Source: a virus
Length of the DNA stretch: 64,000 bases
Strand: one strand, 5' to 3'
Virus record (IMG/VR): IMGVR_UViG_3300032307_000369
Coordinates: 30,875 to 94,874 of that record
Shown here: piece by piece, positions 1 to 64,000 of the stretch
Position numbering within the stretch: position 1 is the first letter of the stretch
Layout of the letters: each line of letters begins with the position of its first letter
Made by a program: the position numbers and the translations under genes
The notes under the pieces: generated by a model
What the model saw: the letters and a program-made list of their open reading frames with translations, nothing else
The model's database searches: none
What the model was told of the DNA's origin: nothing

Positions 1-1
1 T

Positions 2-142
2 TGGCTAATGCTACAACTGGCTGAACCAGTTCAAGAAACTAACAATCAACATAGTTGGTGTGCTGAATATAACATAGGTGGAAAGAAATATGATGTACAT
101 TTCTTTCCAAATGAAGATCCGTTTATAGAAGAGTATCTATAA
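2..142 (+). CDS. 3' end of an upstream gene (partial, function unknown)
   Basis: Frame 2 is open from the window edge to TAA at 140-142 (…FFPNEDPFIEEYL*). No start codon inside the window. Confidence 0.3.
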   Translation, partial: WLMLQLAEPVQETNNQHSWCAEYNIGGKKYDVHFFPNEDPFIEEYL

Positions 143-145
143 ATA
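138..145 (+). promoter_or_regulatory. TATAAATA, T4-like late promoter motif
   Basis: Exact TATAAATA about 75 nt upstream of the ATG at 221. The same ATAAATA motif recurs upstream of many + strand genes in this window. Confidence 0.35.
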
Positions 146-220
146 AAATTGTGGATGGTCCACAACTAACACTCTTTAAATGATAGGTACTTAGAGTGTG
201 TACCGTAAAAAGGAAGAAAA

Positions 221-1057
221 ATGATGTATAATCAAAAACTCGTTGCGAGTATAAAAGCTAACGGAAAAGTCCTACGTGAATTCAAGGACACGGTCTATAT
301 TCCATTTGGCAGCGAATATAGCTTCTTAATCAAAAATCTCAATACAACTCGTGCTGTGGTAAATGTGTTTATCGACGGAGAGAATGTCGTTCCTGGCGGA
401 TTGGTCATAGACCCGGGTCGGACTGTCGACTTAGAGCGTTGGATTAAAAACGGCAATCTCTCCGAAGGTAACAAGTTCAAGTTTATTGAACGCACCACTG
501 CCATTGAAGATGGTCCGCGTGGTATCAAACTAGAAGACGGTTTAGTGCGTATTGAATATCAGTTTGAAATTCCAAGACCTGTTATTAACACCAGCTGGCT
601 TAGTGCTAGCGGGTCATCAGGTTTTCCAAACTCAGCAACTTACAGTTCAACAAGTTACAATGTTAACGGTGTGATGCGTAGTGTGGACTTTAGCAAAGGT
701 GAAAATATGAAAGCCTCTGCTACCAGTGCTATGAACTCTACATTACAAAGTATGGGCATCAGTGCTAGTGCTAGTGAATTACATGACGGTATGGCCACTA
801 TGGATTGGAATGATGTAGGAATTACTGTCCCAGGTAGCAAGAGTGAACAAAAGTTTCAAACTACTACTGTTGGTGTACTAGATCCTACAATACACAACAT
901 TGTATTGAAATTGGTTGGCGACTTGGGCAACAATAAGCCGGTCACTAAACCAGTCACAGTTGCTCACAAACCAAAGTGTGTGACATGCGGAAAACAAAAT
1001 CGAGCTCATGCTAAATTTTGCGTAGAGTGTGGAACAGCATTGGAAATTTTCGCATAA
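221..1057 (+). CDS. hypothetical protein with C-terminal double zinc ribbon
   Basis: SD AGGAAG upstream. C-terminus CVTCGK…FCVECGTAL is a CxxC…CxxC zinc-ribbon signature. N-terminal 230 aa match nothing recognisable. Confidence 0.6.
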   Translation: MMYNQKLVASIKANGKVLREFKDTVYIPFGSEYSFLIKNLNTTRAVVNVFIDGENVVPGGLVIDPGRTVDLERWIKNGNLSEGNKFKFIERTTAIEDGPRGIKLEDGLVRIEYQFEIPRPVINTSWLSASGSSGFPNSATYSSTSYNVNGVMRSVDFSKGENMKASATSAMNSTLQSMGISASASELHDGMATMDWNDVGITVPGSKSEQKFQTTTVGVLDPTIHNIVLKLVGDLGNNKPVTKPVTVAHKPKCVTCGKQNRAHAKFCVECGTALEIFA

Positions 1058-1066
1058 GGTAGTAAC

Positions 1067-1306
1067 ATGGCAAGTCTAGCTGAATATTTTGCAAACAAAG
1101 ATCATTATAAGCCTAAGTGGGAATACGGTACCCGTGTGTTTGGTTATTGGAATAAAATTCCGTTTGTAGGCATGATCGTTGCTGACAGAGAAAAGGATCA
1201 CATCCTAGTTCATGCAGACTTGCCAATTAAATTTGATGACAAGTTACACAATGTCATAGTGGTTAAACATAGAGACATCAAATCTAAATTGCAGTCTCTT
1301 TTGTAA
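1067..1306 (+). CDS. hypothetical protein (79 aa)
   Basis: ORF immediately downstream of the previous gene, with ATG preceded by a purine-rich stretch. Confidence 0.45.
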   Translation: MASLAEYFANKDHYKPKWEYGTRVFGYWNKIPFVGMIVADREKDHILVHADLPIKFDDKLHNVIVVKHRDIKSKLQSLL

Positions 1307-1353
1307 CCATAAATAGATTGTTGGATTTCTTCCAACATTTTTAAGGAGAAGCA

Positions 1354-2391
1354 ATGGACTTTGTATTAAACGTTCTTTTAAAGAACATATCATACCTATG
1401 GATGATATTCTTCATTATGATCTCAGCTGGACTAGCAAAAGAGTATCAACTCTTCGCCCCGGCTTTTGCCTATGTAAGAAATGTATTCCGTAGCAACAGG
1501 TTCGTTCTAGTTATCCTTAGTGCGATTGGGGGTATTCTCCCCATAGAGGGCCGGGTCACAGTGTCAGCAGGCTTGCTTGACACTGTTGCTCCAAAAGATG
1601 GTCCAGGTCGTGAAAAGATGGGTATTATTGATTATATGGCAACGCACCACTATTATATGTGGTCGCCGTTGGAAAAATCAGTAGTCATTCCTATTGCGGC
1701 TTTTGGTCTGTCTTATGCGGCATGGATCGGCATGATAGCTCCAGTTTTAATTGCTAGTATTTTATTCATTGGTTGGTACATTTGGTACAAGACCAAAGAA
1801 GACGATCTAGTAATTGTTCCTGGAAATTTTAAACTAAGTCAAGTAATGCGCAGTAGCGTTCCTATGTTTGTGGCCATTGGCGCTTACATATGGAGTGACA
1901 ACTTCATTGCCTGTTTTGGTTTATTATCGCTCTACTATGTTATCATAACTCAACAATGGAATCTAAAGAAACTTTTAGGTTATGTTAATTGGGAAGTGAT
2001 TGCTACAGTAGCAGTGGTCATCGTACTAGGAAACTATTTTAAATCCGAAGAAGCATATTTTACTGAACTGATTAAGGGAACAGCTATTGATCCTGCAACA
2101 TTAATTGGTATGGTAATTATTAGTGCTCTAGGATTTTTTGGCAGTTTTGCTATGGGCAGTAGCAGTAAGTTTATAGCGTTGGCTGTATTGATGGCTCAAA
2201 TCTTTGGAGTTGAGTACTTCTTATGGTTCTTCGTGGTTGACTATGCTGGTTACTTGTTAAGCCCAACTCATAAATGTGTAATGATTGGTAACCGATATTT
2301 TGGTACACCGTTAAAAACATATTATGCCGCATTAGGGGCATGGGTTGGTATCATGGCCGTAACAGCTGGGACGATCGTGTTTATTATCTAA
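1354..2391 (+). CDS. polytopic integral membrane protein, unknown family
   Basis: Strong SD TAAGGAG 7 nt upstream. Translation shows about 10 hydrophobic helices. Followed by a rho-independent terminator. Confidence 0.6.
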   Translation: MDFVLNVLLKNISYLWMIFFIMISAGLAKEYQLFAPAFAYVRNVFRSNRFVLVILSAIGGILPIEGRVTVSAGLLDTVAPKDGPGREKMGIIDYMATHHYYMWSPLEKSVVIPIAAFGLSYAAWIGMIAPVLIASILFIGWYIWYKTKEDDLVIVPGNFKLSQVMRSSVPMFVAIGAYIWSDNFIACFGLLSLYYVIITQQWNLKKLLGYVNWEVIATVAVVIVLGNYFKSEEAYFTELIKGTAIDPATLIGMVIISALGFFGSFAMGSSSKFIALAVLMAQIFGVEYFLWFFVVDYAGYLLSPTHKCVMIGNRYFGTPLKTYYAALGAWVGIMAVTAGTIVFII

Positions 2392-2396
2392 ACACA

Positions 2397-2425
2397 AGAG
2401 GGGCAGTAAGCCCCTCTTCTTAATT
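2397..2425 (+). terminator. rho-independent terminator
   Basis: AGAGGGGC-agtaa-GCCCCTCT, a perfect 8-bp GC-rich stem followed by TCTTAATT, lying 6 nt after the stop codon. Confidence 0.6.
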
Positions 2426-2500
2426 AAAAATATCGACTAGTATAACTAGTCGCTTGAGAATCGGAAGACGGCTCTCAACTTAAATCCAAAAGGTGATTAT

Positions 2501-3394
2501 ATGAAACAAATAGCAATATTAGCTATACTATTGGCATCTACATCAATAGCTATGGCGCAGAGTAGAATTGGCACTATTGCCGATGAAGTAGTAAAAGAAA
2601 CATCAACAAAGCAAAATCTTCCAGATCTTTCTGGAGAGTCACAAACACTGCCACCAGTAGTAGTCACAGCAGAAAAAATAAATCAGTTTGATCGAGTTGG
2701 TCCATACAATCAGCCAGTATGGACTACTACTAGAATGTTCCCTAGTACTAGAACTTATGTTATGACTCCGCCAGGTACAGTTATGTACGAAAAATGGTTT
2801 GACTTTAGAAATAGACGTAATGGTCCAACTCAGATTCGTATGCGTGATGAATTGGCTTTTGGTCTAGGAAATAGATTAGAACTAGACCTATACGCACACA
2901 CAGTTTATGATGGACCGTCAGAACAGAAAGAATTCAACTGGCGTGGCTTTAGTTGGGAGATACGATATGCTCTAGCTGATTGGGGCAAAATACCTGGTAA
3001 CCCTACGCTGTACTTTGAACATAAGTTAATTAACGGTCGTCAAGGAATTGAACCTAAACTTTTACTAGGGGACAGAATTGGTGAAACGGATTATATTTGG
3101 AGTGCCAACTTTATATATGAAGCTAACCTTGCCAAAGCCAATGCTGACAAAGAACGAGAGTACGCCGCTACATTTAGTTTAGGCAAGATTATTGATAATG
3201 ATCTTATGCTTGGATTCTCGTCTATGTATCGCTATCATAACTATGATCAAAACATTGAAGAGCTTTATGCTGGTCCGGTAGTAAATTGGCGGATCAGTAA
3301 ACAGGCTAGACTTAGTTTTGAACACATGCCTAGAATTAGAAGTGATGGATACAACGACAGCAGAAGTTTGTTTATTTTTGGATGGACTCTTTAA
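2501..3394 (+). CDS. secreted / outer-membrane-like protein, possibly a beta-barrel
   Basis: SD AAAGGTGA. N-terminal signal peptide MKQIAILAILLASTSIAMAQ. Alternating amphipathic strands and a C-terminal FIFGWTL. The specific family is uncertain. Confidence 0.5.
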   Translation: MKQIAILAILLASTSIAMAQSRIGTIADEVVKETSTKQNLPDLSGESQTLPPVVVTAEKINQFDRVGPYNQPVWTTTRMFPSTRTYVMTPPGTVMYEKWFDFRNRRNGPTQIRMRDELAFGLGNRLELDLYAHTVYDGPSEQKEFNWRGFSWEIRYALADWGKIPGNPTLYFEHKLINGRQGIEPKLLLGDRIGETDYIWSANFIYEANLAKANADKEREYAATFSLGKIIDNDLMLGFSSMYRYHNYDQNIEELYAGPVVNWRISKQARLSFEHMPRIRSDGYNDSRSLFIFGWTL

Positions 3395-3416
3395 TATCAA
3401 AAAATCCTATTTGCTA

Positions 3417-3445
3417 TTGACTTAGGAAATAAATAGTATTATACT
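3417..3445 (+). promoter_or_regulatory. sigma70-like promoter, TTGACT-N17-TATACT
   Basis: Consensus-like -35 and -10 boxes with a 17-bp spacer, upstream of the dnaK leader. Confidence 0.45.
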
Positions 3446-3494
3446 ATACTATTATAACAGTATCAGAGCATAGCTCTTATTATATTATTAAAGC

Positions 3495-3520
3495 AGTGGG
3501 GGAGAAATCCCCCACTTTAC
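3495..3520 (+). terminator. stable hairpin, terminator or attenuator
   Basis: AGTGGGGGA-gaaa-TCCCCCACT, a 9-bp stem with a GAAA tetraloop, followed by TTTAC. It lies between the promoter at 3417 and dnaK. Confidence 0.4.
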
Positions 3521-3530
3521 AAATATAGAT

Positions 3531-3538
3531 TATAAATA
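3531..3538 (+). promoter_or_regulatory. TATAAATA late-promoter-like motif upstream of dnaK
   Basis: Exact TATAAATA about 78 nt upstream of the dnaK ATG. Confidence 0.3.
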
Positions 3539-3544
3539 ATTGCG

Positions 3545-3572
3545 TTACTGATGCACCTAATGGGCACAGTAA
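3545..3572 (+). promoter_or_regulatory. imperfect inverted repeat, candidate operator in the dnaK leader
   Basis: TTACTGaTGCaCC … GGGCAcAGTAA. The arms are reverse complements with two mismatches. A small GGGC-aaa-GCCC hairpin follows. Confidence 0.3.
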
Positions 3573-3615
3573 AAAGGGCAAAGCCCAAACAGATCTTACT
3601 TTAAAAGGAGATAAA

Positions 3616-5505
3616 ATGTCAAAGATCATCGGTATCGACCTCGGTACAACAAATTCATGCGTAGCCGTTATAGAGAACGGAATCCCCAAAGTTATTGAAA
3701 ACAGCGAAGGTGCTAGAACAACACCATCAATTGTTGCCTATGCCAATAACGAAATCTTAGTAGGTGCTAGCGCCAAACGTCAAGCAGTTACTAATCCTAA
3801 AAATACAATCTATGCTAGTAAGCGTCTAATTGGACGCAAGTTTGAAGAGCAGGCTGTACAAAAAGACATTGACCTAATGCCTTACAAAATTGTTCGTGCA
3901 GACAACGGTGATGCTTGGATTGAAGCTAACAACGACAAACTTGCACCCCCACAAATCTCCGCTGAAGTTCTTCGCAAAATGAAGAAAACTGCTGAAGATT
4001 ACTTGGGCGAAACAGTTACTCAAGCAGTTATCACAGTACCAGCATACTTCAACGATAGTCAACGTCAAGCTACTAAGGATGCAGGTAAGATTGCAGGTTT
4101 AGAAGTATCGCGTATTATTAACGAACCAACTGCGGCTGCTCTTAGCTACGGTGTTGATAAGACTGACAAAGCTGATAGAAAAATTGCTGTTTATGACCTT
4201 GGTGGTGGAACATTTGATGTCAGCATTATTGACATTGCTGATGTTGATGGTGACAAACAAATTGAAGTACTGAGCACTAACGGAGACACGTTCTTGGGTG
4301 GTGAAGACTTTGACCAACGCATCATGGACTACTTAGTTGATGAGTTTAAGAAAGAACAAGGTGTTGACCTTAAGAAAGACATGTTGGCACTACAACGCTT
4401 AAAAGAAGCCAGTGAAAAAGCCAAGATTGAACTATCAAGCAGTGCGCAAACAGATGTAAACTTGCCTTACATTACAGCAGATGCAAGCGGACCTAGACAC
4501 ATGGCAATTAAATTGACTCGTGCTAAATTTGAGTCAATGGTTGAAGATTTGATTCAGCGCAGTTTAGATCCATGCCGTCAAGCTATGAAAGATGCAGGCG
4601 TGACAGCTAGCGACATTGACGAAGTTATTTTGGTTGGTGGTCAAACCCGTATGCCTAAGGTGCAAGAAGAAGTTGAAAAACTTTTTGGTAAGGCTCCACG
4701 TCGTGATGTAAATCCTGACGAAGCTGTTGCAGTTGGTGCGGCAATTCAAGGCGCTGTTCTAGGTGGTGATCGTAAAGACGTATTGCTATTAGACGTAACT
4801 CCTTTGAGTCTTGGTATTGAGACACTGGGTGGTGTGATGACCAAGATCATTCAAAAGAACACAACTATCCCAACTAAAGGACAACAAACTTTCTCTACAG
4901 CAGAAGATAATCAACCAGCTGTGACAATCAAGGTGTTCCAAGGCGAACGTGAACTTTGTCAGCATAATAAAATGTTAGGTGAATTTAATCTTGAAGGTAT
5001 TGCTCCAGCACGTCGTGGTCAGCCACAGATTGAAGTTACTTTTGACATTGATGCTAACGGCATTATGAACATTAGTGCTAAAGACAAATCAACTGGCAAA
5101 GAAAACAAGATCACTATTAAATCTGATAGCGGCTTGAGCAAAGAAGAAATTGAAAAAATGATTCAAGATGCTGAAGCAAATGCTGAGGCTGATAAGAAAG
5201 CACGTGAACTAATTGATTCTCGCAACAATGCAGAATCGCAAGTACACTCTGTTAAGAAAGACTTAACAGAATATGGTAGTAAAATTACTGAAGCTGATAA
5301 GTCTAACATAGAAACTGCTATTACACATGTAGAAGATTCTATCAAAGGCAATGATGCTGAAGTGATTACTAAATCAGTAAGTGCATTGTTTGAAGCAATG
5401 ACACCACTGATTCAAGCAAAGACTAGTACTGCTTCAGAAAGCAACAACAATAATCAAGACGATGTTGTTGATGCTCAATACACTGAAACACCTAAGTCTG
5501 AATAA
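3616..5505 (+). CDS. dnaK: molecular chaperone DnaK (Hsp70)
   Basis: SD AAAGGAG. Full-length Hsp70 signatures [18 protein letters not shown] and [11 protein letters not shown], collinear with proteobacterial DnaK from the nucleotide-binding domain to the acidic C-terminus. Confidence 0.95.
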
Positions 5506-5553
5506 GGTACCTTTAAGGGCCTAATTTGATTCTTACTTTAAAAGGAGATTATC

Positions 5554-5988
5554 ATGAATCAACTAAGAACTATAGATGCAGATACATTAACAAAAGCTCT
5601 AATTGGATTTGACACAATGTTTGATCAATTCGAACGTAGATTTTCTAATTCAATTAGCAACACTTACCCTCCTCATAATGTTATCAAAATTGATGACAAC
5701 AATTATGAGATCCAAGTGGCTGTGACTGGTTTTGGAAAAGACGAAGTCACTGTTGAACTTGATCAAAATGTATTAATTGTGACTGCTGGTAGAGATGTTG
5801 CAGAAGATGAAAAGACATATCTACACCGAGGACTTGCACAACGCAATTTTGTTCGCAACTTCCCGCTTGCTGAACATATTGAGGTTAAAGGTGCAGAACA
5901 AAAGAATGGCATCTTGTCAATTAGACTAGAACGCCTTGTTCCAGAAGCACTCAAGCCACGTCGAATTAATATCACGTATTCAGAGTAA
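5554..5988 (+). CDS. small heat-shock protein, Hsp20/alpha-crystallin family (IbpA-like)
   Basis: SD AAAGGAG. Alpha-crystallin domain architecture (…YEIQVAVTGFGKDEVTVELDQNVLIVTAG…, GILSIRL). Followed by a terminator. Confidence 0.8.
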   Translation: MNQLRTIDADTLTKALIGFDTMFDQFERRFSNSISNTYPPHNVIKIDDNNYEIQVAVTGFGKDEVTVELDQNVLIVTAGRDVAEDEKTYLHRGLAQRNFVRNFPLAEHIEVKGAEQKNGILSIRLERLVPEALKPRRINITYSE

Positions 5989-5992
5989 TTGG

Positions 5993-6025
5993 CAAAGGGG
6001 CCACTTGTGCCCCTTTGTTATTTGT
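5993..6025 (+). terminator. rho-independent terminator
   Basis: CAAAGGGGC-cacttgt-GCCCCTTTG followed by TTATTTGT. Confidence 0.65.
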
Positions 6026-6060
6026 AGTATAATAAGTAAAAATAATATTTAGGAAATTAA

Positions 6061-6363
6061 ATGGGTGAAATTGCTACCAAACAAAAAAGTCTAGTAACTA
6101 CAGATCTAATTGAACCTAGAAAGTTCAAAGTGATCTTCTTCAATGATGACAAAACTCCAATGGACTTTGTTATAGATTTGCTAATCAACTTGTTTAACCA
6201 TGATCAAACTAGTAGCAGTAAATTAACAATGGAAATTCATCATGAAGGCTCAGCAGTGGTTGGTGTTTATCCTTATGAAATAGCCGAGCAAAAAGGAATT
6301 GAATCCACACACATTGCACGACAAGCAGGATACCCATTACTAATTAAAGTTGAATCGGAGTAA
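6061..6363 (+). CDS. clpS: ATP-dependent Clp protease adaptor ClpS
   Basis: ClpS core KVIFFNDDKTPMDFVIDLL…HHEGSAVVGVYPYEIAE, about 100 aa, with an SD upstream. Confidence 0.8.
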   Translation: MGEIATKQKSLVTTDLIEPRKFKVIFFNDDKTPMDFVIDLLINLFNHDQTSSSKLTMEIHHEGSAVVGVYPYEIAEQKGIESTHIARQAGYPLLIKVESE

Positions 6364-6365
6364 AG

Positions 6366-6911
6366 ATGAGTTTACGGGAAATTACTAAAGATCTACATCA
6401 CGAAGCAGAAACAACAAAGTTTGCTAAGATGCTACTAAGTGGTAAAATTGGCAAGGAAGATTACAGAAACTATCTGTATAACTTACTAGCAATTTACGAT
6501 CCAATTGAGTGGTACTGTAAACGTCAGGGCTTTCTTACTAACATGCCAGACCTGCCAAGACTCAAGTCTATCTATGCAGATTTTACAGAATTAGATGAGT
6601 GCGGATATTACTACCTAACTCCTGCTACATTAGAATATCAAACATACTTACATAAACTAGGCAATGATCCAGAACGTAAACATCTTGTTAAGGCGCATTT
6701 ATATTGCCGCCATATGGGCGACCTATTCGGTGGCCAAATCATTAAGAAGCAAGTAGCACATATTTCAAGTGGTAAGTTTTACGACTTTGAAAATGCTGAT
6801 GCTATGAAGATGGCTATTCGTGAAACACTTACAGATGACTTGGGTGACGAAGCTCGGGTGGCATTTGAATTTGCTATTAAAATGATGCGTGATCTCTATG
6901 CCGGAGAGTAA
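6366..6911 (+). CDS. heme oxygenase (short HO family)
   Basis: LREITKDLHHEAE…, LYCRHMGDLFGGQIIKK matches the HO proximal and distal helix motifs (RYLGDLSGGQ). The start is coupled to the clpS stop. Confidence 0.7.
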   Translation: MSLREITKDLHHEAETTKFAKMLLSGKIGKEDYRNYLYNLLAIYDPIEWYCKRQGFLTNMPDLPRLKSIYADFTELDECGYYYLTPATLEYQTYLHKLGNDPERKHLVKAHLYCRHMGDLFGGQIIKKQVAHISSGKFYDFENADAMKMAIRETLTDDLGDEARVAFEFAIKMMRDLYAGE

Positions 6912-7584
6912 AGTATGGGACACCCTAATTGAAATCCAAGCTCTACTTGAGACGTCCTTTGAAAAAACAGGAGTCGAAGTCTTCGAGCCTGGCATGGATC
7001 GTTTTAATCAACCTGGTTGGGTTAATCGTGTATGGACTAGCGATAAGTATCGTAGGGCCCACGTTGATGTCGTCGATGCTAGGCTAACCAAAGGTCTTTG
7101 GATGATGCACTGTTGCATCTTCCCGCATACACATAATCCAGCTCCAATTTACGGCTTTGATGTTATTGCTGGTAAGAATAAAATTACTGGCTGTTTCCAC
7201 GACTATTCAAAAGCAGGTGATCCTAATCATCCCATGATGCAGTGGTTTCATGATGAAGTCAGTAAGTTAGAATGGCGCAGAGAGCGAACTTTACCTGAAT
7301 GGGCCACTAACATTTTTAGTGGTAGCATGGTTGCCGCAGGCAATGTACAAGATGAACAAGAACTAGAGCAAATTACTAATCTTGCTAAAACCACTATAGA
7401 ACACTATCTAAGCACAGTTGCTGATACTAACAATACCGTTCCTGATACTACATGGGATCAAAACTACTACGCACAGAATCAAAAATGTAACCCGCATACA
7501 CCCAGAGTTATGGTTAGTTTAGGGCTTTCAGAAGATGATGTCAAGCATTTTATACAGGAATGTCTGTTTCCAGAGATTCGATAA
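6889..7584 (+). CDS. ferredoxin-dependent bilin reductase family (PebS/PcyA/PcyX-like)
   Basis: About 230 aa directly downstream of heme oxygenase and overlapping its end. The size, acidic/aromatic composition and synteny (HO then FDBR) match phage bilin reductases. The start is GTG at 6889 or ATG at 6898. Confidence 0.5.
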   Translation: MISMPESKVWDTLIEIQALLETSFEKTGVEVFEPGMDRFNQPGWVNRVWTSDKYRRAHVDVVDARLTKGLWMMHCCIFPHTHNPAPIYGFDVIAGKNKITGCFHDYSKAGDPNHPMMQWFHDEVSKLEWRRERTLPEWATNIFSGSMVAAGNVQDEQELEQITNLAKTTIEHYLSTVADTNNTVPDTTWDQNYYAQNQKCNPHTPRVMVSLGLSEDDVKHFIQECLFPEIR

Positions 7585-7594
7585 ATAATACATT

Positions 7595-9406
7595 ATGCGT
7601 TTAGATGAATTTCAATTAGCGGGACAAGTCCCTTCAACTGTACAAAGAGCTGTTCCAGCAACGGCTCAACCCACTGCACAACCAGCAATGTCCACAACGG
7701 GCACTGGAGCAACTGAACAAGATGCAAAAAATGCTCTTATATCTCTTGTAGATAATAGTAAAGATTTGCCACCAGATTCGCCAGTTCATGAATTTGTAAA
7801 CAAGTTCTTAAATACAATCTTAACTCACATACAAGATATACCAGTTCAAGAAGCATCAAAAATGCTTCAGAATATACAAGATGCTAACTCTGAACTTCTT
7901 CAAACAATACTGTTAAATCTACAACAACTGACCCCAGAAGAATTAGCTATCGTAACTTCAGAAACCTCAGACATTAATGCAAAAGTTGAAGCAGTTAAGA
8001 AAATTGCAGATAGACTGTTAAAAACAAAGCCAGTACAAAAGGCGTTCAATAAACAAGTGGCCACTATTGAATTAGACGTTAAAGGTAATATTGGTAAACT
8101 TGACAGCGCAATTGAAAAACGAGCACAAAAATTTGCTAGAGATTTTGGACTACCATTGAAGTGGGCTAGAAACTTGATTGGTATGTTTGATGTAAACATT
8201 ACTAGAGAACAACGTGATGAATTTTTAGCCGCATGTGAAGCAGGAACTGCTCTAGATGTTGGTCAAATGATACAAGATGGTGAAGGCAAAGTTGAAGATT
8301 ACGTACTACTAACACAGCCTAAAATTAAAGAAGTATTTGACAGTGTAAAAGATACTCTATTAGACATTTCATTAAGTACAGGTCAACGTGGTGCCACAGG
8401 ACCTTTTGAGGCCATGATGGCTATCATGGGAGGTTGTAAAAAGCCTGCACCAAATGAGGGCGGAGACCTTAAAACTAAAGATGGCTTAAAACTTGAAGTT
8501 AAAGCCACTTCTATTAGTCCAAGTACAGAATCTCCAACTTCTGGAGGTAATACTAATGCATGGTTAGATTCTACTGCTGGAAAAGAAATTTCTGGATCTG
8601 CATTGAGAAAAGTGGCCAACGAATGGCTAAGAGATGTTGCTCCTGAAGCGTTAACTGATAAAAAATTCCAAACTGTTTGGAAAAAGGCTGATTTTAGATC
8701 AGGTGGGTTATCAAGTCTAAAAGAAGCACTAATAATGTTGAGAGATTTAGCTTACAAACCAGCTCCTGGCAAAAAGCTAATAACTGCCATGATGGCTGAA
8801 ATGTATCCGAACATCACAAATCTTCAAAGTGAAGGTTACGATTTTGATGCCGCTTGTATGAGAATACTGAGTGCTATTGGAAAAAGCACAGGGGACATCA
8901 AAGCAGACAAACCATTTAAAGATGCAATTGCTAAAGAGCAAGGAGTCATGGGCTTGTTAGAGTATATTAAAGGAAAAGGTAATGACGGATTTGTTTTCTT
9001 TAATAGTTCAACACAAAAATTTAAAATTGTAATTGGTGTTAAAGGTGTAATTGCAGAGTTAGGTGCTAAAGATTCTAACTTGCACTTTGATGCTCCAATG
9101 ACCATGGGCGGTTCTGCTAAGGCTAGTGCAGGCGTATATTATGGTGCAAAACCAGGAAGTCCAGAAGGCCAAGAATACTTGCAAAAATTCAACTCAAGTC
9201 CAGAAAGAGTTGAACTATATAGACAAGTACAACTGGCAAAACAAGCGGCAGCTCAAAACAAATCATTAGCCATGATTGAAGCCGCAAAAGAAGGCTTAAC
9301 AGAATTTGAGTTTGAAGGTAAAAAATATTCTGTATCTAAAGCCGCTTTAAAGAAATATTTTGAGCCTGACATCCCAATGTCTAGAACCAAAAAGAAAACC
9401 CGTTAA
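7595..9406 (+). CDS. hypothetical protein (603 aa)
   Basis: Long uninterrupted ORF with a Pro/Thr/Ala-rich N-terminus and no recognisable motif. Confidence 0.55.
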   Translation: MRLDEFQLAGQVPSTVQRAVPATAQPTAQPAMSTTGTGATEQDAKNALISLVDNSKDLPPDSPVHEFVNKFLNTILTHIQDIPVQEASKMLQNIQDANSELLQTILLNLQQLTPEELAIVTSETSDINAKVEAVKKIADRLLKTKPVQKAFNKQVATIELDVKGNIGKLDSAIEKRAQKFARDFGLPLKWARNLIGMFDVNITREQRDEFLAACEAGTALDVGQMIQDGEGKVEDYVLLTQPKIKEVFDSVKDTLLDISLSTGQRGATGPFEAMMAIMGGCKKPAPNEGGDLKTKDGLKLEVKATSISPSTESPTSGGNTNAWLDSTAGKEISGSALRKVANEWLRDVAPEALTDKKFQTVWKKADFRSGGLSSLKEALIMLRDLAYKPAPGKKLITAMMAEMYPNITNLQSEGYDFDAACMRILSAIGKSTGDIKADKPFKDAIAKEQGVMGLLEYIKGKGNDGFVFFNSSTQKFKIVIGVKGVIAELGAKDSNLHFDAPMTMGGSAKASAGVYYGAKPGSPEGQEYLQKFNSSPERVELYRQVQLAKQAAAQNKSLAMIEAAKEGLTEFEFEGKKYSVSKAALKKYFEPDIPMSRTKKKTR

Positions 9407-9480
9407 ACACTAATTCACTAAGCATTTAATTTGTTGCCAGTTCTCCGTTAAATAATAATGACGGAATTCGGAGAGCGAGC

Positions 9481-19303: not shown

Positions 19304-19585
19304 TTAATCCCTTCTAGCATCATTCTTACCGTCTGCTCGACTAATACGCTCCACATCTGGTTTCAAACCCAATGCATTACTTACCACAGTGTCAATACGG
19401 ATAACGTCATGGTTCATGGTTTTAACACGATTGTCCAAAGCTACAATAATTCCAGCCATACCTTTGATACTGCCCAAAACACCCTGCAATAGTAGTTTGA
19501 TTGTCAAGTACACAAAGTATCCGCCTGCAAAAGCAACTGCAATTGGGAACCCTAGATCACCAATTATTTTAAAAATTTCGTTCAT
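19304..19585 (-). CDS. small membrane protein, paralog of 18541-18942
   Basis: GFPIAVAFAGGYFVYL TM helix, then ALDNRVKTMNHDVIRI matching the paralog. Confidence 0.5.
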   Translation of the reverse strand: MNEIFKIIGDLGFPIAVAFAGGYFVYLTIKLLLQGVLGSIKGMAGIIVALDNRVKTMNHDVIRIDTVVSNALGLKPDVERISRADGKNDARRD

Positions 19586-19622
19586 AAAAGCTCCATTTTT
19601 TACTATATCCGTATTTATGGTG

Positions 19623-19651
19623 TTGACAAATATATCATTAGAGCTTATAAT
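19623..19651 (+). promoter_or_regulatory. sigma70-like promoter, TTGACA-N17-TATAAT
   Basis: Perfect consensus hexamers with a 17-bp spacer, 7 nt upstream of the ATG at 19658. A CATAAATA motif on the opposite strand could serve the minus-strand cluster. Confidence 0.55.
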
Positions 19652-19657
19652 ACATAC

Positions 19658-19897
19658 ATGAACACTATTGATAAAGCACTAATTGAGCTGAAATGTCAAA
19701 TTTTGGACATTTTGTTTGTTAAACGACTCCAGGGTAAAACTGAGATTCCTGTACAAGAACTTCTTGAAGAATTAGGAATGGATGAAGATACCAATCTAAC
19801 CGGGCTTGATCCGCAAGATACTATCGAACTAAACAGTAAGACACTTGATGATGTGGAACAGGCAAAGCGTAAAATTCGCTCGTCTATGTTCCATTAA
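19658..19897 (+). CDS. hypothetical protein (79 aa)
   Basis: ORF directly downstream of the consensus promoter. Confidence 0.45.
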   Translation: MNTIDKALIELKCQILDILFVKRLQGKTEIPVQELLEELGMDEDTNLTGLDPQDTIELNSKTLDDVEQAKRKIRSSMFH

Positions 19898-19906
19898 ATA
19901 GTATAC

Positions 19907-19981
19907 CTGGCGATAGTTCAACGGATAGAACAGTAGCCTTCTAAGCTATTAATCCAGGTTCGATTCCTGGTCGCCGGACCA
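19907..19981 (+). tRNA. tRNA-Arg (anticodon UCU)
   Basis: Cloverleaf folded by hand. Acceptor CTGGCGA/TCGCCGG, D arm GTTC/GAAC, anticodon stem GTAGC/GCTAT with loop CTTCTAA, T arm CCAGG-TTCGATT-CCTGG, discriminator A and an encoded CCA. Confidence 0.8.
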
Positions 19982-19998
19982 CTTTTAGAAAGTTTGCT

Positions 19999-20832
19999 AT
20001 GAAAATTAACCTAGTCAGTGACATGCACATCAACTTTCAAGATATTAACTTGCCAGGTGGTGATGTGCTCATTATGGCTGGTGATATCATGGAAGCTGGG
20101 CATCTACGTCTTGCTGACAATGCTAAAAAGAATACTTTTATTGCAGACCGGTACCGTAGATTCATCAATGAAGAATTAATCAAATACCGTCATGTGATCT
20201 ACGTTGCGGGTAATCACGAACATTATAGTAACAGCTATGACGATACTCACGATAGACTAAAACGTGAATTGCCTGACAACGTGCATTTTTTAGAAGCAGA
20301 ATCAATCAAGATTGATGATGTATGGTTCTTTGGTGGCACGTTTTGGACTGACATGAACAAGGGTGATCCTATTACTGCCAGTGTGTTAAAACAAAACATG
20401 GCTGACTTCAGTGGGTCTATCAAATTTGGTAATAGTATTCGTGTTGATACCATGTACGGTGATAGTTTTTACACCAGTAAATTCACTCCAGCGTATGCCA
20501 AGGGCGTGTTTCACGAAACAATGGAAAAATTGAAAACTTTTTTAGAAGCTCACCCTGATGAAAAAGTTGTTGTAGTAAGTCATCATGCACCAACAGAGTT
20601 GAGTGTTAATGAATACTACAAAAATGAATTCCATATGAATGGTGGATACCATAGTCGATTGGGTGATTTTATTTTAGATCATCCTAATATCAAAGTATGG
20701 TGCCATGGTCACATGCACGATCCGGTTGATTACACTATAGGCACAACTCGTGTGCTGAGTAACCCACGTGGTTATAAAGGATATGAGCAACAAGCTGAAG
20801 TGTTTGATCCTAATTTTAGTTTTGACGTATAA
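19999..20832 (+). CDS. calcineurin-like metallophosphoesterase
   Basis: MPP motifs: DMH (block I), GDIME (block II), GNHE (block III), HHAP and GHMH. Confidence 0.7.
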   Translation: MKINLVSDMHINFQDINLPGGDVLIMAGDIMEAGHLRLADNAKKNTFIADRYRRFINEELIKYRHVIYVAGNHEHYSNSYDDTHDRLKRELPDNVHFLEAESIKIDDVWFFGGTFWTDMNKGDPITASVLKQNMADFSGSIKFGNSIRVDTMYGDSFYTSKFTPAYAKGVFHETMEKLKTFLEAHPDEKVVVVSHHAPTELSVNEYYKNEFHMNGGYHSRLGDFILDHPNIKVWCHGHMHDPVDYTIGTTRVLSNPRGYKGYEQQAEVFDPNFSFDV

Positions 20833-20843
20833 GGACAACAGAC

Positions 20844-21473
20844 ATGGGATTTGTTTGTGATGGAGATTTATCTAAGATATTTGGACGCATTGACAAAAAA
20901 CTGTCTGTTGTGCATGATAAAGACAAGTCGTTAGTTAAACTACTTGATCTTGACATTGAACAAGGACCGTGGCTTGCTGGCGGAGCCGTACTCACATGGC
21001 TCAGTGGACATCCTGTTGGAGACAGTGACTTTGATATCTTTTTCAAAGACTTGCGACAGTTTGATGAAATGTTTGGCAGGCTCATGCGCAATCATGCTAG
21101 TATTATCTATACCAGTGAAAACGCATTAACTCTACATCTTACCATTGATGATGAACTCAAACGCATACAATTAATTCGAAAGAGTTATTTTGATTCTGCA
21201 AAAGATGTAATTGATCATTTTGATTTTACAATTTGTCAATTGGTCACTGATGGATACCAAGTAATTGGTGCTGATCATACCTTTGAACATTTAAAAGAAA
21301 AAAGAATTGTCAGTGTAGGTCCAGCAAAGCGGTCTGTGGTAAAACGAATTGTCAAATACGTTAGTTATGGGTATACCGTTGATCAAAATTTGATGCAGTC
21401 TATTCTTGACAACCCAGATGATTATGACTGGTCGTTTAATAACATAGATGAAAATTATGAAAACGCATTCTAA
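20844..21473 (+). CDS. putative Pol-beta-superfamily nucleotidyltransferase
   Basis: LAGGAVLTWLSGHPVGDSDFDIFF fits the hG[GS]-x(9-13)-D-x-[DE] NTase signature. The rest is unknown. Confidence 0.4.
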   Translation: MGFVCDGDLSKIFGRIDKKLSVVHDKDKSLVKLLDLDIEQGPWLAGGAVLTWLSGHPVGDSDFDIFFKDLRQFDEMFGRLMRNHASIIYTSENALTLHLTIDDELKRIQLIRKSYFDSAKDVIDHFDFTICQLVTDGYQVIGADHTFEHLKEKRIVSVGPAKRSVVKRIVKYVSYGYTVDQNLMQSILDNPDDYDWSFNNIDENYENAF

Positions 21474-21840
21474 GTATCATGGTTGGAGTTTACTAGACCC
21501 ACGTCCAGTATTTTACCTAGACGAAACAACTCACACTGAATTGTGTGTATGGAACGGTATATACATGACCAAAAAACAAGCTATGTTGATTGCGTGTGAA
21601 AAATACTTGTCAATTTGGCCTACCCCAACTATGAAAAATCGTAGCTATCAAGAGTTCATTACTGCATATTTTAGTAATGCGTTTGGTCACAGAGAGTGGG
21701 ATGGCATTATTTCTAGATTGAACAACGGACAAGATCACTACAATTTGCTAGTTAAGATGCTAAAACCGCATACTCAAAAGATGCCGGCATATTCCGGACC
21801 AGAAGTTTTGTCTTGGTTTAACCTACACAAACAAAAATAG
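21448..21840 (+). CDS. hypothetical protein (130 aa)
   Basis: Overlaps the upstream NTase-like gene. Contains R-x6-H (RLNNGQDH), possibly HEPN-like. Weak call. Confidence 0.4.
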   Translation: MKIMKTHSKYHGWSLLDPRPVFYLDETTHTELCVWNGIYMTKKQAMLIACEKYLSIWPTPTMKNRSYQEFITAYFSNAFGHREWDGIISRLNNGQDHYNLLVKMLKPHTQKMPAYSGPEVLSWFNLHKQK

Positions 21841-21848
21841 GCTATATT

Positions 21849-22067
21849 ATGACTCGTTATACAGCAGAAGTTAAATACGACAAAGACACAGACGAACATT
21901 ATTTGCAGTTTGATCCAGAAGTTCTATCTCAAATGGGATGGGATTTTGGTGATACTATAATTTGGAAGGATAATAACGATGGGTCATTCACGCTTACGAA
22001 AAAAGTGGATAACCAACCCAGTGACCAGACTTCAAATGTTCCAGTTAATGGAGCCGCTGAAGAGTAA
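21849..22067 (+). CDS. hypothetical protein (72 aa)
   Basis: Short ORF with an ATG and a purine-rich upstream region. Confidence 0.4.
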   Translation: MTRYTAEVKYDKDTDEHYLQFDPEVLSQMGWDFGDTIIWKDNNDGSFTLTKKVDNQPSDQTSNVPVNGAAEE

Positions 22068-22662
22068 ACTACTAGGTTTCCCTTTATACAAAGAAGAAAT
22101 CAGTGCCGTAATTGGTGAATTACTTAGTACTAAATTTAGAGCTGATATCATACAAGCTGAAGCAAGCCAAGTAGATATAGGTGATGTAAACGTGAGTGCC
22201 TGTTATGATCCAGAATTGGACAGTATGGATCGACCTTGTATTGAAATAGTATTAGTTTATAATCCTTACGATACATTTTTAATTTTTGATCAAGAATTAT
22301 TTTCCACATTGACCAAAAGACTCTGTGATGCACTATCACATGAACAAATTCATCAACAACAGCACAGATCTAGATTTTGGGAAGATGTGGATTATGATGA
22401 CCCTGATGACGATGAAGCATATTTGGCTAACAAAGATGAAATTGATGCATACAGTCATAACATTGCCAATGAACTTTTGGACTTCGCAGACCTAAATCAG
22501 GTCTTGACATTAATACAATATCCAAGTAAAATAAAGATTGAACACAGCGTAAACCTTTGGGTTTACATGCAAACATTTAACAACGATACAAATCATCCAG
22601 TAATCAAAAGATTACTAAAAAAAGTTACTAAAATTCTACCTAAGGTAGTTTTACAAAGATAA
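22049..22662 (+). CDS. hypothetical acidic protein
   Basis: ATG at 22049 (MEPLKSKLL…) is preferred over the track start at 21979, which overlaps the previous gene by 89 nt. Carries a DYDDPDDDE acidic patch. Confidence 0.45.
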
Positions 22663-22779
22663 ATAAAATACTATGAAGACAACAGCATATCAATTTGCAT
22701 CCAATAAGAAGATTCCTTCTTCCGTTGTCTACTTGTCTTTAATCCCACGAATACGATTACAACACTCTTAAAAAGTTAA

Positions 22780-22880
22780 GGGAGTGTTGCTAATATTGGC
22801 CTAAGGGCAGAGCTTATACCTCTGTAAGCACCGTCTAGATAAGGCGGCGAATGTGGGTTCGATTCCCGCCACTCCTACCA
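22780..22880 (+). tRNA. atypical tRNA-like element (about 101 nt including CCA, anticodon unresolved)
   Basis: Canonical 3' half: T arm GTGGG-TTCGATT-CCCGC, acceptor 3' strand CACTCCT, discriminator A, CCA. The only complementary 5' strand is GGGAGTG, giving G1:U72 and about 25 extra nt in the 5' half. GGGAGTG also pairs with an upstream AACACTC as a hairpin. Confidence 0.35.
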
Positions 22881-22886
22881 AACATT

Positions 22887-22971
22887 GCCTGCATGGTGAA
22901 ATAGGTAAACACAGCAGACTTAAAATCTGCCGGAGAAATCCTTCCCAGTTCGATTCTGGGTGCAGGCACCA
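22887..22971 (+). tRNA. tRNA-Leu (anticodon UAA), class II
   Basis: Acceptor GCCTGCA/TGCAGGC, 3-bp D stem GTG/CAC with GG in the loop, anticodon stem GCAGA/TCTGC with loop CTTAAAA, 13-nt variable arm, T arm CCCAG-TTCGATT-CTGGG, A73 and CCA. Confidence 0.8.
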
Positions 22972-22978
22972 AATACAG

Positions 22979-23007
22979 TTGACAAAGATAACAAAAACAT
23001 ATATAAT
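22979..23007 (+). promoter_or_regulatory. sigma70-like promoter, TTGACA-N17-TATAAT, driving the second tRNA-Leu
   Basis: Perfect hexamers with a 17-bp spacer, ending 24 nt before the tRNA 5' end at 23031. Confidence 0.5.
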
Positions 23008-23030
23008 AAGGAACACTTTAAAAGGAAAAT

Positions 23031-23114
23031 GCGACTGTGGTGGAATGGTATACACAGCAGACTTAAAATCTGCCGCCGCAAGGATTGAGGGTTCGAGTCT
23101 CTCCAGTCGTACCA
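23031..23114 (+). tRNA. tRNA-Leu (anticodon UAA), second copy, class II
   Basis: Acceptor GCGACTG/CAGTCGT (G1:U72), D stem GTG/CAC, an anticodon arm identical to the first copy (GCAGA-CTTAAAA-TCTGC), long variable arm, T arm GAGGG-TTCGAGT-CTCTC, A73 and CCA. Confidence 0.75.
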
Positions 23115-23120
23115 AACATT

Positions 23121-23951
23121 ATGAGAAATCACTATTGGTCATGCAGTAAATTTGCCGACTGGCTTAGGGGCACTGCTAAACTAAAAATGGGCACTGCCGA
23201 GCAATGGGACGAGTGGACTACCACTGCCCAAATGAAACACAACTTCCGTTATTGGTTGGCAGAAGAAGGTTTGGATTATTTGCAAAAGATTGTTTATTGG
23301 CCTACAGATACTCTTTATGATTTTAAGTACTATATTAATAACCGTTGGGTTACTCGCACTCATAGTCTTACCGCTCACCCTCGTGACATCAAGCCCGGTA
23401 GCTGGTGCGACGTGGGCAACCGGTTCCTCCCTTGCTTATTCAACGAACTTGTTGACTATGTCGAAATTGAACTAGCTTGGTGGCATGTCGCTTGGGATGA
23501 AGAAGCACGTAAAAAATTTAAGAGCCCTTGGTATGCTACAGGTTGGTTCCGCTGGCGTACATGGCGTAATCCAGAATGCGGAATTGCCAATTTAGAGTGG
23601 CAACGTAAACTTATTCACGATGACGAATACTGTAAAGACGAAAAGTATTACATGAAGCCAACTCCCCAAGCTGTCAAAGCACAGGAGATTTTGGATCTTT
23701 ATATTTGGTGGACACAAATTTATCGCAATCGCCCAGACCCGTATGAAGCTAGTGGTTGGACAGCGGCTTGCGAAGCGCAACGTGAGGCTAACGGTGGTAA
23801 GTTAAGTTGGAATACTCCAAAAGATCCTGCACTTAAAAAGCAAAGCGACAAAGCACACAAGCTACTTCAAAAGATTGAAGCAGACTATGAGAAAGAAGAC
23901 GAACAAATGATGATTCGTTTAATCAAAGTTCGACATGGCTTGTGGACATAA
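23121..23951 (+). CDS. hypothetical Trp-rich protein
   Basis: The start is moved to the first ATG after the tRNA, because the track start at 23085 lies inside the tRNA. 276 aa with 20 or more Trp residues and no recognisable motif. Confidence 0.5.
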   Translation: MRNHYWSCSKFADWLRGTAKLKMGTAEQWDEWTTTAQMKHNFRYWLAEEGLDYLQKIVYWPTDTLYDFKYYINNRWVTRTHSLTAHPRDIKPGSWCDVGNRFLPCLFNELVDYVEIELAWWHVAWDEEARKKFKSPWYATGWFRWRTWRNPECGIANLEWQRKLIHDDEYCKDEKYYMKPTPQAVKAQEILDLYIWWTQIYRNRPDPYEASGWTAACEAQREANGGKLSWNTPKDPALKKQSDKAHKLLQKIEADYEKEDEQMMIRLIKVRHGLWT

Positions 23952-23985
23952 TTGTATAAACTTCATTTAAACTAGGAGAACTAAA

Positions 23986-24165
23986 ATGGCAGGTGTAGCG
24001 AAAAGTAATTATCTCACAGTAACCGAAGTGATAGACGGAAAACATGTTACAGTTTTTAACAAGATGTTTTTTAACGCTGGGGATATGAACAAGTACATTA
24101 AAGAAGAAAAGTTTTTAGAAAAATATCCAAAACCACAATACACCATTTATAAGGAATGCTATTAA
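23986..24165 (+). CDS. hypothetical protein (59 aa)
   Basis: Below the track cutoff. SD GGAG 8 nt upstream. The stop overlaps the next start (TAATG). Confidence 0.4.
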   Translation: MAGVAKSNYLTVTEVIDGKHVTVFNKMFFNAGDMNKYIKEEKFLEKYPKPQYTIYKECY

Positions 24166-24368
24166 TGAGTGATCCGTTAGACGAAGCAGAAAGATTTACC
24201 AATTTATTCCTCCAAGAAGGTCTTGCCCGTAGAGCGCCAGTTCCTGAAAAAACTGGAGTATGTCTAGTAGTAGATTGTGGCGAACCTACTGAAGGATCAT
24301 TTTGTTCAAAAGAATGTCGTGAAGATTACGAAAAGATTGAACGTCTCCGTAAGATTCGTGGTAATTGA
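24165..24368 (+). CDS. small Cys-containing protein (possible zinc binding)
   Basis: CLVVDCGEPTEGSFCSKEC is a four-cysteine cluster. Confidence 0.4.
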   Translation: MSDPLDEAERFTNLFLQEGLARRAPVPEKTGVCLVVDCGEPTEGSFCSKECREDYEKIERLRKIRGN

Positions 24369-24484
24369 ATATCAAGTTTGAACAAACTCCCCTAAATAAT
24401 TTGTAACAAAGCATAGACATTAGTGTTTGTCCTTGTTATAATTAAAGCTAACGCACTTAAACAAAGACACACTTAAGGATTTAC

Positions 24485-25573
24485 ATGTCTTATTTTCTCA
24501 AATCTGGTAATACATTCCGCGTCAGTTCTAAAGAAGCCATGGACTTGCATGACAAGTTGCCAGCAGGTAACTATGTGGTTAAAGAGATGCCCATGGATGG
24601 CCCACTTTACCTAGAGCATATTGACTCTTTTGAAGTCAAAGGCAAACGTTACGGTGACTTGGACAAGAATACTGATCGTATTCTTAATACCTTTATGAGC
24701 CGTACAGCATCTACAGGTGTTATGCTTGCAGGTGAAAAAGGTTCTGGCAAGTCATTGCTGGCTAAGAATTTGGCCATTGTTGCGGCTCGTGACATGAACA
24801 TTCCATGCATTGTTATCAATGCTCCTTGGGTTGGTGATAAGTTTAACAGTTTCATTCAAAGCATTGAACAACCATGCATGGTCTTGTTTGATGAGTTTGA
24901 AAAAGTTTACGATAGCGATGACCAAGAAAAGGCATTGACCTTGCTGGATGGTGTATTCCCTAGCAAGAAGCTGTTTGTCCTAACTTGTAACGACAAGTGG
25001 CGTATTGACCAGCACATGCGTAACCGTCCAGGTCGCCTGTACTACATGTTGGACTACAAAGGTCTTGATGCGGCATTTATTACTGAGTACTGCATGGATA
25101 ACTTGAAGCCAGCACTGCAAAAGCACACTGAAAAGTTGTGCCAAATTGCCAGCTTGTTTAGCCAGTTTAACTTTGACATGTTGAAAGCAACAGTTGAAGA
25201 AATGAACCGTTACGATGAAGAACCACAAGATGCTCTGCGTATGCTGAACGTCAAGCCAGAGTTTGATTCAGGCAACAAGTTCACAGTCAAGCTACAACTT
25301 AACGGTGATGAGCTGAAAGACACTGATTTGGAAAGCCAAGAGTGGAGTGGTAACCCATTGCAAAGCCAAGTTCGAATCCACTACAAGAATTTTGCTGAAC
25401 AGCAAGATGACGAAGGAGATTTGGACTGGGATTGGGAACGTTTGCATTTTGAAGCTATTGACTTGAAGAAGATTGATAGCCAAACTGGTAAGTTCGTATT
25501 TGTTAAGGATGGCGCTGTGCTTACCCTTAACAAGGTTAAAGAAAAATCTTATAACTACTACGATGCTTTTTGA
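24485..25573 (+). CDS. P-loop ATPase (AAA-like)
   Basis: Walker A GEKGSGKS and Walker B VLFDEFE. The acidic C-terminal half is unknown. Confidence 0.6.
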   Translation: MSYFLKSGNTFRVSSKEAMDLHDKLPAGNYVVKEMPMDGPLYLEHIDSFEVKGKRYGDLDKNTDRILNTFMSRTASTGVMLAGEKGSGKSLLAKNLAIVAARDMNIPCIVINAPWVGDKFNSFIQSIEQPCMVLFDEFEKVYDSDDQEKALTLLDGVFPSKKLFVLTCNDKWRIDQHMRNRPGRLYYMLDYKGLDAAFITEYCMDNLKPALQKHTEKLCQIASLFSQFNFDMLKATVEEMNRYDEEPQDALRMLNVKPEFDSGNKFTVKLQLNGDELKDTDLESQEWSGNPLQSQVRIHYKNFAEQQDDEGDLDWDWERLHFEAIDLKKIDSQTGKFVFVKDGAVLTLNKVKEKSYNYYDAF

Positions 25574-25603
25574 TAAACTGTTGTAAACATACAACATTTA
25601 AGG

Positions 25604-25643
25604 AACAGGACTAGTTGACAAAACCAGCTAGTCCTGTTATAAT
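25604..25643 (+). terminator. terminator-promoter composite hairpin
   Basis: AACAGGACTAG-ttgacaaaacca-CTAGTCCTGTT is a perfect 11-bp stem followed by ATAATTT. The loop contains TTGACA and the 3' arm runs into TATAAT with a 17-bp spacer. Confidence 0.55.
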
Positions 25644-25649
25644 TTACGC

Positions 25650-26198
25650 ATGACAAATACATATATTACATCAGATTTGCACTTTGGTCACAGAAACATT
25701 ATGAATTTCTGTCCAGTTAGTCGCGCACGATATAACGGTGACGTAGACTACATGAATGAACAAATGATAGTTGAATGGAACGCTATTGTTCAACCAGAAG
25801 ACACTGTTTACATTTTGGGTGACGTTGCGTTCTTGCCCACAGCCAAAGCTGTGAGTATCATGCGCCGTTTGAACGGTACAAAGATTTTGATTGAAGGTAA
25901 TCATGACCGTAAGGCATTGCATGATCCTGTATTCCGCAGTTGTTTTTCTGAAGTACACAAGTATCTTTGGATTGATTACAAGGGCACACAGGTAATCATG
26001 TTTCATTATCCTATTGCAGAATGGGATCAAATGCACAGGGGCAGTGTACACTTTCATGGACACTTGCATGGCAATGTCAGCGGAATGGAAAAATATCGCT
26101 GCCGTGACATGGGCATGGATGCAACTGGTAACATTGTGACCAAAATGGAAGATGCTATCAAGGACGCTCTTACGGGCGAAATCAAAAGTCATCATTAA
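25650..26198 (+). CDS. metallophosphoesterase, candidate RNA 3'-phosphatase
   Basis: DLHFGH, GDVAF, GNHD, FHYP and GHLHGN MPP motifs. The ATG lies 7 nt after TATAAT, so the transcript is near-leaderless. Confidence 0.7.
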   Translation: MTNTYITSDLHFGHRNIMNFCPVSRARYNGDVDYMNEQMIVEWNAIVQPEDTVYILGDVAFLPTAKAVSIMRRLNGTKILIEGNHDRKALHDPVFRSCFSEVHKYLWIDYKGTQVIMFHYPIAEWDQMHRGSVHFHGHLHGNVSGMEKYRCRDMGMDATGNIVTKMEDAIKDALTGEIKSHH

Positions 26199-26207
26199 GG
26201 AATCAGT

Positions 26208-26672
26208 ATGGCTAAGTGTTATCAACTTGTTGGAGTTCCAGGCAGTGGAAAAAGCACATGGATCAAAAATCAAGATTGGGCAGTGGACTGTGTGGTAGTT
26301 TCCACAGACGAATTTGTTGAAGATTATGCTCGCGAGTGTGGTTCAACTTATAATGAAGTGTTTGACGACTACATGCCCACTGCTGTTAATCTAATGGCTG
26401 ACCAAGTTGTTCGTGCTCGTGAAGCAGGCAAAGATATTATTTGGGATCAAACTAGTACTACTCAAAAAAGTCGTGCTCGTAAATTCCGTATGTTGCCTGA
26501 GTACGATCATATTGCTGTAGTTTTTACTACACCTGAACAAGACGAGTTGGCTAAAAGATTGGCTAGCCGTCCAGGAAAAAATATTCCTGCTCACGTTATG
26601 CGTAGTATGATTAACCATTTTGAAATGCCTGATGAAGAAGAAGGATTTAAAGAAATTTGGAGAGTATCATGA
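26208..26672 (+). CDS. pnk: polynucleotide 5'-kinase (T4 Pnk kinase-domain-like)
   Basis: VGVPGSGKSTW is identical to the T4 Pnk P-loop context (GCPGSGKSTW). HVMRSMINHFE matches T4 Pnk VLRSMYKSM. There is no HAD phosphatase domain. Confidence 0.7.
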   Translation: MAKCYQLVGVPGSGKSTWIKNQDWAVDCVVVSTDEFVEDYARECGSTYNEVFDDYMPTAVNLMADQVVRAREAGKDIIWDQTSTTQKSRARKFRMLPEYDHIAVVFTTPEQDELAKRLASRPGKNIPAHVMRSMINHFEMPDEEEGFKEIWRVS

Positions 26673-27115
26673 AACAAGAGTTGGACGAACAACTATGTAC
26701 CAAGTACCCTAAGATATTTGTAAACCGTCATGAAGACATGACTACTACTGCTATGTGTTGGGGCTTTGGTTGTGGCGATGGATGGTATCAAATACTTGAC
26801 AGTCTTTGCAGTCAAATTCAACACCACATTGATTGGAACAACAGTAACTTTGATAAAGGTTATACTCAATACAAACAAGTTCCGCAAGTGGTTGTTGATC
26901 AAGTCAAAGAAAAATTTGGTGGGTTACGTTTTTATTACCAAGGTGGTGATGACTACATTCACGGACTAGTTAGCATGGCAGAATCTTGGGCAGTTAACAC
27001 TTGTGAAGAGTGTGGATCGTCTGGAAAGATTCGACATGGCGGATGGATCAAAACTCTTTGTGATAAGCACGAAGAAGAGCGGCAACAACGATATAAAGAA
27101 CGATTCGATGTTTAA
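26669..27115 (+). CDS. Cys-rich hypothetical protein
   Basis: ATG with GGAGAG 8 nt upstream. Multiple Cys pairs (CWGFGCGDGW, CEECGSSGK, LCDKH). Lies between the kinase and the ligase. Confidence 0.45.
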   Translation: MKQELDEQLCTKYPKIFVNRHEDMTTTAMCWGFGCGDGWYQILDSLCSQIQHHIDWNNSNFDKGYTQYKQVPQVVVDQVKEKFGGLRFYYQGGDDYIHGLVSMAESWAVNTCEECGSSGKIRHGGWIKTLCDKHEEERQQRYKERFDV

Positions 27116-27989
27116 AGAAGACTTAAAGAAGTATGTAGAAACTTCTAACCTAGTTAACATGAAAGAGTGTGGTGACGGTATCTACGTGCTAAAGTACAAG
27201 AAGAAAGTGTTCTACGATAACTTGTGGAACGAATACATTGCTGAATGTCGTGGCTCTATTGTGGACAAGGATTTCAACTTGGTTGCTTATCCATTCACAA
27301 AGATCTACAACTATGGTATTGAAAAGGAAGCACCAGTGCTTGCTCCAGATACTAAGGTAACTGCTTTCCGCAAGGTTAACGGTTTTATGGTTGCTTGTAC
27401 ATTGCATAACGGCAAACTGTTAGTGAGTACTACTGGTAGCACAGACAGCGACTATGTAAACATGGCACGTGAACTGATTGACGAAGCAAAGTACTTAGAC
27501 TTGTGCTCACGTTGGGCAGGTTATACATTTATGTTTGAGTGCGTTCATCGTAACGACCCACACATTGTTCCTGAAAAGGAAGGTATGTATGTCCTAGGCT
27601 ATCGTGAAAATAAATGGCACACTCCTGTAGAACATGATCCGTTCATGTTAATGGAAATGAGTCGTGTGTTAGATTGTTTTGTGCCAGAAAGCATAATGAC
27701 CAATATGGCACGTTTACAACAGTTGGCTAAGGAATGTAAGCATGAAGGTTATGTATTCTATACTGACGATGGTGTAAGTGCCAAAATCAAGAGCCCTTAC
27801 TATTTGACTTCAAAGTGGGTTGCCCGAAATCCGCGCACAGACAAATTGGTGAACTTGCAAAATGACATCAAGCACAATCTTGACGAAGAATACTATCCAC
27901 TCGTGGATGCTATCCGTGCTAACATTGTTGAATACACTGCTATGGACGAGCAAGCTCGACTAGCCTGGGTAAGGGAACAATTGGCATGA
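27108..27989 (+). CDS. ATP-dependent RNA ligase (Rnl1-like nucleotidyltransferase)
   Basis: Motif I FRKVNGFMVA (KxNG), motif IV EGYVFYTDDG and motif V AKIKSPYY. The start is set at the ATG overlapping the upstream stop (ATGTTTAA). Confidence 0.65.
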   Translation: MFKEDLKKYVETSNLVNMKECGDGIYVLKYKKKVFYDNLWNEYIAECRGSIVDKDFNLVAYPFTKIYNYGIEKEAPVLAPDTKVTAFRKVNGFMVACTLHNGKLLVSTTGSTDSDYVNMARELIDEAKYLDLCSRWAGYTFMFECVHRNDPHIVPEKEGMYVLGYRENKWHTPVEHDPFMLMEMSRVLDCFVPESIMTNMARLQQLAKECKHEGYVFYTDDGVSAKIKSPYYLTSKWVARNPRTDKLVNLQNDIKHNLDEEYYPLVDAIRANIVEYTAMDEQARLAWVREQLA

Positions 27990-28140
27990 GTAACTTGTGG
28001 TTTAATATTAGATTTGGAACGAGGCATTTTCAATTTTCTAGAGATTGGGAAATAACATTTCGTGTTAATCCTTATTGGATTGAAAATCCTCCTTCCAAAT
28101 GGTTTGAAATTTATTGCTTATTTGGAATGGAGTTTGGACT

Positions 28141-28320
28141 ATGAAAGATGAAAGTAATTTGCCCGTTGCGGAACAGAGCCTGGTGTTCCGTTTACGCAAG
28201 CGAGCAGAAATACGTAGGCAAATCAAAGATCGCAAAAGTGTTCAAGAAGGCGCTCCAGATCGAATTGCAGATCTGTTAGAAGAAGCGGCCAACGAAATCG
28301 AACGTCTCCAAAACCAATAA
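28141..28320 (+). CDS. hypothetical small protein
   Basis: GGAG lies 9 nt upstream of ATG 28141. The longer ORF starting at 28114 lacks an SD. Confidence 0.4.
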   Translation: MKDESNLPVAEQSLVFRLRKRAEIRRQIKDRKSVQEGAPDRIADLLEEAANEIERLQNQ

Positions 28321-28347
28321 AATACTGCATTTTGGTAAAATCAGATA

Positions 28348-28376
28348 TTGACTTTATCTGGTTTTACCTGTATAAT
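28348..28376 (+). promoter_or_regulatory. sigma70-like promoter, TTGACT-N17-TATAAT, inside an inverted repeat
   Basis: Consensus boxes. GTAAAATCAGAT and ATCTGGTTTTAC flank the -35 as a near-perfect inverted repeat. Confidence 0.5.
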
Positions 28377-28406
28377 TTACACATACACTAACAGAAAGGG
28401 CTAGTC

Positions 28407-30575
28407 ATGTTACTTAATCTTGCGCCAAACAACGAAGCTATTTTGAGCAATGTTGGACAAATTGGTGAATTCCGTATTCGCAACAGTGCTAAGGCATTTA
28501 GTATTTTGAGCTCTGGCTTGTATGCTAATAAGATCCGTGCTATCGTTCGTGAACTTTCATGTAACGCAGTGGACAGCCATGTGGCGGCAGGACGTAGCGA
28601 TACTCCGTTTGATGTGCATCTTCCAAACGCTTTGGAACCTTGGTTTGCTATTCGCGACTACGGAACAGGACTGAGCCATGAACAAGTTACTAATATCTAT
28701 ACTACCTATTTTGAATCTACTAAGACCAATAGCAACGACTTTATTGGTGCGTTGGGTCTTGGTTCTAAGTCTCCTTTTTCTTACACTGATAACTTTACAG
28801 TAACCGCAATCAAAGACGGTCGTAAAGGTATCTACACTGCATTTATCAACGAAACTGGTGTGCCTAGTATTGCTAAGATGGGCGAAGAAGAAACTGACGA
28901 GCCAGCAGGTGTTGAGGTTAAGTTCTCAGTCAATGACCGTTGGGACTTTGACAAATTCCGTAGCGAAGCACGTACTGTATATCAGTATTTTAAATTGCAA
29001 CCTGTGATCAGTGGCAATGCTGATTTTACTATTCCAGTGATTGAATATGACCGTAAGGATATTATTCCTGGTGTACACAGCTATAAAGACACACGACAAA
29101 GTAAAGCAATCATGGGTAACATTGCTTACCCAATTGACATTCCACAAGCAGAACGCAATGATAAAGATATCTTTGCCATGCTTAACTGTGGTTTGGAATT
29201 GCATTTTACTATTGGCGAATTGGATTTCCAGGCGTCACGTGAAGGCTTGAGCTACATTCCACAAACTGTCAACGCTATCAAGGCCAAACTGGAAGCTGTT
29301 AATTTGGCATTGGCTGAAGTATTGTCTGGTGAAGCAAGTGCTATTACTAATGATTGGGAAAAGACTTTCTTCCTTTTGAAGAAGAAAGAAAACAATCTTT
29401 GGACTGAAGCTGTTAAAAAGTATGTTGCAGATACGAACTTTGATTTGATTGATGCAGGTACTAGCAGTTACTACATCCGTGCTAAAAATTGGACTATGCC
29501 AGTTAAAGAATTGGCGGAACTCTATAACATTGACATTATGGCATTTGACAAACAGTCTGGTAAAAAGGCTGTGAGCAACTTGAAAGCTGAAAATGTTCAT
29601 GTGGCTAATGCTCCAGTTTATCAAGCATGGACTATTATTTTGCGTGAAGGTGTTACCTTTATTAAAAATGATACCAAAGTTGGTGCAAGTGCTCGTGCTA
29701 AGTTTCATTGGAACAATGCTACATTTGATAAGACTACCCCGCATTATCAAACTGTGTATGTTTTGAACAAGGCAAACAAGGACAAGCCTGCTAAGTTTGA
29801 TGAGTTCCTTAAGGCAGTTCGCAATCCGCCTAGCGTGATGTTTGCCAGTGAATTGATGGAAAAGGAACGTGCTCAAAGTAGTGCAGGTGGCCGTAACGTC
29901 ACTATCATGCGTTTGGAAGAACGTGGTCGTGGTGGATACTATAGCCAGAAAGAAATGGTATGGCGTGACGCTGGCAAGGCTGATAGTTTTGATTCCACTA
30001 AAACTTACTACTACTTGCCACTTAGTGGATTCAATGTACAAAGTTCGTTTAGCACATATTCTTTTGACGTCAAAGAATTTCAAAAGGATCTTAGCCAATG
30101 TGGTATCAGTGGACTAACTGAAACTGATATTTACGGTGTTCGTAAAAGTGATATCGAATGGATTAAGACTCAAAAAAATTGGGTTAACATTGAACAACAT
30201 CTTAGCAATGTTTTGGCAAAAGTTGATAAAAAACTTTTGATGAGTTTGGTGTTAAATGCTATTGACAGTTTCCATCTTATCAGTTACAATGAAAGCATAG
30301 TGACCGATGTGGTAACTAAAAATAGTCCATACTTGAAATTGGTAACACAATTTAAAGATTATGAAAAGATCCGTTACAGTGAAGTCAGTTTGAAGCGTTT
30401 GTGTGATCGTTACGCCAAAGGTGTAGCTTTTAACCCAACTGCTTTTGTGCAGAAGTTTGTTGATGAATGCTCTGTTATCAGCAAACGTTACCCGTTGTTG
30501 CAATACCTACGTAGTGCTCCTAACAAAGAAATCGCAGAGTATGTTAATTTAATCGACGCACAGAAAGGTGTTTAA
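28407..30575 (+). CDS. rIIA: rIIA-like protein (GHKL/HATPase_c N-terminal domain)
   Basis: 722 aa. N-box ELSCNAVDSH, G1 box DYGTGLS and G2 box GALGLGSKS of GHKL ATPases. Size and architecture match T4 rIIA, and an rIIB-sized gene follows. Confidence 0.55.
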   Translation: MLLNLAPNNEAILSNVGQIGEFRIRNSAKAFSILSSGLYANKIRAIVRELSCNAVDSHVAAGRSDTPFDVHLPNALEPWFAIRDYGTGLSHEQVTNIYTTYFESTKTNSNDFIGALGLGSKSPFSYTDNFTVTAIKDGRKGIYTAFINETGVPSIAKMGEEETDEPAGVEVKFSVNDRWDFDKFRSEARTVYQYFKLQPVISGNADFTIPVIEYDRKDIIPGVHSYKDTRQSKAIMGNIAYPIDIPQAERNDKDIFAMLNCGLELHFTIGELDFQASREGLSYIPQTVNAIKAKLEAVNLALAEVLSGEASAITNDWEKTFFLLKKKENNLWTEAVKKYVADTNFDLIDAGTSSYYIRAKNWTMPVKELAELYNIDIMAFDKQSGKKAVSNLKAENVHVANAPVYQAWTIILREGVTFIKNDTKVGASARAKFHWNNATFDKTTPHYQTVYVLNKANKDKPAKFDEFLKAVRNPPSVMFASELMEKERAQSSAGGRNVTIMRLEERGRGGYYSQKEMVWRDAGKADSFDSTKTYYYLPLSGFNVQSSFSTYSFDVKEFQKDLSQCGISGLTETDIYGVRKSDIEWIKTQKNWVNIEQHLSNVLAKVDKKLLMSLVLNAIDSFHLISYNESIVTDVVTKNSPYLKLVTQFKDYEKIRYSEVSLKRLCDRYAKGVAFNPTAFVQKFVDECSVISKRYPLLQYLRSAPNKEIAEYVNLIDAQKGV

Positions 30576-30576
30576 A

Positions 30577-31377
30577 ATGAGCTATCCGTATTTGATTCAA
30601 GGCAATAATGTTGTTGTGGTAATTGACAACAAGCCGCACACTATCAGCAAGACACATATCACTTACCAAAAGGTAGTTGATGCAATTAAAGCTAATGACT
30701 GGGAAACAGTTAAAGACACAATTGAACCTAAAAAGGTTGTACTAGAGTACGGCAAAGGTAACGTTGAAGTCCAAGGAGAACAGTTGTTTTGGAAAGGCAA
30801 AGCGTTTCATAATGCTTTGGCAACTCGTATGATCCAAATGTTGCAAGATGGTTTCCCAGTGGAACCTCTAGTCAACTTTATGGAAAATTTGATGAAGAAC
30901 CCTAGTTACCGTTCAGTAAATGAACTGTATGGTTTCTTGGAAAAGAACAACTTGCCAATTACCAGCGATGGTCACTTCCTTGCTTATAAGAAAGTTCGTA
31001 AGGATTATAAAGACTGTCATACTGGTACAATGGATAACAGTATTGGTCAAGTGGTTGAAATGGAACGTCATAGTGTTGACGACAATGCCAACAATACTTG
31101 CAGTTCTGGTTTGCACTTCTGTTCCAAAGAGTACTTGAATAGTTTTGGTGGCGACCGCACTGTGATTGTTAAAATCAATCCTGCAGATGTTGTTAGTATT
31201 CCCACTGACTATGACTTTAGCAAGGGTCGTGCTTGCCGATACGAAGTTATTGGTGAGTTGGGTGTACATCCAGACGATGCTTTCAAAGCACCTGTTCAAG
31301 ATGAAGCCTACACACAAGAGCAACTGGATGCCGCAGTTAAGGCCGCAGTTGAAGCCGCTCTTAAGGTAACACAATGA
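30577..31377 (+). CDS. rIIB: rIIB-like protein
   Basis: About 267 aa, coupled to the upstream gene (TAAAATG). Assigned by synteny and size only. Confidence 0.35.
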   Translation: MSYPYLIQGNNVVVVIDNKPHTISKTHITYQKVVDAIKANDWETVKDTIEPKKVVLEYGKGNVEVQGEQLFWKGKAFHNALATRMIQMLQDGFPVEPLVNFMENLMKNPSYRSVNELYGFLEKNNLPITSDGHFLAYKKVRKDYKDCHTGTMDNSIGQVVEMERHSVDDNANNTCSSGLHFCSKEYLNSFGGDRTVIVKINPADVVSIPTDYDFSKGRACRYEVIGELGVHPDDAFKAPVQDEAYTQEQLDAAVKAAVEAALKVTQ

Positions 31378-31646
31378 TTAGACTTTGGTTAGCCTTTGCT
31401 ATCCTTGCCGTCCTGATCCATTTGGGTATCACTACCTGGAGGAATTTGGAAGGCAAGGAACGTTGGACCTTGACAAAGTCTGTATCGTATAGTATAATTG
31501 TCGCATTGCTAGCCGTGCTAGCAATGACTGTAATCGTAATTCTTTTTTAAGGATTTATATGATTGATGATCGTTGGTTGCGCCCACTGTATTTTGCTTTG
31601 GGGTTTGCTGTTTGCTTCTTTCTTTTTTCACAAGGTATTATTTAAA

Positions 31647-32441
31647 ATGAAACGTATTTTTACTCTCTCTATTCTTGCCGCCGCAGTTTTGGCAACGGGT
31701 TGTACTCGTATTGAAACTGGTGAGGTTGGTGTTCGTGTTGGCTTTGACAAACAAGTCCAAAGTGGCGAACTATTGCCAGGTTCTTTCAATCAGGTCTTGA
31801 TTGGTGACGTGCTCACATTCCCAATCAAAGATGTTAATGTCAAATTGGAAGACATGACTCCTGTGGCTAAAGATAACAGCACAATGAAAGACTTTGATGC
31901 TGTGGTTATCTATAACATTAACCAGGCGCAGGTTGCTGAACTTTACAGCACAAAGAGTCAGGCATTCCATGCCCGCCACAATGGCGACATCTACTTGATG
32001 TATAACTACATTGTTCAAACTACTCGCAATGCTATCTACAAAGAAGCACGTAAGTACGAAGCATTGGACATGGCAGACAATCGTCAACAAATGGAACAGG
32101 CTATTAAAGAGCAGATCCAAAAGTCACTCGCTGATGAAAAGCTAGATGGCAGTTTGGTCGTTGGTCAAGTCTTGATCCGTAACATTGTGCCAGCTGACTC
32201 AGTTGTTGAAAGTGCTAACGCATTGGTTCGTGCTAAAAACGAATTGAAACAGAAAGAAGTTGAAGTTCGTACTGCCAAGATGGAAGCAGAACGTATGCAG
32301 GCATTGAGCAATCAAGGTGCTCAGAGTATTGCCTACATGCAAGCACAGGCTATGATGAACATCTCTGAAGGTATTAAGAACGGTAAAGTTCAGACTATTG
32401 TTGTGCCAAGCAACATGACTGGCTTGATGATTAACAAGTAA
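31647..32441 (+). CDS. SPFH/band-7 (prohibitin/HflK-like) lipoprotein
   Basis: Lipobox LATGC. GEVGVRVGF…FDAVVIYNI is an SPFH core, followed by a coiled-coil C-terminus. The ATG at 31647 is preferred over 31563. Confidence 0.6.
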   Translation: MKRIFTLSILAAAVLATGCTRIETGEVGVRVGFDKQVQSGELLPGSFNQVLIGDVLTFPIKDVNVKLEDMTPVAKDNSTMKDFDAVVIYNINQAQVAELYSTKSQAFHARHNGDIYLMYNYIVQTTRNAIYKEARKYEALDMADNRQQMEQAIKEQIQKSLADEKLDGSLVVGQVLIRNIVPADSVVESANALVRAKNELKQKEVEVRTAKMEAERMQALSNQGAQSIAYMQAQAMMNISEGIKNGKVQTIVVPSNMTGLMINK

Positions 32442-32442
32442 T

Positions 32443-32889
32443 ATGAAACTGTTCGGACGTAGTAGCGGATACTATCTATTCTGGACAGGCTTTGTATATT
32501 TCTGGATTGGCATGTATCTTGCTTTTACGCAAGTTGCCCGTCCAGAAATTGCCACACTAGGATTTGTACTAGCTCTTAGTGTACCACTTTGGTGCCCGCC
32601 AGTTGCTCGTTATTTTAACATGGAGCCTTTAATGTTTGATTGGTTTAAAAAGAAAGAGTATTCTAACGTGGTTAAGTTTCCAGAACCTAAGGCAGTGCCT
32701 GATATCCCTTATGTTGCGCCTCCTGAGCCAGAAAAGCCTGCTAAAATTTTCTATCGTATTGGTGTGACAGACAATAACCGAGTTGCGTTTAGTATGGGCA
32801 TGTCTGAAATTATCATGACCAAAGTAGGTTGTCAACAAATGATTGATCAACTTGAAGTATTCATGAATCAACTGCCTGACGAAGAATGA
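32443..32889 (+). CDS. membrane protein (2 TM), hypothetical
   Basis: Starts 1 nt after the previous stop, with an N-terminal hydrophobic hairpin. Confidence 0.45.
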   Translation: MKLFGRSSGYYLFWTGFVYFWIGMYLAFTQVARPEIATLGFVLALSVPLWCPPVARYFNMEPLMFDWFKKKEYSNVVKFPEPKAVPDIPYVAPPEPEKPAKIFYRIGVTDNNRVAFSMGMSEIIMTKVGCQQMIDQLEVFMNQLPDEE

Positions 32890-33158
32890 TTAATTTTAAT
32901 TTTTCTATTTCAAATCCTTGGAGTCATCGTTGGAAAACTCTTTGGTGTAAGCACAGTCTGTTGTCAATCTACAAGGCAGTAGAATTTAATGGATATAAGA
33001 CAAATACTATAATTACTGTTGACTTTAATTTAACTTCCCAAACTGACCATGCTGGACTACGATTGATGTTAGGGTTGTTTGGTTACGAAATAGAAGTTCA
33101 TTTTTACGACACACGACACTGGGATAATGAAAAGGATTCTTGGACCGTGTACAATTGA
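32886..33158 (+). CDS. hypothetical protein
   Basis: ATGA-coupled to the upstream gene. Confidence 0.35.
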   Translation: MINFNFSISNPWSHRWKTLWCKHSLLSIYKAVEFNGYKTNTIITVDFNLTSQTDHAGLRLMLGLFGYEIEVHFYDTRHWDNEKDSWTVYN

Positions 33159-33339
33159 TGAGGCAATGATGGATAAAATTACACCATTTCGAAACTGGGT
33201 ACGTGAAACATGGTTAGAAAACTGTGAAGAACACTTGACATATTCCGAAGATCCTTATACAATAAAACAGTATTGGGACAAGTACAAATGGTGGCTCAAA
33301 AGAGAATTTAAATATCAAAAGGCAAAAAATGACAAATAA
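33127..33339 (+). CDS. hypothetical protein
   Basis: Overlapping ORF in an operon-like array. Contains WLENCEEHL. Confidence 0.35.
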   Translation: MKRILGPCTIDEAMMDKITPFRNWVRETWLENCEEHLTYSEDPYTIKQYWDKYKWWLKREFKYQKAKNDK

Positions 33340-33595
33340 GAAATTTGAAGAGCTTAGTGAAGACGAATTTAAAAATTTGAAAATTGAGTTCGCTCCTGGA
33401 TGCTTTGACAATTTTGAAGGCACACAGGAAGAATTGGATGAATTGGTCAATTCAATTAAAGATATGTTTGCATCAGGTGAAGCACAGAAAAAAGCTCGCC
33501 CAATTGATTTTGATGATATAAATGATGAAGATTTAGAGTTGTTAGAAAAGTTCATTCAGATGGAAGACAATTCAGATAAGAGAAATTTACAATAA
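33329..33595 (+). CDS. hypothetical acidic protein
   Basis: Overlapping start, strongly acidic. Confidence 0.4.
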   Translation: MTNKKFEELSEDEFKNLKIEFAPGCFDNFEGTQEELDELVNSIKDMFASGEAQKKARPIDFDDINDEDLELLEKFIQMEDNSDKRNLQ

Positions 33596-34032
33596 TGAAA
33601 GCACAGACACCAGCAGAAGGAATTCTAAAAACTAATGACTATGGTGATTCAAAATGGTATCAAGTAGTATGCGGTTGCGGCCAACCAGATCATTCATTAA
33701 CTGTTGAAGTAGAAGCAGACGACTCGGGTGTTAGTGTTAATACCTATGCTACAGTTAAAACAGACTATTGGACTGACAGCGTTAAAAAACGATATGATAT
33801 TGACAATCCTTGGCTACAAGAGTTTGATTGGTTTTGGAAAGATCTAGTAAACGGATTAGTTACTAGACTAAAACTTACATGGGAAGTTTGGTTCAAAGGA
33901 TATGTTCAAGCAGAAACTACCACACTCATGAGCAAACAACAAGCTCTTAATTTTTCTGAAACATTGAAGTCTGCTGTTAAAGATGTTGAAGATTTTGAGT
34001 TAGGGAAAAGAAAAATTTCAAAAGAAAGTTAA
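33595..34032 (+). CDS. hypothetical protein
   Basis: TAATG coupling. Confidence 0.45.
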   Translation: MKAQTPAEGILKTNDYGDSKWYQVVCGCGQPDHSLTVEVEADDSGVSVNTYATVKTDYWTDSVKKRYDIDNPWLQEFDWFWKDLVNGLVTRLKLTWEVWFKGYVQAETTTLMSKQQALNFSETLKSAVKDVEDFELGKRKISKES

Positions 34033-34040
34033 ATGATTTA

Positions 34041-34235
34041 ATGAATTCTTTAGAACGGTCAATAACAGCCACTATACTAATTGGTTTTATATATGTGGTT
34101 CTTTTCTACGATTTTATTGACCACTCAAATATAGTTGTTTATGATTGTGAACTAATAGAATATTATCACAATGTTCCCAAAGAAGTTAAAAAAGAATGTG
34201 ATTCTCTAAAAAAAGTTCCACCCTTAATAATATGA
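34041..34235 (+). CDS. small membrane protein
   Basis: Has one TM helix (ITATILIGFIYVVLFY). Confidence 0.35.
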   Translation: MNSLERSITATILIGFIYVVLFYDFIDHSNIVVYDCELIEYYHNVPKEVKKECDSLKKVPPLII

Positions 34236-34759
34236 TTAGCAAAAGTCCAGAGCGGCACACCTTTCAGAAAAACGCATACATTAAAAGATGTCAGGAAGAA
34301 GGCAAAGTACCAAGCCCTGAAATTATTCAAATGTATGAAACTTGGGCCAATGAGCCCGAGTACGAAAATCGTCCAGTAAACGATTTAGAGTACGACCTGC
34401 GTACCACTGAATGGATTTTGGCTAAGGCACGAGCTAGCGATTCGTATGCCCAAAATATCTATGCCGCATTGTGTAATATGCGTTGGCAAAAATTAGATGT
34501 GTTGCCAATTTTGAAAGATGAATTTTGGTCGTGTTCATGGCGTAGTGCAGGTGGCATTGTTGCAAATATGCTACAAAAAGGTGACTACATGGATTGGTAT
34601 TGTAGTGGTATGGGTGGGGTTGCTACATACGATTTGCAAGAAGGTGAAGCGTACATGGCACGAATGAAGTATGTTCCAGAAGCTACTGTGACTGAAGAGA
34701 TTCGAGAAGACTTCCAAAAATTAGGTTGGGTCCCAAATGAGTGGCCCGAAGACGAATAA
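34232..34759 (+). CDS. hypothetical protein
   Basis: ATGA coupling, Trp-rich. Confidence 0.45.
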   Translation: MISKSPERHTFQKNAYIKRCQEEGKVPSPEIIQMYETWANEPEYENRPVNDLEYDLRTTEWILAKARASDSYAQNIYAALCNMRWQKLDVLPILKDEFWSCSWRSAGGIVANMLQKGDYMDWYCSGMGGVATYDLQEGEAYMARMKYVPEATVTEEIREDFQKLGWVPNEWPEDE

Positions 34760-34775
34760 TCGGTAAAATCAGTTG

Positions 34776-34804
34776 TTGACAACCAACAACTCTGACTGTA
34801 TAAT
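34776..34804 (+). promoter_or_regulatory. sigma70-like promoter, TTGACA-N17-TATAAT, inside an inverted repeat
   Basis: TCAGTTGTTG-acaac-CAACAACTcTGA is an inverted repeat containing the -35 box. TATAAT lies 17 bp downstream. Confidence 0.5.
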
Positions 34805-34834
34805 ATATACATATTGTTAATTAAGGAGCTCTAA

Positions 34835-36046
34835 ATGGCGACAAAAGCACCCGTTAAAAAATCTCGTGTGACCAAAAAGCAAGTTATTGCACATCGTGTG
34901 AATGCTAAGAAAGACCACAGCCCTGTTTGGGAAGGTGTGGAAACTATGACTGCTGAGGAATTTGGTCGCCACTGGCGCAATGCTATGTCATACTATCGTT
35001 TAGAGTTTAGTGGTAAAGATCTCAAGCCCAAAGTCATTGACTGGATGGGCAAAGTAGGCTACGACAAAGATACAATCAAAGCCTTTAAAGACACAAAGGA
35101 CCACCGTTGCAATAGCACAATGGGTGGACTAGCCGCTTGTTTGCTTCGTGGCATGCCAGAAGTTCGTGCTGATTGGAACGAAGGACGTAATAGTGCTGAT
35201 TGGTTGAAAGCTTCTATTAAGAAAGCAATTGAAGAAGGAACGTCAGACGAAACTGAAGAAGAACTTGCTGAAGCAAAATCAAAGAAAGTTGAAGTGTATG
35301 TGCCAAGTATTCAAGAACGCTTGCGTGAATCCGCTGGAAACATGACTGAAGAATTGGATGTTGCTATTGACGATTGGATCAGTAATCCAGAGCAATTTGA
35401 TCCAAAAGCATTTAAGGTGACCAATCTGTTGCGTGGCAAAGGTGCTAAGGCAGCTCATGCTCGAATCATTAAAGGCTTTTATACTAATAGCCAAGCAGAG
35501 TTGTTAGAGCTTGCTAGTGGCAATGCTGATGAACAATTGAAAGAAGCTTATAGTCATGTGGCACGTAAGAATGTGCGCAAACTGCTTGAGTTCTATCAAG
35601 CAATTATGGATGCTTGTGAACAAATTGGTGCGGAAGCTAAACTTAACAAGAAGCCACGTGCTAAGAAGATCGTGCCTGCAGAAAAGTTGATTGCTAAACT
35701 TAAATTTTGCAAAACTGATGACAGCCTTGGAATTGTGTCAGTGCCGCCGGCACAAATTATTGGCGCACAATCTATGTTTGTGTACAACATTAAGACTCGT
35801 AAATTTGGACAGTACATTGCTTTGAACAGTTCAGGTTTTGCTGTTAAGGGCACAACTGTTACTAACTTTACTGATAAGAGTACACAGAAAACTTTGCGTA
35901 AGCCTGCAGAACAACTCAAAGCGTTTAAAGATATGAACACGCAAAAACGTTGCCAAACTTGGTTTGAAAAAGAAGTTAAGACTACAGAAGTTAAACTTAA
36001 TGGTCGATTCAATGAAGATGTTGTAATTTTGAAAGTGTACAAATGA
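34835..36046 (+). CDS. hypothetical protein (403 aa)
   Basis: SD AAGGAG. The basic N-terminus (KKSRVTKKQ) may bind nucleic acid. Confidence 0.5.
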   Translation: MATKAPVKKSRVTKKQVIAHRVNAKKDHSPVWEGVETMTAEEFGRHWRNAMSYYRLEFSGKDLKPKVIDWMGKVGYDKDTIKAFKDTKDHRCNSTMGGLAACLLRGMPEVRADWNEGRNSADWLKASIKKAIEEGTSDETEEELAEAKSKKVEVYVPSIQERLRESAGNMTEELDVAIDDWISNPEQFDPKAFKVTNLLRGKGAKAAHARIIKGFYTNSQAELLELASGNADEQLKEAYSHVARKNVRKLLEFYQAIMDACEQIGAEAKLNKKPRAKKIVPAEKLIAKLKFCKTDDSLGIVSVPPAQIIGAQSMFVYNIKTRKFGQYIALNSSGFAVKGTTVTNFTDKSTQKTLRKPAEQLKAFKDMNTQKRCQTWFEKEVKTTEVKLNGRFNEDVVILKVYK

Positions 36047-36297
36047 GTAAGGCAAAACATAAACCTTATCAGTGGATTGATGGGGAAACTGCGGATCGTA
36101 TTACTAGCCTCAATCTAAAAGACTACCGTGCTTATTTGAAAAAAGAATTAGCACAGTGGAAAAAGAATCCTAAGACAGAAGATAACCCAGACGGCTACTG
36201 GTTACATCCAGAAGATGTTACGGGTAATATGCGAAGGATTGAAGCACTGAATTTGATTATTAAAGACTTTATTGAAACATCGGATGAAATAAAATGA
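36043..36297 (+). CDS. hypothetical protein
   Basis: ATGA coupling. Confidence 0.4.
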   Translation: MSKAKHKPYQWIDGETADRITSLNLKDYRAYLKKELAQWKKNPKTEDNPDGYWLHPEDVTGNMRRIEALNLIIKDFIETSDEIK

Positions 36298-36911
36298 CAC
36301 TGCCAGATGAAAGATATCGGGCTGTAGTACAGACTCAAAGATTTCTATTGCAAATATTGACTACCCCTCGGGTTCCAAAGGCAGTCAAGGATCAAGCTAG
36401 GTATTGTTTACGCCACTATCCTAATGAATGGGATATGCAACGTGCGGCTGAAGGCAGTCCAGATGTTTTTCAAAAAAACATGGATGACCTGCATAAATTT
36501 TTGTTAAAAGGTAAAGTAATGAAAGCAAACGAATTGTTTGAAAATATTGAACAACTGGCAACAGTTAGTGATGAGGCATTGGATAATGCATACCATTATG
36601 GACGTAGTACTCCTGGTGCAAACTTTGGCTGGCTTGCTAATATTGAAAGTGCCAAGGCTGCTTCTAAATTGATTAATGCTGGGGAGACAGACATTGAAGT
36701 AATTGCAGATGCAATTCATGATGGTTGGAATATCACTGCAATAGCAGACTATAAGGGTATGCTAAAATTAGACACACCAACCCCAGACGAAAAGAAAGCA
36801 AAACGTTTTGCATTGGCAAGTAAGAGCTATGCACAACTCCCAGAAGACGAAAAAGAAAAGGATAGAGTAGTAGCAAGGGCACTGCTTAATTTTATTAAAG
36901 GTGTAAAATGA
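36294..36911 (+). CDS. hypothetical protein
   Basis: ATGA coupling. Confidence 0.45.
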   Translation: MTLPDERYRAVVQTQRFLLQILTTPRVPKAVKDQARYCLRHYPNEWDMQRAAEGSPDVFQKNMDDLHKFLLKGKVMKANELFENIEQLATVSDEALDNAYHYGRSTPGANFGWLANIESAKAASKLINAGETDIEVIADAIHDGWNITAIADYKGMLKLDTPTPDEKKAKRFALASKSYAQLPEDEKEKDRVVARALLNFIKGVK

Positions 36912-37348
36912 AAATTGGTCTGAGTTATAGTCGTTGCGTTCGAGATATCGTTGACGGCAAAGTTGACCTTGACGATGTTCTAGTTATTATTGCTCGCACA
37001 GATTTTGATCCACATGACGATGATCAGTGGAAGAGCATTTGGGTTGGCTATGGTGGAGGCACAGAAAACGCTTACACACGTGGCTTTTTCAGTCATAGTA
37101 ATCCAGAGTGGGCTGGATATGATAATGAAGAAATGTTTCGGTTGATTAGTACTGAACTTTGGGATCAAGGTAAATTACATCAACCTAGAAAATTTGGAGC
37201 ACATGCAAGTCGCCGACCAGAAATTTGGCTAGAAGCAGTTCTGCCTAGTAGTGAGTTAGAAACTAATCCTGCGGCTAAAATGGCATGGGACAAGTTTCAA
37301 ACTATTGCTGGGTTGACAAACGTTGAACTGGACGACAAGTATAAATGA
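36908..37348 (+). CDS. hypothetical protein
   Basis: ATGA coupling. Confidence 0.45.
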   Translation: MKIGLSYSRCVRDIVDGKVDLDDVLVIIARTDFDPHDDDQWKSIWVGYGGGTENAYTRGFFSHSNPEWAGYDNEEMFRLISTELWDQGKLHQPRKFGAHASRRPEIWLEAVLPSSELETNPAAKMAWDKFQTIAGLTNVELDDKYK

Positions 37349-37764
37349 AAATTGGATTTACATGTAGCACGTTTGATTTGTTTCATGCAGGGCATGTAAT
37401 TATGCTTGAAGAAGCAAAGAAGCAATGTGACTTTTTAATAGTAGGTTTACAAACTGACCCAACCATTGATAGACCCAATACTAAAAACAAACCGGTACAA
37501 GGTGTGTTTGAACGTTGGACCCAATTAAAGGCTTGCAAGTTTGTAGATCAAATTGTTCCATACAGTAGTGAAAAGGAATTGCTAGACCTATTGCAATCTT
37601 TTCCTATTGATGTTAGAATAATAGGTGAGGAATACAAAGACAAATCTTTTACTGGTGATCATTTAGATATGGATTACCATTTTAATGAAAGACGACATAG
37701 TTTTAGTACAACAGAATTGCGCCAACGTGTGGTTGATGCAGAAAATAAAAAGGAAATAAAATGA
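37345..37764 (+). CDS. cytidylyltransferase (TagD / RfaE-domain-II-like nucleotidyltransferase)
   Basis: [15 protein letters not shown] is the HxGH motif of the CTP:glycerol-3-phosphate cytidylyltransferase family. Confidence 0.65.
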
Positions 37765-38381
37765 GTTTAGTCCCAATGGTAGTTGAAAAAAGTAATCAAG
37801 GTGAACGAGCCTATGACATTTATAGTCGATTACTCAAAGACCGTGTTATATTTTTGAACGGCGAAGTAGAAGATTACATGGCAAATGTAATTATTGCACA
37901 ACTACTATTCTTAGAAAGTGAGAATAGTGATTTGGATATTCACTTGTACATCAATAGTCCAGGCGGTAGCGTGAGTGCCGGTCTTGCAATTTATGACACT
38001 ATGCAGTTCATCAAACCAGATGTATGTACGTATGTCATGGGTCAAGCCTGTAGTATGGGCAGTTTCCTAGCACAAGCGGGTGCTCCTGGCAAACGAGTAG
38101 TACTTCCAGAATCACGCACAATGATTCACCGTGTGAGCTCAGGTACACGCGGTACAAGTGGTAGTATTCACGTACAAGACTTGCAATTTGAAGATGCTAA
38201 ACGTAGTTTTGAAGAAGCACAACGTATCAACAAACGTCTAACAGAATTGTATGTACGTCATAATACAGTGGGCAAAACATACGAAGAGCTATTTGAAACT
38301 ATGAAGTTTGATACTTTCTTGAGTGCCGCTGAAGCTGTTGCCAATGGTCTTGCTGATCAAGTGATTGCAAAACGTCCTTGA
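37761..38381 (+). CDS. clpP: ATP-dependent Clp protease proteolytic subunit ClpP
   Basis: Collinear with bacterial ClpP. Ser ([10 protein letters not shown]), His (MIHRVSSG) and Asp triad present, plus INSPGGSV. Confidence 0.9.
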
Positions 38382-38422
38382 CCTATCTGGTACGCAAATA
38401 AATATGCGTACTAGAGGAAAAT

Positions 38423-39502
38423 ATGGCAGGTCCAGCGTTTAACAGCAATCAGCTAATCAAAAACATACGTCCAGACCAACTGGACATACGTAAAGGGGAA
38501 CTATCCGGAGATTTAATTTCGGGTGGTTCCATTTCTACGTTTGCTTCTACTGGTATTAAAGATGAAGCAACAAAAATTTCTCTTGTTGTCAAAGACAATG
38601 AAATAATTGTTGACAACATCACTACCAAACAATTATCAGGAAATATCTTAGTTGAAGGTAACTTACAAGTATCTGGTCAAATAACTGCTGACCGTTTACA
38701 CGTTTTGGAATTGACATCTGAAAGAACCTATGATAAGATGTATTTGGAATTTCAACCAGTAGACACTGCGAGAAACCCAAATGGTAGTGGTCTTATTTGG
38801 AAGGGCACAGACTACACCAAACTGTTTGTATTAAAGACTGATAAATTTTTTAGTAGCGAACACATTGATCTACACGCTGATAAAAGTTTTAAAATTGACA
38901 ATGTTGACGTACTAACAAAAAATACTTTAGGATCAACTATACGAAAAAGTAGTCTTAGAGAGATTGGAACATTGCACCATTTAACAGTGAGCGGTGACGT
39001 AAGTTTGGCTGACTTTGTAACTTTTAGCAGTGATCAACAAAGAATATCAATTAACGTTGAACAACCTGTAGGTACCATTACTATAGGTGATATTATGCAA
39101 GACGTTATTATGAACATAGATGTTGATAATGGTCGTGCTAAGATTGGTACTTATAATAATAGACCATTTGATTTAACTGCTGGTGATCAAACATTAGTAA
39201 CGTTAGATCCAAAAGGTATAGTCAGTGTTGGACATGAGTATAAAACAGATACTGAAATTCGTCTTTATGGCAAAGTAGGCATCAATGTAAAACATCCTGA
39301 AGCAGATTTAGATGTTAAGGGTAGTATAAGATTTGGTAATAAACTTTTCATGGTATATAATTCTCCTCCAGAAAAAGGTAACTACAAAAGAGGGGACATC
39401 GTTTGGAACGAATCTCCTTCAGTTAATTCACCTTTAGGCTGGGTATGTATAGTGTCAGGTTCGCCTGGCAAATGGGCATCATTTGGGGACATTCATGAAT
39501 AG
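38423..39502 (+). CDS. hypothetical protein, possibly a fibre-like structural protein
   Basis: Beta-rich repetitive sequence (NILVEGNLQVSGQITAD). Preceded by the hairpin GTACGCA-aataaatat-TGCGTAC carrying AATAAATA. Confidence 0.45.
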   Translation: MAGPAFNSNQLIKNIRPDQLDIRKGELSGDLISGGSISTFASTGIKDEATKISLVVKDNEIIVDNITTKQLSGNILVEGNLQVSGQITADRLHVLELTSERTYDKMYLEFQPVDTARNPNGSGLIWKGTDYTKLFVLKTDKFFSSEHIDLHADKSFKIDNVDVLTKNTLGSTIRKSSLREIGTLHHLTVSGDVSLADFVTFSSDQQRISINVEQPVGTITIGDIMQDVIMNIDVDNGRAKIGTYNNRPFDLTAGDQTLVTLDPKGIVSVGHEYKTDTEIRLYGKVGINVKHPEADLDVKGSIRFGNKLFMVYNSPPEKGNYKRGDIVWNESPSVNSPLGWVCIVSGSPGKWASFGDIHE

Positions 39503-39842
39503 GCATATTAAAACAGACAAAATTAAAAAACAAACTACTTATTGGCTTTGGTTTGGACGAGTAAGTCCAATACTATTTCTTATTGGATCTTTTTCATTAT
39601 TTGAAATTTTCAACACCGAAGTACCATTCATTTTCTATTCCAGTTGGATAGTTTTCGTTACAGTATCATTAATTTGGTGGGCATGGGTACTTAGGACCAT
39701 TTTAGAGTTTATTAAATTTTTTCAAGAAGTCAGTCTCTCTGTTGAAGATATAAAAGACAATATAAAAGAAGTTCAACAGAGCGTAACAACTTTGAGAGAT
39801 TTTGAGATAGAAATAAACAAAAAGATTGACAATCCTAAATAA
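39483..39842 (+). CDS. membrane protein (2-3 TM) with charged C-terminus
   Basis: Hydrophobic helices (ILFLIGSFSLF, IVFVTVSLIWWAW). Confidence 0.4.
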   Translation: MGTFMNRHIKTDKIKKQTTYWLWFGRVSPILFLIGSFSLFEIFNTEVPFIFYSSWIVFVTVSLIWWAWVLRTILEFIKFFQEVSLSVEDIKDNIKEVQQSVTTLRDFEIEINKKIDNPK

Positions 39843-39926
39843 TAATGTATAATTAATACATGCGGCCTTAGGCATTCATCCCGCAATATAAATTCTGCAT
39901 GTCATTGTTCATAAAGGAAAACAACA

Positions 39927-40466
39927 ATGGCAAAATATCTTTCAACAAAAACATACGGCAATGATCGTGGACTTTCATGCTGTTTCAGACAGTGGCGTAG
40001 CACACATAGTCACTGCTCATTACTACACGGATATTCAATTGGTATTAAATTAATTTTTGAATCCGAGACACTAGATGATCGTAACTGGGTTATGGATTTT
40101 GGTGGACTAAAAGCATTCAAAGAGTGGAGCGAATACATGTTTGATCATACTTTGGTGCTTGGTGTTGATGATCCACATTTAGAAAAATTTAAAACACTTG
40201 CGGCACTTGGTCTTAATGATGTGGGCGGAGTTTGCGACATTCGTATCGTAGAAGCTGTAGGCTGTGAAAAATTTGCTGAATTGGCTTACAAAACTATGCA
40301 AGACATTTTGGAAACTTTCCAAAAGGGCGAAGGTTGGGAACTAAAAGACCAGTCTGGCAAAACATTAAAGTTGTTCGGTGCTCGTTATCCAGTTGGCGCA
40401 GGTGTTAAATTGCGTTCAGTAGAAGTTTTTGAACACGCCGGTAACAGTGCTGTTTATGAAGGATAA
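39927..40466 (+). CDS. 6-pyruvoyl-tetrahydropterin synthase / QueD family protein
   Basis: HSHCSLLHGYS resembles the QueD C-x3-HGH zinc motif with Tyr in place of the last His. WVMDFGGLK resembles QueD WIIDFAELK. Confidence 0.55.
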   Translation: MAKYLSTKTYGNDRGLSCCFRQWRSTHSHCSLLHGYSIGIKLIFESETLDDRNWVMDFGGLKAFKEWSEYMFDHTLVLGVDDPHLEKFKTLAALGLNDVGGVCDIRIVEAVGCEKFAELAYKTMQDILETFQKGEGWELKDQSGKTLKLFGARYPVGAGVKLRSVEVFEHAGNSAVYEG

Positions 40467-40472
40467 ACTTTC

Positions 40473-40802
40473 ATGAAACATAGTATCTGCGACATTGGCG
40501 GTGTCGTAGTTAAGGATAACGAAACTTATGTCCTTAAAGACAACACCTTTCTTAAAAACTTAATTTTAAGTTCAACAGACTTAAAACCTAAACAAAGCAC
40601 TCGCGGTCACAAACATCCTGGACAAGAAGAAGTTTATTATTTTGTCAACGGGAGCGGTATAATGGAATTAGACAACGAAAAGATACCAGTTTGTCCAGGG
40701 GACGTTATACTAATCAAAGATGGAGTATTCCATAGAGTACATAACACAGAAGAAGAAAATCTTTATTTCGTTTGTGTATTTGACGGGAAGAGAAATCATT
40801 AA
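40473..40802 (+). CDS. cupin-domain protein
   Basis: Cupin motif 1 GHKHPGQEEVYYFVNG and motif 2 PGDVILIKDGVFHRVHN. Confidence 0.55.
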   Translation: MKHSICDIGGVVVKDNETYVLKDNTFLKNLILSSTDLKPKQSTRGHKHPGQEEVYYFVNGSGIMELDNEKIPVCPGDVILIKDGVFHRVHNTEEENLYFVCVFDGKRNH

Positions 40803-40993
40803 TGAATTCTTTTGAAAAAATATGGGCCCGGGCAACTGGGCACTTAATGGGACAGACCGACGAAGATCGTCCAGATGTTCCTATACTCACACTACGAGAA
40901 GCAAGAACAGCGTTGTTTCTCAAAACATTTTGGGTAATCATTCATGTTGTAACCTGTTGCTTCATTATTGCTAATACTATCAGGCATTGGTGA
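40802..40993 (+). CDS. small membrane protein
   Basis: TAATG coupling. C-terminal TM helix (FWVIIHVVTCCFIIANTI). Confidence 0.35.
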   Translation: MNSFEKIWARATGHLMGQTDEDRPDVPILTLREARTALFLKTFWVIIHVVTCCFIIANTIRHW

Positions 40994-41002
40994 TTAATCC
41001 AG

Positions 41003-41031
41003 TTGACATTCAAGGGCATAGATGTTATTAT
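41003..41031 (+). promoter_or_regulatory. sigma70-like promoter, TTGACA-N17-TATTAT
   Basis: Consensus -35, 17-bp spacer and a near-consensus -10. The track's TTG start coincides with the -35 box, so that start is rejected. Confidence 0.45.
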
Positions 41032-41059
41032 AACACTATGTCCTTTTTTATTGGTTATT

Positions 41060-42076
41060 ATGATTAAACGTATAGGTTTCGCATGTAAGTGGATTGATCG
41101 CCCTGATCAAGTAGATGGTATCAAGCCAACCGACGATTGTAAGCAATATAACACTGGCGCTACCACCATTACTTGGTTAAATAAACAAACAAAAGAAGTT
41201 GCTGAACAAAAACTATGGGACCTAATGGTCCAAAACTTAGAAGCAACACGATTACTTGTTGAAAGGGTAGGCAAACAACATGAAAGACTCCGCATGGTTC
41301 GCCTTAGTAGCGACATTCTTCCTGCTTATACCCAATCTGATTGGAGTTATTTTTGGAGTAAACCTGACGTTGTTGAGTATCTTGAACGCAATTTCATCCT
41401 TATTGGTGATAGTGCTCGTGCAAGCAATACCCGTGTTTCTATGCATCCTGGTCAGTTTACTGTTCTTGCTAGTGATAATCCGGACATTGTTCGGAGAAGT
41501 ATAGAGGAGTTTGAATATCATGCAGATATGGTCAGGTACATGGGCTACGGTAAACAATTTCAAGACTTTAAAATTAATGTCCACATCTCGGGTAGAGCCG
41601 GTCCCGAAGGTATTCGAGCTGCCTACAAAAAACTTTCCCCTGAAGCAAGAAATTGCATCACAATTGAAAACGAGGAAATGAGCCATGGGTTATCTACTTG
41701 CTTGTCTCTTGGTGATCTTCTTCCTATCGTACTTGATATACATCATCACTGGATTAAAGAAGGTGAATACATCATGCCAAATGACCCAAAAGTACAGCAA
41801 GTACTTGACAGTTGGCGTGGTCTTCGCCCTACTATGCACTATAGTATTAGCAGGGAAGATGTGCTTGTTGATCACTGCACTCTAACTAAACCCAATCACG
41901 AAGCTCTTTTAGAGTCCGGATACAAAAAACAAAAACTTAGGGCACACAGTAACTTCTATTGGAATAAGGAAGTTAATGATTGGGCATTGAGTTTTAATGA
42001 TCAATTTGATATCATGTGCGAGAGCAAGGCTAAAAATTTAGCCAGCAAAGCTCTTTTTGATTATTCCAATACATGA
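41060..42076 (+). CDS. uvdE: UV damage endonuclease UvdE (UvsE family)
   Basis: N-terminus MIKRIGFACKW matches the conserved UVDE start (R-L/I-G-F/Y-A-C). About 340 aa with a TIM-barrel-like pattern and His/Glu metal ligands (HISG, ENEEMSHG). Confidence 0.55.
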   Translation: MIKRIGFACKWIDRPDQVDGIKPTDDCKQYNTGATTITWLNKQTKEVAEQKLWDLMVQNLEATRLLVERVGKQHERLRMVRLSSDILPAYTQSDWSYFWSKPDVVEYLERNFILIGDSARASNTRVSMHPGQFTVLASDNPDIVRRSIEEFEYHADMVRYMGYGKQFQDFKINVHISGRAGPEGIRAAYKKLSPEARNCITIENEEMSHGLSTCLSLGDLLPIVLDIHHHWIKEGEYIMPNDPKVQQVLDSWRGLRPTMHYSISREDVLVDHCTLTKPNHEALLESGYKKQKLRAHSNFYWNKEVNDWALSFNDQFDIMCESKAKNLASKALFDYSNT

Positions 42077-42096
42077 TCACGTGATTAAGCAATCAC

Positions 42097-42127
42097 ACAA
42101 AAACCCGCACTAGGCGGGTTTTTTGTT
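42097..42127. terminator. bidirectional rho-independent terminator
   Basis: AAACCCGC-actag-GCGGGTTT flanked by A5 on one side and T6 on the other. It serves the convergent genes 41060-42076 (+) and 42151-42429 (-). Confidence 0.75.
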
Positions 42128-42150
42128 GCCAAGAAGATTATAACTGATAG

Positions 42151-42429
42151 TTACGAAGTCTTCTTAGGCGCCCTAGGTTTAGTACCAACTTTCTTTACAG
42201 CTGGTGCTTTTGCTGGGGCTTTTGGTTTTGGAGCTGCCTTAGGTTTTGCAGGTGCCTTAGCTTTAGCGGGAGCCTTTTTAGTTGCTGGCGCTTTTTTAGC
42301 TGGGACAATTGATTCAACCACAGCCTGAGTTGCTTGTTCTGCAACAGGTGCGGGTGTTTCAACTTTATAAGGAACTTCTGCTGTTACTGGCTTCTCTGAA
42401 CCAAATAATGATTTTAGAAATTTAATCAT
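42151..42429 (-). CDS. histone-H1-like Ala/Lys/Pro-rich DNA-binding protein
   Basis: C-terminal tail KKAPATKKAPAKAKAPAKPKAAPKPKAPAKAPAVKK (AKP repeats). SD present. Followed by the bidirectional terminator. Confidence 0.6.
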   Translation of the reverse strand: MIKFLKSLFGSEKPVTAEVPYKVETPAPVAEQATQAVVESIVPAKKAPATKKAPAKAKAPAKPKAAPKPKAPAKAPAVKKVGTKPRAPKKTS

Positions 42430-42522
42430 AATTTAATCTCCTTGTATTTTAATTATGCCTACAGATTGTTCGATAAATAAAATTGTGAAAGCATTGAAAC
42501 AAAATATGCAGTTATAATACAG

Positions 42523-42551
42523 TTGACTTAATGAGATATTGGTGCTACAAT
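42523..42551 (+). promoter_or_regulatory. sigma70-like promoter, TTGACT-N17-TACAAT, for the suf operon
   Basis: Consensus-like boxes about 48 nt upstream of the sufC ATG. GATAAATA at 42468 is also present. Confidence 0.45.
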
Positions 42552-42598
42552 AATGAATGTGGGCCACGAACTACAATAACAATAAGGTTCAATTAGTT

Positions 42599-43324
42599 AT
42601 GTTAAAAATTACAAATCTCTCCGTCAATTACGACGTTATTCCAATTTTGGAAGATATCAATTTAGAAATCAACGAAGGCGAAATTCACGCTATTCTAGGA
42701 CCAACAGGATCTGGAAAAAGTTCCTTGGCAAGTACAATAGCTGGTAAAACAGACCTCAGTGTTGTTAAAGGAAAAATAAACTTTAAAAGAAAATCTTTGA
42801 ACAGTTTAAATCCAAATGAAAGAAGTAAGTTAGGAATTTTTACAACCTTTCAAGAACCTCCTGAAATTAATGGGATCACAAATTTAAATTTAACCAGACA
42901 AATTTTAAATGCTCGTAATGACAAAAGATCATCAACTGACATTATTAATGATTACAAAAGTTTAATAAAACAATTTGATCTAGGAAGCGAATGGTCCAAT
43001 CGAGATTATAACGTAGGAGCAAGTGCAGGCGAAAAAAAGAAAAATGAAATTGTACAGTTACACATGCTCAATCCATCTCTTACAATTTTAGACGATATTG
43101 ACAGTGGTTTAGACTTAGACACACTAACCGAAGTATTTAAAAGTTTAAAAACTTTCCTATCACAAAAAGGAAAGGCAGCTATCATTATCACACATCAACC
43201 AACGATCCTTGAAGCAATCGAGCCCACCCATGTGCATGTTATCATAGATGGAAGAATCGTAGAGTCAGGTGATAAGAAACTAATTAAAAGGATCATTTCA
43301 AATGGCTATCGAGAGTTTTCTTAA
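42599..43324 (+). CDS. sufC: Fe-S cluster assembly ATPase SufC
   Basis: ATG 42599 with AAGG upstream. Walker A GPTGSGKSS, ABC signature and Walker B (LNPSLTILDDIDSGLD). About 240 aa, typical SufC size. Confidence 0.8.
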   Translation: MLKITNLSVNYDVIPILEDINLEINEGEIHAILGPTGSGKSSLASTIAGKTDLSVVKGKINFKRKSLNSLNPNERSKLGIFTTFQEPPEINGITNLNLTRQILNARNDKRSSTDIINDYKSLIKQFDLGSEWSNRDYNVGASAGEKKKNEIVQLHMLNPSLTILDDIDSGLDLDTLTEVFKSLKTFLSQKGKAAIIITHQPTILEAIEPTHVHVIIDGRIVESGDKKLIKRIISNGYREFS

Positions 43325-44126
43325 AGTTGATTCACAAGACCCAGATTGGTCAAACAGTCCCACTCAGTACTTTGGTAAAAAATTTAAGGTCATTGATGCA
43401 AATTGCTTAATGATAAAAGAAAATACTGATGACTTAATGGTTCTACGTATGAACCCAACTGAGTCAGATTTGCTGTGTAAAAATTTGCAAGTTCTTGGAA
43501 AAGATAGTAGTAGATTAGATTTGTTTATTTTATGTGACGGATCTAAAAATACTCAACAGGTTTTTATTTACAATGTAACTGCTGAGCCAGATTCAATTAT
43601 TAATATTGGAATTTTTGTTAAGGACGGAAAACTTAATAAGCATATTTTTGAATGTGAACTTTATGAGAATTCTGTTATTAACATTTTTGGTCTTGCAGAA
43701 AACGAAGTTGGTGGCAGTAGTGAAATCATAAGCAAAGTTTACCATGCAGGTCCTTGTGCAGAGAGCAACACATTTGTAAACAGTATTGCTGGAAAAAATA
43801 GTCGAACTGTTTTTCAAGGCATTGTCAAAATTGAAGAAGACATGATAGACAGTGTTGCCAGTGTAACTAACACTAGTATTACATGTGATGAAACTGCCCA
43901 AGCATTTAGTACTCCGCAAATGATAATTGATTGTGGACAAGTGAGAGCATATCATAACTGTGAAGTCAACACTGTTGACGAAAATAACATATGGTATTTA
44001 GAAAGCAGGGGAATTGATAGAAGTAGTGCTGAAACTCTATTAAAAACGTTGCATCAAGATAGTGTGTTGGACCTTGTTGAATATCAAGACATTAGAGATG
44101 AACTCAAAGATTTTTTCCAAAGTTAA
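43302..44126 (+). CDS. sufD: SufD/SufB-family Fe-S assembly protein
   Basis: C-terminal beta-helix region …CGQVRAYHNCEVNTVDENNIWYLESRGIDRSSAETLL resembles the SufBD core (Y..SRGI). Shorter than typical SufB. Confidence 0.55.
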   Translation: MAIESFLKVDSQDPDWSNSPTQYFGKKFKVIDANCLMIKENTDDLMVLRMNPTESDLLCKNLQVLGKDSSRLDLFILCDGSKNTQQVFIYNVTAEPDSIINIGIFVKDGKLNKHIFECELYENSVINIFGLAENEVGGSSEIISKVYHAGPCAESNTFVNSIAGKNSRTVFQGIVKIEEDMIDSVASVTNTSITCDETAQAFSTPQMIIDCGQVRAYHNCEVNTVDENNIWYLESRGIDRSSAETLLKTLHQDSVLDLVEYQDIRDELKDFFQS

Positions 44127-45246
44127 AAGCGATTTTACTTTACCAGACAAAACATACTTAAACAGTGCATCACAAACTTTAATTCCTAATCAAGTAAAAA
44201 ATTCCTACCTTGATATTTGTAATAAAATTGATGCAAGGAAAGAGTATGAAAATGTTAGACAAAAAGTAAAACTACTAATTAATTCTAAAAAAGATAATGA
44301 AGTAGTTTTTACTCAAGGCAACAATCATAGCATTAATATGATTGCCAAAAGTATTTGTCATAAATGGCATTCAAATGATTGTGTAATTGTTCCTGAAAGT
44401 GAGCATCATGCCAATTTACTCATTTGGCAATACATGTCAATTGAATACGGTTTTAGATTTGAAACTGTAAATGTTATCAAAGACGGCAGCATGGATCTTG
44501 GTCATCTTGAAGACTTGCTAGACAGTTGTGATGGTAAAATATTGTTCAGCATGAGTCACATATCCAACAGCATTGGATATGTACAGCCTGTTAAGAGTAT
44601 TTTTGACAAGGTTAAAGAGTATGACGGAATAACTCTACTAGATGCAAGTTTGAGCATTGGTAGAGAATTGATAGATGTGCAAGAGTTTAATATTGATTTT
44701 CTAACATTTACTGGTCATAAATTTTATGGTCCAACTGGTGTTGGTATATTATATGGCAAGCAAAAATATTTAGACAAGTTAGAGCCTACTATATTAGGCG
44801 ACAGTAATAGCACATTATTACCATGGAAATTAGAAATTGGTAAACCTAATATTGCAAGTGTAGTTATGTTAGGTTCAGCAATTGATTGGTTTACATCATA
44901 TGATTTAGAAAGTTTTCATACCTACGATAAACTTATGAATGCAAATTTTCAAATGATGTTAAATGAATTAGACTTTGTAGAAATATTTCATCCTGGTTAT
45001 TATAAGGGAGGATTAATTGGATTTAATCTACATGGACACCATCCTGCGTATGTGGGTGAATTTTTGTCTAATGAAGGTATTGTATTAAAATATGGACATT
45101 TGAATGCAAGACCTATTGTAGAAGAAAAGTTCCCAAATGGTATACTTAGATTAAGTTGGGCCTGCTATAATACTAAAGAAGACGTTGAACAATTAAGGCA
45201 AGGACTTATAAAATTCTACGATAAATATAGTTCTAAAAGGACATAA
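44098..45246 (+). CDS. sufS: cysteine desulfurase SufS (class V aminotransferase)
   Basis: FTGHKFYGPTGVGILYG carries the PLP-lysine motif. The N-terminus DFTLPDKTYLNSASQ resembles SufS DFP…YLDSAATS. The ATG at 44098 overlaps the sufD end. Confidence 0.7.
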   Translation: MNSKIFSKVKSDFTLPDKTYLNSASQTLIPNQVKNSYLDICNKIDARKEYENVRQKVKLLINSKKDNEVVFTQGNNHSINMIAKSICHKWHSNDCVIVPESEHHANLLIWQYMSIEYGFRFETVNVIKDGSMDLGHLEDLLDSCDGKILFSMSHISNSIGYVQPVKSIFDKVKEYDGITLLDASLSIGRELIDVQEFNIDFLTFTGHKFYGPTGVGILYGKQKYLDKLEPTILGDSNSTLLPWKLEIGKPNIASVVMLGSAIDWFTSYDLESFHTYDKLMNANFQMMLNELDFVEIFHPGYYKGGLIGFNLHGHHPAYVGEFLSNEGIVLKYGHLNARPIVEEKFPNGILRLSWACYNTKEDVEQLRQGLIKFYDKYSSKRT

Positions 45247-45249
45247 AAT

Positions 45250-45639
45250 ATGGCTTATTCTTCACAAGTAATTGATCATTATGAAAACCCTAGAAACGTA
45301 GGTTCATTTGATAAAAATGATAATGATGTTGGAACTGGTATGGTTGGAGCTCCTGCTTGTGGTGACGTTATGAAATTGCAAATTAAAGTTAATGAACAAG
45401 GTATTATTGAAGATGCAAAGTTTAAAACTTATGGGTGTGGTAGTGCTATTGCTAGTTCTAGTCTTGTCACCGAGTGGCTCAAGGGCAAGAACTTGGATGA
45501 GGCACAAGCCATTAAGAACTCAGATATCGCTACTGAACTTGCGTTACCGCCCGTTAAGATTCACTGTTCAATATTAGCAGAAGATGCTATCAAAGCCGCA
45601 GTAGCAGATTATAAAGCTAAACATGATAACACTATCTGA
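45250..45639 (+). CDS. iscU: Fe-S cluster scaffold IscU/SufU-like
   Basis: Three conserved Cys in the contexts [17 protein letters not shown] and HCS. Begins [17 protein letters not shown]. Confidence 0.8.
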
Positions 45640-45943
45640 ACAAGCTGCCAATAGGGTAAAAGCAACTCTAGAAAAGCGTGGTAAAGGACTAGGGATTAGA
45701 TTAGGGGTCAAAACTACAGGTTGTAGTGGCATGGCCTATATGATAGAATTTGTAGATACTCCTACCACTGATGATATGAGCTTTGTTAGTTACGGAGTTC
45801 ATGTGTTTGTAGATCCAAAAAGTTTAGCATACCTTGATGGTGTACAAGTGGAATGGGTTAAGAAAGGTCTTAATGAAGGCTTTGATTTTACCAATCCTAA
45901 CGAACGTGATCGTTGTGGTTGCGGGGAAAGTTTTAGAGTTTAA
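45623..45943 (+). CDS. A-type Fe-S carrier (IscA/SufA/ErpA)
   Basis: [16 protein letters not shown] and the C-terminal CGCGESF form the three-Cys A-type carrier signature. Confidence 0.8.
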
Positions 45944-46227
45944 ATCTTTCCAATTGGCAAAGTACTGCTAACTGGCATATCCCATATTTTTCTTTTAGTA
46001 ATGCCCATTCGTTGGGCAAATTTTTTGACGTCACAATCACCACATACGTGGAAATATTTGTTGCTGAGTCTTTTGGGATCTATTTTAGCATGATCTCTTG
46101 TAAAATCCTTGTCGCAATTGTCACAGCGAAACACATTGATTGTTTTTGTTCTAGTATACTGGTGTTCTTTTCCCAGTTTACTGCTTCGAACATACTTGGA
46201 AATTTCTTTAAAAGATCTTATGAACAT
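45940..46227 (-). CDS. small zinc-finger protein
   Basis: CDNCDK…HVCGDCD (a CxxC pair). Minus strand, its stop overlapping the iscA-like stop. Confidence 0.45.
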
Positions 46228-46308
46228 GCCATTATTTACATTAAGTTTATAAAACTATAAGGTAAATAAAGTGGACAGTTGGTATATCACCCAAATTTGG
46301 AGTTAATA

Positions 46309-49300
46309 ATGGCAAGAAAAGACGTTAATATTGGTTTAACAGGTAACGATGGAACAGGTGACAGCATACGTGATGCGTTTTCCAAAGTTAATGCAAATTT
46401 CCAAGAACTTTACGCTAGTCAAGGTCTAGAGGCCGGACTAACATTTGATAACTTAGTTGACGTTATCAAACCACTTAGACCTAACACAGTTTTAGGCTTA
46501 GACAGCTTAGGAAAAACTATTGTTAGTAGAGATTTAGAAGCGGCTGTTGGTATTAGTATTGACACCGTCAGTGATCCGTCTAAGATAATCTTTAGTATTG
46601 CCAACGTTCAAATTAGACAAGACCCAACACCAACACTGTCAAACGTACTAGATGGAAGTGGGTTCAAACTAAGTTTCATTGGTGATCCAGAAAATGACCA
46701 AGATGCTGTTACTAGAAAATGGGTATACCAAAATTTCTTAAACAGAGATAACATTGACAAGTTAGGTACATTTGACCTAGCCGCTGGCAGTGTCATGCGT
46801 CAAAATTTCAAGATCAGTCCAACTCCAGATAACGGCAATATTAATGCTGGTACAAAAATTATTAATGTTTTTGGTTCAGATGGCGTTACACCAAAAACTG
46901 ATGTTCAGTTAAAGTTTCAAGCAACACACCCTGCTCATGCAACTCGAAAAGATTATGTAGATACCAAGCTGTCATTACAAGGTACTGAGACATTAGATCC
47001 AGCAACTGGCTTTGTAAACAAAGGCATGGGTGTGATGACAGGTCCATTGATTTTAAATGATCACCCTGGACAGTATGTTGAAATTGATAGGAAGCCAGAT
47101 GGCACACTGTTCGTACAAGAAGATTATAGAGCAGCCACAAGAGGGTATGTTGATTCCAAAACGTATTCTGCCGCAGGTAACATATTTGTCAGTACAAAAG
47201 GTAATGACGACATGTGGGATTTTGACAACAATCGTCCAAATCCCATTTATGGATATCCTGAGGAAGAAATTGGACGTAGTTGGAGTAAAGCATTTAAATC
47301 AGTAAATGCCGCGTGTCGTTATGCAACACGAATTATAGATGCTGTTGAATTACAAAATATTCCATATCAAGTTACTCCACAACAAATTTCACGTTGGGCT
47401 CCTCCATTTACAACGCCAATTACAAGTCCAAGAACTCGTGTGCGTGTTAGCTTACAAAATCACGGATTCAAAGATGGAGACTACGTTTTAGTTAGCGGAG
47501 CTATCTTAGGATCTTTAGACACAAGAAATTTAAACGGTATTCACAGAGTTAATGCGTTAGATGTTAACAATTTTGAATTAAATTTAAAATCACTGGTAAC
47601 ATGGCCAAATCCAGAAGTTGCACCTGGCGGCACTATTAGTATTTCGTTGGCTAATAAAAAGGACGGTCCTTACAGTGAAATTTCTAAGGTTGACTTTGGC
47701 TTTAGAGGATTCTTTGTACCAAAACCTGAAATTACTATTATGGTTGAATCAGGAGTTTACTTTGAAGAAGCTCCTATGTTTGTTCCACCAAACTGTGCTA
47801 TTAAGGGCGATGAATTTAGACGTACTTTAATTAAACCAAAGCCAGGACCAGTTAATCCTGATAATCAGCTTACTAAATTTGTTCGTGGTGATAGAAGTCA
47901 AAGTGCTACCTTTTGGTATAACTCACACTACTACAATCAATTGTCAAGATCAGTTGGAACCACTAACGTGGTTGGTAGTACAAAATTAGAAATTAAAAAT
48001 AGTCCTTATAGACCAAAGAGTGGTATGCGATTTATTGTGGGTACTCTTGGTGGTATACCAAACGTATATCGAGTTGGACGTGAAGTTAACATTGTTTACA
48101 AAGAACCAAATCCAGATTTAAATATTGCTCCTGGAACATATATCATGGACATCGTTGATGACAACGGTGATCCAAAACCATTGGCAACTGGTATTCCAGA
48201 TTCAACAACTATAGAATTCTTGTTAGACCACGAACACTGTGATGCCATGCTTGTTGCTGATGCATTCCAGTTGCGTAATATAACAGTTATAGGATTTAAG
48301 GGCTTTGCTATGGCCTTTGATCCTAAGAGACAAATTAAAACACGTTCTCCTTATGCTCAAGTTGGCGCTGTATTTGCTGGAGAAGGTGGTGGTGGTCAGT
48401 TGGTTGACGGTATGTCTGGTAACCAAGTATGTTATGTATTAGACACTAGTTATACTGATCCGTTTACTGGAACACAAGGTTCTAGTGGACTTAAAATGAC
48501 TGTTACTGGATTAGTACGTACTCCTGAAACTCCAAATACATTTTTCTTGGCTAAGAAAAAATATGTCATTATCGATTCCACAACTCCAGATTCCAACGGT
48601 ACTGCTACATTAACTTTAAGTACTACAACTCCAATTGAAGTTGATGATACTTATTTGCCTGCAGGTTTTATTCCAAACGGTTCTCAAATTTTAATTGAAA
48701 CTGCTGGTAACCGATCAATGTTGTCTAACGACTTTACCATGATTAACGATTTAGGTTATGGTCTTGTGTGTGAAAATAACGGTGTTGCAGAAGCAGTTAG
48801 TCAATTTACATACTATTGCCGTGCCAGCTATTTGTCTAGATCAGGTGGACAAATTCGTTCGGTAACAGGATCAAGTTGCTATGGTATTATTGGTTTACAA
48901 TCTGAAGGTAGCGATCCTAACGAAGCTATTCAGATTGGTAGAATTAAAACTGACATTGGTAACATCATGCAGGTTTACATTGATGATCCTAGTGCAGATG
49001 GCAACCAAGGTGCCGTAAGTTTGGTAATGGGAGGTTTGGCAAGTAAGCCTATAAGAAACTCTACATTCAAATTAACCAAACACGAAATCATTATTAAAAA
49101 TATTGCTCGAGCAAGATTGAGTGGTGGTACACTAACAACTGGGCCGCTAGTTGTAACAACATATTATCCTCATCCTTTCTCAACTGGAGAGAGTGTACAA
49201 ATGACCAGTGTGAGAGGATTGCAATTGCCTGCAATTCCTCCAAGTACTACCCCAAGAGCAACTGATGTTGATGGAAGAGTTTATACTATTACTTCTGTTA

Positions 49301-52300
49301 ACAGTCACACGTTTACATTAGATGGAAGTGAAAGCACTAATTATATAAATGATTTAGGAACTTATAATTTTGCTGACTTACCAGCTCGTGCTATATCTAA
49401 TCTAGTAATTGGAGCACAAGATGTTGTGTTTTCAATTAAGGGAGATCCTAGTCCATCTAATATTACAGGTAGAGCTAGATTTGATGGCATTCCAGGCGAA
49501 AACCAAGCTGGACAAAATGTATTAAAACTTCAACGACTACAGCGTCCAGCTGTTGTTGGAATGAAAACAACTATTCCTGGCGGAGTGTTGACCTACACTG
49601 TAACTGATGTTACTGAAAAAGTAGTTACATTTAAACCATCTCCAAGACCAGCACCTACTGGTGACAATGATAATAAAATTGGTGCACAAACCATTTATAT
49701 CTACACCACTACAGATATAACTACAGGTGCTATTAATGGCACAACACTTACTGCTACTAATTTAGATCAAAATAATGTTGGACAATTAGTCACAGGAGCC
49801 ACTGTAGCTGACAACACATACATTATAGCAGTGACCAGTCCTACAACAGCGACTGTGTCAATAAGTCAAACTGTTACTAACAGAACTTTAGAATTAAGTT
49901 GGGTTCCTAAAATAGGCTGGAGTTTCCAGCATTTAGACACCAACATGGGTCTACAGTTAAATTATACTAGATATACAATTACTGATACTCCAGTATATGA
50001 TGCTGTATCAAATAGATGGGCTGTTACCTTAGATGTTCCGCTAACAGTCAATATGCAAAATCAAGAAGCAACTGGTCAAACGACTATTGTTGACGGAATT
50101 TGGGACGTTACTTTAAACTATGATTTAGAAACAAGCATCGCTAACAGTGTAAACCCAGTATCATTTACGTTTGTTGATTCGTATTGGGTTACAAGCATTG
50201 ATCCGTCATTGACCAACCCAATACCTACTGTTACTGATGAATACAATAGAGTACGTGCTCGTAAGATTAATTTATATCAGCAAAAGACAATTAGTGTAAG
50301 TCAAATTTTAAACAGACCTGCTATTATTAACAGCTCTGCTTTAAGATTCTCATCTTCAAACTATGATCCAAGTATATATCGTATTTTAGGTAAAACTTCT
50401 GATGGCGGTATTACACAAGATAGATATGCTGTTACTACTACTATAAATCCACTTAGTGGTCTTAATACGAATGCTGTAGAGAAAGTATTAGCAAACAAAA
50501 CTTGGATACAGTCTGAAGTTATTAATTACTTGGCTACAATTTATCCTAATTTCCAATACAATGTTAACACTTGTTATCGTGACGTTGGATATATTATCGA
50601 TGCAGTACTTTATGACTTAACTTACGGCGGTAACGTAAGAAGCCGTGCCGCTGGTATTAGTTATTACCAACAAGGTAATCCAAGTGCGGCTCTTGTATTA
50701 AGTCAGCAAAAAGTAGAAACAATTGATGCAATTAATTTTGCGACCACTGCGGCAATAACTGCCTTAAATCAATATAGTGGCGCAACAGTACCTCAATTAC
50801 AACTACCATATCGTGGAAGTAATTTAAACGGTGTTGCACAATTACAGGCAAATAAACTGTTTATACAAGATGAAGTTATTGCATTCTTAGCACAAACATA
50901 TCCTACTTTACAGTTCAATCAAACTACTTGTCGTAGAGACGTTGGATTGATTATTGATGCTGTTGCATACGATTTAGAGTATGGTGGTAACGTGGCAACT
51001 AGAACGGCTGCTCTAGCATACTATGATGGATCAACAAGCTCACAGTATGTGTTGTCTAATCAAAAAACCCAAACCATTGCTGCCATTAACAGAGCATCTA
51101 CAGTTGCTCAACAAATTGTTTTAGAAACTGCTGTAACTGCGACTGCTGGCAACACTGCAACACAAAATACTGCTGGTACTCCTGGAGTTGCTGGTGTTGA
51201 TGACGTAAGAGTTCAAACATTAATGAACATTATTACTAATGTTCTACAAAATGGTACTTCTGTTGCTCCAACTAGAAATTTAGGAATTAGAAGAAGTTAT
51301 CAAGATCCTCTAGGTGTAGAGTATGCCCCACAAAGTATTGACAGTGGCATTGTAGCAGAAGCCGGTGCTGCCACAGCATTGCAAGCTCTAATGGACCAAA
51401 TTGTAGCCATAATTGAATTTGGCACTACAGGCCCGCATGTTGTTGTACAGCCACAAGTGTTAGATACTTTACAGGCAATTGATTTCCCACCAACTGCAAC
51501 ATCATTACAATATGGCGCAGTATTAACTGGTCCTGGAATTCCTAAAGCAGGAGTTAACGGCGTTACCGAAGATACATTTATTAGAACAGTGACTCAATTG
51601 TTTGATGAAAATCAAAATACAATTGGCTACAGAGCTAGAATTAGTGCGCCAGTAACACAAGCAATTCCTGCTGGTACAGAAATTGTTATTACTGGTCCTG
51701 GTAGTGACTTCTTATTTGATCTAAACACTCCACTAGACCTTAGACACTTAGCAGGCGATGTAATTGGTATCACTACCACATTCTCAACTGTACGTGCAAC
51801 TGGTCATGATTTCTTAAACGTTGGGGCAGGTGGATATGATGACTCTAACTATCCTAATAACGTTTATGGTCAACCAGTTAATACGCCATCTGACAGTGCA
51901 ATTGCTAAAGAGGTTGGGACTGGTCGTGTGTTCCACGTGTCAACTGATCAAAATGGTAATTTTAGAGTAGGTAGCTTCTTTAACGTTAACCAAGGTGACG
52001 GATCTGTTAGTATTAGTGCTAAAATTGGTTTAAGTGCTGTTACAAGTTTAAGTTTCTTAACTGGTGCAACCGTTAACCAATTCTCAACTGATTCTAAGTT
52101 AGACGACAATAGTGACAACATTGTTTCTACACAAAAGGCAATGAAGACCTACATCAATAACTTGATTGACGGTCGTTTTACAATTGACAATACTGATACT
52201 CCACAACGTGGTCTATTAAGACTTGACGGCGAAAGTATCATGGTTGGTGATTTAGATGTTGGTTTGAACAGTGTTGAACGTATAGTAAACAGTCCAAACA

Positions 52301-54843
52301 ATGACGGCAGTGTTAATAGAAAGTATGTTGACAATGTGTTTGCTGGTGGATCTATTGATTACGATGGTTCTTATGCAATTGAAACAACTGGTCGTAGAAC
52401 AGATGTATTAGCGTTCACTATGATAACTGACAACACATCAGTTGGTGGTGTTCCAAATAATAGGGGTGGAATTGATCTTAATGACAATAAGATACAACGC
52501 CTAAAATCTCCAACTGAATTGACCGATGCAGCCAACAGAGCGTATGTTGATCAAACAATTGCTACAGGCGGTGTAAGATTAGGTTGGACTGGATTCACTC
52601 TTTCTAATACTAATATAAGAAATACAGTATCTAGCATAAGCATGGTAAACAACGGTGGAGGATATCTTGTTCCACCAGCAGTTGTACTTTATTCTACTAG
52701 TGGTACTGGTGCTGCCGCAAGAGCAGTATTAACTGCTGGTACTGGTGCTAGAAGCGTTAATAATATTATTGTTGATATTGGTGGCTATGGATACACAGAA
52801 GCTCCAATTGTTATTATTGGCGGTAGTGTCTCTAACGTCAACGTAAACAACTCTGGAACTGGATATAGCAGTGCTCCAACACTAACATTTAGTGCTCCTC
52901 CAGTTGGCGGCATTAGAGCTACTGGTTATGCAGTCATGCAGGGAAGTGGCTCAAATCAAATTATTAGTAGCATTGTAATTACAAATGCTGGTGTAGGATA
53001 TACTCTTGCACCAACTATTGCATTGAGCGGTGGAGGTTCACCTACTGTAAATGCAATTATTACTGCTGTCCTACAAGCAGGATCAGGCGCAACTGCTACA
53101 GCAAGTATCACTGCTACTCAAAGAAATATTGATTTAAATGGCAACAAGGTCACTGGTTCAGCAGACCCAACACAAAATACAGATTTAGTAACATTAAATT
53201 ATTTTAATACTAAAAACTTTATTGGTGAGATTGCCGATGTAACCATAACCAATGTTCCTGGAAGCGGAGATTTATTGGTCTTTACAGGTACTGTACCAGC
53301 TGGAAGTAAAGGGGCTATGGTCAACGTAGCTGTTGATTCTTCTAGCGATATTTCTTTTGTAAGAAGTGCCAATACAATCACTGTTAATATTAAAGATAAT
53401 GCTATTATTGATAGTAACATTGCTCCAAATGCCGCAATACAACAGACTAAGCTATTGTTAAATCGAGCAAATGCTGTAGTTGAAGGTGCTGGCGCAGGTG
53501 TTGGTGACTTTGGTATAGTAGCTGTTAACTCTGCTGAATTTATTAGTGACAGTGGATTAATTAAACTTCGTCAGTCAGAAAATAAAAACACTGGTGTTCG
53601 TTTAGATAGAATGCAACAGATTACAAACTATCGAATACTAGGAAGATATAATTCTACTGAAAGTGAAACTTCTGTTGGACCAGTAACTGAAGTTCCAGTT
53701 GGGGACTTAAAACAATTACTAGGACTAAGTGCTGCCACAGTTCAAGTGCTTATTAGTGATGATATTTTGGGTGGTAGACAAGTTGACAGCGGCAATCCGT
53801 TAAGTCCATTACTTGCTACTAACTGGAATGGTAGTGCATCTTTTGGTGCTCTACTAAGACGTGGTGGCACAATGATTGGTAAGATTGTTATGACTGATGC
53901 TGGCGGATTGCCAGCAGGTGATCCAAACATTACTCCAATTATTGGTGTAGGTGCAGGTCTCACAGACAAGTTAGACATTGGTACTAGCGCATTACGTTTC
54001 CAAAGTGTGTATGCTAAAAACCATTTTGGTGATGTTTTCCGAGGAACAACATTTGGAAGCGCAACTGCTCCAACAAGTCAAGGTGGTGGTGCAATATTTA
54101 ATGGTACTGCTACATTTGCTGGAAGTTCTGGTGCCTTACAATACGCACTAGTAACTCCTGTAGGTGGTGATCTTGCTCTTAGAGTAGGAGCAAACAATGT
54201 AACCTTTAATGGAAGTCAAGAAGTTACAATTAGCGTTTTAGCAGAAACTGGCACTGTAAACAATAGTCTTGTAAGAAGAACTAGTGATGGTCAAATTAAT
54301 GCAAGTCAGTTTAATGGTCCGCTAACTGGGTTAGCCACAAGTGCTACTAATTTAAGATTAGGAACAACTGACTATCCTGCAAGTGATAGTGCAAGCAGTA
54401 CTTCAGTTCCATTACGTATTAATGGAGTGATAAAGGCTACAACATTTGAAGGTAAGGCAACTAGTGCTAACTATGCTGACTTGGCTGAGAATTATCAAGC
54501 AGACTTTGCATATGAGCCAGGAACAGTACTTGAGTTTGGTGGTGCATACGAAGTAACTATTGCGCAAGACGAAACTAGAAAAGTGGCTGGCGTTGTTTCA
54601 ACAAACCCAGCGCATTTAATGAATACTGAATTACAAGGAGAAAATGTCGTAGCACTTGCACTGCAAGGTCGTGTTCCATGTAAAGTACGTGGTAAAATTA
54701 GTAAAGGCGACTTGATGACTAGTGCTGGCGGCGGGTATGCTCGTCCAACACACGATCCAAAAATTGGAACAATAATTGGAAAAGCGTTAGAGGACTTTGA
54801 TGGTGTTGAAGGTGTCATTGAAGTAGTTGTTGGAAGATTGTAA
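46309..54843 (+). CDS. giant virion structural / tail-fibre-like protein (about 2844 aa)
   Basis: ATG 46309 with GGAG 8 nt upstream. The N-terminal motif IGLTGNDGTGDSIRDAFSKVNANF is shared with the next gene. Contains an internal tandem domain duplication, Ig-like GYTxAPxV repeats and a C-terminal conserved module (YADLAENY…). Confidence 0.7.
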   Translation: MARKDVNIGLTGNDGTGDSIRDAFSKVNANFQELYASQGLEAGLTFDNLVDVIKPLRPNTVLGLDSLGKTIVSRDLEAAVGISIDTVSDPSKIIFSIANVQIRQDPTPTLSNVLDGSGFKLSFIGDPENDQDAVTRKWVYQNFLNRDNIDKLGTFDLAAGSVMRQNFKISPTPDNGNINAGTKIINVFGSDGVTPKTDVQLKFQATHPAHATRKDYVDTKLSLQGTETLDPATGFVNKGMGVMTGPLILNDHPGQYVEIDRKPDGTLFVQEDYRAATRGYVDSKTYSAAGNIFVSTKGNDDMWDFDNNRPNPIYGYPEEEIGRSWSKAFKSVNAACRYATRIIDAVELQNIPYQVTPQQISRWAPPFTTPITSPRTRVRVSLQNHGFKDGDYVLVSGAILGSLDTRNLNGIHRVNALDVNNFELNLKSLVTWPNPEVAPGGTISISLANKKDGPYSEISKVDFGFRGFFVPKPEITIMVESGVYFEEAPMFVPPNCAIKGDEFRRTLIKPKPGPVNPDNQLTKFVRGDRSQSATFWYNSHYYNQLSRSVGTTNVVGSTKLEIKNSPYRPKSGMRFIVGTLGGIPNVYRVGREVNIVYKEPNPDLNIAPGTYIMDIVDDNGDPKPLATGIPDSTTIEFLLDHEHCDAMLVADAFQLRNITVIGFKGFAMAFDPKRQIKTRSPYAQVGAVFAGEGGGGQLVDGMSGNQVCYVLDTSYTDPFTGTQGSSGLKMTVTGLVRTPETPNTFFLAKKKYVIIDSTTPDSNGTATLTLSTTTPIEVDDTYLPAGFIPNGSQILIETAGNRSMLSNDFTMINDLGYGLVCENNGVAEAVSQFTYYCRASYLSRSGGQIRSVTGSSCYGIIGLQSEGSDPNEAIQIGRIKTDIGNIMQVYIDDPSADGNQGAVSLVMGGLASKPIRNSTFKLTKHEIIIKNIARARLSGGTLTTGPLVVTTYYPHPFSTGESVQMTSVRGLQLPAIPPSTTPRATDVDGRVYTITSVNSHTFTLDGSESTNYINDLGTYNFADLPARAISNLVIGAQDVVFSIKGDPSPSNITGRARFDGIPGENQAGQNVLKLQRLQRPAVVGMKTTIPGGVLTYTVTDVTEKVVTFKPSPRPAPTGDNDNKIGAQTIYIYTTTDITTGAINGTTLTATNLDQNNVGQLVTGATVADNTYIIAVTSPTTATVSISQTVTNRTLELSWVPKIGWSFQHLDTNMGLQLNYTRYTITDTPVYDAVSNRWAVTLDVPLTVNMQNQEATGQTTIVDGIWDVTLNYDLETSIANSVNPVSFTFVDSYWVTSIDPSLTNPIPTVTDEYNRVRARKINLYQQKTISVSQILNRPAIINSSALRFSSSNYDPSIYRILGKTSDGGITQDRYAVTTTINPLSGLNTNAVEKVLANKTWIQSEVINYLATIYPNFQYNVNTCYRDVGYIIDAVLYDLTYGGNVRSRAAGISYYQQGNPSAALVLSQQKVETIDAINFATTAAITALNQYSGATVPQLQLPYRGSNLNGVAQLQANKLFIQDEVIAFLAQTYPTLQFNQTTCRRDVGLIIDAVAYDLEYGGNVATRTAALAYYDGSTSSQYVLSNQKTQTIAAINRASTVAQQIVLETAVTATAGNTATQNTAGTPGVAGVDDVRVQTLMNIITNVLQNGTSVAPTRNLGIRRSYQDPLGVEYAPQSIDSGIVAEAGAATALQALMDQIVAIIEFGTTGPHVVVQPQVLDTLQAIDFPPTATSLQYGAVLTGPGIPKAGVNGVTEDTFIRTVTQLFDENQNTIGYRARISAPVTQAIPAGTEIVITGPGSDFLFDLNTPLDLRHLAGDVIGITTTFSTVRATGHDFLNVGAGGYDDSNYPNNVYGQPVNTPSDSAIAKEVGTGRVFHVSTDQNGNFRVGSFFNVNQGDGSVSISAKIGLSAVTSLSFLTGATVNQFSTDSKLDDNSDNIVSTQKAMKTYINNLIDGRFTIDNTDTPQRGLLRLDGESIMVGDLDVGLNSVERIVNSPNNDGSVNRKYVDNVFAGGSIDYDGSYAIETTGRRTDVLAFTMITDNTSVGGVPNNRGGIDLNDNKIQRLKSPTELTDAANRAYVDQTIATGGVRLGWTGFTLSNTNIRNTVSSISMVNNGGGYLVPPAVVLYSTSGTGAAARAVLTAGTGARSVNNIIVDIGGYGYTEAPIVIIGGSVSNVNVNNSGTGYSSAPTLTFSAPPVGGIRATGYAVMQGSGSNQIISSIVITNAGVGYTLAPTIALSGGGSPTVNAIITAVLQAGSGATATASITATQRNIDLNGNKVTGSADPTQNTDLVTLNYFNTKNFIGEIADVTITNVPGSGDLLVFTGTVPAGSKGAMVNVAVDSSSDISFVRSANTITVNIKDNAIIDSNIAPNAAIQQTKLLLNRANAVVEGAGAGVGDFGIVAVNSAEFISDSGLIKLRQSENKNTGVRLDRMQQITNYRILGRYNSTESETSVGPVTEVPVGDLKQLLGLSAATVQVLISDDILGGRQVDSGNPLSPLLATNWNGSASFGALLRRGGTMIGKIVMTDAGGLPAGDPNITPIIGVGAGLTDKLDIGTSALRFQSVYAKNHFGDVFRGTTFGSATAPTSQGGGAIFNGTATFAGSSGALQYALVTPVGGDLALRVGANNVTFNGSQEVTISVLAETGTVNNSLVRRTSDGQINASQFNGPLTGLATSATNLRLGTTDYPASDSASSTSVPLRINGVIKATTFEGKATSANYADLAENYQADFAYEPGTVLEFGGAYEVTIAQDETRKVAGVVSTNPAHLMNTELQGENVVALALQGRVPCKVRGKISKGDLMTSAGGGYARPTHDPKIGTIIGKALEDFDGVEGVIEVVVGRL
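50471..51125 (+). repeat. internal tandem duplication (two domain copies of about 110 aa each) within the giant gene
   Basis: Two copies of …F(I/Q)SEVI.YLA..YP.FQYN..TC.RDVG.IIDAV.YDL.YGGNV..R.A…Q.I.AIN.A…. Confidence 0.5.
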
Positions 54844-54880
54844 GATATCCTAAAATAAATAAGATGAACAGGAACGAAAA

Positions 54881-57800
54881 ATGAGCATTCAATACATAAA
54901 CATTGGTTCTAACGCAAATGACGGCACTGGCGATGATTTGCGAACTGCATTTTTAAAAGTAAATGATAATTTTCAATTACTTGCAACCATAGGTGGAGAG
55001 ACCAATATTGGTGCAAACCTTGGTGGTGGCGGGGGACAAGTTTACGCAGGTAAAACTAATGAAACACTTAATTTTAGAACAATTGCTGGTGATGTTAATT
55101 CAGGCATAACCGTAAATCAGTCTGGCAATGTTATTACGATTGCTAGTAATTTTAGTGTTCCTGCATCTATTACTACACTAATATCTGAAGATAACAGTGG
55201 TCAATTTACTACTACAAGCCCAGGAGCTACTTTTAGATTCAATGGCACTGGTGGCGTTACTACTAGTTTAAATGCTAATATATTGACCATTGACGGTCAA
55301 TTTGCACTAGTGCAAGATACGTTGCCTTTACTAGGCGGTAATTTAGATTTAAATGGAAGTAATATTACTGGTTTAGGTAATATTAGTATTGTTGGCAATA
55401 TCACTTCTGATAATTTAACTGTAGGAAGAATTGTAACTCCTGGAGTGTTTCCTGCAACTGCTACAATTAACGGTTCATTAACTGTTCGAGGATCAACAAG
55501 TTTACAAGCTGTTACTGCAACTTCTATCGTTACTAACAATATTATAACTGCACCAGGATTTACAGCAACAAGTGGTGCATTTACTGGCAACCTTACTGGT
55601 AACAGCACTGGAACACACTATGGCAACGTTGCCTTAAAAGTAGTTGATCCATTAGATCCTAACTATCCTGAAATAGTTATAGTTGATTCTGATACACAAA
55701 CAATAACTGGTTCACATTTTGGTACATTTAGTGGCGGTTTGACTGGTTCACTAATTACTGGCGGTCTAGCATTAGATGGTAATAGTATTACTGGTGAAGG
55801 TAGAATTGAAGTTACTGGTTCAGAAGTGCAAACTGGCACAATGGCATTTACTGTAAATGGAAGATTCCACGGTGGTGATTCACCTGCTGGCGTTGCTCCA
55901 GAAGCTGATCAAGGACCAGAGTCTGCCATGTTCACCATGACTCAACAGGTATATGGTTTTTCAGAGCCAATTCGATTAAGAACTGTAAGTAAGAACGGAA
56001 GCAATTCAATTCCACTTGGTCCTGGTATACGATTTGAATCTGTTAATGAAATTGATCCTAGTGATCCAACAACTTATGACCCATTAAATCCGCCAACACA
56101 ACCAGAATATGTTTTACATGGTTATTTGGGAGTGTTAAACTATGATAACGGTGCTGACACAAATCCCGATATAAGTGCATTTGTAGCTAGAGTTAGATCT
56201 GACGACGGTGACTTTGTACGTGATATTATTATTGCTAGAGGTGACAATCGTGTTAGTATTTCTGGGCTTGATATAGAAGATAGTAAAATTAGTCCAAAAT
56301 ATGATGAAATAGCTTCTGGAGTTTTTGGAATAACTCCATCTGATTTGATTATTACAAACGGAGCAAGTAATCATTATATTAACTTCTATGGAGAATATGA
56401 TCCAAATTTCCAAGATGAAGGTTTTGCAACTGGACCTGGCTACACTGGATATAGTTTTCCAAAAGTAATTGGTGCTCCTGGAGAAGTATTAACTGTACAA
56501 TTAGGAACCAACTTACTAACTTGGGCCACACCAGGTGGTGGTGGCGGTGGTGGTGGAACAACTTTACTAAACTTGACTGATGTTCCAGACAGTTACGCTA
56601 CTCATGCTGGCAAACTTTTAAGAGTTAAGTCGACCAGTGACGGAATAGAATTTACAAATAGTTTTAATGCCACAGTTACTGGTAGTTTAATTGGAAATGC
56701 TAGTACAGCGACTGCCTTACAAACTGCTAGAACAATCAATGGGTTTACCTTTGATGGTACACAAGATGTAACTATTGACACTCGTCAGATTGAAGAACTA
56801 AGACAAGTAGCCTCAAATGCCAATATAGTTGGAAGTGGTGGCAGCATTGTATCAACTATAAATATTACCACCTTAGAATCTAACCTAGACGTTAATTTTG
56901 GAGAACCTTCAACTAATCAAGGTGCTAGAAAATTTAGAGTAGGCATGGACATTAAGGGAACACAGATCAGTAATCCAGTTATTACGAATATTTCATTAAC
57001 TGGTGGAACATTCCCAACTCCAAATAATGATAGAACTGTCGTTATAACAGTCACATTTGATGCACAAGTGGTCAATGCTGAGAGTAATATTACTATCACT
57101 GGTGAAGTGCAAAATCAGTGGTTTAATGATGAAAAAGTTAGATCTGTATTCAGTGTGAGCCCTGGCAGTGCATTATCGTATACAAGTTCATTGGGGCTGT
57201 TTGCACTTAATGATTCAGTATCAAATGTCAATAACACACTGGTAAGAAGAAATGGTAGTGGGCAAGTTTTCCTTGGCACTGCTTATGTTAGCACACTAAC
57301 AAAAAATAGTGCTGATACTGAAATAACTGTAACAAGTCCAATTTCTACTAATTCTAGTATAACATCATCTGCAAATATTACCACAACAGGCAGTGTTATT
57401 GCTGGGTTTATAACACTGACTGGAACAGGTAATCAAACTATTTCATCTAGTGCTGGCACTAATATTATTTTGCAACCTGGAACAAGTGTTGATTTAAGCG
57501 GTAAGAAAATAACAAATCTTTCAATTGCGGCTCCAACAGCAGACAGTGATGCGGCAAGTAAAAAATATGTTGACGATGAAATCCAAGGTTTATTTGAAGA
57601 AACTTTTCAAGAATTACCTGTATCTGGAGATACTGGTGGCACGTTAAATGTACAGCGAAGTGCAATTTTTACAGTTGCAGGTAGTTCAAATATTTCTACA
57701 TCGACCACCGGTACTGGTGTTCAAATAAATTTAAAAAATACAATTTCTGGAGTCAGTGTTAGTGGAAACTTACCAGTTACTGGAAACGTAACAAGCTCAG

Positions 57801-58297
57801 GCGGGTTTATAAAAGGTGGTAATGTTAAAATAGATGGCAATGCTGTTACACAAACTGTTAATGGTAGTGATTTAAATCTAGTCCCTGGAGATTTAGGTGG
57901 TTCTGTTGTAGTAAGTGGTAGTGATTTAAAACTAGTAAACAGTAGACTATTCCTTAATGGTTCTGACACAATGGAGTTTCCACCTAATACATTAGAACAA
58001 AGTGTTACATTAGTTACTGCTACTACGTTTATTAGAACTGCCAACTGGGTTGATGATTCAGCAGGACTAGCCTATGCTTCCATAGCTAACGGTACACCTG
58101 GACAAATTAAGACAATTATTATGGCTAGTCGTGGCACGTACGGTAATGCGCTAGACACAAGACCTAGATATTTGATATTAAGTGGTAACATTAATGGAGC
58201 CACTAGAACTGTAAACATTGCCGCTTCTGATCCTAACGGTTCAACAACGTTCTTGTTTTTGAACAACAGTTGGTGGCGAATTGCTCATGTGGCGTAA
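54881..58297 (+). CDS. large fibre-like structural protein (1138 aa)
   Basis: N-terminus IGSNANDGTGDDLRTAFLKVNDNF is homologous to the start of the 2844-aa protein. Gly/Thr/Asn-rich beta-repeat composition. Contains a poly-Gly tract (GGGGGGGG) at 56534-56557. Confidence 0.7.
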   Translation: MSIQYINIGSNANDGTGDDLRTAFLKVNDNFQLLATIGGETNIGANLGGGGGQVYAGKTNETLNFRTIAGDVNSGITVNQSGNVITIASNFSVPASITTLISEDNSGQFTTTSPGATFRFNGTGGVTTSLNANILTIDGQFALVQDTLPLLGGNLDLNGSNITGLGNISIVGNITSDNLTVGRIVTPGVFPATATINGSLTVRGSTSLQAVTATSIVTNNIITAPGFTATSGAFTGNLTGNSTGTHYGNVALKVVDPLDPNYPEIVIVDSDTQTITGSHFGTFSGGLTGSLITGGLALDGNSITGEGRIEVTGSEVQTGTMAFTVNGRFHGGDSPAGVAPEADQGPESAMFTMTQQVYGFSEPIRLRTVSKNGSNSIPLGPGIRFESVNEIDPSDPTTYDPLNPPTQPEYVLHGYLGVLNYDNGADTNPDISAFVARVRSDDGDFVRDIIIARGDNRVSISGLDIEDSKISPKYDEIASGVFGITPSDLIITNGASNHYINFYGEYDPNFQDEGFATGPGYTGYSFPKVIGAPGEVLTVQLGTNLLTWATPGGGGGGGGTTLLNLTDVPDSYATHAGKLLRVKSTSDGIEFTNSFNATVTGSLIGNASTATALQTARTINGFTFDGTQDVTIDTRQIEELRQVASNANIVGSGGSIVSTINITTLESNLDVNFGEPSTNQGARKFRVGMDIKGTQISNPVITNISLTGGTFPTPNNDRTVVITVTFDAQVVNAESNITITGEVQNQWFNDEKVRSVFSVSPGSALSYTSSLGLFALNDSVSNVNNTLVRRNGSGQVFLGTAYVSTLTKNSADTEITVTSPISTNSSITSSANITTTGSVIAGFITLTGTGNQTISSSAGTNIILQPGTSVDLSGKKITNLSIAAPTADSDAASKKYVDDEIQGLFEETFQELPVSGDTGGTLNVQRSAIFTVAGSSNISTSTTGTGVQINLKNTISGVSVSGNLPVTGNVTSSGGFIKGGNVKIDGNAVTQTVNGSDLNLVPGDLGGSVVVSGSDLKLVNSRLFLNGSDTMEFPPNTLEQSVTLVTATTFIRTANWVDDSAGLAYASIANGTPGQIKTIIMASRGTYGNALDTRPRYLILSGNINGATRTVNIAASDPNGSTTFLFLNNSWWRIAHVA

Positions 58298-58300
58298 AAT

Positions 58301-61300
58301 ATGACCGTAAAACCTATTTGGATTACATCTTCAGGAAGTTTAGGAAGTTTTGAACAAAGCCAACCTATCACTCCAATTGTGTTGGAAGTGGCCAATGCCA
58401 ACGAAGTAAAAATTATTTCCAAAACATTGCCTAATGGCTTAAAACTTGATTCAGTAACCAAAACAATTACTGGGGTTCCACTTGATAGTGGGATTACAAA
58501 AACCTACGACTTTGTTGTTAGAGCAAGTATTGTAGATGTTGATGGTAAGACTTATATACAGGATAGAACTTTCAACATTACAATTATTAGTAATGCTCAG
58601 CCAATACTACTAACTCCTCCTGGTGCAATATCTATTGGGTTGAATAAAGAAAACTTTGTTTTAAACAAATCAATAGTTAATTTTCAATTTGATGCTGTAG
58701 CTAATAGTGTTCCACCTGGACAAAAATTAAAATTTTATTTAGAAGAAAATAAAGGAGAATTACCTCCTGGACTCAAATTATCAGAAGAAGGTCTTCTATA
58801 CGGGACAATTGATGATGATTTGGAATTAGATTTCAAAGTTGTTCAAGGAACATATGATAGAGATTTTTATGACATTAATCCCTATGACTATGGAACTCCA
58901 ATTGAGCCAGCTAGAGGTATAACAACTGTTGCTAATGGGAAAATACAATCTGCATCAGTTACCTATGGCGGCAATGGATATTTGCTAGATCCAAAAATTA
59001 TTGTAGGTGGTAGTGTAGATTTTAGCTCTATTGTTATCACTGATGGTGGAAATGGTTATACCGTTGCACCAACAGTTGTTTTTAGTAATAGTTTAACCAT
59101 TGGCGGAATTACTGCAACAGGATATGCTGAAATATCAAACGGATCTGTTACTAACATCGTTATAACAAATCCTGGAACAGGATATGAAGTTGCCCCAACA
59201 ATTATATTCAAAGATCAAAATACAGGTAGTGGAGCAAGTGCTACATGTGAGTTACAATTAGGATTAGACGGTGCTCTTATTGCAAGAGTCACTAACGGAA
59301 CTGTTGTTGATATTGATATTGCAAATCCTGGTAGTGGATACCAAACAGCTCCTGCAATAAGTTTTGGTGCTCCAACAGCAGGATCTAGAATTATATCTAA
59401 AACTTATAAGTTTTCTTTGACAGTTGCTAATGGTGAATTAACTGACACTAAAATTTATACCATTTTTGTAAAGAGTGAAAATTCTTTACGTGTCGATACT
59501 ACATTTATCTTTTCAGATACTGTTGACTTTGATACTAGTAGAACATATATTCAACCACCAATTTGGATTACCCCAAACACACTTCCAATTGTAAAAGGCA
59601 ACAACAACTACATATATGATTTAGAAGTATTTGATCCAACACCTACTGTAGGAAAATTATATTTTGGTCTATTAGATTTTAATTTTGACGGTACTCCTAG
59701 TGAGTTTGGTCCAAGAAATAATGAGAGAAATCAAATCACGCATAATATAGTACATGTTGATTTAGAATCTCCAGTGCTATTAACACTATCACAACGACAT
59801 ACTTTTAAAGATAGCGATCGAGTTAGAATTTCAAATGTTGGCGGTACTACTGAGCTTAACGATGATGTGTATTATATCAAAGTAATTAGTGAAATTCAAA
59901 TTGCTTTATATTCTGACGTGGTGTTAGTAAACCCAATTGTGGGCACATTCTTTAATGCCTACACAAGTGGTGGTAAAGTAAATCCTGAAGAAAACTATTT
60001 AAAATTGGACCCTGTTGGTGGGGAAATCAATGGATTCATTCCATACCAACCAAGTGTGACAAAAACTTATACCTTCACTGTTCAAATACAAAGAATTTTA
60101 GATGATGTTGAAGTAGCAAATTCTTTTAAACAATTTCAGTTAACAGTAGAAGGAAATATACAAGGGGACATTAATTTCGTTACTCCAACACTTGTTGGAA
60201 CATTAAAACCAAACGAACAAAGTTTGTTAAAAATTGAAGCTGAATCTACGTTACCTTCAGCATCTGTAATATATGACCTTATACCTGGATATGGTAAAAC
60301 TTCAGGAGTAAACTATATTGAGTTGAATCTAACAGAATATCGCGGAAATATTCTAATTGAAAATTATGGTATAAATCCAGTAGTAATTTTAGAAAAAGGA
60401 CAAAGCTACAAAATTAATGTAGACTTAGATAACTTTACGGTAGGATTTAAAAATATTGATGGATCATACTACAATAGTGGACTTAGACACAGCACAGGAG
60501 TTGTTGGGCAGGCTGCACAAGAAAAGTCTAATGGCTATTATATTTTTATTCCTCCATTTAATGAAACTGATAAAATTGAATTAGTATATACTAATATCAA
60601 AAAAGACGGACTATTCCTAGCATTAAAAAAATATAACATTGATACAAAAGAATGGGATCGTCAAATTATCAACTCATATTTTACAGAATATGATGCTTAT
60701 ACTAATTTAACAAAACAAATCAACTCTAATCAAGATGCTCATGCTGTAATTTTAGATTATACAAAAATTCAATTTGGTATTAAGAAATATAATACTGGAA
60801 CACTTACATGGGATCTTGTAAATATTCCCGTTACAAAGCCAACAAATCCTACGTCAAATTCATACTGGTTAGATCTTGCTGAAAGTAGCTTTGGAGTTTT
60901 AGAATTTAGATATTTTGGATTGCAAGGTCGTTGGGTATCAGTTAGTATGTCTGTTGTTACAACTATGCCAAATAACAGCGAAGGGGTCAATGGGAACTAT
61001 AAAATATTTAACGATGCTGGCACCTATAAAGTACTTAGAAAAATTAATGGTGTTTGGAAAATTATAGAAAGATTGCCTATCGAAACAAAGACTGCATTTG
61101 ATCCAAACGTGTTCTTTAAACCAGCAATTGCTACTGCACCTGTTACAAATTTACAATACGATGTTTGGTTCAAATACAATGCGTTGTATGACGGGCTAGA
61201 CAAAAAAATTACAGTCAATTTAAAGAGTTTAGATAATCTTCCTACAGATATTTCAATTGGTCTTGGTGGAGATATCATTGGTAAAATTACTCCAACTACT

Positions 61301-62542
61301 GGCAACACCTTTAAAGGCTACTACAGTAGCAACGTTTTGTACGTGGCTAACGATGTTGTCACATTTAATAATTCTTTATATATTTGTGTAAACCAATATA
61401 GATCTACTGGTAATTGGTATCAAGAATTGTCTAATTGGAATAGTTTTGCGTATACTAAACGTGTTGCTACCACAATTGACGTTAACAGCTATGGTGTTGC
61501 AAAGTTCAGTATCCACGGTATAAATGACGACGGCACTTCGATAGATCAACTTTTAAGATTTAGAATTAGAGCTAGAGACACGCAAAATGTTAGCTCTTTA
61601 GAAAAAGATTTTACTATTGCTTATGAAAGCAGTACTGTAACATCATTAACTAACATATATCTACAACCGTTTTTAGGAAAAGAAAGTAGAGATAGATATT
61701 TTAATTTTATTACAGATACTAATATTTTCTTATCTGATAGTTTGTATAGATCAGAAGATCCAAATTTTGGTATTCAACGTGTTCCTAAGATGTTACTTCT
61801 TGGAGGTATTGAAAATACAAAGTCTGACAATTATGTCAGTGCTGTTCAAAGAAATTATTATGACAGACCTTTGTATTTTGGTGATATAAAAGTTGCTATT
61901 GCTAAAAACGAAGACAAGTTAGAATACGAAGTTATATATGTAGAAATTAACGATCCGTATGAGATTAATAATGTAAGTGTTTCTGATAAAATTAAATTAG
62001 CATTTGATTATGATCCTCTTACCGTTGATTATAGTAAAATTAGAGTTGATGATTCTAGTGTAGTTGCTACTGATACAGGCTTAGACACAATATATCCAAG
62101 TAGTATTACACTCATGCAAGACGCATTAAAAAAGGTCATGCTTGAAACATCTGACAGTGTATTAGTAACTCCAAACTATGAAGATTGGGGAGGAATTATA
62201 GGAGCAAGTTCTGAACTTGATGATTGGGGTCTGGTTGCAGAACGAGTTTCACTAGTTGACGATTTCTTACTTGCAAGAAATAGTATAGGATTTGACGTTA
62301 AATACCGTCCGCTATGGATGAATACTAGCCAAGATGGCACAGGAAACCCAGTGGGTTATGTTAAAGCCATACCAATTTGCTATGTCAAACCTGGTGAAAG
62401 TGCAAAAATATTGCGATTAATTGAAAGAAGCAAGTTTGATTTTAAACTGCTAAATTTCAAAATTGATAGAATAGTAATTCAAAATCCTCTAGGTGAAACC
62501 GGGGATAAATATATAAAGTTTATTAACAGGGAAATTATATGA
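58301..62542 (+). CDS. large fibre-like structural protein (1413 aa)
   Basis: Starts 4 nt after the previous stop. Carries ITNPGTGYEVAPTIIF / IANPGSGYQTAPAISF repeats like those in the 2844-aa protein. Confidence 0.7.
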   Translation: MTVKPIWITSSGSLGSFEQSQPITPIVLEVANANEVKIISKTLPNGLKLDSVTKTITGVPLDSGITKTYDFVVRASIVDVDGKTYIQDRTFNITIISNAQPILLTPPGAISIGLNKENFVLNKSIVNFQFDAVANSVPPGQKLKFYLEENKGELPPGLKLSEEGLLYGTIDDDLELDFKVVQGTYDRDFYDINPYDYGTPIEPARGITTVANGKIQSASVTYGGNGYLLDPKIIVGGSVDFSSIVITDGGNGYTVAPTVVFSNSLTIGGITATGYAEISNGSVTNIVITNPGTGYEVAPTIIFKDQNTGSGASATCELQLGLDGALIARVTNGTVVDIDIANPGSGYQTAPAISFGAPTAGSRIISKTYKFSLTVANGELTDTKIYTIFVKSENSLRVDTTFIFSDTVDFDTSRTYIQPPIWITPNTLPIVKGNNNYIYDLEVFDPTPTVGKLYFGLLDFNFDGTPSEFGPRNNERNQITHNIVHVDLESPVLLTLSQRHTFKDSDRVRISNVGGTTELNDDVYYIKVISEIQIALYSDVVLVNPIVGTFFNAYTSGGKVNPEENYLKLDPVGGEINGFIPYQPSVTKTYTFTVQIQRILDDVEVANSFKQFQLTVEGNIQGDINFVTPTLVGTLKPNEQSLLKIEAESTLPSASVIYDLIPGYGKTSGVNYIELNLTEYRGNILIENYGINPVVILEKGQSYKINVDLDNFTVGFKNIDGSYYNSGLRHSTGVVGQAAQEKSNGYYIFIPPFNETDKIELVYTNIKKDGLFLALKKYNIDTKEWDRQIINSYFTEYDAYTNLTKQINSNQDAHAVILDYTKIQFGIKKYNTGTLTWDLVNIPVTKPTNPTSNSYWLDLAESSFGVLEFRYFGLQGRWVSVSMSVVTTMPNNSEGVNGNYKIFNDAGTYKVLRKINGVWKIIERLPIETKTAFDPNVFFKPAIATAPVTNLQYDVWFKYNALYDGLDKKITVNLKSLDNLPTDISIGLGGDIIGKITPTTGNTFKGYYSSNVLYVANDVVTFNNSLYICVNQYRSTGNWYQELSNWNSFAYTKRVATTIDVNSYGVAKFSIHGINDDGTSIDQLLRFRIRARDTQNVSSLEKDFTIAYESSTVTSLTNIYLQPFLGKESRDRYFNFITDTNIFLSDSLYRSEDPNFGIQRVPKMLLLGGIENTKSDNYVSAVQRNYYDRPLYFGDIKVAIAKNEDKLEYEVIYVEINDPYEINNVSVSDKIKLAFDYDPLTVDYSKIRVDDSSVVATDTGLDTIYPSSITLMQDALKKVMLETSDSVLVTPNYEDWGGIIGASSELDDWGLVAERVSLVDDFLLARNSIGFDVKYRPLWMNTSQDGTGNPVGYVKAIPICYVKPGESAKILRLIERSKFDFKLLNFKIDRIVIQNPLGETGDKYIKFINREII

Positions 62543-63156
62543 GCTCAAGCGCCATTGTTTACACAACAATTAACGAAAACTTTCCAGCCGCAGGGCAGGA
62601 TAATGATTCACAAGGTTTTAGAGATAACTTTGCTAGAGTCAAAACTGCATTAGGTACAGCACAAAGTGAAATCACTTATCTAAATAATAATGCTGTTGAT
62701 AAAACACAGAATAACGATATGGGTAACAATACCCTAAGTAATGTGATTTTAAAAAATTATGGAATCGTAAGTAACACAGCATTAACATCTGCTGCCGCAA
62801 CCAGTGTTATTACCTTCAGTGAATCTCAATATAGAAGATACAGCTTAGGTAACAATACAAACATTTTTCAAATTGATAACTGGCCCGTTGGTTGTTATTC
62901 TGAAATGTTTCTTGAGGTAGTTTCTGCAAGTGGAACCAAACAAATTAGATTCCAAACAGGTGTTATTAATAATAGCTTAGGGACTCCAGTTAAAAATATG
63001 CATTTAGGCGAAGGCTTTGGAAATAATGCGTATGTGGACTGCACTAGATTAGATAACTCAAATAGATTACAAACTTATCTATTTAAAGTTGCTACACCTG
63101 ATGGTGGAGTAAACACTTATGTATCACTTGTTGATATGTTTAAACAGCAGGCTTAA
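62539..63156 (+). CDS. hypothetical protein, possibly structural or assembly
   Basis: ATGA-coupled to the giant gene. Asn/Thr-rich. Confidence 0.5.
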   Translation: MSSSAIVYTTINENFPAAGQDNDSQGFRDNFARVKTALGTAQSEITYLNNNAVDKTQNNDMGNNTLSNVILKNYGIVSNTALTSAAATSVITFSESQYRRYSLGNNTNIFQIDNWPVGCYSEMFLEVVSASGTKQIRFQTGVINNSLGTPVKNMHLGEGFGNNAYVDCTRLDNSNRLQTYLFKVATPDGGVNTYVSLVDMFKQQA

Positions 63157-63389
63157 TGCATCCATTACAAGTAAATCTTGAAAATCTAACTGACAGTGAG
63201 TTAGAAGATAAAATAAAAGAGCTAACCAAAAAGTACTTTGTAGTACTACAGGTTAGCCCTTCAGCATCAACGCAAGTATTGATGTTATTAGAAGATTACA
63301 AAAGCGAACAATCAGCAAGAGAACACAAACGACAAAACCACAAATCAGATCTAGGCGATGAATTTGATGGTTTGATTAATATTGGTTGA
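63156..63389 (+). CDS. hypothetical protein (77 aa)
   Basis: TAATG coupling. Confidence 0.4.
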   Translation: MHPLQVNLENLTDSELEDKIKELTKKYFVVLQVSPSASTQVLMLLEDYKSEQSAREHKRQNHKSDLGDEFDGLINIG

Positions 63390-63413
63390 CATTTTTGTAA
63401 ATTCATATATAAT
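63386..63413 (+). promoter_or_regulatory. sigma70-like promoter, TTGACA-N16-TATAAT
   Basis: Consensus hexamers directly upstream of the ATG at 63420. Confidence 0.45.
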
Positions 63414-63419
63414 ACTGTA

Positions 63420-63935
63420 ATGCACAGTAATCAATATGGACAAGTTTTTAGGAATGAGCAAGAAGTTTTAGACTTGATGCTCCAAGATCCTAATTTAGAT
63501 ATTTCCAAAATAAATTTTGAAAGTCTCGATCTTGTTAATCTTTTTAACGAGTCAGCAAGTCGTTGTGGCATAAATGTAAGCATACAGACTGCAAATGAAA
63601 TCACTCTTGATGTAATTGAATTCGATAAACAAAATCAAGCTGATTGGTTTATGCCTAAAGATCATTGCCCAAATTTGATAGAAACATTAATTAATCAATG
63701 TAACACTGAAGAACAAAGACAGCGGGTTGAGTTAGAACTAGAGCTATATATTAAGCATGGAATGATTGACTTACTGCATTTCATGAAGTATTTGGTTGAC
63801 ACCCTTAGAAAAAATAATGTCGTTTGGGGTGTTGGCAGGGGTTCTAGTGTAGCAAGTTACATATTATATTTGATAGGAGTTCATAAGGTTGACAGCATTA
63901 AATATAATTTAGACATTAATGAATTTCTAAAATAA
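63420..63935 (+). CDS. protein with DnaE-like (Pol III alpha palm) GRGS motif, standalone 171 aa
   Basis: VVWGVGRGSSVASYILYLIGVHKVDSIKYNLDINEFL parallels DnaE [26 protein letters not shown]…ERFL. There is no PHP domain upstream and the ORF ends at TAA 63933-63935. Confidence 0.4.
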   Translation: MHSNQYGQVFRNEQEVLDLMLQDPNLDISKINFESLDLVNLFNESASRCGINVSIQTANEITLDVIEFDKQNQADWFMPKDHCPNLIETLINQCNTEEQRQRVELELELYIKHGMIDLLHFMKYLVDTLRKNNVVWGVGRGSSVASYILYLIGVHKVDSIKYNLDINEFLK

Positions 63936-63959
63936 ACTTAAAATAAGGAGACACTATTA

Positions 63960-64000
63960 TGAGTGAACGCAAAATTTATAAAACTATGCAGGGAAAAACA
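63960..64000 (+). CDS. 5' end of a gene (partial). Possible GIY-YIG-like start
   Basis: SD TAAGGAG 7 nt upstream. MSERKIYKTMQGKT…; the KIYKT-GK pattern is reminiscent of a GIY-YIG N-terminus, but the window ends here. Confidence 0.3.

Follow-up and report, generated by a model that had tools for sequence, protein, structure and literature searches.

The window (the whole 64 kb stretch of DNA analysed, to which all positions refer) carries the genes dnaK, hsp20 and clpS in this order, and a clpP gene 31.4 kb downstream of the cluster. The features of the locus, all on the plus strand, are listed below.

3417–3445, plus: sigma70-like promoter match TTGACT-17-TATACT (10 of 12 positions match; putative function)
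3495–3516, plus: 9-bp GC hairpin with a GAAA loop (−17.7 kcal/mol, z −4.6)
3531–3538, plus: T4-type late promoter motif TATAAATA (motif match and spacing to hairpin I)
3545–3572, plus: hairpin I of the dnaK leader, previously noted as an imperfect inverted repeat (MFE structure, covariation)
3576–3586, plus: extra small hairpin I′ of the dnaK leader, GGGCAAAGCCC, found in one subclass of dnaK leaders
3593–3612, plus: hairpin II of the dnaK leader, AUCUU[A]CUU pairing with AAGGAGAU (MFE structure)
3616–5505, plus: dnaK, full-length Hsp70, 629 aa (PF00012, E = 3e-261; alignment to E. coli DnaK)
5505–5522, plus: hairpin I of the hsp20 leader, AGGU[A]CC UUUAA GGGCCU, beginning at the dnaK stop codon (covariance model, 41.6 bits)
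5530–5549, plus: hairpin II of the hsp20 leader, with Shine-Dalgarno 5542–5547 and the 19-mer TCTTACTTTAAAAGGAGAT, as in dnaK
5554–5988, plus: hsp20, IbpA-type small heat-shock protein, 144 aa (PF00011)
5990–6020, plus: intrinsic-terminator-like hairpin closing the dnaK-hsp20 unit (12-pair stem, then a T-rich tail)
6061–6363, plus: clpS, N-degron adaptor of ClpAP, 100 aa (PF02617, E = 2e-25)
37761–38381, plus: clpP, cellular-type ClpP, 206 aa (PF00574, E = 8e-65)

Genes of the cluster and their origin

The DnaK protein covers positions 1–596 of the 599 in the PF00012 model and aligns end to end with residues 1–597 of E. coli DnaK without a frameshift. The ATPase motifs and linker are kept, and the protein has the Hsp70 layout of a full nucleotide-binding domain, linker, substrate-binding domain and lid, in agreement with its earlier description as full-length. 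Hsp20 is 45% identical to E. coli IbpA. Binding of IbpA to 5′UTRs in E. coli involves Arg93, which is essential, an aromatic residue at position 34 and basic residues at 97 and 98 (PMC10474464); in our alignment, the counterparts of Y34, R93 and R97 are kept in the phage protein, while K98 is replaced by Asn. ClpS aligns with residues 21–104 of E. coli ClpS, as expected for the ClpS fold, and conserves the NDDxTPM motif and His66 of the N-degron pocket, which in E. coli is made up of N34, D35, D36, T38, M40 and H66. The Ser-His-Asp triad of ClpP is visible as GQACSMG, MIH and FDTF; ClpP is 64% and ClpS 40% identical to the corresponding PA5oct protein. Pfam searches and alignments thus found all four genes of the first-pass annotation intact and in the places given to them there.

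The same annotation held that the phage rebuilds both the folding and the degradation arms of host proteostasis. The chaperone and Clp genes are indeed intact, but tblastn with bacterial queries gave no match to GrpE or DnaJ in the window, Pfam scans of its larger ORFs gave no J-domain or GrpE, and neither ClpA nor ClpX was found in the window, where the sole AAA+ ORF (24485–25573) is not Clp-like. The claim is therefore an overstatement: the proteins of the phage would have to rely on partners supplied by the host, DnaK, ClpS and ClpP using its DnaJ/GrpE and ClpA/ClpX.

A scan of IMG/VR identified 571 relatives of the DnaK, and the order dnaK-hsp20-clpS is kept in about 75 of the best 80 of these loci. 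The combination of Hsp70 with ClpS and ClpP had been thought unusual, a view which this synteny does not bear out for the present lineage; moreover, ClpS and ClpP also occur together in PA5oct-like jumbo phages and, with Hsp20, in the Sinorhizobium phage Phosso, and DnaK is known, along with DnaJ and Hsp20, from Lak and other huge phages and from moraphages (PMC12619734). All of these carry a cellular-type DnaK, ClpS or ClpP, but their gene order differs from that in the window, and the DnaKs of moraphages and Lak are separate acquisitions, of Flavobacteriales or Bacteroidota type. The one gene of this large-phage group examined for the leader, Phosso hsp20, has it.

There is also a close likeness to the T4-like cyanophages and pelagimyophages (Kyanoviridae) and the phages Melnitz and Mosig, which carry the same IbpA-type hsp20, with the same leader before it wherever it was sampled (see below). 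Curli genes csgF/csgG and other neighbours are common to the window, Melnitz and pelagimyophages (PMC7029224). The cultured phages of this type are without dnaK, clpS and clpP, whereas the lineage of the window adds these three genes and has the leader duplicated before dnaK. Scaffolds of about 17 kb from Lake Baikal, VP_1254, contain DnaK, curli genes and ribosomal protein S21 (Coutinho et al. 2020, PMC7678222), and going by this description their gene content agrees with that of the window's lineage; in that study the DnaK served only for a guess at the host (Methyloglobulus), and hsp20, clpS and the leader are not mentioned. We read the cluster as a module for chaperones and proteostasis that is conserved in an uncultured lineage of T4-like phages, relatives of Melnitz and the pelagimyophages.

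The DnaK tree separates 68 phage sequences from the 80 closest bacterial ones with 100/100 NJ bootstrap support. Identities are 72–100% between phages and 64–76% between phage and bacterium, and the nearest bacterial proteins, from Rubrivivax, Paracidovorax and Rhodoferax, are of Burkholderiales type. The DnaK is thus proteobacterial, as first described, and betaproteobacterial rather than of the alpha or gamma type with which comparison had been suggested. The tree is consistent with a single capture from a Burkholderiales-type betaproteobacterium, which would have been followed by inheritance within the phage lineage.

We note that some IMG/VR contigs are false-positive viral sequences, and that Burkholderiales DnaKs reach 70–76% identity to that of the window, as might be expected if the cluster were bacterial DNA (part of a chromosome, a contig binned wrongly, or a functionless pickup of very recent date). 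This reading is scarcely credible. The window contains RIIA, tRNAs, a T4-type RNA ligase and NATAAATA promoters, carries almost all its genes on one strand, and encodes homologs of Melnitz and HTVC008M proteins, including ones specific to these two phages. The neighbors of dnaK in bacterial loci are grpE and dnaJ, and hsp20, clpS and the leader are found at none of these loci; the phage DnaKs form a clade of their own, and the dnaK ORF is intact, with 77–85% conservation among phages. The window is phage DNA, as the first-pass annotation had assumed, and is kin to the Methylophilales phage Melnitz and the pelagimyophages.

The leaders of dnaK and hsp20

T4-type late promoters have TATAAATA at −10, have no −35 element, and lie upstream of late genes. 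In the window, 11 of the 12 NATAAATA sites on the plus strand are directly upstream of ORFs, with a single site on the minus strand; of 65 distinct dnaK leaders from related phages, 62 have NATAAATA 4–6 nt upstream of hairpin I. This bias of strand and position, together with the spacing, supports the earlier assignment of TATAAATA as a true late-type promoter. No gp55-type sigma factor was seen in the window. The other elements listed for the dnaK leader, namely the sigma70-like site, the GC hairpin and the inverted repeat, are also present, although of all these only the late motif and the repeat belong to the conserved element. Both the sigma70-like site and the GC hairpin lie upstream of it and have no counterpart in 80 related loci, where the upstream genes differ, and the region shows no enrichment of sigma70-like sites (21, against an expected 15.1).

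The GC hairpin had been suggested to attenuate dnaK. It is certainly present, but it lies upstream of the late promoter, and it is probably a terminator or 3′ end-stabilizer of the preceding unit (ORF 2501–3394). It has no T-run, was not listed by the intrinsic-terminator scan, and has no exact sequence match in IMG/VR; in Melnitz, Mosig and cyanophages a GC hairpin also stands directly before the hsp20 late promoter. We suggest that dnaK and hsp20 are transcribed together as a late unit, running from TATAAATA at 3531 to the terminator at 5990–6020, and that clpS would be a separate unit after it, with clpP 31 kb away. The covariance model described below gave no match to a ROSE-like leader upstream of clpS.

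The dnaK leader contains an RNA element of approximately 55–70 nt, which starts just past TATAAATA. In both leaders of the window the MFE structure contains a stable GC-rich hairpin I and a hairpin II, with the Shine-Dalgarno sequence in the 3′-proximal one (hairpin II) and the AUG unpaired. Hairpin I of dnaK has a bulged A between C-G pairs and is topped by a CC/GG stem with the loop UAAU. The small hairpin I′ has GGGC..GCCC where relatives have GAGC..GCTC, a compensatory change. Hairpin II of dnaK is predicted to have a ROSE-like form that sequesters the Shine-Dalgarno sequence, with 3605–3610 paired and A3598 bulged.

The architecture of hairpin I is common to 115 of 130 leaders. In the covariance-model alignment 99% of its cells are paired, seven of the nine pairs show compensatory changes, and there are 228 double-change cells, compared to 65 ± 10 in shuffles. 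Where the hairpin is bulged, the bulge is a purine in 113 of 115 cases (A in 59, G in 54) and the U1 pair is C-G in 111. In hairpin II of related leaders, UCUU[A/G]CUU pairs with AAGGAG, the Shine-Dalgarno sequence, and one purine is left bulged; the flanking n2-m2 pair covaries (paired in 71 of 126, against 52 ± 5 in shuffles), and S-RSM4 has a compensatory change, GUCGCUU/AAGGAC. RNAalifold predicted no consensus hairpin II at 37 °C, helix 2 is only 77% paired in the covariance-model alignment, with scant covariation, and shuffled sequences fold as well as the complete hsp20 leader does (z −0.2). Hairpins I and II have the same bulged base, A or G, in 108 of 115 leaders, and in 40 of 44 cases the dnaK leader of a genome agrees in this base with its hsp20 leader. 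This concordance may reflect just two sub-lineages rather than co-evolution.

The element is confined to chaperone genes. In the window the exact 19-mer has two copies, before dnaK and before hsp20 only (0.03 expected), and these two leaders alone were scored by covariance model R1. A regular expression for the motif, run on 964 kb of phage loci, matched 82 times at dnaK, 73 at hsp20, 4 at groES and never on the minus strand, with no match in 830 kb of bacterial dnaK loci. Model R1 gave 117 matches in the phage loci, all at the starts of dnaK, hsp20 or groES, and none in the bacterial loci. Of the exact 19-mers in IMG/VR, 24 of 26 precede dnaK or hsp20, and the hsp20 leader element was present in all nine cultured phages sampled (Melnitz, Mosig, Phosso and six cyanophages). 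The repeat pointed out by the first-pass annotation is part of this element, which in relatives lies before dnaK, hsp20 and groES.

Resemblance to ROSE thermometers and alternative readings

We compared the element with ROSE RNA thermometers as defined in PMC3669281 and PMC11342760. The Rfam ROSE_3 model (RF02523) aligns over its full length to the Melnitz copy with 34.1 bits (E = 4e-4), below the gathering score of 43, and its consensus has the same bulged hairpin I. Cyanophage copies from S-RIM2 and S-RIM8 score 17 bits, and the Rfam ROSE models gave no match to the window's own leaders even at E ≤ 10. The Pseudomonas ibpA ROSE_3 and the E. coli ibpA thermometer are likewise 5′UTRs of about 60 nt with two hairpins, before IbpA-type genes. 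Like the phage element, they have a hairpin I rich in GC, whose single bulge on the 5′ side precedes a CC(G)/(C)GG apical stem, and a 3′ hairpin in which UCUYGCU pairs imperfectly with AGGAG. In this pairing a U-G or C-G pair comes first, then the bulged purine and then a C-G pair, and the AUG is unpaired; the E. coli leader reads UUCUCGCU..AGGAGC. The phage element extends to the start codons of hsp20 and of dnaK, as expected for the 5′UTR of a heat-shock gene, dnaK being an atypical target.

There are also differences. The element is encoded by a phage, follows a late promoter of T4 type where the bacterial thermometers have a sigma32 promoter, and in the phage lineage is found also before dnaK and groES, not before small heat-shock genes alone. 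The defining anti-Shine-Dalgarno motif, U(U/C)GCU with a bulged G, is absent from both window copies, which read UUACU, A replacing G at both bulges. The predicted geometry of hairpin II in the window is U-G, bulge, C-G, the bulged base being A here and G in the other subclass. Among distinct related leaders, 74 of 126 have G at this position (UUGCU or UCGCU), as do all nine cultured-phage copies read. The leader element exists, is specific to phage chaperone genes, and resembles ROSE_3 and the E. coli ibpA leaders.

In a nearest-neighbor model without non-canonical pairs, dnaK and hsp20 rank near the middle of 54 genes in Shine-Dalgarno accessibility, which rises only modestly, from about 0.41 to about 0.49, between 10 and 40 °C. 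With 25 nt of coding sequence included, the same kind of model gives 0.34 to 0.73 for dnaK between 4 and 45 °C, and with 22 nt it gives 0.42 to 0.68 for hsp20, again without non-canonical pairs.

The inverted repeat had been proposed as an operator for a heat-shock-type repressor, and a repeat at 3545–3572, between a promoter motif and a heat-shock gene, is indeed where an operator acting on dnaK transcription (HrcA/CIRCE-like or HspR/HAIR-like) would usually lie. The CIRCE operator of HrcA is a conserved, perfect 9-bp inverted repeat in duplex DNA, TTAGCACTC-N9-GAGTGCTAA, of which the window has no match at up to three mismatches, and no repressor gene was found in the window. What is kept in hairpin I is the pairing and not the stem sequence, each position having four to six pair types. 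The L1 position beside the bulge is a U-G pair in 63 of 98 distinct rows, which would be a mismatch in the symmetry of duplex DNA; the bulge is always on the 5′ arm, and the loops are of UUCG or GNRA types. The opposite strand folds worse and does not form hairpin II. A covarying and almost fully paired stem with G-U pairs, a one-sided purine bulge and such loops indicates an RNA hairpin and not a DNA operator, so that the repeat stands while its function as an operator is very improbable.

An RNA element might still be a generic signal for high expression, its 5′ hairpin guarding the late mRNA from 5′-end-dependent decay and its U-rich stretch and strong Shine-Dalgarno sequence acting as an enhancer of the T7 gene 10 “epsilon” type. 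The window's CTTACTTTAAAAGGAGAT closely resembles TTAACTTTAAGAAGGAGAT of the T7 gene 10 leader. The epsilon sequence is reported as TTAACTTTA (PMC10557345). A hairpin directly after NATAAATA also starts other late transcripts, at 138 and 1308, and dnaK and hsp20 have the strongest Shine-Dalgarno sequences of the window, with a predicted occlusion that is only moderate. We nevertheless regard this reading as unlikely: across about 1 Mb of phage sequence the motif is limited to dnaK, hsp20 and groES, and none of the other 50-odd genes in the window has it, not even those behind late promoters. Moreover, the conserved core of hairpin I, a bulged purine with CC/GG, matches the ROSE_3 consensus and is lacking in the plain late-transcript hairpins, and the UUGCU subclass resembles ibpA ROSE leaders, not epsilon.

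Proposed regulation of the phage chaperones

We therefore favor, with reasonable though not full confidence, a conserved phage proteostasis module in which dnaK and hsp20 carry ROSE-like leaders that would hold translation down until the Shine-Dalgarno hairpin opens; the phage probably controls these chaperones itself, at the level of translation. Each chaperone gene is preceded by hairpin I, a stable stem with a single bulged purine beside an apical CC/GG stem, and by hairpin II, in which UCUU[A/G]CUU would cover the Shine-Dalgarno AAGGAG around its bulged purine and leave the AUG free. By analogy with the bacterial systems, the leader may be a thermometer or an operator for IbpA feedback. 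Hairpin II would then be opened by temperature, as in bacterial ROSE thermometers, or else by misfolded protein titrating the phage IbpA-type Hsp20 off the leader, as has been shown for E. coli IbpA. By either route, the supply of chaperones would follow the folding load during the late synthesis of virion proteins.

The translational self-repression of E. coli IbpA (Miwa, Cheng, Taguchi) offers a close parallel, an IbpA-type small heat-shock protein with a ROSE-like leader of the target type on its own mRNA. It differs in that the phage protein has Asn for K98, and in that the leader is found also on dnaK, and on groES in relatives, which would make this a small regulon rather than self-regulation.

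A wider proposal, which we put forward tentatively and consider rather doubtful at present, is that T4-like aquatic phages (cyanophages, pelagimyophages, Melnitz-like phages and the dnaK-bearing lineage) possess a post-transcriptional heat-shock regulon of their own, with a ROSE-derived leader read by both temperature and the phage Hsp20. If so, the concerted switch from G to A at all four bulges of a genome would represent co-evolution with Hsp20 or a retuned temperature set-point, and the regulon would make the translation of the phage's Hsp20, DnaK and GroES/EL depend on how much misfolded protein the infected cell contains.

Chaperone and Clp genes and the phage lineage that carries them

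All of the genes named in the first-pass annotation were borne out by ORF listing and Pfam scans.

Chaperone and Clp genes of the window (ORF listing and Pfam scan)
3616-5505, dnaK, 629 aa, PF00012 (E=3e-261)
5554-5988, hsp20, 144 aa, PF00011
6061-6363, clpS, 100 aa, PF02617
37761-38381, clpP, 206 aa, PF00574 (E=8e-65)

The alignment of the DnaK protein to E. coli DnaK 1-597 runs position by position, with intact ATPase motifs, linker and substrate-binding domain. Alignment with E. coli ClpS 21-104 shows that ClpS keeps the NDDxTPM motif and the pocket histidine; the Ser/His/Asp motifs are present in ClpP, and across its full length Hsp20 shares 45% identity with E. coli IbpA. No DnaJ, GrpE, ClpA or ClpX was found within the window, and the cluster is dependent on host co-factors. 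The earlier reading of these genes as a proteostasis cluster is broadly right, except that the cluster needs host co-factors and is typical of its lineage.

The window is identified as phage DNA because nearly all of its genes lie on one strand, it contains three or four tRNAs, it encodes RIIA and a T4-type RNA ligase, and some of its proteins have cultured relatives only in Methylophilales phage Melnitz (50% identity) and Pelagibacter phage HTVC008M (35%). An adenylate/guanylate cyclase with a fused CHASE2 sensor domain (16495-18540) shows these same identities to Melnitz and HTVC008M. The fourth tRNA-like sequence (22780-22877; Rfam, 38.7 bits) lies beside two tRNA-Leu genes and was not reported by ARAGORN; at 98 nt it is long, and may contain an intron or be a degenerate copy. 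Three consecutive very large ORFs of 2854, 1138 and 1413 aa occupy 46279-62542, the third with He_PIG Ig-like and E1_FCCH-like matches; their products are presumably fibres or proteins for host recognition.

Of the phage genomes deposited, only those of Lak phages and further huge phages, together with contaminated records, gave DnaK homologues, and dnaK is absent from Melnitz and HTVC008M. A scan of IMG/VR gave 571 DnaK relatives, the best 80 of which are 77-85% identical to the window DnaK. The order dnaK-hsp20-clpS is kept in approximately 75 of these best 80 loci, and the usual 3' neighbours are heme oxygenase, bilin reductase and csgF/csgG, as in the window. In a few relatives groES-groEL is inserted beside dnaK (L003, 7925-9873; L004, 3102-5100; L045, 2276-4230; L046, 3954-5900). 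ClpS and ClpP also occur together in PA5oct-like jumbo phages, and Hsp20, ClpS and ClpP in Sinorhizobium phage Phosso; DnaK, DnaJ and Hsp20 have been described in moraphages (PMC12619734), and a study of Lake Baikal mentions a phage scaffold that carries DnaK together with curli genes and S21 (PMC7678222). Given the conserved synteny and the other phages with DnaK, ClpS or ClpP, the dnaK-hsp20-clpS cluster is a conserved hallmark of a large uncultured lineage and no singular oddity.

The nearest bacterial DnaKs are from Burkholderiales-type Betaproteobacteria (70-76% identity). Neighbour joining separates 68 distinct phage DnaKs from the 80 closest bacterial sequences in 100/100 bootstraps. 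The split fits a single old capture of the gene, followed by inheritance inside the phage lineage. A bacterial-type DnaK, together with ClpS and ClpP, is stably retained by this lineage, and provides a useful marker for it and a hint that its hosts are betaproteobacteria.

Two further gene sets were noted, a curli-type module (9458-15145) and a phage Suf Fe-S cluster assembly set (42557-45639) with a copy of the T4-type late promoter motif NATAAATA at 42472. Directly 3' of clpS, a heme oxygenase gene overlaps that of a ferredoxin-dependent bilin reductase; most related loci keep the pair, the heme oxygenase showing 34% to 93% identity. CsgA/CsgB were reported as missing in pelagimyophages (PMC7029224), and the curlin-repeat ORF listed below could be the missing curli subunit.

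Neighbouring modules
6366-6911, heme oxygenase
6889-7584, ferredoxin-dependent bilin reductase, GTG start
9458-9991, curli-type module, CsgF
9995-11233, curli-type module, CsgG with C-terminal SH3-like extension
11331-12305, 324-aa protein with weak Curlin_rpt match (E=5.5e-6)
12315-13421, curli-type module, FecR-domain protein
13418-15145, curli-type module, F5/8 type C domain protein
42557-43324, Suf set, SufC-like ABC ATPase
43302-44126, Suf set, SufD/SufB-core protein
44062-45246, Suf set, class-V aminotransferase/SufS
45250-45639, Suf set, small ORF

A conserved RNA leader at the chaperone genes

The 230 nt 5' of dnaK were compared in 78 related loci. An 85-nt leader of fixed design is kept across the loci, and the gene further upstream differs. 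The design consists of the late promoter motif NATAAATA, 4-6 nt, a hairpin (hairpin I), in one subclass a second small hairpin, an anti-SD/SD part (AGATCTTACTTTA-AAGGAGAT or TCTTGCTTAAT-AAGGAGA, forming hairpin II), and the ATG.

Leader elements and upstream features in the window
3417-3445, sigma70-like promoter match
3495-3516, GC hairpin
3531-3538, late promoter motif before dnaK
3545-3572, hairpin I of dnaK
5505-5522, hairpin I counterpart of hsp20

The late motif recognized in the first-pass annotation behaves, as judged from its placement, as a genuine late-type promoter: of the 12 copies on the + strand of the window, 11 lie just 5' of ORFs, and the - strand has only one copy. The proposed sigma70-like promoter of dnaK is without statistical or comparative support; both it and the GC hairpin lie 5' of the conserved design and are themselves unconserved. 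In Melnitz, Mosig and cyanophages a GC hairpin is also placed just 5' of the hsp20 late promoter, and by analogy the window hairpin is most simply read as the terminator of the preceding unit. An exact search of IMG/VR for it gave no match, a negative result that says nothing about its conservation. Between 3417 and 3520, ahead of the late promoter, the sigma70-like match is followed by two hairpins (the GC hairpin and another at 3465-3477); this stretch could be a short non-coding transcript or mere terminators; no counterpart was found in related loci or IMG/VR. Simple perfect hairpins also occur approximately 5 nt after other late promoters, at 138-175 (GTGGA-TGG-TCCAC) and 1308-1345 (GTTGGA-TTTCT-TCCAAC), and late transcripts of this phage may generally begin with a 5' stem-loop.

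Hairpin I corresponds to the imperfect inverted repeat that had been suggested as an operator for a heat-shock-type repressor. Of the 130 distinct leaders, 115 share its architecture: above a variable lower stem come a U-G or C-G pair, a single bulged purine in the 5' arm (A in 59, G in 54), and then C-G and C-G/U-A, frequently closed by UUCG or GNRA loops. In the model-based alignment the helix is 99% paired, with compensatory double changes in 7 of its 9 pairs. There are 228 double-change cells compared to 65±10 in shuffles (0/500 shuffles as high), and slid controls are far lower; the alignment was fitted to a model, which favours structure, and a position-anchored count agrees. The opposite strand of this region folds more weakly. 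Because of the G-U pairs, the one-sided bulge and this weaker fold, we conclude that hairpin I is an RNA structure and that the DNA operator reading is wrong. No CIRCE-like sites were found within the window.

In hairpin II, (A/U)UCUU[R]CUU is paired with AAGGAGA(U/A). Covariation is limited, as neither strand varies much. The flanking pair swaps between A-U and U-A (71 of 126 paired, compared to 52±5 in shuffles), the wobble pair becomes C-G in CUC variants, and S-RSM4 has the compensatory change GUCGCUU/AAGGAC. RNAfold, run from the presumed start to the AUG, gives hairpin II as the MFE structure in both window leaders. It was not predicted by RNAalifold on MAFFT alignments (-35 to +32); these alignments put the SD out of register, and at 37 °C the helix is weak. 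In the nearest-neighbour model SD occlusion is only moderate and the temperature response weak, and neither dnaK nor hsp20 stood out in an accessibility ranking. When coding sequence was folded as well, an alternative appeared in which the anti-SD pairs with codons 2-4 of dnaK, GAUCUUA/UAAGAUC in the subclass with A (codons 2-4 being TCTAAGATC) and UUGCU/AGCAA in that with G. This was not adopted, since hsp20 and groES share the leader despite unrelated coding starts, and since there are only two states, which represent no more than a single evolutionary event.

Only phage chaperone genes carry the element. The 64 kb contain exactly two copies of the 19-mer TCTTACTTTAAAAGGAGAT (0.03 expected), 7 nt 5' of the dnaK ATG and 4 nt 5' of the hsp20 ATG; across IMG/VR, 24 of its 26 exact occurrences are 5' of dnaK or hsp20. 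A loose motif regex matched 82 dnaK, 73 hsp20 and 4 groES sites in 964 kb of related loci, with zero matches on the minus strand, and zero in the 830 kb that surround the dnaK genes of the 80 closest bacterial sequences. A covariance model of the leader (R1), built from 43 leaders and run on the window without filters, matched the two leaders and nothing else. In phage loci it found 117 sites, every one ending at a dnaK, hsp20 or groES start, and in bacterial dnaK loci it found none. The groES genes of L003, L004, L045 and L046 carry the same ROSE-like leader. The closest relative found, L187 (IMGVR_UViG_3300008110_000030, 214,617 bp), has both 19-mers at a spacing of 1938 nt (1937 nt in the window), and its DnaK and Hsp20 are almost identical at the N-terminus. 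Its 214-kb contig suggests either a genome larger than that of Melnitz (141 kb) or a concatemeric assembly.

Probable kinship with ROSE thermometers and possible function

Marine T4-like phages have hsp20 as a near-core gene. In Melnitz, Mosig and Synechococcus phage ACG-2014f this gene is preceded by the same element. All 9 of the phages sampled gave an R1 match at the start of hsp20, including S-RSM4, S-RIM2, S-RIM8, S-MbCM6, ACG-2014d and the Sinorhizobium jumbo phage Phosso. In ROSE-like thermometers, U(U/C)GCU pairs imperfectly with the SD in the 3' hairpin, its G being bulged between a U-G wobble and a C-G pair, and there are only two hairpins in the ibpA versions of Pseudomonas (PMC3669281, PMC11342760). 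The E. coli ibpA leader ends in UUCUCGCUGAUUUCAGGAGC, compared to UUCUUGCUUAAU..AAGGAGA in related phages and AUCUUACUUUAAAAGGAGAU in the window. The Rfam family of short ibpA thermometers, ROSE_3, aligns full length with the Melnitz copy (34.1 bits, E=4e-4; gathering score 43), and its consensus has the same bulged hairpin I; cyanophage copies reach just 17 bits. Rfam scans of the window leaders and of related locus L025 gave no ROSE family, only noise. The L025 leaders (5912-6003 and 7903-7985) gave sub-threshold matches of 13.8 and 20.2 bits to freshwater-2 RNA (RF02980), resting mostly on the AAGGAGAAAA..AUG end in the SD region. Freshwater-2 is a metagenome-derived cis-regulatory candidate, and may be another leader of the same phage group.

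The leader element is therefore ROSE-like and probably homologous to ROSE_3. The window copies are not filed as members of that family, because they fall below the Rfam threshold and have A in place of the bulged G. This ROSE-like leader is common to phage dnaK, hsp20 and, in relatives, groES, and is widespread 5' of hsp20 in cultured T4-like marine phages. In the literature searched, we found no published description of it and no paper linking cyanophage hsp20 to an RNA thermometer.

The anti-SD is complementary to the SD, and the SD hairpin would limit translation until opened. Two triggers have precedent: heat, as in the ROSE family, and release of a leader-bound IbpA-type sHsp. E. coli IbpA binds and represses its own, ibpB and rpoH mRNA leaders and is titrated by aggregates, and its R93 is indispensable for repression (bioRxiv 10.1101/2020.04.20.050740; PMC10410725; PMC10474464). 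In the phage Hsp20, counterparts of Y34, R93 and R97 are retained, and that of K98 is not. Hairpins I and II share their bulged purine in 108 of 115 leaders (A/A 55, G/G 53), and within a single genome the dnaK leader agrees with the hsp20 leader in 40 of 44 cases; a trans-acting reader would explain this concordance, as could the shared ancestry of two sub-lineages. The main rival to such regulation is a plain high-expression leader, in which a 5' stabilising hairpin is combined with a T7 gene-10-like epsilon enhancer and a strong SD. That explanation is weakened by the restriction of the element to chaperone genes and by its specific bulged core.

The ROSE-like leader is a more interesting result than the gene cluster. 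Should it function as a ROSE element, it would be a first case of that type in a virus, and ROSE-type control, so far of sHsp genes, would also include dnaK and groES. Phage chaperone output would then directly track temperature or proteotoxic load, which would bear on the effect of warming waters on phage productivity in cyanobacteria, SAR11, OM43 and freshwater betaproteobacteria.

Follow-up and report, generated by a model that had tools for sequence, protein, structure and literature searches.

The 64-kb stretch of viral DNA analysed here (64,000 nt; the window) very probably carries a phage hemO-pcyX auxiliary metabolic cassette, in which the gene of a heme oxygenase (HO) overlaps that of a ferredoxin-dependent bilin reductase (FDBR), and which belongs to a large myophage of a non-cyanobacterial host. 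The features on which the argument draws are the following.

3616..5505, plus strand: dnaK (892 bits to E. coli DnaK)
5554..5988, plus strand: hsp20 (PHROG/Pfam HSP20)
5990..6020, plus strand: terminator-like hairpin with a 12-bp stem and a T-rich tail, directly 3' of hsp20 (consensus scan and the sequence itself)
6061..6363, plus strand: clpS, Clp protease N-degron adaptor, 2 nt 5' of hemO (Pfam PF02617, 1.9e-25)
6366..6911, plus strand: hemO, compact heme oxygenase of 181 aa (Pfam PF01126, 2.8e-23)
6898..6911, plus strand: 14-nt overlap between the start of pcyX and the end of hemO, whose stop codon TAA is at 6909-6911 (the sequence itself)
6898..7584, plus strand: pcyX-type ferredoxin-dependent bilin reductase of 228 aa (Pfam PF05996, 1.2e-11)
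7595..9406, plus strand: 603-aa protein with no family match, 10 nt 3' of pcyX (ORF call)
37761..38381, plus strand: clpP protease subunit (Pfam CLP_protease, 8e-65)
42557..45943, plus strand: Fe-S cluster assembly module with SufC, SufB/D, a SufS-like desulfurase, IscU and IscA (Pfam ABC_tran, SUFBD_core, Aminotran_5, NifU_N at 5.2e-54, and Fe-S_biosyn)

The product of hemO scores 83.2 bits with PF01126 (Heme_oxygenase), whose cut-off is 23, and its best match in the PDB is Synechocystis HO-1 (1WE1, 1.3e-11). In the alignment with this enzyme, His11 is matched to His17, the proximal ligand in 1WE1, and G118-D119-L-F-G122-G123-Q124 falls on the distal-helix GDLSGGQ. His11 and the G/D/G/G/Q positions are invariant across an alignment of four phage HOs, and HLYCRHMGDLFGGQI is present in the ORF at 6366-6911. 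The same protein is found verbatim in public metagenomes, where it is labelled 'heme oxygenase'. Judged by its domain and by its ligand and distal-helix motifs, this is a canonical HO-1-type heme oxygenase, which bears out what the preliminary description of this DNA had said of the first ORF, and its product is predicted to convert heme to biliverdin IX-alpha with alpha-regiospecificity. The match extends over profile positions 6-203 of 204, so that nearly the full profile is spanned despite a length of 181 aa. Identity to the HO of Pelagibacter phage Mosig is 30%.

The second gene begins inside the first. The reductase ORF is also open from a GTG at 6889, which gives the 231 aa of the ORF calling, and the 228-aa form that starts at the ATG at 6898 is the version seen verbatim in public gene calls. 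From this ATG the overlap with hemO is 14 nt, the same length as in phage Mosig. An overlap, of 4-62 nt, is seen in 67 of the 69 related loci that were measured. The overlap makes translational coupling from hemO to pcyX probable. The preliminary description had likened the position of the reductase ORF to that in metagenomic hemO-pcyX pairs, and gene order and overlap do match both the published cassette and Mosig.

With clpS as its first gene, the clpS-hemO-pcyX unit is tightly packed. A TATAAT-like box followed by an AGGA ribosome-binding site lies between the hairpin at 5990-6020 and clpS, and this arrangement suggests a separate transcription unit that begins with these three genes. The T4 late-promoter motif TATAAATA shows no enrichment, with 3 matches where 6.3 are expected. 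The wider setting is one of dnaK-hsp20-clpS and csgFG, and the pair does sit outside a photosynthesis cassette, as had been noted. Of the two flanking genes named in the preliminary description, clpS is confirmed, but the long gene at 7595-9406 sits in a slot whose content varies among relatives, and it does not accompany the cassette in a conserved way.

We next consider what kind of reductase the second gene encodes. The ORF of about 230 aa had been taken for an FDBR on its size and position. A search with PF05996 (Fe_bilin_red) now gives 45.2 bits, where the cut-off is 31, and the protein also matches PHROG 7278 'ferredoxin oxidoreductase' at 6.8e-20. In a sequence search of the PDB, the best solved relative is PcyX_EBK42635 (5OWG), with an E-value of 1.2e-66; the best PcyA follows at 3e-12, and no PebS, PebA or PebB chain was found at E<=1. 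The protein is 50% identical to 5OWG, 52% to the Mosig FDBR and 26% to Synechocystis PcyA. An AF2 model (pLDDT 76) retrieves 5OWG first in Foldseek, and the best 36 PDB matches all belong to the FDBR superfamily; PebS and PebA show likeness at the level of the fold only (E 3e-3 to 6e-3). The assignment of the ORF to the FDBRs thus stands.

The active-site residues point in the same direction. D57, M69, H71 and D88 align with the Asp, Met, His and Asp of the 5OWG PcyX chain, and D57, H71 and D88 align with E76, H88 and D105 of Synechocystis PcyA, so that Asp57 occupies the column of the catalytic PcyA Glu76. We take the four residues to be D55, M67, H69 and D86 of the published PcyX, presuming that the 5OWG chain has an 8-residue tag offset. 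Asp55 is named as a PcyX residue (PMC11480375), Asp in PcyX versus Glu76 in PcyA marks the position that distinguishes the two, and PcyA needs Glu76 for 18-vinyl reduction (PMC13446030, PMC10151467). In a rough neighbour-joining tree of 86 representatives, which carries no support values, the reductase is placed in the non-Glu clade, outside the E-V-H-D clade, and its closest neighbours there have Ser or Asn at the position of Asp57; natural variants of the clade have Ser, Asn, Lys or Gln in that place. The closest 50%-identity cluster representative (P0241) is 62% identical. It also fails the NCBIfam PcyA equivalog NF002760, with 79.4 bits where the curated cut-off is 206. By E-value, identity, tree and the failed equivalog, the placement among PebS, PcyA and PcyX that had been called for comes out on the PcyX side, and on these sequence comparisons the reductase belongs with the PcyX type rather than with PcyA or PebS. 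Its predicted product is phycoerythrobilin (PEB), a pink bilin. The reductase is under strong purifying selection, with a dN/dS of about 0.06-0.08 against close relatives, a value for which the closest pairs alone are usable since synonymous sites are saturated in most pairs.

It is unlikely, but conceivable, that the reductase functions as a PcyA and makes phycocyanobilin (PCB) instead of PEB, as an FDBR from the freshwater phage CB_2 does. A paper by Ledermann in FEBS J in 2018 is said to have found that no single residue fixes regiospecificity and that the Asp alone does not determine it, so the PEB call rests on clade membership together with the signature. The JGI label of the exact protein is phycocyanobilin:ferredoxin oxidoreductase. 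Its score against NF002760 and its identities of 50% to PcyX and 26% to PcyA speak against a PcyA. Close relatives come from lakes (Lake Simoncouche, sample 3300009164, and Lake Grosse Fuchskuhle, where the FDBR is 73% identical), and the sole freshwater phage FDBR to have been assayed, that of CB_2, looked PcyX-like yet is a real PcyA that makes PCB (PMC11480375). However, the CB_2 enzyme is without the Asp that the window protein keeps in place of Glu76, and the window protein lies outside the E-V-H-D clade of the rough tree.

Because the pair recurs among relatives, its association is far beyond chance. Related IMG/VR loci number more than 540. HO lies 5' of PcyX in all 80 of the 80 best IMG/VR relatives, and clpS is upstream in 78, Hsp20 in 77 and DnaK in 74 of the same 80. 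In this phage clade, the placement that the preliminary description had treated as odd is the standard one. A clpS gene lies 5' of HO also in three marine contigs (L090, L093 and L094), and it is lacking in Melnitz, HTVC008M and Mosig. Taken from the side of clpS, the picture differs, since the cassette is replaced by other genes in 16 of 22 clpS-anchored relatives. This rules out, in one direction, clpS as an obligate partner, and adjacency to clpS may instead mark an insertion hotspot. Related phages without the cassette at the same site mean that it behaves as accessory cargo; the cassette is accessory and lies within a variable region that follows clpS. Two candidates met in these comparisons were rejected. 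In contig L113, two ORFs that follow clpS (178 and 237 aa) had been considered as divergent HO and FDBR; they encode an Rv2179c-like exonuclease and an epimerase. In L093 and L094, the gene that separates HO from PcyX and was suspected to be alaS is a CN-hydrolase, accompanied in L094 by a 2OG oxygenase.

If both enzymes act as predicted, the oxygenase would bind host heme through His11 and open the ring, releasing biliverdin IX-alpha, CO and Fe2+. The co-translated PcyX-type reductase would then take the biliverdin and, with four electrons from a host [2Fe-2S] ferredoxin, reduce it to 15,16-dihydrobiliverdin and on to PEB. The products and the electron donor are assigned here by analogy with the PcyX family, which converts BV to 15,16-DHBV and then to PEB, and with phage HemO, which yields BV IX-alpha (PMC11480375, PMC13197396, PMC13446030). 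A ferredoxin gene was not found within the 64-kb window.

For the purpose of this chemistry, the reading that we prefer, tentatively, is that heme breakdown supplies iron to the infected cell. The reductase would then serve mainly to remove biliverdin and let the oxygenase keep turning over, and the freed iron would go to the phage's own Suf/Isc Fe-S assembly genes. We favour iron or heme salvage because the window also has suf/isc genes. These genes provide an iron context and lie outside the cassette, 35 kb away. Among relatives, NifU and Fe-S_biosyn genes are close to the cassette in contig L002, and ferrochelatase and 2OG-Fe(II) oxygenases adjoin it in Mosig and in contigs L030, L074 and L094. 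A role in iron supply has already been discussed in the field (PMC11480375). What speaks against it is that a four-electron reductase with a specific product, kept under strong selection, is more than the release of iron by itself can account for. The window also encodes ClpP, a possible partner for the ClpS next to hemO.

That selection extends beyond the HO to a product-specific four-electron reductase would be accounted for if the bilin itself were the point, with PEB or a derivative as chromophore or ligand of a phage or host protein such as a phytochrome-like sensor, a bilin-binding globin or a regulator, through which the infected heterotroph would gain a response to light or redox. The HO and PcyA of CB_2 can load a phytochrome in E. 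coli (PMC11480375), bilin-binding globins accompany pre-PcyA in heterotrophs (PMC11480375, PMC10151467), and many ORFs of the window are without an assigned family. Against this, no GAF, PAS, PHY, phycobilisome, globin or lyase domain was detected in the window ORFs scanned with Pfam, a result that, like the other absences of domains and genes reported here, covers the 64 kb of the window, from a genome of at least 245 kb. We consider a role of this kind improbable. A narrower version, to which we give somewhat less credence, holds that the phage infects a freshwater bacterium that is not phototrophic, and that PEB is a ligand there and not waste, through which the infected cell would sense light or redox and time the infection; the protein that binds it would possibly be a fast-evolving one of the variable region beside the cassette.

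The identity of the phage supports a non-cyanobacterial host. The exact window proteins occur on a metagenome contig of 245,550 bp, which has relatives of 320-370 kb. The phage is a large myophage (at least 245 kb) whose relatives include Methylophilales phage Melnitz and the pelagimyophages. Its CHASE2-cyclase is 50% identical to that of Melnitz and 35% to that of HTVC008M; for the N-terminal two-thirds of CsgG (residues 1-266) the values are 45% and 46%. A curli csgFG-fecR-cyclase module is common to the window, Melnitz and HTVC008M and was matched in no cyanophage. In a blastn search of window positions 5500-9500 against isolated phages there was no match, and protein-level searches alone were informative. 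Among cultured phages, the nearest have OM43 and SAR11 as hosts. DnaK, which had been described as proteobacterial-looking, has E. coli DnaK as its nearest solved structure and shares 65-69% identity with gammaproteobacterial DnaKs, which fits that description. The host is non-cyanobacterial, as had been thought likely, and is probably Gram-negative. Close relatives trace to freshwater lakes; of the sample identifiers, one alone (3300009164, Lake Simoncouche) was linked to a named lake through the literature. The phage is probably a freshwater one.

A search for hosts in GTDB gave no match with the single reductase protein. With an alignment, PcyX-like genes (48-52% identity) were found only on MAG contigs, which came from mutually inconsistent phyla and all had phage-type neighbours. 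We read the contigs as mis-binned phage, and the MAGs were rejected as hosts. A match in the acI-A7 SAG AAA041-L13 may come from co-sorted phage.

A classical cyanophage pigment gene, topping up phycobilisome chromophore as ho1 with pebS or pcyA does in T4-like cyanophages, is very unlikely: although the nearest relatives in culture are assigned to Kyanoviridae, PEB serves as a chromophore of phycobilisomes and tblastn gives weak matches (22-30% identity) to cyanophage PcyA, the best-matching Kyanoviridae members infect SAR11 and OM43, the csgFG-fecR-cyclase module ties the window to phages of those hosts, DnaK is of the proteobacterial type, the 64-kb window has no photosynthesis gene, and cyanobacterial matches in GTDB are merely PcyA at 22-35% identity.

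Earlier publications (2016, 2018, 2024) describe the hemO-pcyX cassette from both marine and freshwater phages. The PhiHemO-PhiPcyX cassette (PcyX_EBK42635, 5OWG; Ledermann et al. 2016, 2018) is that of uncultured oceanic phages. As in the window, hemO precedes pcyX, the ORFs overlap and the phage is one of a non-cyanobacterial host; the window reductase shares 50% identity with the solved chain and keeps Asp/Met/His/Asp. It differs in that it belongs to another subclade, its relatives come from lakes and not the ocean, its genome is much larger, and the pair is embedded after clpS, whereas PhiHemO-PhiPcyX stands alone or by alaS or a neck gene.

The closest published relatives are the contigs from Lake Grosse Fuchskuhle (GROS21-1_SAMEA95605xx, 179-374 kb; PMC11480375), with an FDBR 73% identical, the same reductase signature, similar GC (38-42%), jumbo size, and HemO and FDBR together. 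These contigs were collected by Wegner, Roitman et al. 2024 because they also contain alaS, which is elsewhere in their genomes. The window, by contrast, has no AlaS-like ORF in its 64 kb, its only PLP enzyme being the SufS-type Aminotran_5, and so within these 64 kb it does not have the third gene of the three-gene hemO-pcyA/X-alaS cassette (Wegner, Roitman et al. 2024). At least 180 kb of the genome is outside the window, and a 'broken' hemO-pcyA/X-alaS cassette is possible.

Pelagibacter phage Mosig EXVC030M is the sole cultured strong match (52% for the reductase) and shares the 14-nt overlap and the character of a myophage of a heterotroph. Its pair differs in lying between a run of 2OG-Fe(II) oxygenases with a ferrochelatase and the neck genes, it is without clpS, dnaK and hsp20, and its HO is just 30% identical. 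The vHemO-vPcyA (+ vAlaS) of CB_2 and the hemO-pcyA-alaS island of Bradyrhizobium ORS278 likewise combine an HO with an AX-clade FDBR without phycobilisome use, but both enzymes make PCB and are without the PcyX Asp that the window protein keeps. The ho1 genes of T4-like cyanophages, with pebS (P-SSM2) or pcyA (P-SSM4 and others), also lead from heme through biliverdin to a four-electron-reduced bilin; PebS, however, is another FDBR lineage, and cyanophage PcyA is 22-30% identical to the window reductase. The use of cyanophage bilins in cyanobacteria, in phycobilisomes, is understood, and the purpose of a phycobilin in non-cyanobacterial hosts is a question already recognised in the literature (PMC11480375).

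PcyX activity has so far been found in marine viruses only (PMC11480375). To this the window adds a well-resolved example from a large, probably freshwater phage with the full PcyX active-site signature, and its clade bears on whether PEB synthesis also happens in lake phages. With a clpS-hemO-pcyX unit, clpP, dnaK, hsp20 and a complete suf/isc set on one fragment, it also provides handles on heme degradation by phages of heterotrophs.

The preliminary description had placed a heme oxygenase (HO) next to a bilin reductase, and the exact positions of both ORFs were borne out:

6366–6911, + strand: hemO, 181 aa, Pfam Heme_oxygenase
6898–7584, + strand: pcyX-type ferredoxin-dependent bilin reductase (FDBR), 228 aa from the ATG at 6898, Pfam Fe_bilin_red
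6898–6911, + strand: 14-nt overlap of the pcyX start with the end of hemO (hemO stop codon at 6909–6911)
5990–6020: strong terminator-like hairpin 3' of hsp20

ORF 6366–6911, which contains HLYCRHMGDLFGGQI, matched Pfam Heme_oxygenase with 83.2 bits (cut-off 23) over profile positions 6–203 of 204, in agreement with its proposed identity. The best solved-structure match was Synechocystis HO-1 (1WE1); His11 aligned with its proximal heme ligand His17, and G118-D119-L-F-G122-G123-Q124 with its distal-helix GDLSGGQ. His11 and the distal-motif positions were invariant across four phage homologues. This HO is short, yet looks catalytically complete.

The second ORF also proved to be a bilin reductase, as had been proposed. 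Its frame is open from a GTG at 6889 as well; the 228-aa form starting at 6898 occurs verbatim in public gene calls. The Fe_bilin_red profile search that the preliminary description had called for gave 45.2 bits (cut-off 31), and the protein passes PHROG 7278 ‘ferredoxin oxidoreductase’. In a PDB sequence search, PcyX_EBK42635 (5OWG) matched at E 1.2e-66 and all PcyA entries at 3e-12 or worse, with no match to PebS, PebA or PebB even at E ≤ 1. Identity in a joint alignment was 50% to 5OWG, 52% to the enzyme of the Pelagibacter phage Mosig and 26% to Synechocystis PcyA. A structure search with an AlphaFold model (pLDDT 76, from a shallow alignment) returned 5OWG first, followed by PcyA, PebA, PebB, RCCR, HY2 and PebS, and the top 36 PDB matches all belonged to the FDBR superfamily. 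The Glu76 position of PcyA is Asp in PcyX, which distinguishes the two, and the equivalents of His88 and Asp105 are kept in both (PMC13446030; PMC10151467). The window FDBR has Asp57, His71 and Asp88 together with Met69, the four-residue pattern of 5OWG and Mosig, and does not pass the NCBIfam PcyA equivalog model (79 bits, cut-off 206). Because the PDB sequence matches, the model matches and the signature all point to FDBR or PcyX, the refuting condition named in the preliminary description, that this ORF lacks an FDBR fold, is clearly contradicted.

When 1.84 billion cluster representatives were searched exhaustively, 303 relatives emerged, 55 of them at <1e-30; the window FDBR belongs to a 90%-identity cluster of 2,090 members. 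We compared signature columns in 86 near-full-length representatives and references. The PcyA-like pattern E-V-H-D was found in 29 and D-M-H-D, which includes the window FDBR, Mosig and 5OWG, in 18, followed by S-M-H-D (11), N-M-H-D (6), K-L-H-D (4), Q-M-H-D (2) and several rarer patterns. Thus, Ser, Asn, Lys or Gln replaces Asp at the PcyA-Glu76 position in many phage PcyX-like proteins (homologues P0243–P0305); we found no characterisation for any of these. Placement among PebS, PcyA and PcyX, also suggested earlier, put the window FDBR in the non-Glu (PcyX-side) clade of a rough neighbour-joining tree, beside the homologue P0241 (62% identical) and apart from the 5OWG/Mosig twig; this tree carries no support values and was therefore used for the PcyX-versus-PcyA question only. 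Some FDBR homologues have roughly double the usual length and may be fusions, perhaps with HO. Their FDBR domain is C-terminal in P0267 (504 aa) and P0308 (391 aa) and N-terminal in P0327 (410 aa).

Conservation was counted in the best 80 of more than 540 IMG/VR relatives (FDBR identity 69–92%). HO lay directly upstream of the FDBR in all 80, and clpS, hsp20 and dnaK were present upstream in 78, 77 and 74; csgF was found downstream in 53, and many of the remaining contigs end short of its position. The two ORFs overlapped by 4–62 nt in 67 of the 69 loci with both ends placeable, most commonly by 8, 14 or 11 nt, and the overlap in Mosig is identical to that in the window (14 nt). Two pairs with unsaturated synonymous divergence gave dN/dS values of 0.079 and 0.062 for FDBR and 0.061 for HO. 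In two marine MAG-binned relatives, inserted genes break the usual overlap: hemO and pcyX are separated by a carbon-nitrogen hydrolase gene in both (L093, 8922–9977; L094, 8464–9974), and in L094 by a 2OG-Fe(II) oxygenase gene as well. Among related loci L008–L087 (HO at ~9450–10010 in each), HO and FDBR identities were uncoupled (FDBR 91% but HO 46% in L009; FDBR 71% but HO 89% in L086), and HO fell into roughly three identity classes (~40%, ~60%, ~85–90%). This pattern suggests that recombination at the hemO/pcyX junction swaps HO alleles.

Between the hairpin and clpS, the sequence shows a TATAAT-like box plus an AGGA site, and the spacings between clpS, hemO, pcyX and the 603-aa gene that follows are +2, –14 and +10 nt. 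Judged from these consensus matches, the four genes probably form a single transcription unit. In a clpS-anchored comparison the cassette followed clpS in only 6 of 22 related loci; in the rest, the stretch leading up to csgF held an Rv2179c-like exonuclease, an epimerase, a GMP reductase or unknown genes. Thus, hsp20-clpS and csgFG flank a variable region in which the pair is an accessory element, and the pair is not a fixed companion of clpS.

The downstream ‘long unknown gene’ of the preliminary description kept that status, as the 603-aa protein matched no Pfam, PHROGs or NCBIfam family and nothing in isolated phages. It has 122 metagenomic relatives, none of them in the loci of the 80 best PcyX relatives. 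Across related loci the slot after pcyX holds zero to four genes from at least three clusters, and the 603-aa protein is tied to some of these by profile search only (e.g. L061, E 2e-25). Invariant D291, E301 and K303 in its family resemble a PD-(D/E)xK motif.

The window has a GC content of 38% and almost all genes on one strand. Besides a T4-type RNA ligase, a kinase-like AAA_33 protein, UvdE and clpP, it contains:

9458–18540: curli-type module and CHASE2-adenylate/guanylate cyclase
19907–19981: tRNA-Arg(TCT)
22887–22971: tRNA-Leu(TAA), copy 1
23031–23114: tRNA-Leu(TAA), copy 2, 60 nt from copy 1
42557–45943: complete Fe-S cluster assembly (suf/isc) set of SufC-like ABC ATPase, SufB/D, SufS-like cysteine desulfurase, IscU (NifU_N, 5.2e-54) and IscA
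46279–62542: three consecutive giant ORFs of 2854, 1138 and 1413 aa

The giant ORFs may be tail fibres; the first two share the N-terminal motif N.G..ANDGTGD..R.AF.KVN.NF. The region 3' of the pair contains csgF, csgG, a curlin-repeat protein, a FecR-domain protein, an F5/8-type-C protein, terC and the cyclase. The csgF-csgG-curlin-FecR-cyclase order is the same in the Methylophilales phage Melnitz and the Pelagibacter phage HTVC008M, whose curli module has been described (PMC9004378). Identity to Melnitz and HTVC008M is 50% and 35% for the cyclase and ~45% to each for CsgG; the window differs in an extra C-terminal SH3-like domain on CsgG and in the inserted F5/8-type-C protein and terC. The exact HO, FDBR and 603-aa proteins are encoded together on a publicly available 245,550-bp contig, related contigs reach 320–370 kb, and ENA scaffold L088 is identical to the window over the entire cassette neighbourhood. 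From this gene order, these identities, the other window genes and the 245,550-bp contig, we conclude that the carrier is a large myophage related to Melnitz and the pelagimyophages, and no cyanophage. It has its own protein-quality-control kit of DnaK, Hsp20, ClpS (3616–6363) and ClpP (37761–38381), and L088 encodes Cpn10/GroES (1355–1645) a short way before the window starts; unlike it, Melnitz, HTVC008M and Mosig have no ClpS.

DnaK had been called proteobacterial in appearance, which is consistent with its collinearity with E. coli DnaK (892 bits, top among all solved Hsp70s) and its 65–69% identity to gammaproteobacterial DnaKs. CsgG/CsgF, an outer-membrane pair, speaks for a Gram-negative host. 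A single-cell genome of an acI-A7 actinobacterium from Damariscotta Lake, SCGC AAA041-L13, is listed with an FDBR fragment that shares 65% identity with the window FDBR (PMC11480375 supplement, file 8). Because the phage carries outer-membrane curli pore genes, this fragment is probably from a co-sorted phage and less likely a host clue. PcyX contigs are also binned to Coraliomargarita, Anaerolineales, Verrucomicrobiales, Marinimicrobia (335-kb contig) and Rickettsiales MAGs (L090–L094). Their neighbours are all phage-type (hsp20-clpS-HO or HO-pcyX-neck), so these are almost certainly mis-binned phage contigs. Among the closest IMG/VR relatives, L016 (87% identity) and L072 come from sample 3300009164, Lake Simoncouche (PMC10960955). 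Eight contigs from the peat-bog lake Grosse Fuchskuhle (179–374 kb, GC 38–42%) each carry HemO, bilin reductase and AlaS (PMC11480375 supplement), and one of these FDBRs has 73% identity and the same signature. Marine relatives are ~50% identical, with lower GC. From these comparisons, the window very probably comes from a freshwater phage.

HemO would open heme to biliverdin IX-alpha, Fe2+ and CO, and PcyX, judged by its 50% identity and the signature, would use four ferredoxin-derived electrons to reduce biliverdin via 15,16-dihydrobiliverdin to phycoerythrobilin. Both steps are published for homologues (PMC11480375; PMC13197396; PMC13446030). Phycoerythrobilin is the likely product. A real caveat is that the freshwater phage CB_2 enzyme looked PcyX-like but makes phycocyanobilin, which its authors blame on a missing Asp (PMC11480375); the window FDBR retains this Asp and is unlikely to make phycocyanobilin.

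About purpose the field can only speculate, with iron supply mentioned (PMC11480375). Iron and heme salvage has circumstantial support and is favoured here because of the suf/isc set, NifU and Fe-S_biosyn genes near the cassette in locus L002, and ferrochelatase and 2OG-Fe(II) oxygenases adjoining it in Mosig, L030, L074 and L094. The Fe-S assembly set may be relevant to the purpose of heme degradation by the phage. It is conceivable, as pure speculation, that ClpS/ClpP help free heme from host proteins. Less probably, the bilin may serve as a ligand or chromophore, since the product-specific reductase is itself strongly constrained, which speaks against a pure iron role; no recognisable bilin-binding domain was found in the ORFs scanned in the window, which covers about one-quarter of the genome. 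Nothing suggests that the 603-aa protein binds bilin.

The hemO-pcyX cassette was reportedly described in 2016, and a structure for it is said to have followed in 2018. It is found in a cultured pelagiphage (Mosig), and public gene catalogues already list the exact window proteins under the expected names. In 2024, large freshwater phages were added to the known range of the cassette (PMC11480375). Mildly new are the freshwater-type clade with the full PcyX signature, the after-clpS insertion site conserved in the window's clade, and the Fe-S assembly module on the same genome fragment. Together, these points leave the cassette within its known type.

Follow-up and report, generated by a model that had tools for sequence, protein, structure and literature searches.

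The tRNA cluster and its long member

On the plus strand of the window, the 64,000-nt stretch of viral DNA analyzed here as a whole, a long tRNA with the anticodon UAU (22780–22880; 98 nt plus an encoded CCA) is followed after a spacer of 6 nt by a first tRNALeu(UAA) gene (22887–22971) and then by a second copy (23031–23114). Both leucine genes are called by ARAGORN and match the Rfam tRNA model (59.5 and 55.5 bits, respectively); they lie 59 nt apart and share an identical 24-nt block that spans the anticodon arm, confirming the duplication described in the initial annotation of this sequence. The perfect promoter that it assigned to the second copy is also present, a sigma-70-type TTGACA-N17-TATAAT element on the plus strand (22979–23007) that matches the consensus at 12 of 12 positions and is kept in two relatives, L099 and L126. 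In these relatives, copy 1 differs from that of the window by one substitution, and copy 2 has another anticodon stem and a G1-C72 pair, the G1:U72 pair of copy 2 being confined to the window. Upstream, a tRNAArg(UCU) gene (19907–19981, plus strand; called by ARAGORN, Rfam 65.1 bits) is the third of a set of rare-codon tRNAs, and the RNA-repair cassette noted earlier, encoding a phosphoesterase, a PNK-like ATPase, and an Rnl1 ligase, was found at 25650–27989, 3–5 kb downstream of the long element. The largest conserved open reading frame encodes a DnaK homologue with bacterial-like matches.

Across the window, UUA is the top leucine codon (34% of Leu), in agreement with the suggestion that the duplicated tRNALeu(UAA) genes follow codon demand; AGA makes up 36% of arginine codons and AUA 19.8% of isoleucine codons. 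The rare-codon tRNA cluster (Ile-AUA, two copies of Leu-UUA, and Arg-AGA) may serve an AT-rich, jumbo-type phage.

All parts of the long element lie on the plus strand. The 5' strand of the acceptor stem, GGGAGUG (22780–22786), pairs with CACUCCU (22870–22876) and opens with G1:U72. It is followed by a degenerate D region, GCUAAUAUUGGCCUAAGGG (22789–22807), that holds G18G19 and, at 22795, the R15 of a Levitt pair. Hairpin 1, the predicted anticodon arm (CAGAG-CUUAUAC-CUCUG, 22808–22824; anticodon UAU at 22815–22817), is joined by the linker UAAGCA (22825–22830), which includes an invariant AGC, to hairpin 2, the putative extra arm (CCGUC-UAGAUAA-GGCGG, 22831–22847), which displays GAU at 22838–22840. 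After hairpin 2 come the 5-nt CGAAU (22848–22852), equivalent to a variable loop and ending in the Y48 of the Levitt pair (22852), a T arm with a 5-bp stem (GUGGG-UUCGAUU-CCCGC, 22853–22869), and the discriminator A73 with the encoded CCA (22877–22880). The T arm, acceptor strand, A73, and CCA that had been recognized from the sequence alone in a 101-nt element are thus all found.

The Rfam tRNA model (RF00005) aligns to the element over its full length (model positions 1–71) with a 31-nt insertion and a score of 38.7 bits, above the gathering score of 29; an Rfam scan of the element returned only tRNA matches, and no intron family at E≤1. The absence of a canonical tRNA call, which the initial annotation had anticipated, held for ARAGORN, which made no call on 22780–22880 or on the relatives L001, L003, and L013, and did not extend to the Rfam model, which accepts the element with its insertion. 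Single-sequence thermodynamic folding gives a z-score of −1.86, with a minimum-free-energy fold that disrupts hairpin 1, and so gives no guidance in deciding among the possible folds. The element is indeed too long, as had been observed, but its 5' half is not diffusely expanded: the 19-nt spacing between acceptor stem and hairpin 1 is the canonical one, and comparison with lineages that have canonical D arms places the excess in hairpin 2, a discrete conserved hairpin that adds 23 nt.

Conservation of the family and position of the anticodon arm

Homologues of the long element form a phage-specific family of 78 unique sequences (101–105 nt) on 85 viral contigs, with four matches in 185,579 cellular genomes, and many members sit within tRNA arrays. 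In L099 and L126, the element is identical at 101 of 101 positions while the flanking genes are about 80% identical. In a covariation alignment of 74 unique members, 96.4% of helix cells are paired, against 41–51% when the partners are slid, and 21 pairs vary on both sides, with covariation in all four helices. The acceptor stem covaries at 7/7 pairs (99.8% of cells paired) and the T stem at 3/5 (99.7%), so that both stems of the 7/5 branch are backed by covariation. Hairpins 1 and 2 each covary at 5/5 pairs; position 31–39 of hairpin 1 is unpaired in 45 of the 74 but paired in the window element. Hairpin 1 has the form of an anticodon arm, with a 5-bp stem and a 7-nt loop containing Y32-U33 and A37, and its loop reads YUUAUAN, with the anticodon UAU, in 78/78 members, even when the loop was left free in the search pattern. 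A73 is likewise found in 78/78 and CCA in 76/78. Because the element is unchanged in relatives whose flanks have diverged to about 80% identity, and because every helix covaries, it appears to be a real tRNA beyond chance; these comparative measures mark it as a tRNA-type gene on which selection is strong.

The 15–48 Levitt pair (alignment columns 16 and 79) is A-U in 47 and G-C in 27 of the 74 sequences, with no other combination. GCUAAU.UUGG, G18G19 included, is invariant in the D region, where, in the standard register, a class-II-style D stem shows only 2 reliable pairs and 57% pairing. An alternative pairing of G10-C11-U12 with the AGC at 22827–22829 can form in 100% of sequences (74/74), but both strands are invariant and covariation is uninformative. 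At position 1–72, the family has G-U in 44, A-U in 16, G-C in 10, and C-G in 4 of 74. The G1:U72 that the initial annotation saw in both the long element and the second tRNALeu is therefore present as described, but in the long element it is characteristic of the family, and a link to the leucine gene is not borne out, given the G1-C72 of the relatives' copy 2. A proposed alternative hairpin with upstream sequence fares similarly: the 8-bp pairing CAACACUC/GAGUGUUG is real in the window's own lineage, with the AACACUC complement occurring in the window as well as in L099, but in a set of 83 distinct flanks the lengths of the best complements between leader and acceptor match shuffled controls, so it is not a family feature. 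Both the upstream hairpin and the shared G1:U72 appear incidental.

The family belongs to a wider superfamily of 234 unique genes, most of which have a canonical D arm and are called tRNAIle(UAU) by ARAGORN; the canonical-D relatives are reported as tRNA-Ile(tat) of 90–95 nt, and deposited records label some members "tRNA-Ile" at 95–102 nt. Because these canonical-D lineages put hairpin 1 at the anticodon position, the comparison identifies, as far as sequence alignment can, hairpin 1 as the anticodon arm and hairpin 2 as an extra arm placed before a normal 5-nt variable loop. In the superfamily, 1–7 unpaired nucleotides precede the extra arm, and the 3' linker after it is 5–6 nt in 212/234 members. 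An insert-containing tRNA, one of the options offered at the outset, was essentially the right description, the inserted piece being a hairpin ahead of the variable loop. The stem of the extra arm is variable (65 distinct stems, just 3–4 bp in many lineages) and its loop is not, YAGAU being present in 234/234 long genes. A search that fixed only the D arm and the UAU loop recovered 93 unique genes, about 85 of them long, with YAGAU in every intact long one. A few tRNA(UAU) genes of ordinary length (74–77 nt) are present in phage contigs. A match in the T5-like Salmonella phage RN29 was discarded as merely a tRNA 3' fragment behind a CDS.

The extra arm and the reading of AUA

In every family member, including those recovered with a pattern that left the loop unconstrained, the loop of hairpin 2 reads YAGAUAA, which is the anticodon loop of the phages' own tRNAIle(GAU) (CUGAUAA or UUGAUAA) except for a change of U33 to A. 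Loop positions 37–38 differ among lineages (AA, UA, GG, UG, and GA). Without exception, the arm is carried by a UAU tRNA; no other tRNA has it. The notion that the loop mimics an AUA codon and kisses the UAU anticodon fits YAGAUAA on paper and was rejected, other lineages (CAGAUUA, UAGAUGG) keeping AGAU and losing AUA. Homology to the phage T5 stable RNAs I and III, or to the "tRNA-like" RNAs of T5 that are of similar length, was also considered, and the sequences show no resemblance.

AUA appears to keep its standard meaning in this phage. Of 37 AUA positions changed relative to L126 and L099, 25 exchange with AUU or AUC, 5 with valine codons, and 5 with leucine codons; because AUA exchanges with AUU/AUC in relatives, we read it as isoleucine. 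The phage DnaK aligned to E. coli DnaK has a single AUA codon in its conserved part, too few for a reassignment test. The isoleucine-identity features of the long element are A73, the UAU anticodon followed by A37, and the Ile-like exchange of AUA, all of which would fit charging with isoleucine.

AUA is the sole sense codon that bacteria read only by way of a chemically rewritten anticodon, containing lysidine; an unaltered UAU would misread AUG and fail with IleRS, which in tilS-bearing bacteria takes GAU or lysidine-AU anticodons and rejects UAU. The known hosts of cultured carriers of the long tRNA (E. coli, Klebsiella, Vibrio, Pectobacterium, Xanthomonas, and Synechococcus) are of the tilS-bearing type. 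The wild-type IleRS of E. coli aminoacylates a UAU-anticodon tRNA inefficiently; Trp905 of this enzyme is kept across tilS-bearing species, and the substitution W905R restores charging (PMC3575796). T1-like coliphages carry only tRNAArg(UCU) and the UAU long tRNA, and host factors must therefore suffice.

We tentatively propose, as an account that stands somewhat short of an even chance when taken whole, that 22780–22880 encodes a functional elongator tRNA reading the isoleucine codon AUA through the unconventional UAU anticodon of hairpin 1, with the GAU arm acting as an identity signal for IleRS. The tRNA would be co-transcribed with its neighbors, excised like an ordinary tRNA, charged with isoleucine, and used in decoding through hairpin 1, while the host IleRS would recognize G-A-U in the extra arm instead of the anticodon used for decoding; the phage could then decode AUA without host TilS and lysidine. 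The step in which the arm stands in for the anticodon before IleRS draws on the resemblance of the loops and on published enzyme specificity, and it is a conjecture that may well be wrong. A little more doubtful is the strict form in which the tRNA is two-headed, with decoding assigned to hairpin 1 and IleRS identity to hairpin 2, the latter disabled by A33, which would stop the surrogate loop from serving as a decoding anticodon. In the sub-family of the window, with its degenerate D stem, the GCU/AGC pairing could, speculatively, let hairpin 2 occupy the position of the anticodon arm; because the extra-arm stem is only 3–4 bp in many lineages, the arm cannot simply substitute for a 5-bp anticodon arm everywhere.

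Several observations count against this proposal. Class I synthetases are generally described as binding tRNA with the variable region toward solvent, so that IleRS might have difficulty reaching the extra arm. The ordinary 74–77-nt tRNA(UAU) genes in phage contigs weigh against a surrogate role, simple mimicry leaves the invariant A33 of the extra loop unaccounted for, and the failure of ARAGORN to call the window element, together with a D stem of 2 reliable pairs, counts against the explanation as a whole. The variation at loop positions 37–38 also counts against a surrogate role, given that t6A37 has been reported as an IleRS determinant (PMC9976931).

Alternatively, the arm of an AUA-reading tRNA could serve not charging but the accuracy of decoding or the modification of the anticodon, for example by blocking U34 wobble onto the methionine codon AUG or by recruiting or excluding a wobble-modifying enzyme. 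We consider this unlikely: on E. coli ribosomes, an unmodified UAU tRNA does bind AUG as well as AUA (PMC3575796), which poses a fidelity problem, and the unpaired 31–39 position beside the anticodon loop in 45/74 members is a hint that the anticodon arm is tuned, but the copying of a GAU anticodon loop would go unexplained, no conserved partner protein gene adjoins the element in the flanks of carriers examined, and every standard L-shape would put the arm far from the anticodon. A rather improbable alternative is that the arm is an anti-defence decoy or shield against a host anticodon nuclease or a tRNAIle-targeting immunity factor, made uncleavable by A33. The nearby Rnl1/PNK/phosphoesterase cassette implies that the phage is under selection from tRNA damage, and the loop resembles an anticodon loop in which only position 33 is changed; yet the phages that have the arm differ widely in host and genome size and include 45-kb T1-like phages without repair genes, and its exclusive association with UAU tRNAs argues for a role in AUA decoding. 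We know of no anticodon nuclease specific for tRNAIle, and none was found in the literature searched. The initial annotation had considered a regulatory or decoy RNA in more general terms, and such a role for the extra arm is conceivable.

The Rfam alignment itself implies a different fold, in which hairpin 2 is the anticodon arm of a tRNAIle(GAU)-like molecule and hairpin 1 a 31-nt, non-decoding insertion in the D loop. The GCU/AGC pairing, with three Watson-Crick pairs in 74/74 sequences against two reliable pairs in the other D stem, is in its favor, as are the 4 nt plus Y48 behind hairpin 2, which amount to a normal variable loop, and the relative L121, which ARAGORN parses with a GAU anticodon. 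Even so, we regard this fold as quite improbable: hairpin 2 has A33 in place of the near-universal U33 whereas the loop of hairpin 1 is textbook (Y32, U33, and A37), the 19-nt spacing from the acceptor stem suits hairpin 1, it is closed to relatives whose canonical D stems have 4 bp and in which hairpin 1 is at the anticodon position, and phages with full tRNA sets already own a normal tRNAIle(GAU) and have no other AUA decoder call. The long extra arm and A73, the LeuRS discriminator, could instead point to a tRNA of class II type that LeuRS or SerRS would charge, with AUA recoded or ambiguously decoded in infected cells; a nematode nev-tRNAIle(UAU) is leucylated in vitro (PMC3333845, PMC4300185), and UAU is the commonest anticodon of allo-tRNAs (PMC5389517). 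We give this very little credence, because AUA changes go to AUU/AUC in 25/37 cases, as those of other isoleucine codons do and those of leucine codons do not, the molecule has a 7/5 branch (not 8/4 or 9/3) and A73 as its discriminator (not G73 or U73), and the arm lies upstream of a complete variable loop, unlike the arms of Leu, Ser, and Tyr tRNAs, with a loop that copies the isoleucine anticodon loop. Least credible is a decayed relic or an intron-interrupted tRNA, both of which the initial annotation had entertained. The lack of an ARAGORN call and the degenerate D stem would suit either, but an unchanged sequence in relatives that match at about 80% elsewhere and covariation in every helix, over some 78 unique sequences that all have A73 and nearly all CCA, speak against a pseudo-tRNA, and truly disrupted copies (L120, L033, and L300) look quite unlike the long element. 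An intron is contradicted by the extra hairpin's loop being the most conserved part of the element, by the want of an intron signature, and by Rfam matches to tRNA only.

Known systems and phage tRNA inventories

An AUA-reading tRNA with a UAU anticodon has a cellular counterpart in the tRNAIle2(UAU) of Mycoplasma mobile and other bacteria lacking tilS, which likewise has A73 and an unmodified-type UAU anticodon rather than lysidine-AU, and which shares with the phage tRNA the two problems of IleRS recognition and AUG misreading (PMC3575796). The cellular tRNA, however, is an ordinary class I molecule of about 76 nt whose problem is solved by the enzyme (IleRS Arg865) and the ribosome (PMC3575796), whereas the phage tRNA has a GAU-type extra arm and would face unadapted host enzymes. 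The UAU anticodon of all members sets the family apart from lysidine-type tRNAIle2, which has CAU. Bacterial class II tRNAs (Leu, Ser, and Tyr) also have a fifth helix between the anticodon and T arms and a total length of about 85–100 nt, but the loops of their arms are not anticodon-like; the phage family has UAU, an invariant YAGAU, and an arm set 5' of a complete variable loop, with the unpaired nucleotides before the arm and the 5–6 nt after it (212/234) placing it outside class II. Nematode nev-tRNAs and bacterial allo-tRNAs are similarly long-armed, with anticodons, often UAU, that are foreign to Leu, Ser, and Tyr (PMC3333845, PMC4300185, PMC5389517). They differ in having bodies of leucine or serine identity and in posing a miscoding threat, and allo-tRNAs have 8/4 or 9/3 branches and G73 or U73 (PMC5389517). 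The long tRNA, with its 7/5 branch and A73 in 78/78, falls outside the allo-tRNAs, and the Ile-like rather than Leu-like exchange profile of AUA suggests that it is not a miscoding tRNA of the nev type.

Among phages, the tRNA clusters of T4, T5, and Felix O1-like phages have the same short spacers, strong promoters of their own, and correspondence to codons that the phage favors over typical hosts. T4-type tRNA repair by Pnkp and Rnl1 has its parallel in the Rnl1/PNK cassette near this cluster; in some relatives, HNH endonuclease genes lie among the tRNA genes. T4 decodes AUA with a CAU-anticodon tRNAIle2 that depends on TilS. T5 too reads AUA with a CAU-anticodon tRNAIle2 needing host TilS (T5 record), whereas the long family combines UAU with an extra arm. 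In the literature searched, in which subscription journals were thinly covered, we found no description of this arm-bearing UAU tRNA architecture, and a prior description is possible.

Hundreds of phages, including T1-like coliphages, which are easy to work with, and phages of Klebsiella, Vibrio, and Pectobacterium, carry a UAU tRNA with a GAU-type extra arm. Among the cultured carriers are the coliphages vB_EcoS_CEB_EC3a, BEK6, and ESCO41 and the Klebsiella phage KP13-26. GenBank phage records leave most copies without annotation, and standard finders miss or mis-parse these genes; phage tRNA inventories and analyses of codon compensation therefore systematically lack an AUA decoder. If the arm enables charging, it would represent a new principle of tRNA identity, in which identity and decoding reside in two physically separate anticodons, it would account for the escape of these phages from dependence on host TilS, and it could offer a scaffold for engineering orthogonal or codon-reassigning tRNAs.

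Fold of the long tRNA-like gene

The 101-nt element at window positions 22780-22880 has the acceptor strands GGGAGUG and CACUCCU, with a G1:U72 pair, and the T arm GUGGG-UUCGAUU-CCCGC, followed by A73 and then CCA, which the gene itself encodes. Two hairpins, each of 5 bp with a 7-nt loop, separate the D region from the T arm, hairpin 1 being CAGAG-CUUAUAC-CUCUG and hairpin 2, 3' of it, CCGUC-UAGAUAA-GGCGG. When pairs were counted per helix in an alignment of 74 unique sequences of the element's family (the main family), standard pairs made up 96.4% of helix cells, as against 41-51% once the 3' partners were slid, 21 pairs had changes on both sides, and none of 500 shuffles matched the observed covariation score. 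The T stem covaries at 3 of its 5 pairs, and the acceptor stem (7 pairs) and both hairpins (5 pairs each) covary throughout; position 1-72 is most frequently G-U (44 sequences; A-U in 16). The purine of GCUAAU-R-UUGG and a pyrimidine just 5' of the T stem form the 15-48 Levitt pair (A-U in 47 sequences, G-C in 27, no exceptions), so the RNA takes a tRNA-like core fold. In the standard register the D stem is degenerate, with 11-24 and 12-23 paired and 10-25 paired in 1 of 74. G10-C11-U12 is alternatively complementary to an invariant AGC 3' of hairpin 1, the fold picked by the Rfam model, and because both strands are invariant, covariation is silent between the two D-stem folds.

The loop-closing anticodon-stem pair 31-39 (alignment columns 33/41) is a C-A type mismatch in 45 of the 74, leaving effectively a 4-bp stem, and is G-C in the window copy. 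Copies of 121-124 nt at four loci fetched from other phage or viral contigs (L040, L068, L076, and L078) have an A-rich linker of 15-17 nt 5' of hairpin 2 and, 3' of it, a third hairpin, the short GUC-NNNN-GAC, with all other features retained.

An extra arm in phage tRNA(UAU) genes

Two wider scans, one independent of the D arm and one fixing only the common canonical D arm and the UAU loop, recovered many more lineages, 89-103 nt long, whose D stems are an ordinary 4 bp, so that hairpin 1 falls precisely where an anticodon arm belongs. To ARAGORN these genes are tRNA-Ile(tat); 3' of the anticodon stem they have hairpin 2 and then a variable loop of normal size, 5-6 nt, with AGGUC or CUGAU as frequent sequences. 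The second of these scans, which was unbiased as to the extra arm, gave 93 unique genes; some 85 have the arm, with a loop starting Y-A-G-A-U in every intact one, and just three are plain tRNAs of 74-75 nt. Across all fetched loci, a sample gathered partly with AGAU-requiring patterns, the arm is present in 234 of 239 unique tRNA(UAU) genes, with YAGAU in all 234 on 65 distinct stems of 3-6 bp, and A73 in 232. The extra arm is under strong sequence selection, and the window element's sub-family has a decayed D stem and an AGC gained in the linker.

The main family is phage-specific: its hairpin-1-free pattern matched 4 times among 185,579 bacterial and archaeal genomes, while in IMG/VR it found 85 contigs with 78 unique sequences, all with a YUUAUAN loop (anticodon UAU) and A73, 77 with a perfect 7-bp acceptor stem, and 76 with an encoded CCA. 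With hairpin 2 left free instead, an IMG/VR motif scan recovered some 70 true members, and the hairpin 2 loop reads YAGAUAA in each. A blastn search of 50,697 phage records turned up full-length homologues, about 97-102 nt long, in unrelated phages: T1-like coliphages (BEK6, EC3a, ESCO41, PCEc3, and Opt-79), Klebsiella KP13-26, Vibrio WD615, Pylo, River4, and 12VC501, Pectobacterium Arno162 and Wc4, Xanthomonas Xoo-sp13, and a Synechococcus myophage; most copies lack annotation and some are entered as "tRNA-Ile" of 95-102 nt. Phage contig L043 has two different long tRNA(UAU) genes, at 13191-13291 (main family) and 14087-14175 (89 nt, called by ARAGORN), and ARAGORN also calls tmRNA genes on this contig and on phage contig L233.

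Two metagenomic copies, L120 (minus strand, ~1050-1755) and L033 (~1976-3400), have hairpin 2 interrupted by insertions of 0.6-1.3 kb, the former holding a tRNA(CAU) and an HNH endonuclease ORF, the latter a long tRNA-Ile(UAU) of a different lineage and a Cys-rich ORF of 327 aa; the insertions have the look of homing-endonuclease cassettes aimed at the extra-arm region and bringing a replacement AUA decoder. In the T5-like Salmonella phage vB_STy-RN29 (L362), a lone 3' piece of a tRNA, comprising the T arm, the 3' acceptor strand, and ACCA, lies at 392-432, directly 3' of a small CDS, and is similar to the 3' remnant of the disrupted L120 copy.

The tRNA cluster and codon use

ARAGORN calls three tRNAs in the window, tRNA-Arg(UCU) at 19907-19981 and two tRNA-Leu(UAA) genes, Leu-1 at 22887-22971 and Leu-2 at 23031-23114 (Rfam tRNA model 65.1, 59.5, and 55.5 bits). 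These calls, Rfam, and the sequence bear out the initial annotation's two Leu(UAA) genes and tRNA-like element with acceptor, T arm, A73, CCA, and G1:U72, as does a 12/12 TTGACA-N17-TATAAT match at 22979-23007 its promoter before Leu-2. The duplication, promoter, and codon rationale are real and amount to ordinary phage tRNA-cluster biology; the upstream leader hairpin and the G1:U72 pair that the element shares with Leu-2 are incidental. Leu-2 in L099 and L126, contigs syntenic with the window (~80% identity over 9-13 kb), differs in the 1-72 pair, anticodon stem, variable arm, and T arm, while Leu-1 is one base apart, indicating that Leu-2 evolves fast. Both contigs retain the two Leu genes, the promoter, and the long element, identical at 101 of 101 positions. 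A 24-nt block over the anticodon arm is identical between Leu-1 (22908-22932) and Leu-2 (23051-23075), and Leu-1 may have been the donor in a partial gene conversion of window Leu-2. Another perfect TTGACA-N17-TATAAT at 19623-19651 (+), ~255 nt 5' of tRNA-Arg(UCU), and an 11/12 match at 22504-22532, ~250 nt 5' of the long element, are possible drivers of tRNA transcription.

Downstream lie rIIA and the RNA-repair cassette that had also been reported, here found as a phosphoesterase (25650-26198), a PNK-like ATPase (26208-26672), and Rnl1 (27003-27989). A 681-aa ORF at 16495-18540 (+) fuses a CHASE2 sensor domain to an adenylate/guanylate cyclase catalytic domain (1.8e-39, 2.7e-18), unusual phage cargo.

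The long element sits within rare-codon tRNA clusters. The window's four tRNA genes correspond to AUA, UUA, and AGA, which across 54 ORFs make up 19.8% of Ile, 34% of Leu (the top codon), and 36% of Arg codons. T1-like coliphages carry only tRNA-Arg(UCU) and the long element, and phages with ~20 tRNAs have it alongside a normal tRNA-Ile(GAU). A full-length DnaK/Hsp70 homologue at 3616-5505 (+), near-gapless against E. coli DnaK (E = 1.6e-267), has a single AUA codon across its conserved part, in contrast to the remainder of the window.

Possible roles of the extra arm

In the tRNA-Ile(GAU) genes of these same phages the anticodon loop is CUGAUAA or UUGAUAA, and the hairpin 2 loop (CAGAUAA/UAGAUAA) differs from it only in having A in place of U33; stem sequences are unrelated in the two. 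Only YAGAU is invariant across the superfamily (main family plus canonical-D-arm lineages), which rules out the loop as a mimic of the AUA codon. Wild-type E. coli IleRS charges UAU-anticodon tRNA poorly, rejection being due to Trp905, which is conserved in tilS-bearing bacteria, and W905R restores charging (PMC3575796). We infer that the extra arm would give host IleRS a G34-A35-U36-type signal, permitting phage AUA decoding without TilS, and that A33 would keep the surrogate loop from decoding; in the window sub-family the competing GCU/AGC stem could place hairpin 2 in the anticodon-arm position as an alternative fold. Several points weaken this: in the usual description of class I synthetases the tRNA variable region is solvent-exposed, arm stems are just 3-4 bp in many lineages, and the invariance of A33 is unaccounted for. 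Extra-loop positions 37-38 also vary between lineages, although t6A37 is among the determinants reported for IleRS (PMC9976931).

Plain UAU tRNA on E. coli ribosomes binds AUG as well as AUA (PMC3575796), and the arm could instead serve AUA/AUG discrimination or wobble modification, which we think unlikely though worth considering; an anti-nuclease decoy or shield is a still smaller prospect. In the Rfam-style fold GAU would be the real anticodon: the tRNA model matches 22780-22877 at 38.7 bits against a gathering score of 29, with no competing Rfam family over 22650-23200 in a permissive scan, but needs 31 nt placed as a D-loop insertion. We consider this quite improbable. At orthologous codons compared with L126 and L099, 37 changed AUA positions became AUU/AUC (25), Val (5), Leu (5), or Glu (2), an exchange profile like that of AUU/AUC and unlike UUA/CUA, so AUA means Ile; miscoding through LeuRS or SerRS is very improbable. 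The element is a conserved tRNA-type gene with anticodon UAU, and the earlier suggestion of a pseudogene or intron-bearing tRNA is scarcely credible.

The nearest functional analogue, Mycoplasma mobile tRNA-Ile2(UAU), is a plain class-I tRNA with an IleRS adapted to it. Class II tRNAs share a fifth helix, which differs in position and loop conservation, and have other anticodons; allo-tRNAs (8/4 or 9/3 branch, G73/U73) and Leu-charged nematode nev-tRNAs share only a long arm and UAU. For AUA, T5 relies on a tRNA-Ile2 with a CAU anticodon, and the T5 stable RNAs show no relationship to the long element. The full-text literature covered, which takes in few subscription-journal papers, yielded no description of UAU plus an extra arm, and an earlier one is possible. 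The long element belongs to a large, phage-specific, and apparently undescribed tRNA-Ile(UAU) variant, and is of more interest than first supposed and on other grounds, namely its second anticodon-like arm.

Follow-up and report, generated by a model that had tools for sequence, protein, structure and literature searches.

The 64,000-nt window analysed here, from the large uncultured phage IMGVR_UViG_3300032307_000369 (coordinates are positions in that window), carries at 25605-28320 a compact run of genes that is probably a single early transcription unit for an RNA break-repair pathway whose three enzymes are separate small proteins, namely a metallophosphoesterase (MPE2), a kinase (KIN) and a ligase (LIG). 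In the proposed pathway MPE2 would open and remove a cyclic or 3' phosphate to leave a 3'-OH, the Pnk-type kinase would place a 5'-phosphate using NTP as donor, and the ligase would self-adenylylate on Lys89 (KVNG), pass the AMP to the 5'-phosphate and seal the break. From the sequences we infer that the substrates are RNA ends, probably of tRNA, and that the biological role may be to counter host RNA-cleaving defences. The first-pass annotation had described these genes as a disassembled T4 Pnk/Rnl1 pathway, and its underlying observation is confirmed: the three enzyme ORFs are genuine, retain almost all catalytic residues and passed formal searches. Homology and synteny support a split healing-and-sealing system, with conserved catalytic residues, a compact operon, and a linkage that is conserved in the clade and in distant phages alike.

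Layout of the locus

All the ORFs that had been noted are present on the + strand (Table 1), and a metagenomic contig with identical genes, for which genes were called independently, shows the same boundaries. The unit runs phosphoesterase, kinase, Cys-rich ORF, ligase, 52-aa ORF and 59-aa ORF, with intergenic gaps of 9, -4, -8, -4 and -4 nt. The promoter that opens it is embedded in a stem-loop (RNAfold -20.3 kcal/mol) whose arms, ACAGGACTAG (25605-25614) and CTAGTCCTGT (25628-25637), lie around the -35 box TTGACA (25615-25620); a 17-nt spacer leads to the -10 box TATAAT (25638-25643), which is preceded by TG and followed 6 nt further by the phosphoesterase ATG. This stem-loop is the border between the AAA ATPase gene and the cassette. 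At the cassette end a second stem-loop is formed by GGTAAAATCAGATA and TATCTGGTTTTACC around TTGACT, then TATAAT, and rIIA (28407) comes next. The arrangement recalls the PeSL promoter/terminator stem-loops of T4-type phages (PMC2839356, PMC4122927), with which it shares early sigma-70-type promoters embedded in stem-loops between variable-region genes and the flanking of a module whose place shuffles among relatives. The two stem-loops have no common stem sequence, however, and this phage need not be of T4 type.

Table 1. Features of the cassette and its surroundings (window positions)
Feature	Position	Strand	Basis or remark
tRNA-Arg(UCU)	19907-19981		ARAGORN
Putative fourth tRNA-like gene, UAU anticodon arm + extra hairpin	22780-22877	+	Rfam
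tRNA-Leu(UAA)	22887-22971	+	ARAGORN
tRNA-Leu(UAA)	23031-23114	+	ARAGORN
AAA ATPase, 362 aa	24485..25573	+	PF00004 E 6e-9; phrog_2376 E 1e-88
Promoter in stem-loop	25605..25643	+	opens cassette; 12/12 sigma-70 consensus positions
MPE2, 182-aa binuclear metallophosphoesterase, aq_1665 / phrog_547 type	25650..26198	+	phrog_547 E 2e-50
KIN, 154-aa P-loop kinase, polynucleotide 5'-kinase clade, kinase domain only	26208..26672	+	PF13671 E 3e-20
Cys-rich ORF, 148 aa	26669..27115	+	ORF list
LIG, 293-aa ATP-dependent RNA ligase, Rnl1 lineage, proposed sealing enzyme	27108..27989	+	PF09511 RNA_lig_T4_1 E 1.5e-12
Putative 52-aa ORF	27986..28144	+	ORF list
o28141, conserved 59-aa protein	28141..28320	+	motif LRKRAEIRRQI...DRIADLLEEAA.EIERL
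Second stem-loop + embedded promoter	28334..28376	+	RNAfold -17.8 kcal/mol; 11/12 promoter match

The three enzymes

The family matches of MPE2, KIN and LIG, like that of the ATPase, have E-values far from chance level. MPE2 matches PDB 1xm7 (E 1e-13 as a single sequence, 1e-22 as a family profile), its five metallophosphoesterase motifs are all invariant in the family alignment, and D9, H11, D58, N84, H85, H119, H138 and H140 are invariant over six phage lineages. The calcineurin-like metallophosphoesterase claimed to precede the kinase stands, but the PF00149 test proposed for it formally fails because MPE2 reaches no Pfam family at E<=0.01. We propose that the protein would heal 3' ends as a 2',3'-cyclic phosphodiesterase and 3'-phosphatase. 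The ability of a lambda-phosphatase-type metallophosphoesterase to heal 2',3'-cyclic phosphate ends is established (PMC2190708, PMC3675462); the literature searched describes no assay on RNA ends of an aq_1665/phrog_547 member, nor of any enzyme of this cassette.

KIN, the putative 5'-OH RNA kinase, reproduces the P-loop context of T4 Pnk almost exactly, as had been remarked ('PGSGKSTW' and 'VMRSM' against 'PGSGKSTW' and 'VLRSM'), and it has no HAD 3'-phosphatase domain. The PF13671 search was passed, and formal alignment to the T4 Pnk kinase domain holds (hhalign, 96% probability, E 3.8e-9). The best PDB matches of the family profile are Pnkp1 (1e-9), the CthPnkp kinase domain (5e-8), PSTK (1e-7) and T4 Pnk (1.7e-6), with mammalian PNKP (3e-5) and gluconate kinase (only 0.08) further down. 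K15, S16, D34, D80, R117 and R121 are conserved, and five of the six T4-essential kinase residues listed in PMC2831316 are retained. At the position of Arg38, which is essential in T4 Pnk and contacts the 3'-phosphate of the acceptor, the KIN family has Val (V37); therefore either acceptor recognition or the substrate itself differs.

LIG, for which the ATG at 27108 is a better start than the GTG at 27003, scores over the Pfam cut-off for PF09511, which replaces the wrongly proposed PF09414, and contains the reported KVNG, EGYVF and KIK motifs, invariant in its family. Its sole PDB sequence match is T4 Rnl1 (E 1.4e-10), to which motifs I, III, IV and V and residues R54 and K75 could be formally aligned. 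The C-terminal module is short (about 55 aa): LIG has nothing that aligns with the C-domain to which T4 Rnl1 owes its tRNA specificity, nor an equivalent of Lys119.

Several known systems combine these activities differently. In the T4 pair that repairs tRNA against PrrC, Pnkp (pseT) and Rnl1 (gp63), 3'-healing belongs to a fused HAD domain (DxDxT), whereas here a separate metallophosphoesterase would do so, and the genes form one operon. The bacterial Pnkp-Hen1 systems (Clostridium thermocellum Pnkp; Capnocytophaga Pnkp1/Rnl/Hen1) have the same combination of kinase, binuclear metallophosphoesterase and ligase, and the kinase domains nearest to KIN in sequence are those of Pnkp1 and CthPnkp. 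There, however, the three activities reside in one fused polypeptide, and MPE2 is kin to the Pnkp phosphatase at superfamily level only; no Hen1 was seen in this window. Fungal and plant Trl1 (ligase-kinase-CPD) is likewise a single fused protein, with a CPD of the 2H family that leaves a 2'-phosphate and a ligase that has its own C-domain (Rnl6 clade).

tRNA genes and the likely substrate

ARAGORN confirmed the two tRNA-Leu(UAA) genes reported upstream of the cassette; the distance from the end of the last tRNA to the ATPase is 1.37 kb, and to the phosphoesterase 2.5 kb. We take the cluster as genomic context. The three tRNAs that ARAGORN detected decode UUA and AGA, which account for 34% of the Leu and 37% of the Arg codons of the phage genes, and the putative fourth would read AUA, to which 19% of the Ile codons belong. 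Since the phage uses these codons heavily, plain codon supply accounts for the presence of the tRNAs, and this weakens the proposed countermeasure against tRNA-cleaving defences. In relatives the cassette lies after or within tRNA arrays of up to 28-37 genes.

The same observations bear on whether the trio, as a real end-processing pathway, serves something other than defence against anticodon nucleases: repair in general of RNA from phage or host (mRNA, rRNA) that an RNase toxin of any kind has damaged, maturation of tRNAs encoded by the phage itself, or processing of 3'-phosphate-bearing DNA ends. We consider these three options, taken jointly, unlikely. They would suit a ligase devoid of the T4-type tRNA-specificity domain, a kinase whose acceptor site differs from that of T4 and tRNAs that fit codon supply, and the large arrays beside the cassette in relatives fit maturation or supply as well as repair. 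Against them, all characterised Rnl1-lineage enzymes (T4 Rnl1, fungal Trl1) join tRNA halves (PMC6379707), no intron-containing tRNA was detected, and E. coli phage Antha, Otagovirus phiPsa267 and Acidovorax ACP17 have the module with few or no tRNAs nearby.

Linkage in relatives and neighbouring ORFs

We examined 80 related metagenomic loci with ligases 71-91% identical to this one. MPE2 adjoins the ligase in 79 of them, 56 have a kinase of this phage's type and 64 have one of either type; the alternative, an AAA_33 kinase of phrog_2071 type, occurs in eight clade loci in all, seven of which have no kinase of the present type and carry the alternative beside the ligase instead. The four core genes are all present in 48/80 loci, with a median span of 2.5 kb, and they occur in ten different orders. 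The island in relatives also holds a DSP-type phosphatase (72/80) and an HD protein (38/80), either of which could be the true 3'-healing enzyme; both are absent from this 64-kb window.

Beyond the clade, the trio of phosphoesterase, AAA_33 kinase and ligase occurs in Vequintavirus ECP32, Antha, phiPsa267 and Ralstonia RSP15, and in all five cultured phages examined no more than about 2.5 kb separates the phosphoesterase from the ligase. In Antha the two are directly adjacent and contiguous with the kinase; ECP32 has the phosphoesterase and a gene labelled '5'-polynucleotide kinase', divergent, beside 'RNA ligase 1'; phiPsa267 has a row of HD, phosphoesterase, small ORF and ligase, with an unannotated AAA_33 kinase ORF ~0.5 kb downstream; in RSP15 the kinase adjoins the ligase, with the phosphoesterase 0.5 kb downstream and 7 tRNAs upstream; and in ACP17 the ligase is followed 2 kb downstream by HD and phosphoesterase genes. 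These modules share with ours the phosphoesterase family (E 1e-24 to 1e-38), the ligase family (38-45% identity by tblastn) and, beside these two, a small AAA_33 protein with a kinase domain only, but that kinase is phrog_2071 (NRHG...H.VP type), whereas KIN is of the T4-like RxxxR type. An HD protein is present in several as well; the annotations of these modules are computational, and no biochemical study of them was found in the literature. The split trio is thus not new: its genes are annotated in GenBank, and jumbo-phage comparative genomics has tied PNK and phosphoesterases, calcineurin-like ones included, to ATP-grasp RNA ligases (PMC7824862). The disassembled pathway that had been singled out is supported by homology, by cohesion through changes of gene order and by four cultured lineages, but it is widespread and nothing special; being already common in cultured phages, it is a solid but ordinary find.

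Such linkage argues against the genes being independent passengers of a hyperplastic early region, brought close by common descent and local shuffling, with nucleotide second messengers or phosphoproteins as the targets of MPE2, a small molecule as that of the kinase, and a ligase that works alone or structurally, as T4 gp63 does in tail-fibre attachment. The MPE2 family is not dedicated to the ligase: 1664 phage records contain an MPE2 relative and 721 the ligase, and some MPE2 relatives lie in unrelated contexts such as beside primase in a crAss-like phage. The gap ORFs of the region, many of them small and variable, fall into 107 clusters, the stem-loops that bracket the cassette resemble PeSL shuffling elements, and as a single sequence KIN scores about equally well in NCBIfam against Pnkp (1.3e-7) and gluconokinase (2.9e-7). 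Nevertheless we find this explanation quite improbable: adjacency is kept in five lineages despite the divergence of their ligases, the genes stay together through the reordering, a replaced kinase gives way to another AAA_33 kinase in the same place, polynucleotide kinases rank far above small-molecule kinases with the family profile, and phrog_8238 (737 positions), by its profile a fused kinase-ligase family, is matched by KIN in its N-terminal part and by LIG in its C-terminal part.

The Cys-rich ORF (best start ATG at 26669, not TTG at 26657) had been suggested, together with the upstream P-loop ATPase, as an accessory component. It overlaps the kinase stop by 4 nt (ATGA) and the ligase start by 8 nt, a sign of translational coupling, and encodes a protein predicted confidently to adopt an unfamiliar fold and probably to bind zinc through the invariant cysteines 112, 115 and 131; it has zero Pfam, PHROG or NCBIfam matches. 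Its gene lies between cassette genes in none of the 80 relatives and near the ligase in only three, 4-5 kb off beside other genes, and its homologues in huge phages (LR756508, LR756500, LR756511), Lak phages and DLP_6 are not near cassette genes. The nearest syntenic relative, L052, has the same layout without it (AAA-MPE2-KIN-LIG-o28141-rIIA-rIIB), kinase and ligase overlapping directly, and we judge the Cys-rich ORF a passenger insertion. The ATPase, although directly upstream, has its own promoter (24414-24442), lies outside the stem-loop that opens the cassette, is near the ligase in just 3/80 loci, and in L075 and L082 sits on the opposite side. A five-component system with both proteins as new repair subunits is accordingly very improbable, and the two are neighbours of the cassette, not supported as components.

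The putative 52-aa ORF has ATGA overlaps with the ligase and with the following ORF; it has no family match and is absent from the 80 relatives, and over ~150 nt its region resembles DNA of Limnohabitans phage DC31. Homologues of o28141 in Caulobacter, Myxococcus and Limnohabitans phages are not beside RNA-repair genes, but in the present clade, where it is near the ligase in 67/80 loci in various orders, it is a clade-specific companion that travels with the cassette.

The proposed repair operon and its three enzymes

In the best-supported reading, the region 25605-28320 would be an operon whose three enzymes heal and seal RNA, a kind that large phages commonly have. It encodes a metallophosphoesterase (MPE2), a kinase (KIN) and an RNA ligase (LIG), with a 59-aa ORF (o28141) at its end. 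All genes of the 64-kb window (G+C about 38%) are on the + strand, and our ORF list for 24485-28320 matches independent gene calls on the metagenomic contig ENA ERZ28594783, with identical proteins. The genes from MPE2 to o28141 are separated by successive gaps of 9, -4, -8, -4 and -4 nt. Just 6 nt separate the MPE2 start from an upstream sigma-70 promoter that matches the consensus at 12 of 12 positions (TTGACA, 17 nt, TATAAT, and TG ahead of the -10) and is nested in a stem-loop with 10-bp arms; a second, near-consensus promoter lies in another stem-loop after o28141 and before rIIA, also on the + strand. These two structures bracket the cassette exactly, and strong stems are present at only 2 of the 13 near-consensus promoters of the window. 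The arrangement is like that of the PeSL of T4-type phages, in which an early promoter is nested in an intergenic stem-loop and such promoter/terminator stem-loops flank shuffled modules (PMC2839356, PMC4122927). Similarity between copies, which could drive recombination, is a further PeSL trait; the two stems of the window are unrelated in sequence.

A contig of 245,550 bp also encodes the exact KIN protein and contigs with ligase relatives reach 364 kb; therefore, the source is an uncultured jumbo phage. It has no close cultured relative, and a search of 50,697 phage records gave no DNA-level match to the cassette region by megablast and short patches only by blastn.

Features of the window and examples from related loci
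Feature	Position	Strand	Match or remark
DnaK/Hsp70, heme oxygenase and bilin reductase, ClpP, QueD-like and SufC/SufD-like genes	3616-5505, 6366-7584, 37761-38381, 39927-40466, 42557-44126	+	auxiliary genes
CsgF-like	9458-9991	+	
CsgG-like	9995-11233	+	
Curlin-repeat protein	11331-12305	+	
FecR-domain protein	12315-13421	+	
CHASE2/cyclase protein, 681 aa	16495-18540	+	phrog_35576
Second phosphoesterase	19999-20832	+	PF00149 (E 2.6e-10), phrog_1649
Nucleotidyltransferase-like ORF	20844-21473	+	PF26128 Gad2
tRNA-like gene	22780-22877	+	Rfam, 38.7 bits
Promoter of AAA ATPase	24414-24442		
AAA ATPase	24485-25573	+	PF00004
Stem-loop with MPE2 promoter	25605-25643		RNAfold -20.3 kcal/mol
MPE2, phosphoesterase, 182 aa	25650-26198	+	phrog_547, 1xm7
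KIN, kinase, 154 aa	26208-26672	+	PF13671
Cys-rich ORF, 148 aa	26669-27115	+	ORF list
LIG, ligase, 293 aa	27108-27989	+	PF09511
52-aa ORF	27986-28144	+	ORF list
o28141, 59 aa	28141-28320	+	ORF list
Stem-loop with second promoter	28334-28376		RNAfold -17.8 kcal/mol
rIIA	28407-30575	+	after o28141
rIIB	30568-31377	+	after rIIA
Three giant ORFs (2854, 1138, 1413 aa)	46279-62542	+	patchy matches
Island examples in relatives (DSP, HD_4, alternative kinase, SLOG genes)	L042 8262-8786; L010 9104-9616; L010 9613-10008; L017 10879-11286		

LIG matches PF09511 (RNA_lig_T4_1; E 1.5e-12, 48.3 bits against a gathering cut-off of 28.3). The first-pass annotation had named PF09414 for this check; the assignment to an RNA-ligase family stands, through PF09511, and the family named does not. 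Searched against the PDB, the LIG family profile finds T4 Rnl1 only (E 1.4e-10), and in this formal alignment the three motifs proposed for LIG (KVNG, EGYVF and KIK) are all in place. R54 of T4 Rnl1 corresponds to R48 of LIG (ECRG), K75 to K65, K99 to K89 (KVNG), E159 to E144, E227-G228 to E213-G214 (EGYV) and K240/K242 to K226/K228 (KIK), and the aligned catalytic residues of LIG (motifs I, III, IV and V plus the Arg and Lys of the N-terminal sub-domain) are invariant in 17 sequences. Lys119 is essential in T4 Rnl1; its position (motif Ia region, KSKGS) is occupied in LIG by Thr109 (STTGS), also invariant. Part of the list of essential T4 Rnl1 residues reportedly goes back to Wang, Ho and Shuman in 2003. 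The other part was taken from PMC6379707, according to which the clade of an RNA ligase depends on what domain is attached to its nucleotidyltransferase core, and the C-domain of T4 Rnl1 (about 120 aa) confers tRNA specificity. Only about 55 residues follow motif V in LIG, and they are not alignable to T4 Rnl1. LIG can be placed by its sequence in the Rnl1 lineage, with a short and apparently different C-terminal module, and adenylyltransferase and RNA strand-joining activities are predicted.

KIN matches PF13671 with E 3e-20. When a profile of 23 family members was searched against the PDB, the best solved relatives were only polynucleotide or tRNA 5'-kinases: Capnocytophaga Pnkp1 (E 1e-9), the Clostridium Pnkp kinase domain (5e-8), PSTK (1e-7), T4 Pnk (1ly1/1ltq; 1.7e-6) and mammalian PNKP (3e-5), with gluconate kinase at 0.08. 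Alignment by hhalign with the T4 Pnk kinase domain, whose sequence we verified as 100% identical to record X03007, gave 96% probability and E 3.8e-9 over 135 columns. The P-loop GxxGxGKS is found at G9-S16 (GVPGSGKS). Of the six essential residues of T4 Pnk (Lys15, Ser16, Asp35, Arg38, Asp85 and Arg126; PMC2831316), five are kept as K15, S16, D34, D80 and R121, invariant or nearly so among the 23 members, and T4 R122 aligns with R117. The position of Arg38 is V37 in KIN and Val across the whole family, and the acceptor site of KIN must differ from that of T4 Pnk. Also, T4 Pnkp carries a C-terminal HAD 3'-phosphatase, whereas the 154-aa KIN stops with its kinase domain and contains no HAD (DxDxT) domain. 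KIN is a member of the polynucleotide-kinase clade but no orthologue of T4 Pnkp; the original description of a T4 Pnk-like kinase devoid of HAD domain was correct. KIN further matches phrog_2071 (E 7.6e-19) and phrog_505 ('polynucleotide kinase'). The 737-position profile phrog_8238 matches KIN at its N-terminus and LIG at its C-terminus, which hints at a kinase-ligase fusion. It is the sole such hint; a large protein search for domain fusions of KIN brought up nothing beyond close stand-alone relatives of 154 aa and so told us little.

For MPE2 no Pfam match was obtained at E<=0.01, PF00149 and PF12850 included, nor is there a precomputed one, so that the PF00149 match anticipated for this protein did not materialize. 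MPE2 does match phrog_547 (E 2e-50) and structure 1xm7 of Aquifex aq_1665 (E 1e-13 for the single sequence and 1e-22 for the family profile). In all 16 sequences compared, which come from six lineages, its motifs DxH, GD, GNH, H and GHxH (D9/H11, G57-D58, G83-N84-H85, H119 and G137-H138/H140) do not vary, and MPE2 is clearly a binuclear metallophosphoesterase. Altogether, every motif quoted in the first-pass annotation is present in the window ORFs, and among its four family assignments those of KIN, LIG and the upstream ATPase (PF00004 on formal search) are recovered by Pfam, while that of MPE2 is reached through phrog_547 and 1xm7.

Linkage of the module in related and cultured phages

A scan of IMG/VR yielded 80 loci with ligases 71-91% identical to LIG, on which we mapped the window proteins by tblastn. 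MPE2 is near the ligase in 79 of them, the 80th locus beginning at the ligase itself. Homologues of o28141 are found near the ligase in 67/80 loci, the window-type kinase in 56/80 and an AAA_33 kinase of any type in 64/80. All four core genes (MPE2, KIN, LIG and o28141) occur together in 48 loci, with a median span of 2,525 bp, and their order takes ten arrangements in the clade, among them MPE2-LIG-o28141-KIN, MPE2-KIN-LIG-o28141, KIN-MPE2-LIG-o28141 and MPE2-o28141-KIN-LIG. In seven loci without the window-type kinase, the place between MPE2 and LIG is taken by another AAA_33 kinase; this alternative type, present in eight clade loci altogether, has an NVHNVP signature, resembles the phrog_2071 kinases of cultured phages and is an in-place replacement by an analogous enzyme.

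Other phosphatases accompany the module in these relatives. A DSP/PTP-type phosphatase (PF22785, PF00782, PF22784) is encoded in 72/80 loci, usually just upstream of MPE2 and within 1.5 kb of it in 65, and an HD_4 protein lies between MPE2 and LIG in 38/80; a YAcAr SLOG protein is sometimes part of the same island. The DSP and HD phosphatases could be the 3'-end healers there. By tblastn none of these genes (DSP/PTP phosphatase, HD_4, alternative AAA_33 kinase, YAcAr SLOG) was found in the 64-kb window.

The ligase family is present in 721 phage records. In five lineages that we examined, with ligases 38-45% identical to LIG (tblastn), an MPE2 homologue (E 1e-24 to 1e-38) adjoins the ligase or lies within 2.5 kb of it in all five. 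E. coli phage Antha has phosphoesterase, ligase and a 134-aa AAA_33 'ATPase' contiguously. In Vequintavirus ECP32 a 'phosphohydrolase' and a '3'-phosphatase, 5'-polynucleotide kinase' of 136 aa are divergent beside 'RNA ligase 1', with 7 tRNAs 4 kb from the repair genes. In Otagovirus phiPsa267 consecutive HD and MPE genes are followed by a small ORF and the ligase, and an AAA_33 ORF comes about 0.5 kb downstream. Ralstonia RSP15 encodes an AAA_33 'NEDD4-binding protein', the ligase, MPE2 0.5 kb downstream and a homologue of the window's other phosphoesterase, with seven tRNAs upstream, and in Acidovorax ACP17 HD and MPE2 genes follow about 2 kb downstream of the ligase. The kinases of these cultured phages belong to phrog_2071. 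Clearly, then, the split module is widespread; GenBank records already carry annotations of it, and comparative-genomics papers anticipated it. In a comparison of jumbo phages, PNK and phosphoesterases accompany ATP-grasp RNA ligases, the phosphoesterases being mostly HAD, and calcineurin-like or HD in a few phages (PMC7824862). We found no biochemical work on the trio of MPE, kinase and ligase in the literature searched. The module also differs from bacterial Pnkp-Hen1, in which kinase, phosphoesterase and ligase reside in one polypeptide, whereas here they are three separate ORFs; nor does the cassette have the other Pnkp-Hen1 trait, a ligase domain of Rnl4 type partnered by the methyltransferase Hen1.

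Homology, preserved catalytic residues, the operon structure and the conserved linkage are established for the cassette; its substrate would be RNA, probably tRNA, and its role may be anti-defence. MPE2 would be the 3'-healing enzyme; from its gene linkage we propose that it acts on RNA ends as a 2',3'-cyclic phosphodiesterase and a 3'-phosphatase, like CthPnkp and lambda phosphatase. Our confidence is lowered by the missing equivalent of Arg38, the apparent lack of the tRNA-specificity domain, the breadth of the MPE2 family (1664 phage records, some in unrelated contexts) and the DSP and HD phosphatases of the relatives. A more specific proposal, possible but in our judgement falling short of an even chance, is that the aq_1665/phrog_547 MPE is the dedicated 3'-healing partner of a short-C-domain branch of Rnl1-like ligases, working with interchangeable stand-alone kinases (one type recognising the acceptor without Arg38) and, in this phage, with the translationally coupled Cys-rich protein as a modulator; within it the enzyme assignment is plausible and the role of the Cys-rich protein unlikely. 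Phages would then have three kinds of end-healing enzyme: this MPE, the HAD domain of T4 Pnkp and the HD domain of RM378 Pnk. If the biochemistry holds, many phages would assemble the heal-and-seal answer of T4 to RNA-cutting host defences from separate enzymes that can be swapped, a metallophosphoesterase replacing the HAD phosphatase of T4 and the kinase being of one or the other type. At least hundreds of sequenced phages carry the module, E. coli vequintaviruses among them, and the uncharacterised phosphoesterase family of the aq_1665 structure 1xm7 would gain a function. For this window alone, the result is good annotation rather than discovery.

Genes adjoining the enzymes

The Cys-rich ORF and the AAA ATPase had been suggested as accessory components, and synteny speaks against both. 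Each is near the ligase in 3/80 loci. The Cys-rich gene is there at 4-5 kb from the ligase (L017, L018, L037), and it is an insertion in this phage, because the related locus L052, with the same layout as the window (AAA-MPE2-KIN-LIG-o28141-rIIA-rIIB), has kinase and ligase overlapping directly. Its product has 7474 unnamed homologues and a confident AlphaFold2 model (mean pLDDT 89) with no fold match in the PDB and only uncharacterised viral proteins as structural relatives. The conserved C-terminal half is also found in Lak megaphages and at the C-terminus of a DLP_6 'N-acetyltransferase', and no RNA-repair genes lie near these homologues. These results argue against its taking part in the cassette. 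The ATPase, found in L052, L075 and L082, is likewise a neighbour; its synteny and a promoter of its own led us to discard it as a component. At the DNA level, 24785-25260 of its gene is 67% identical over 476 bp to the AAA-ATPase gene of Microbacterium phage Pumpernickel, and the gene is 76% identical over 88 bp to a Microcystis phage; such conservation between phages of very different hosts is unusual.

We also rejected o28141 as a general ligase cofactor. Its homologues in Caulobacter BL47, Mx1 and DC31, outside the clade, have no ligase, kinase or phosphoesterase nearby, so its link to the cassette is at most clade-specific.

tRNA genes and other genes of the window

ARAGORN detected three tRNAs in the window, the two tRNA-Leu(UAA) genes already noticed in the sequence plus a tRNA-Arg(UCU), and Rfam gave one extra match. 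The tRNA-Leu genes are divergent paralogues with identical anticodon arms. In the relatives the cassette is inside or just downstream of large tRNA arrays (28 tRNAs in L010 and L019, 34 in L039, 36 plus a tmRNA in L078), and across the clade tRNA genes are genuinely associated with the repair cassette. The window tRNAs decode UUA (34% of Leu codons in window genes) and AGA (37% of Arg codons), and the extra gene would decode AUA (19% of Ile codons); codon supply is sufficient to explain which tRNAs the window kept.

The extra tRNA-like gene, missed by ARAGORN in its default run, was analyzed with the ARAGORN intron mode and RNAalifold; its MAFFT alignment with the 92-nt genes of the relatives is poor. 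Its anticodon arm (CAGAG-CUUAUAC-CUCUG, anticodon UAU) is canonical, a second hairpin (CCGUC-UAGAUAA-GGCGG) stands at the place of a long variable arm, and the gene has discriminator A and an encoded CCA. Its relatives are genes of 92-94 nt, called tRNA-Ile(tat) by ARAGORN, and in L052, the nearest relative by synteny, one occupies the same place, immediately ahead of tRNA-Leu(UAA). It is unusual for a tRNA that reads AUA to have a class-II-like body.

The window's second phosphoesterase is located just after tRNA-Arg(UCU); in RSP15 and four relatives, its homologues and the ligase are a few kb apart. The nucleotidyltransferase-like ORF has a precomputed Pfam match to Gad2, an anti-Gabija family; RlaP was rejected for it, as there is no PF10127 match (and no Pfam match at all in our local copy). 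The CHASE2 sensor and guanylate/adenylate cyclase domains of the 681-aa protein come from precomputed Pfam on an identical metagenomic gene. Curli-type secretion genes stand in a row, and the window has auxiliary genes such as huge or aquatic phages typically carry: a DnaK/Hsp70 homologue with about 65-68% identity to DnaK genes of bacteria, a heme oxygenase accompanied by a ferredoxin-dependent bilin reductase, ClpP, a QueD-like 6-pyruvoyl-tetrahydropterin synthase and a SufC/SufD-like pair. The three giant ORFs are consecutive, and their patchy matches are to tail-fibre and virion-protein families.
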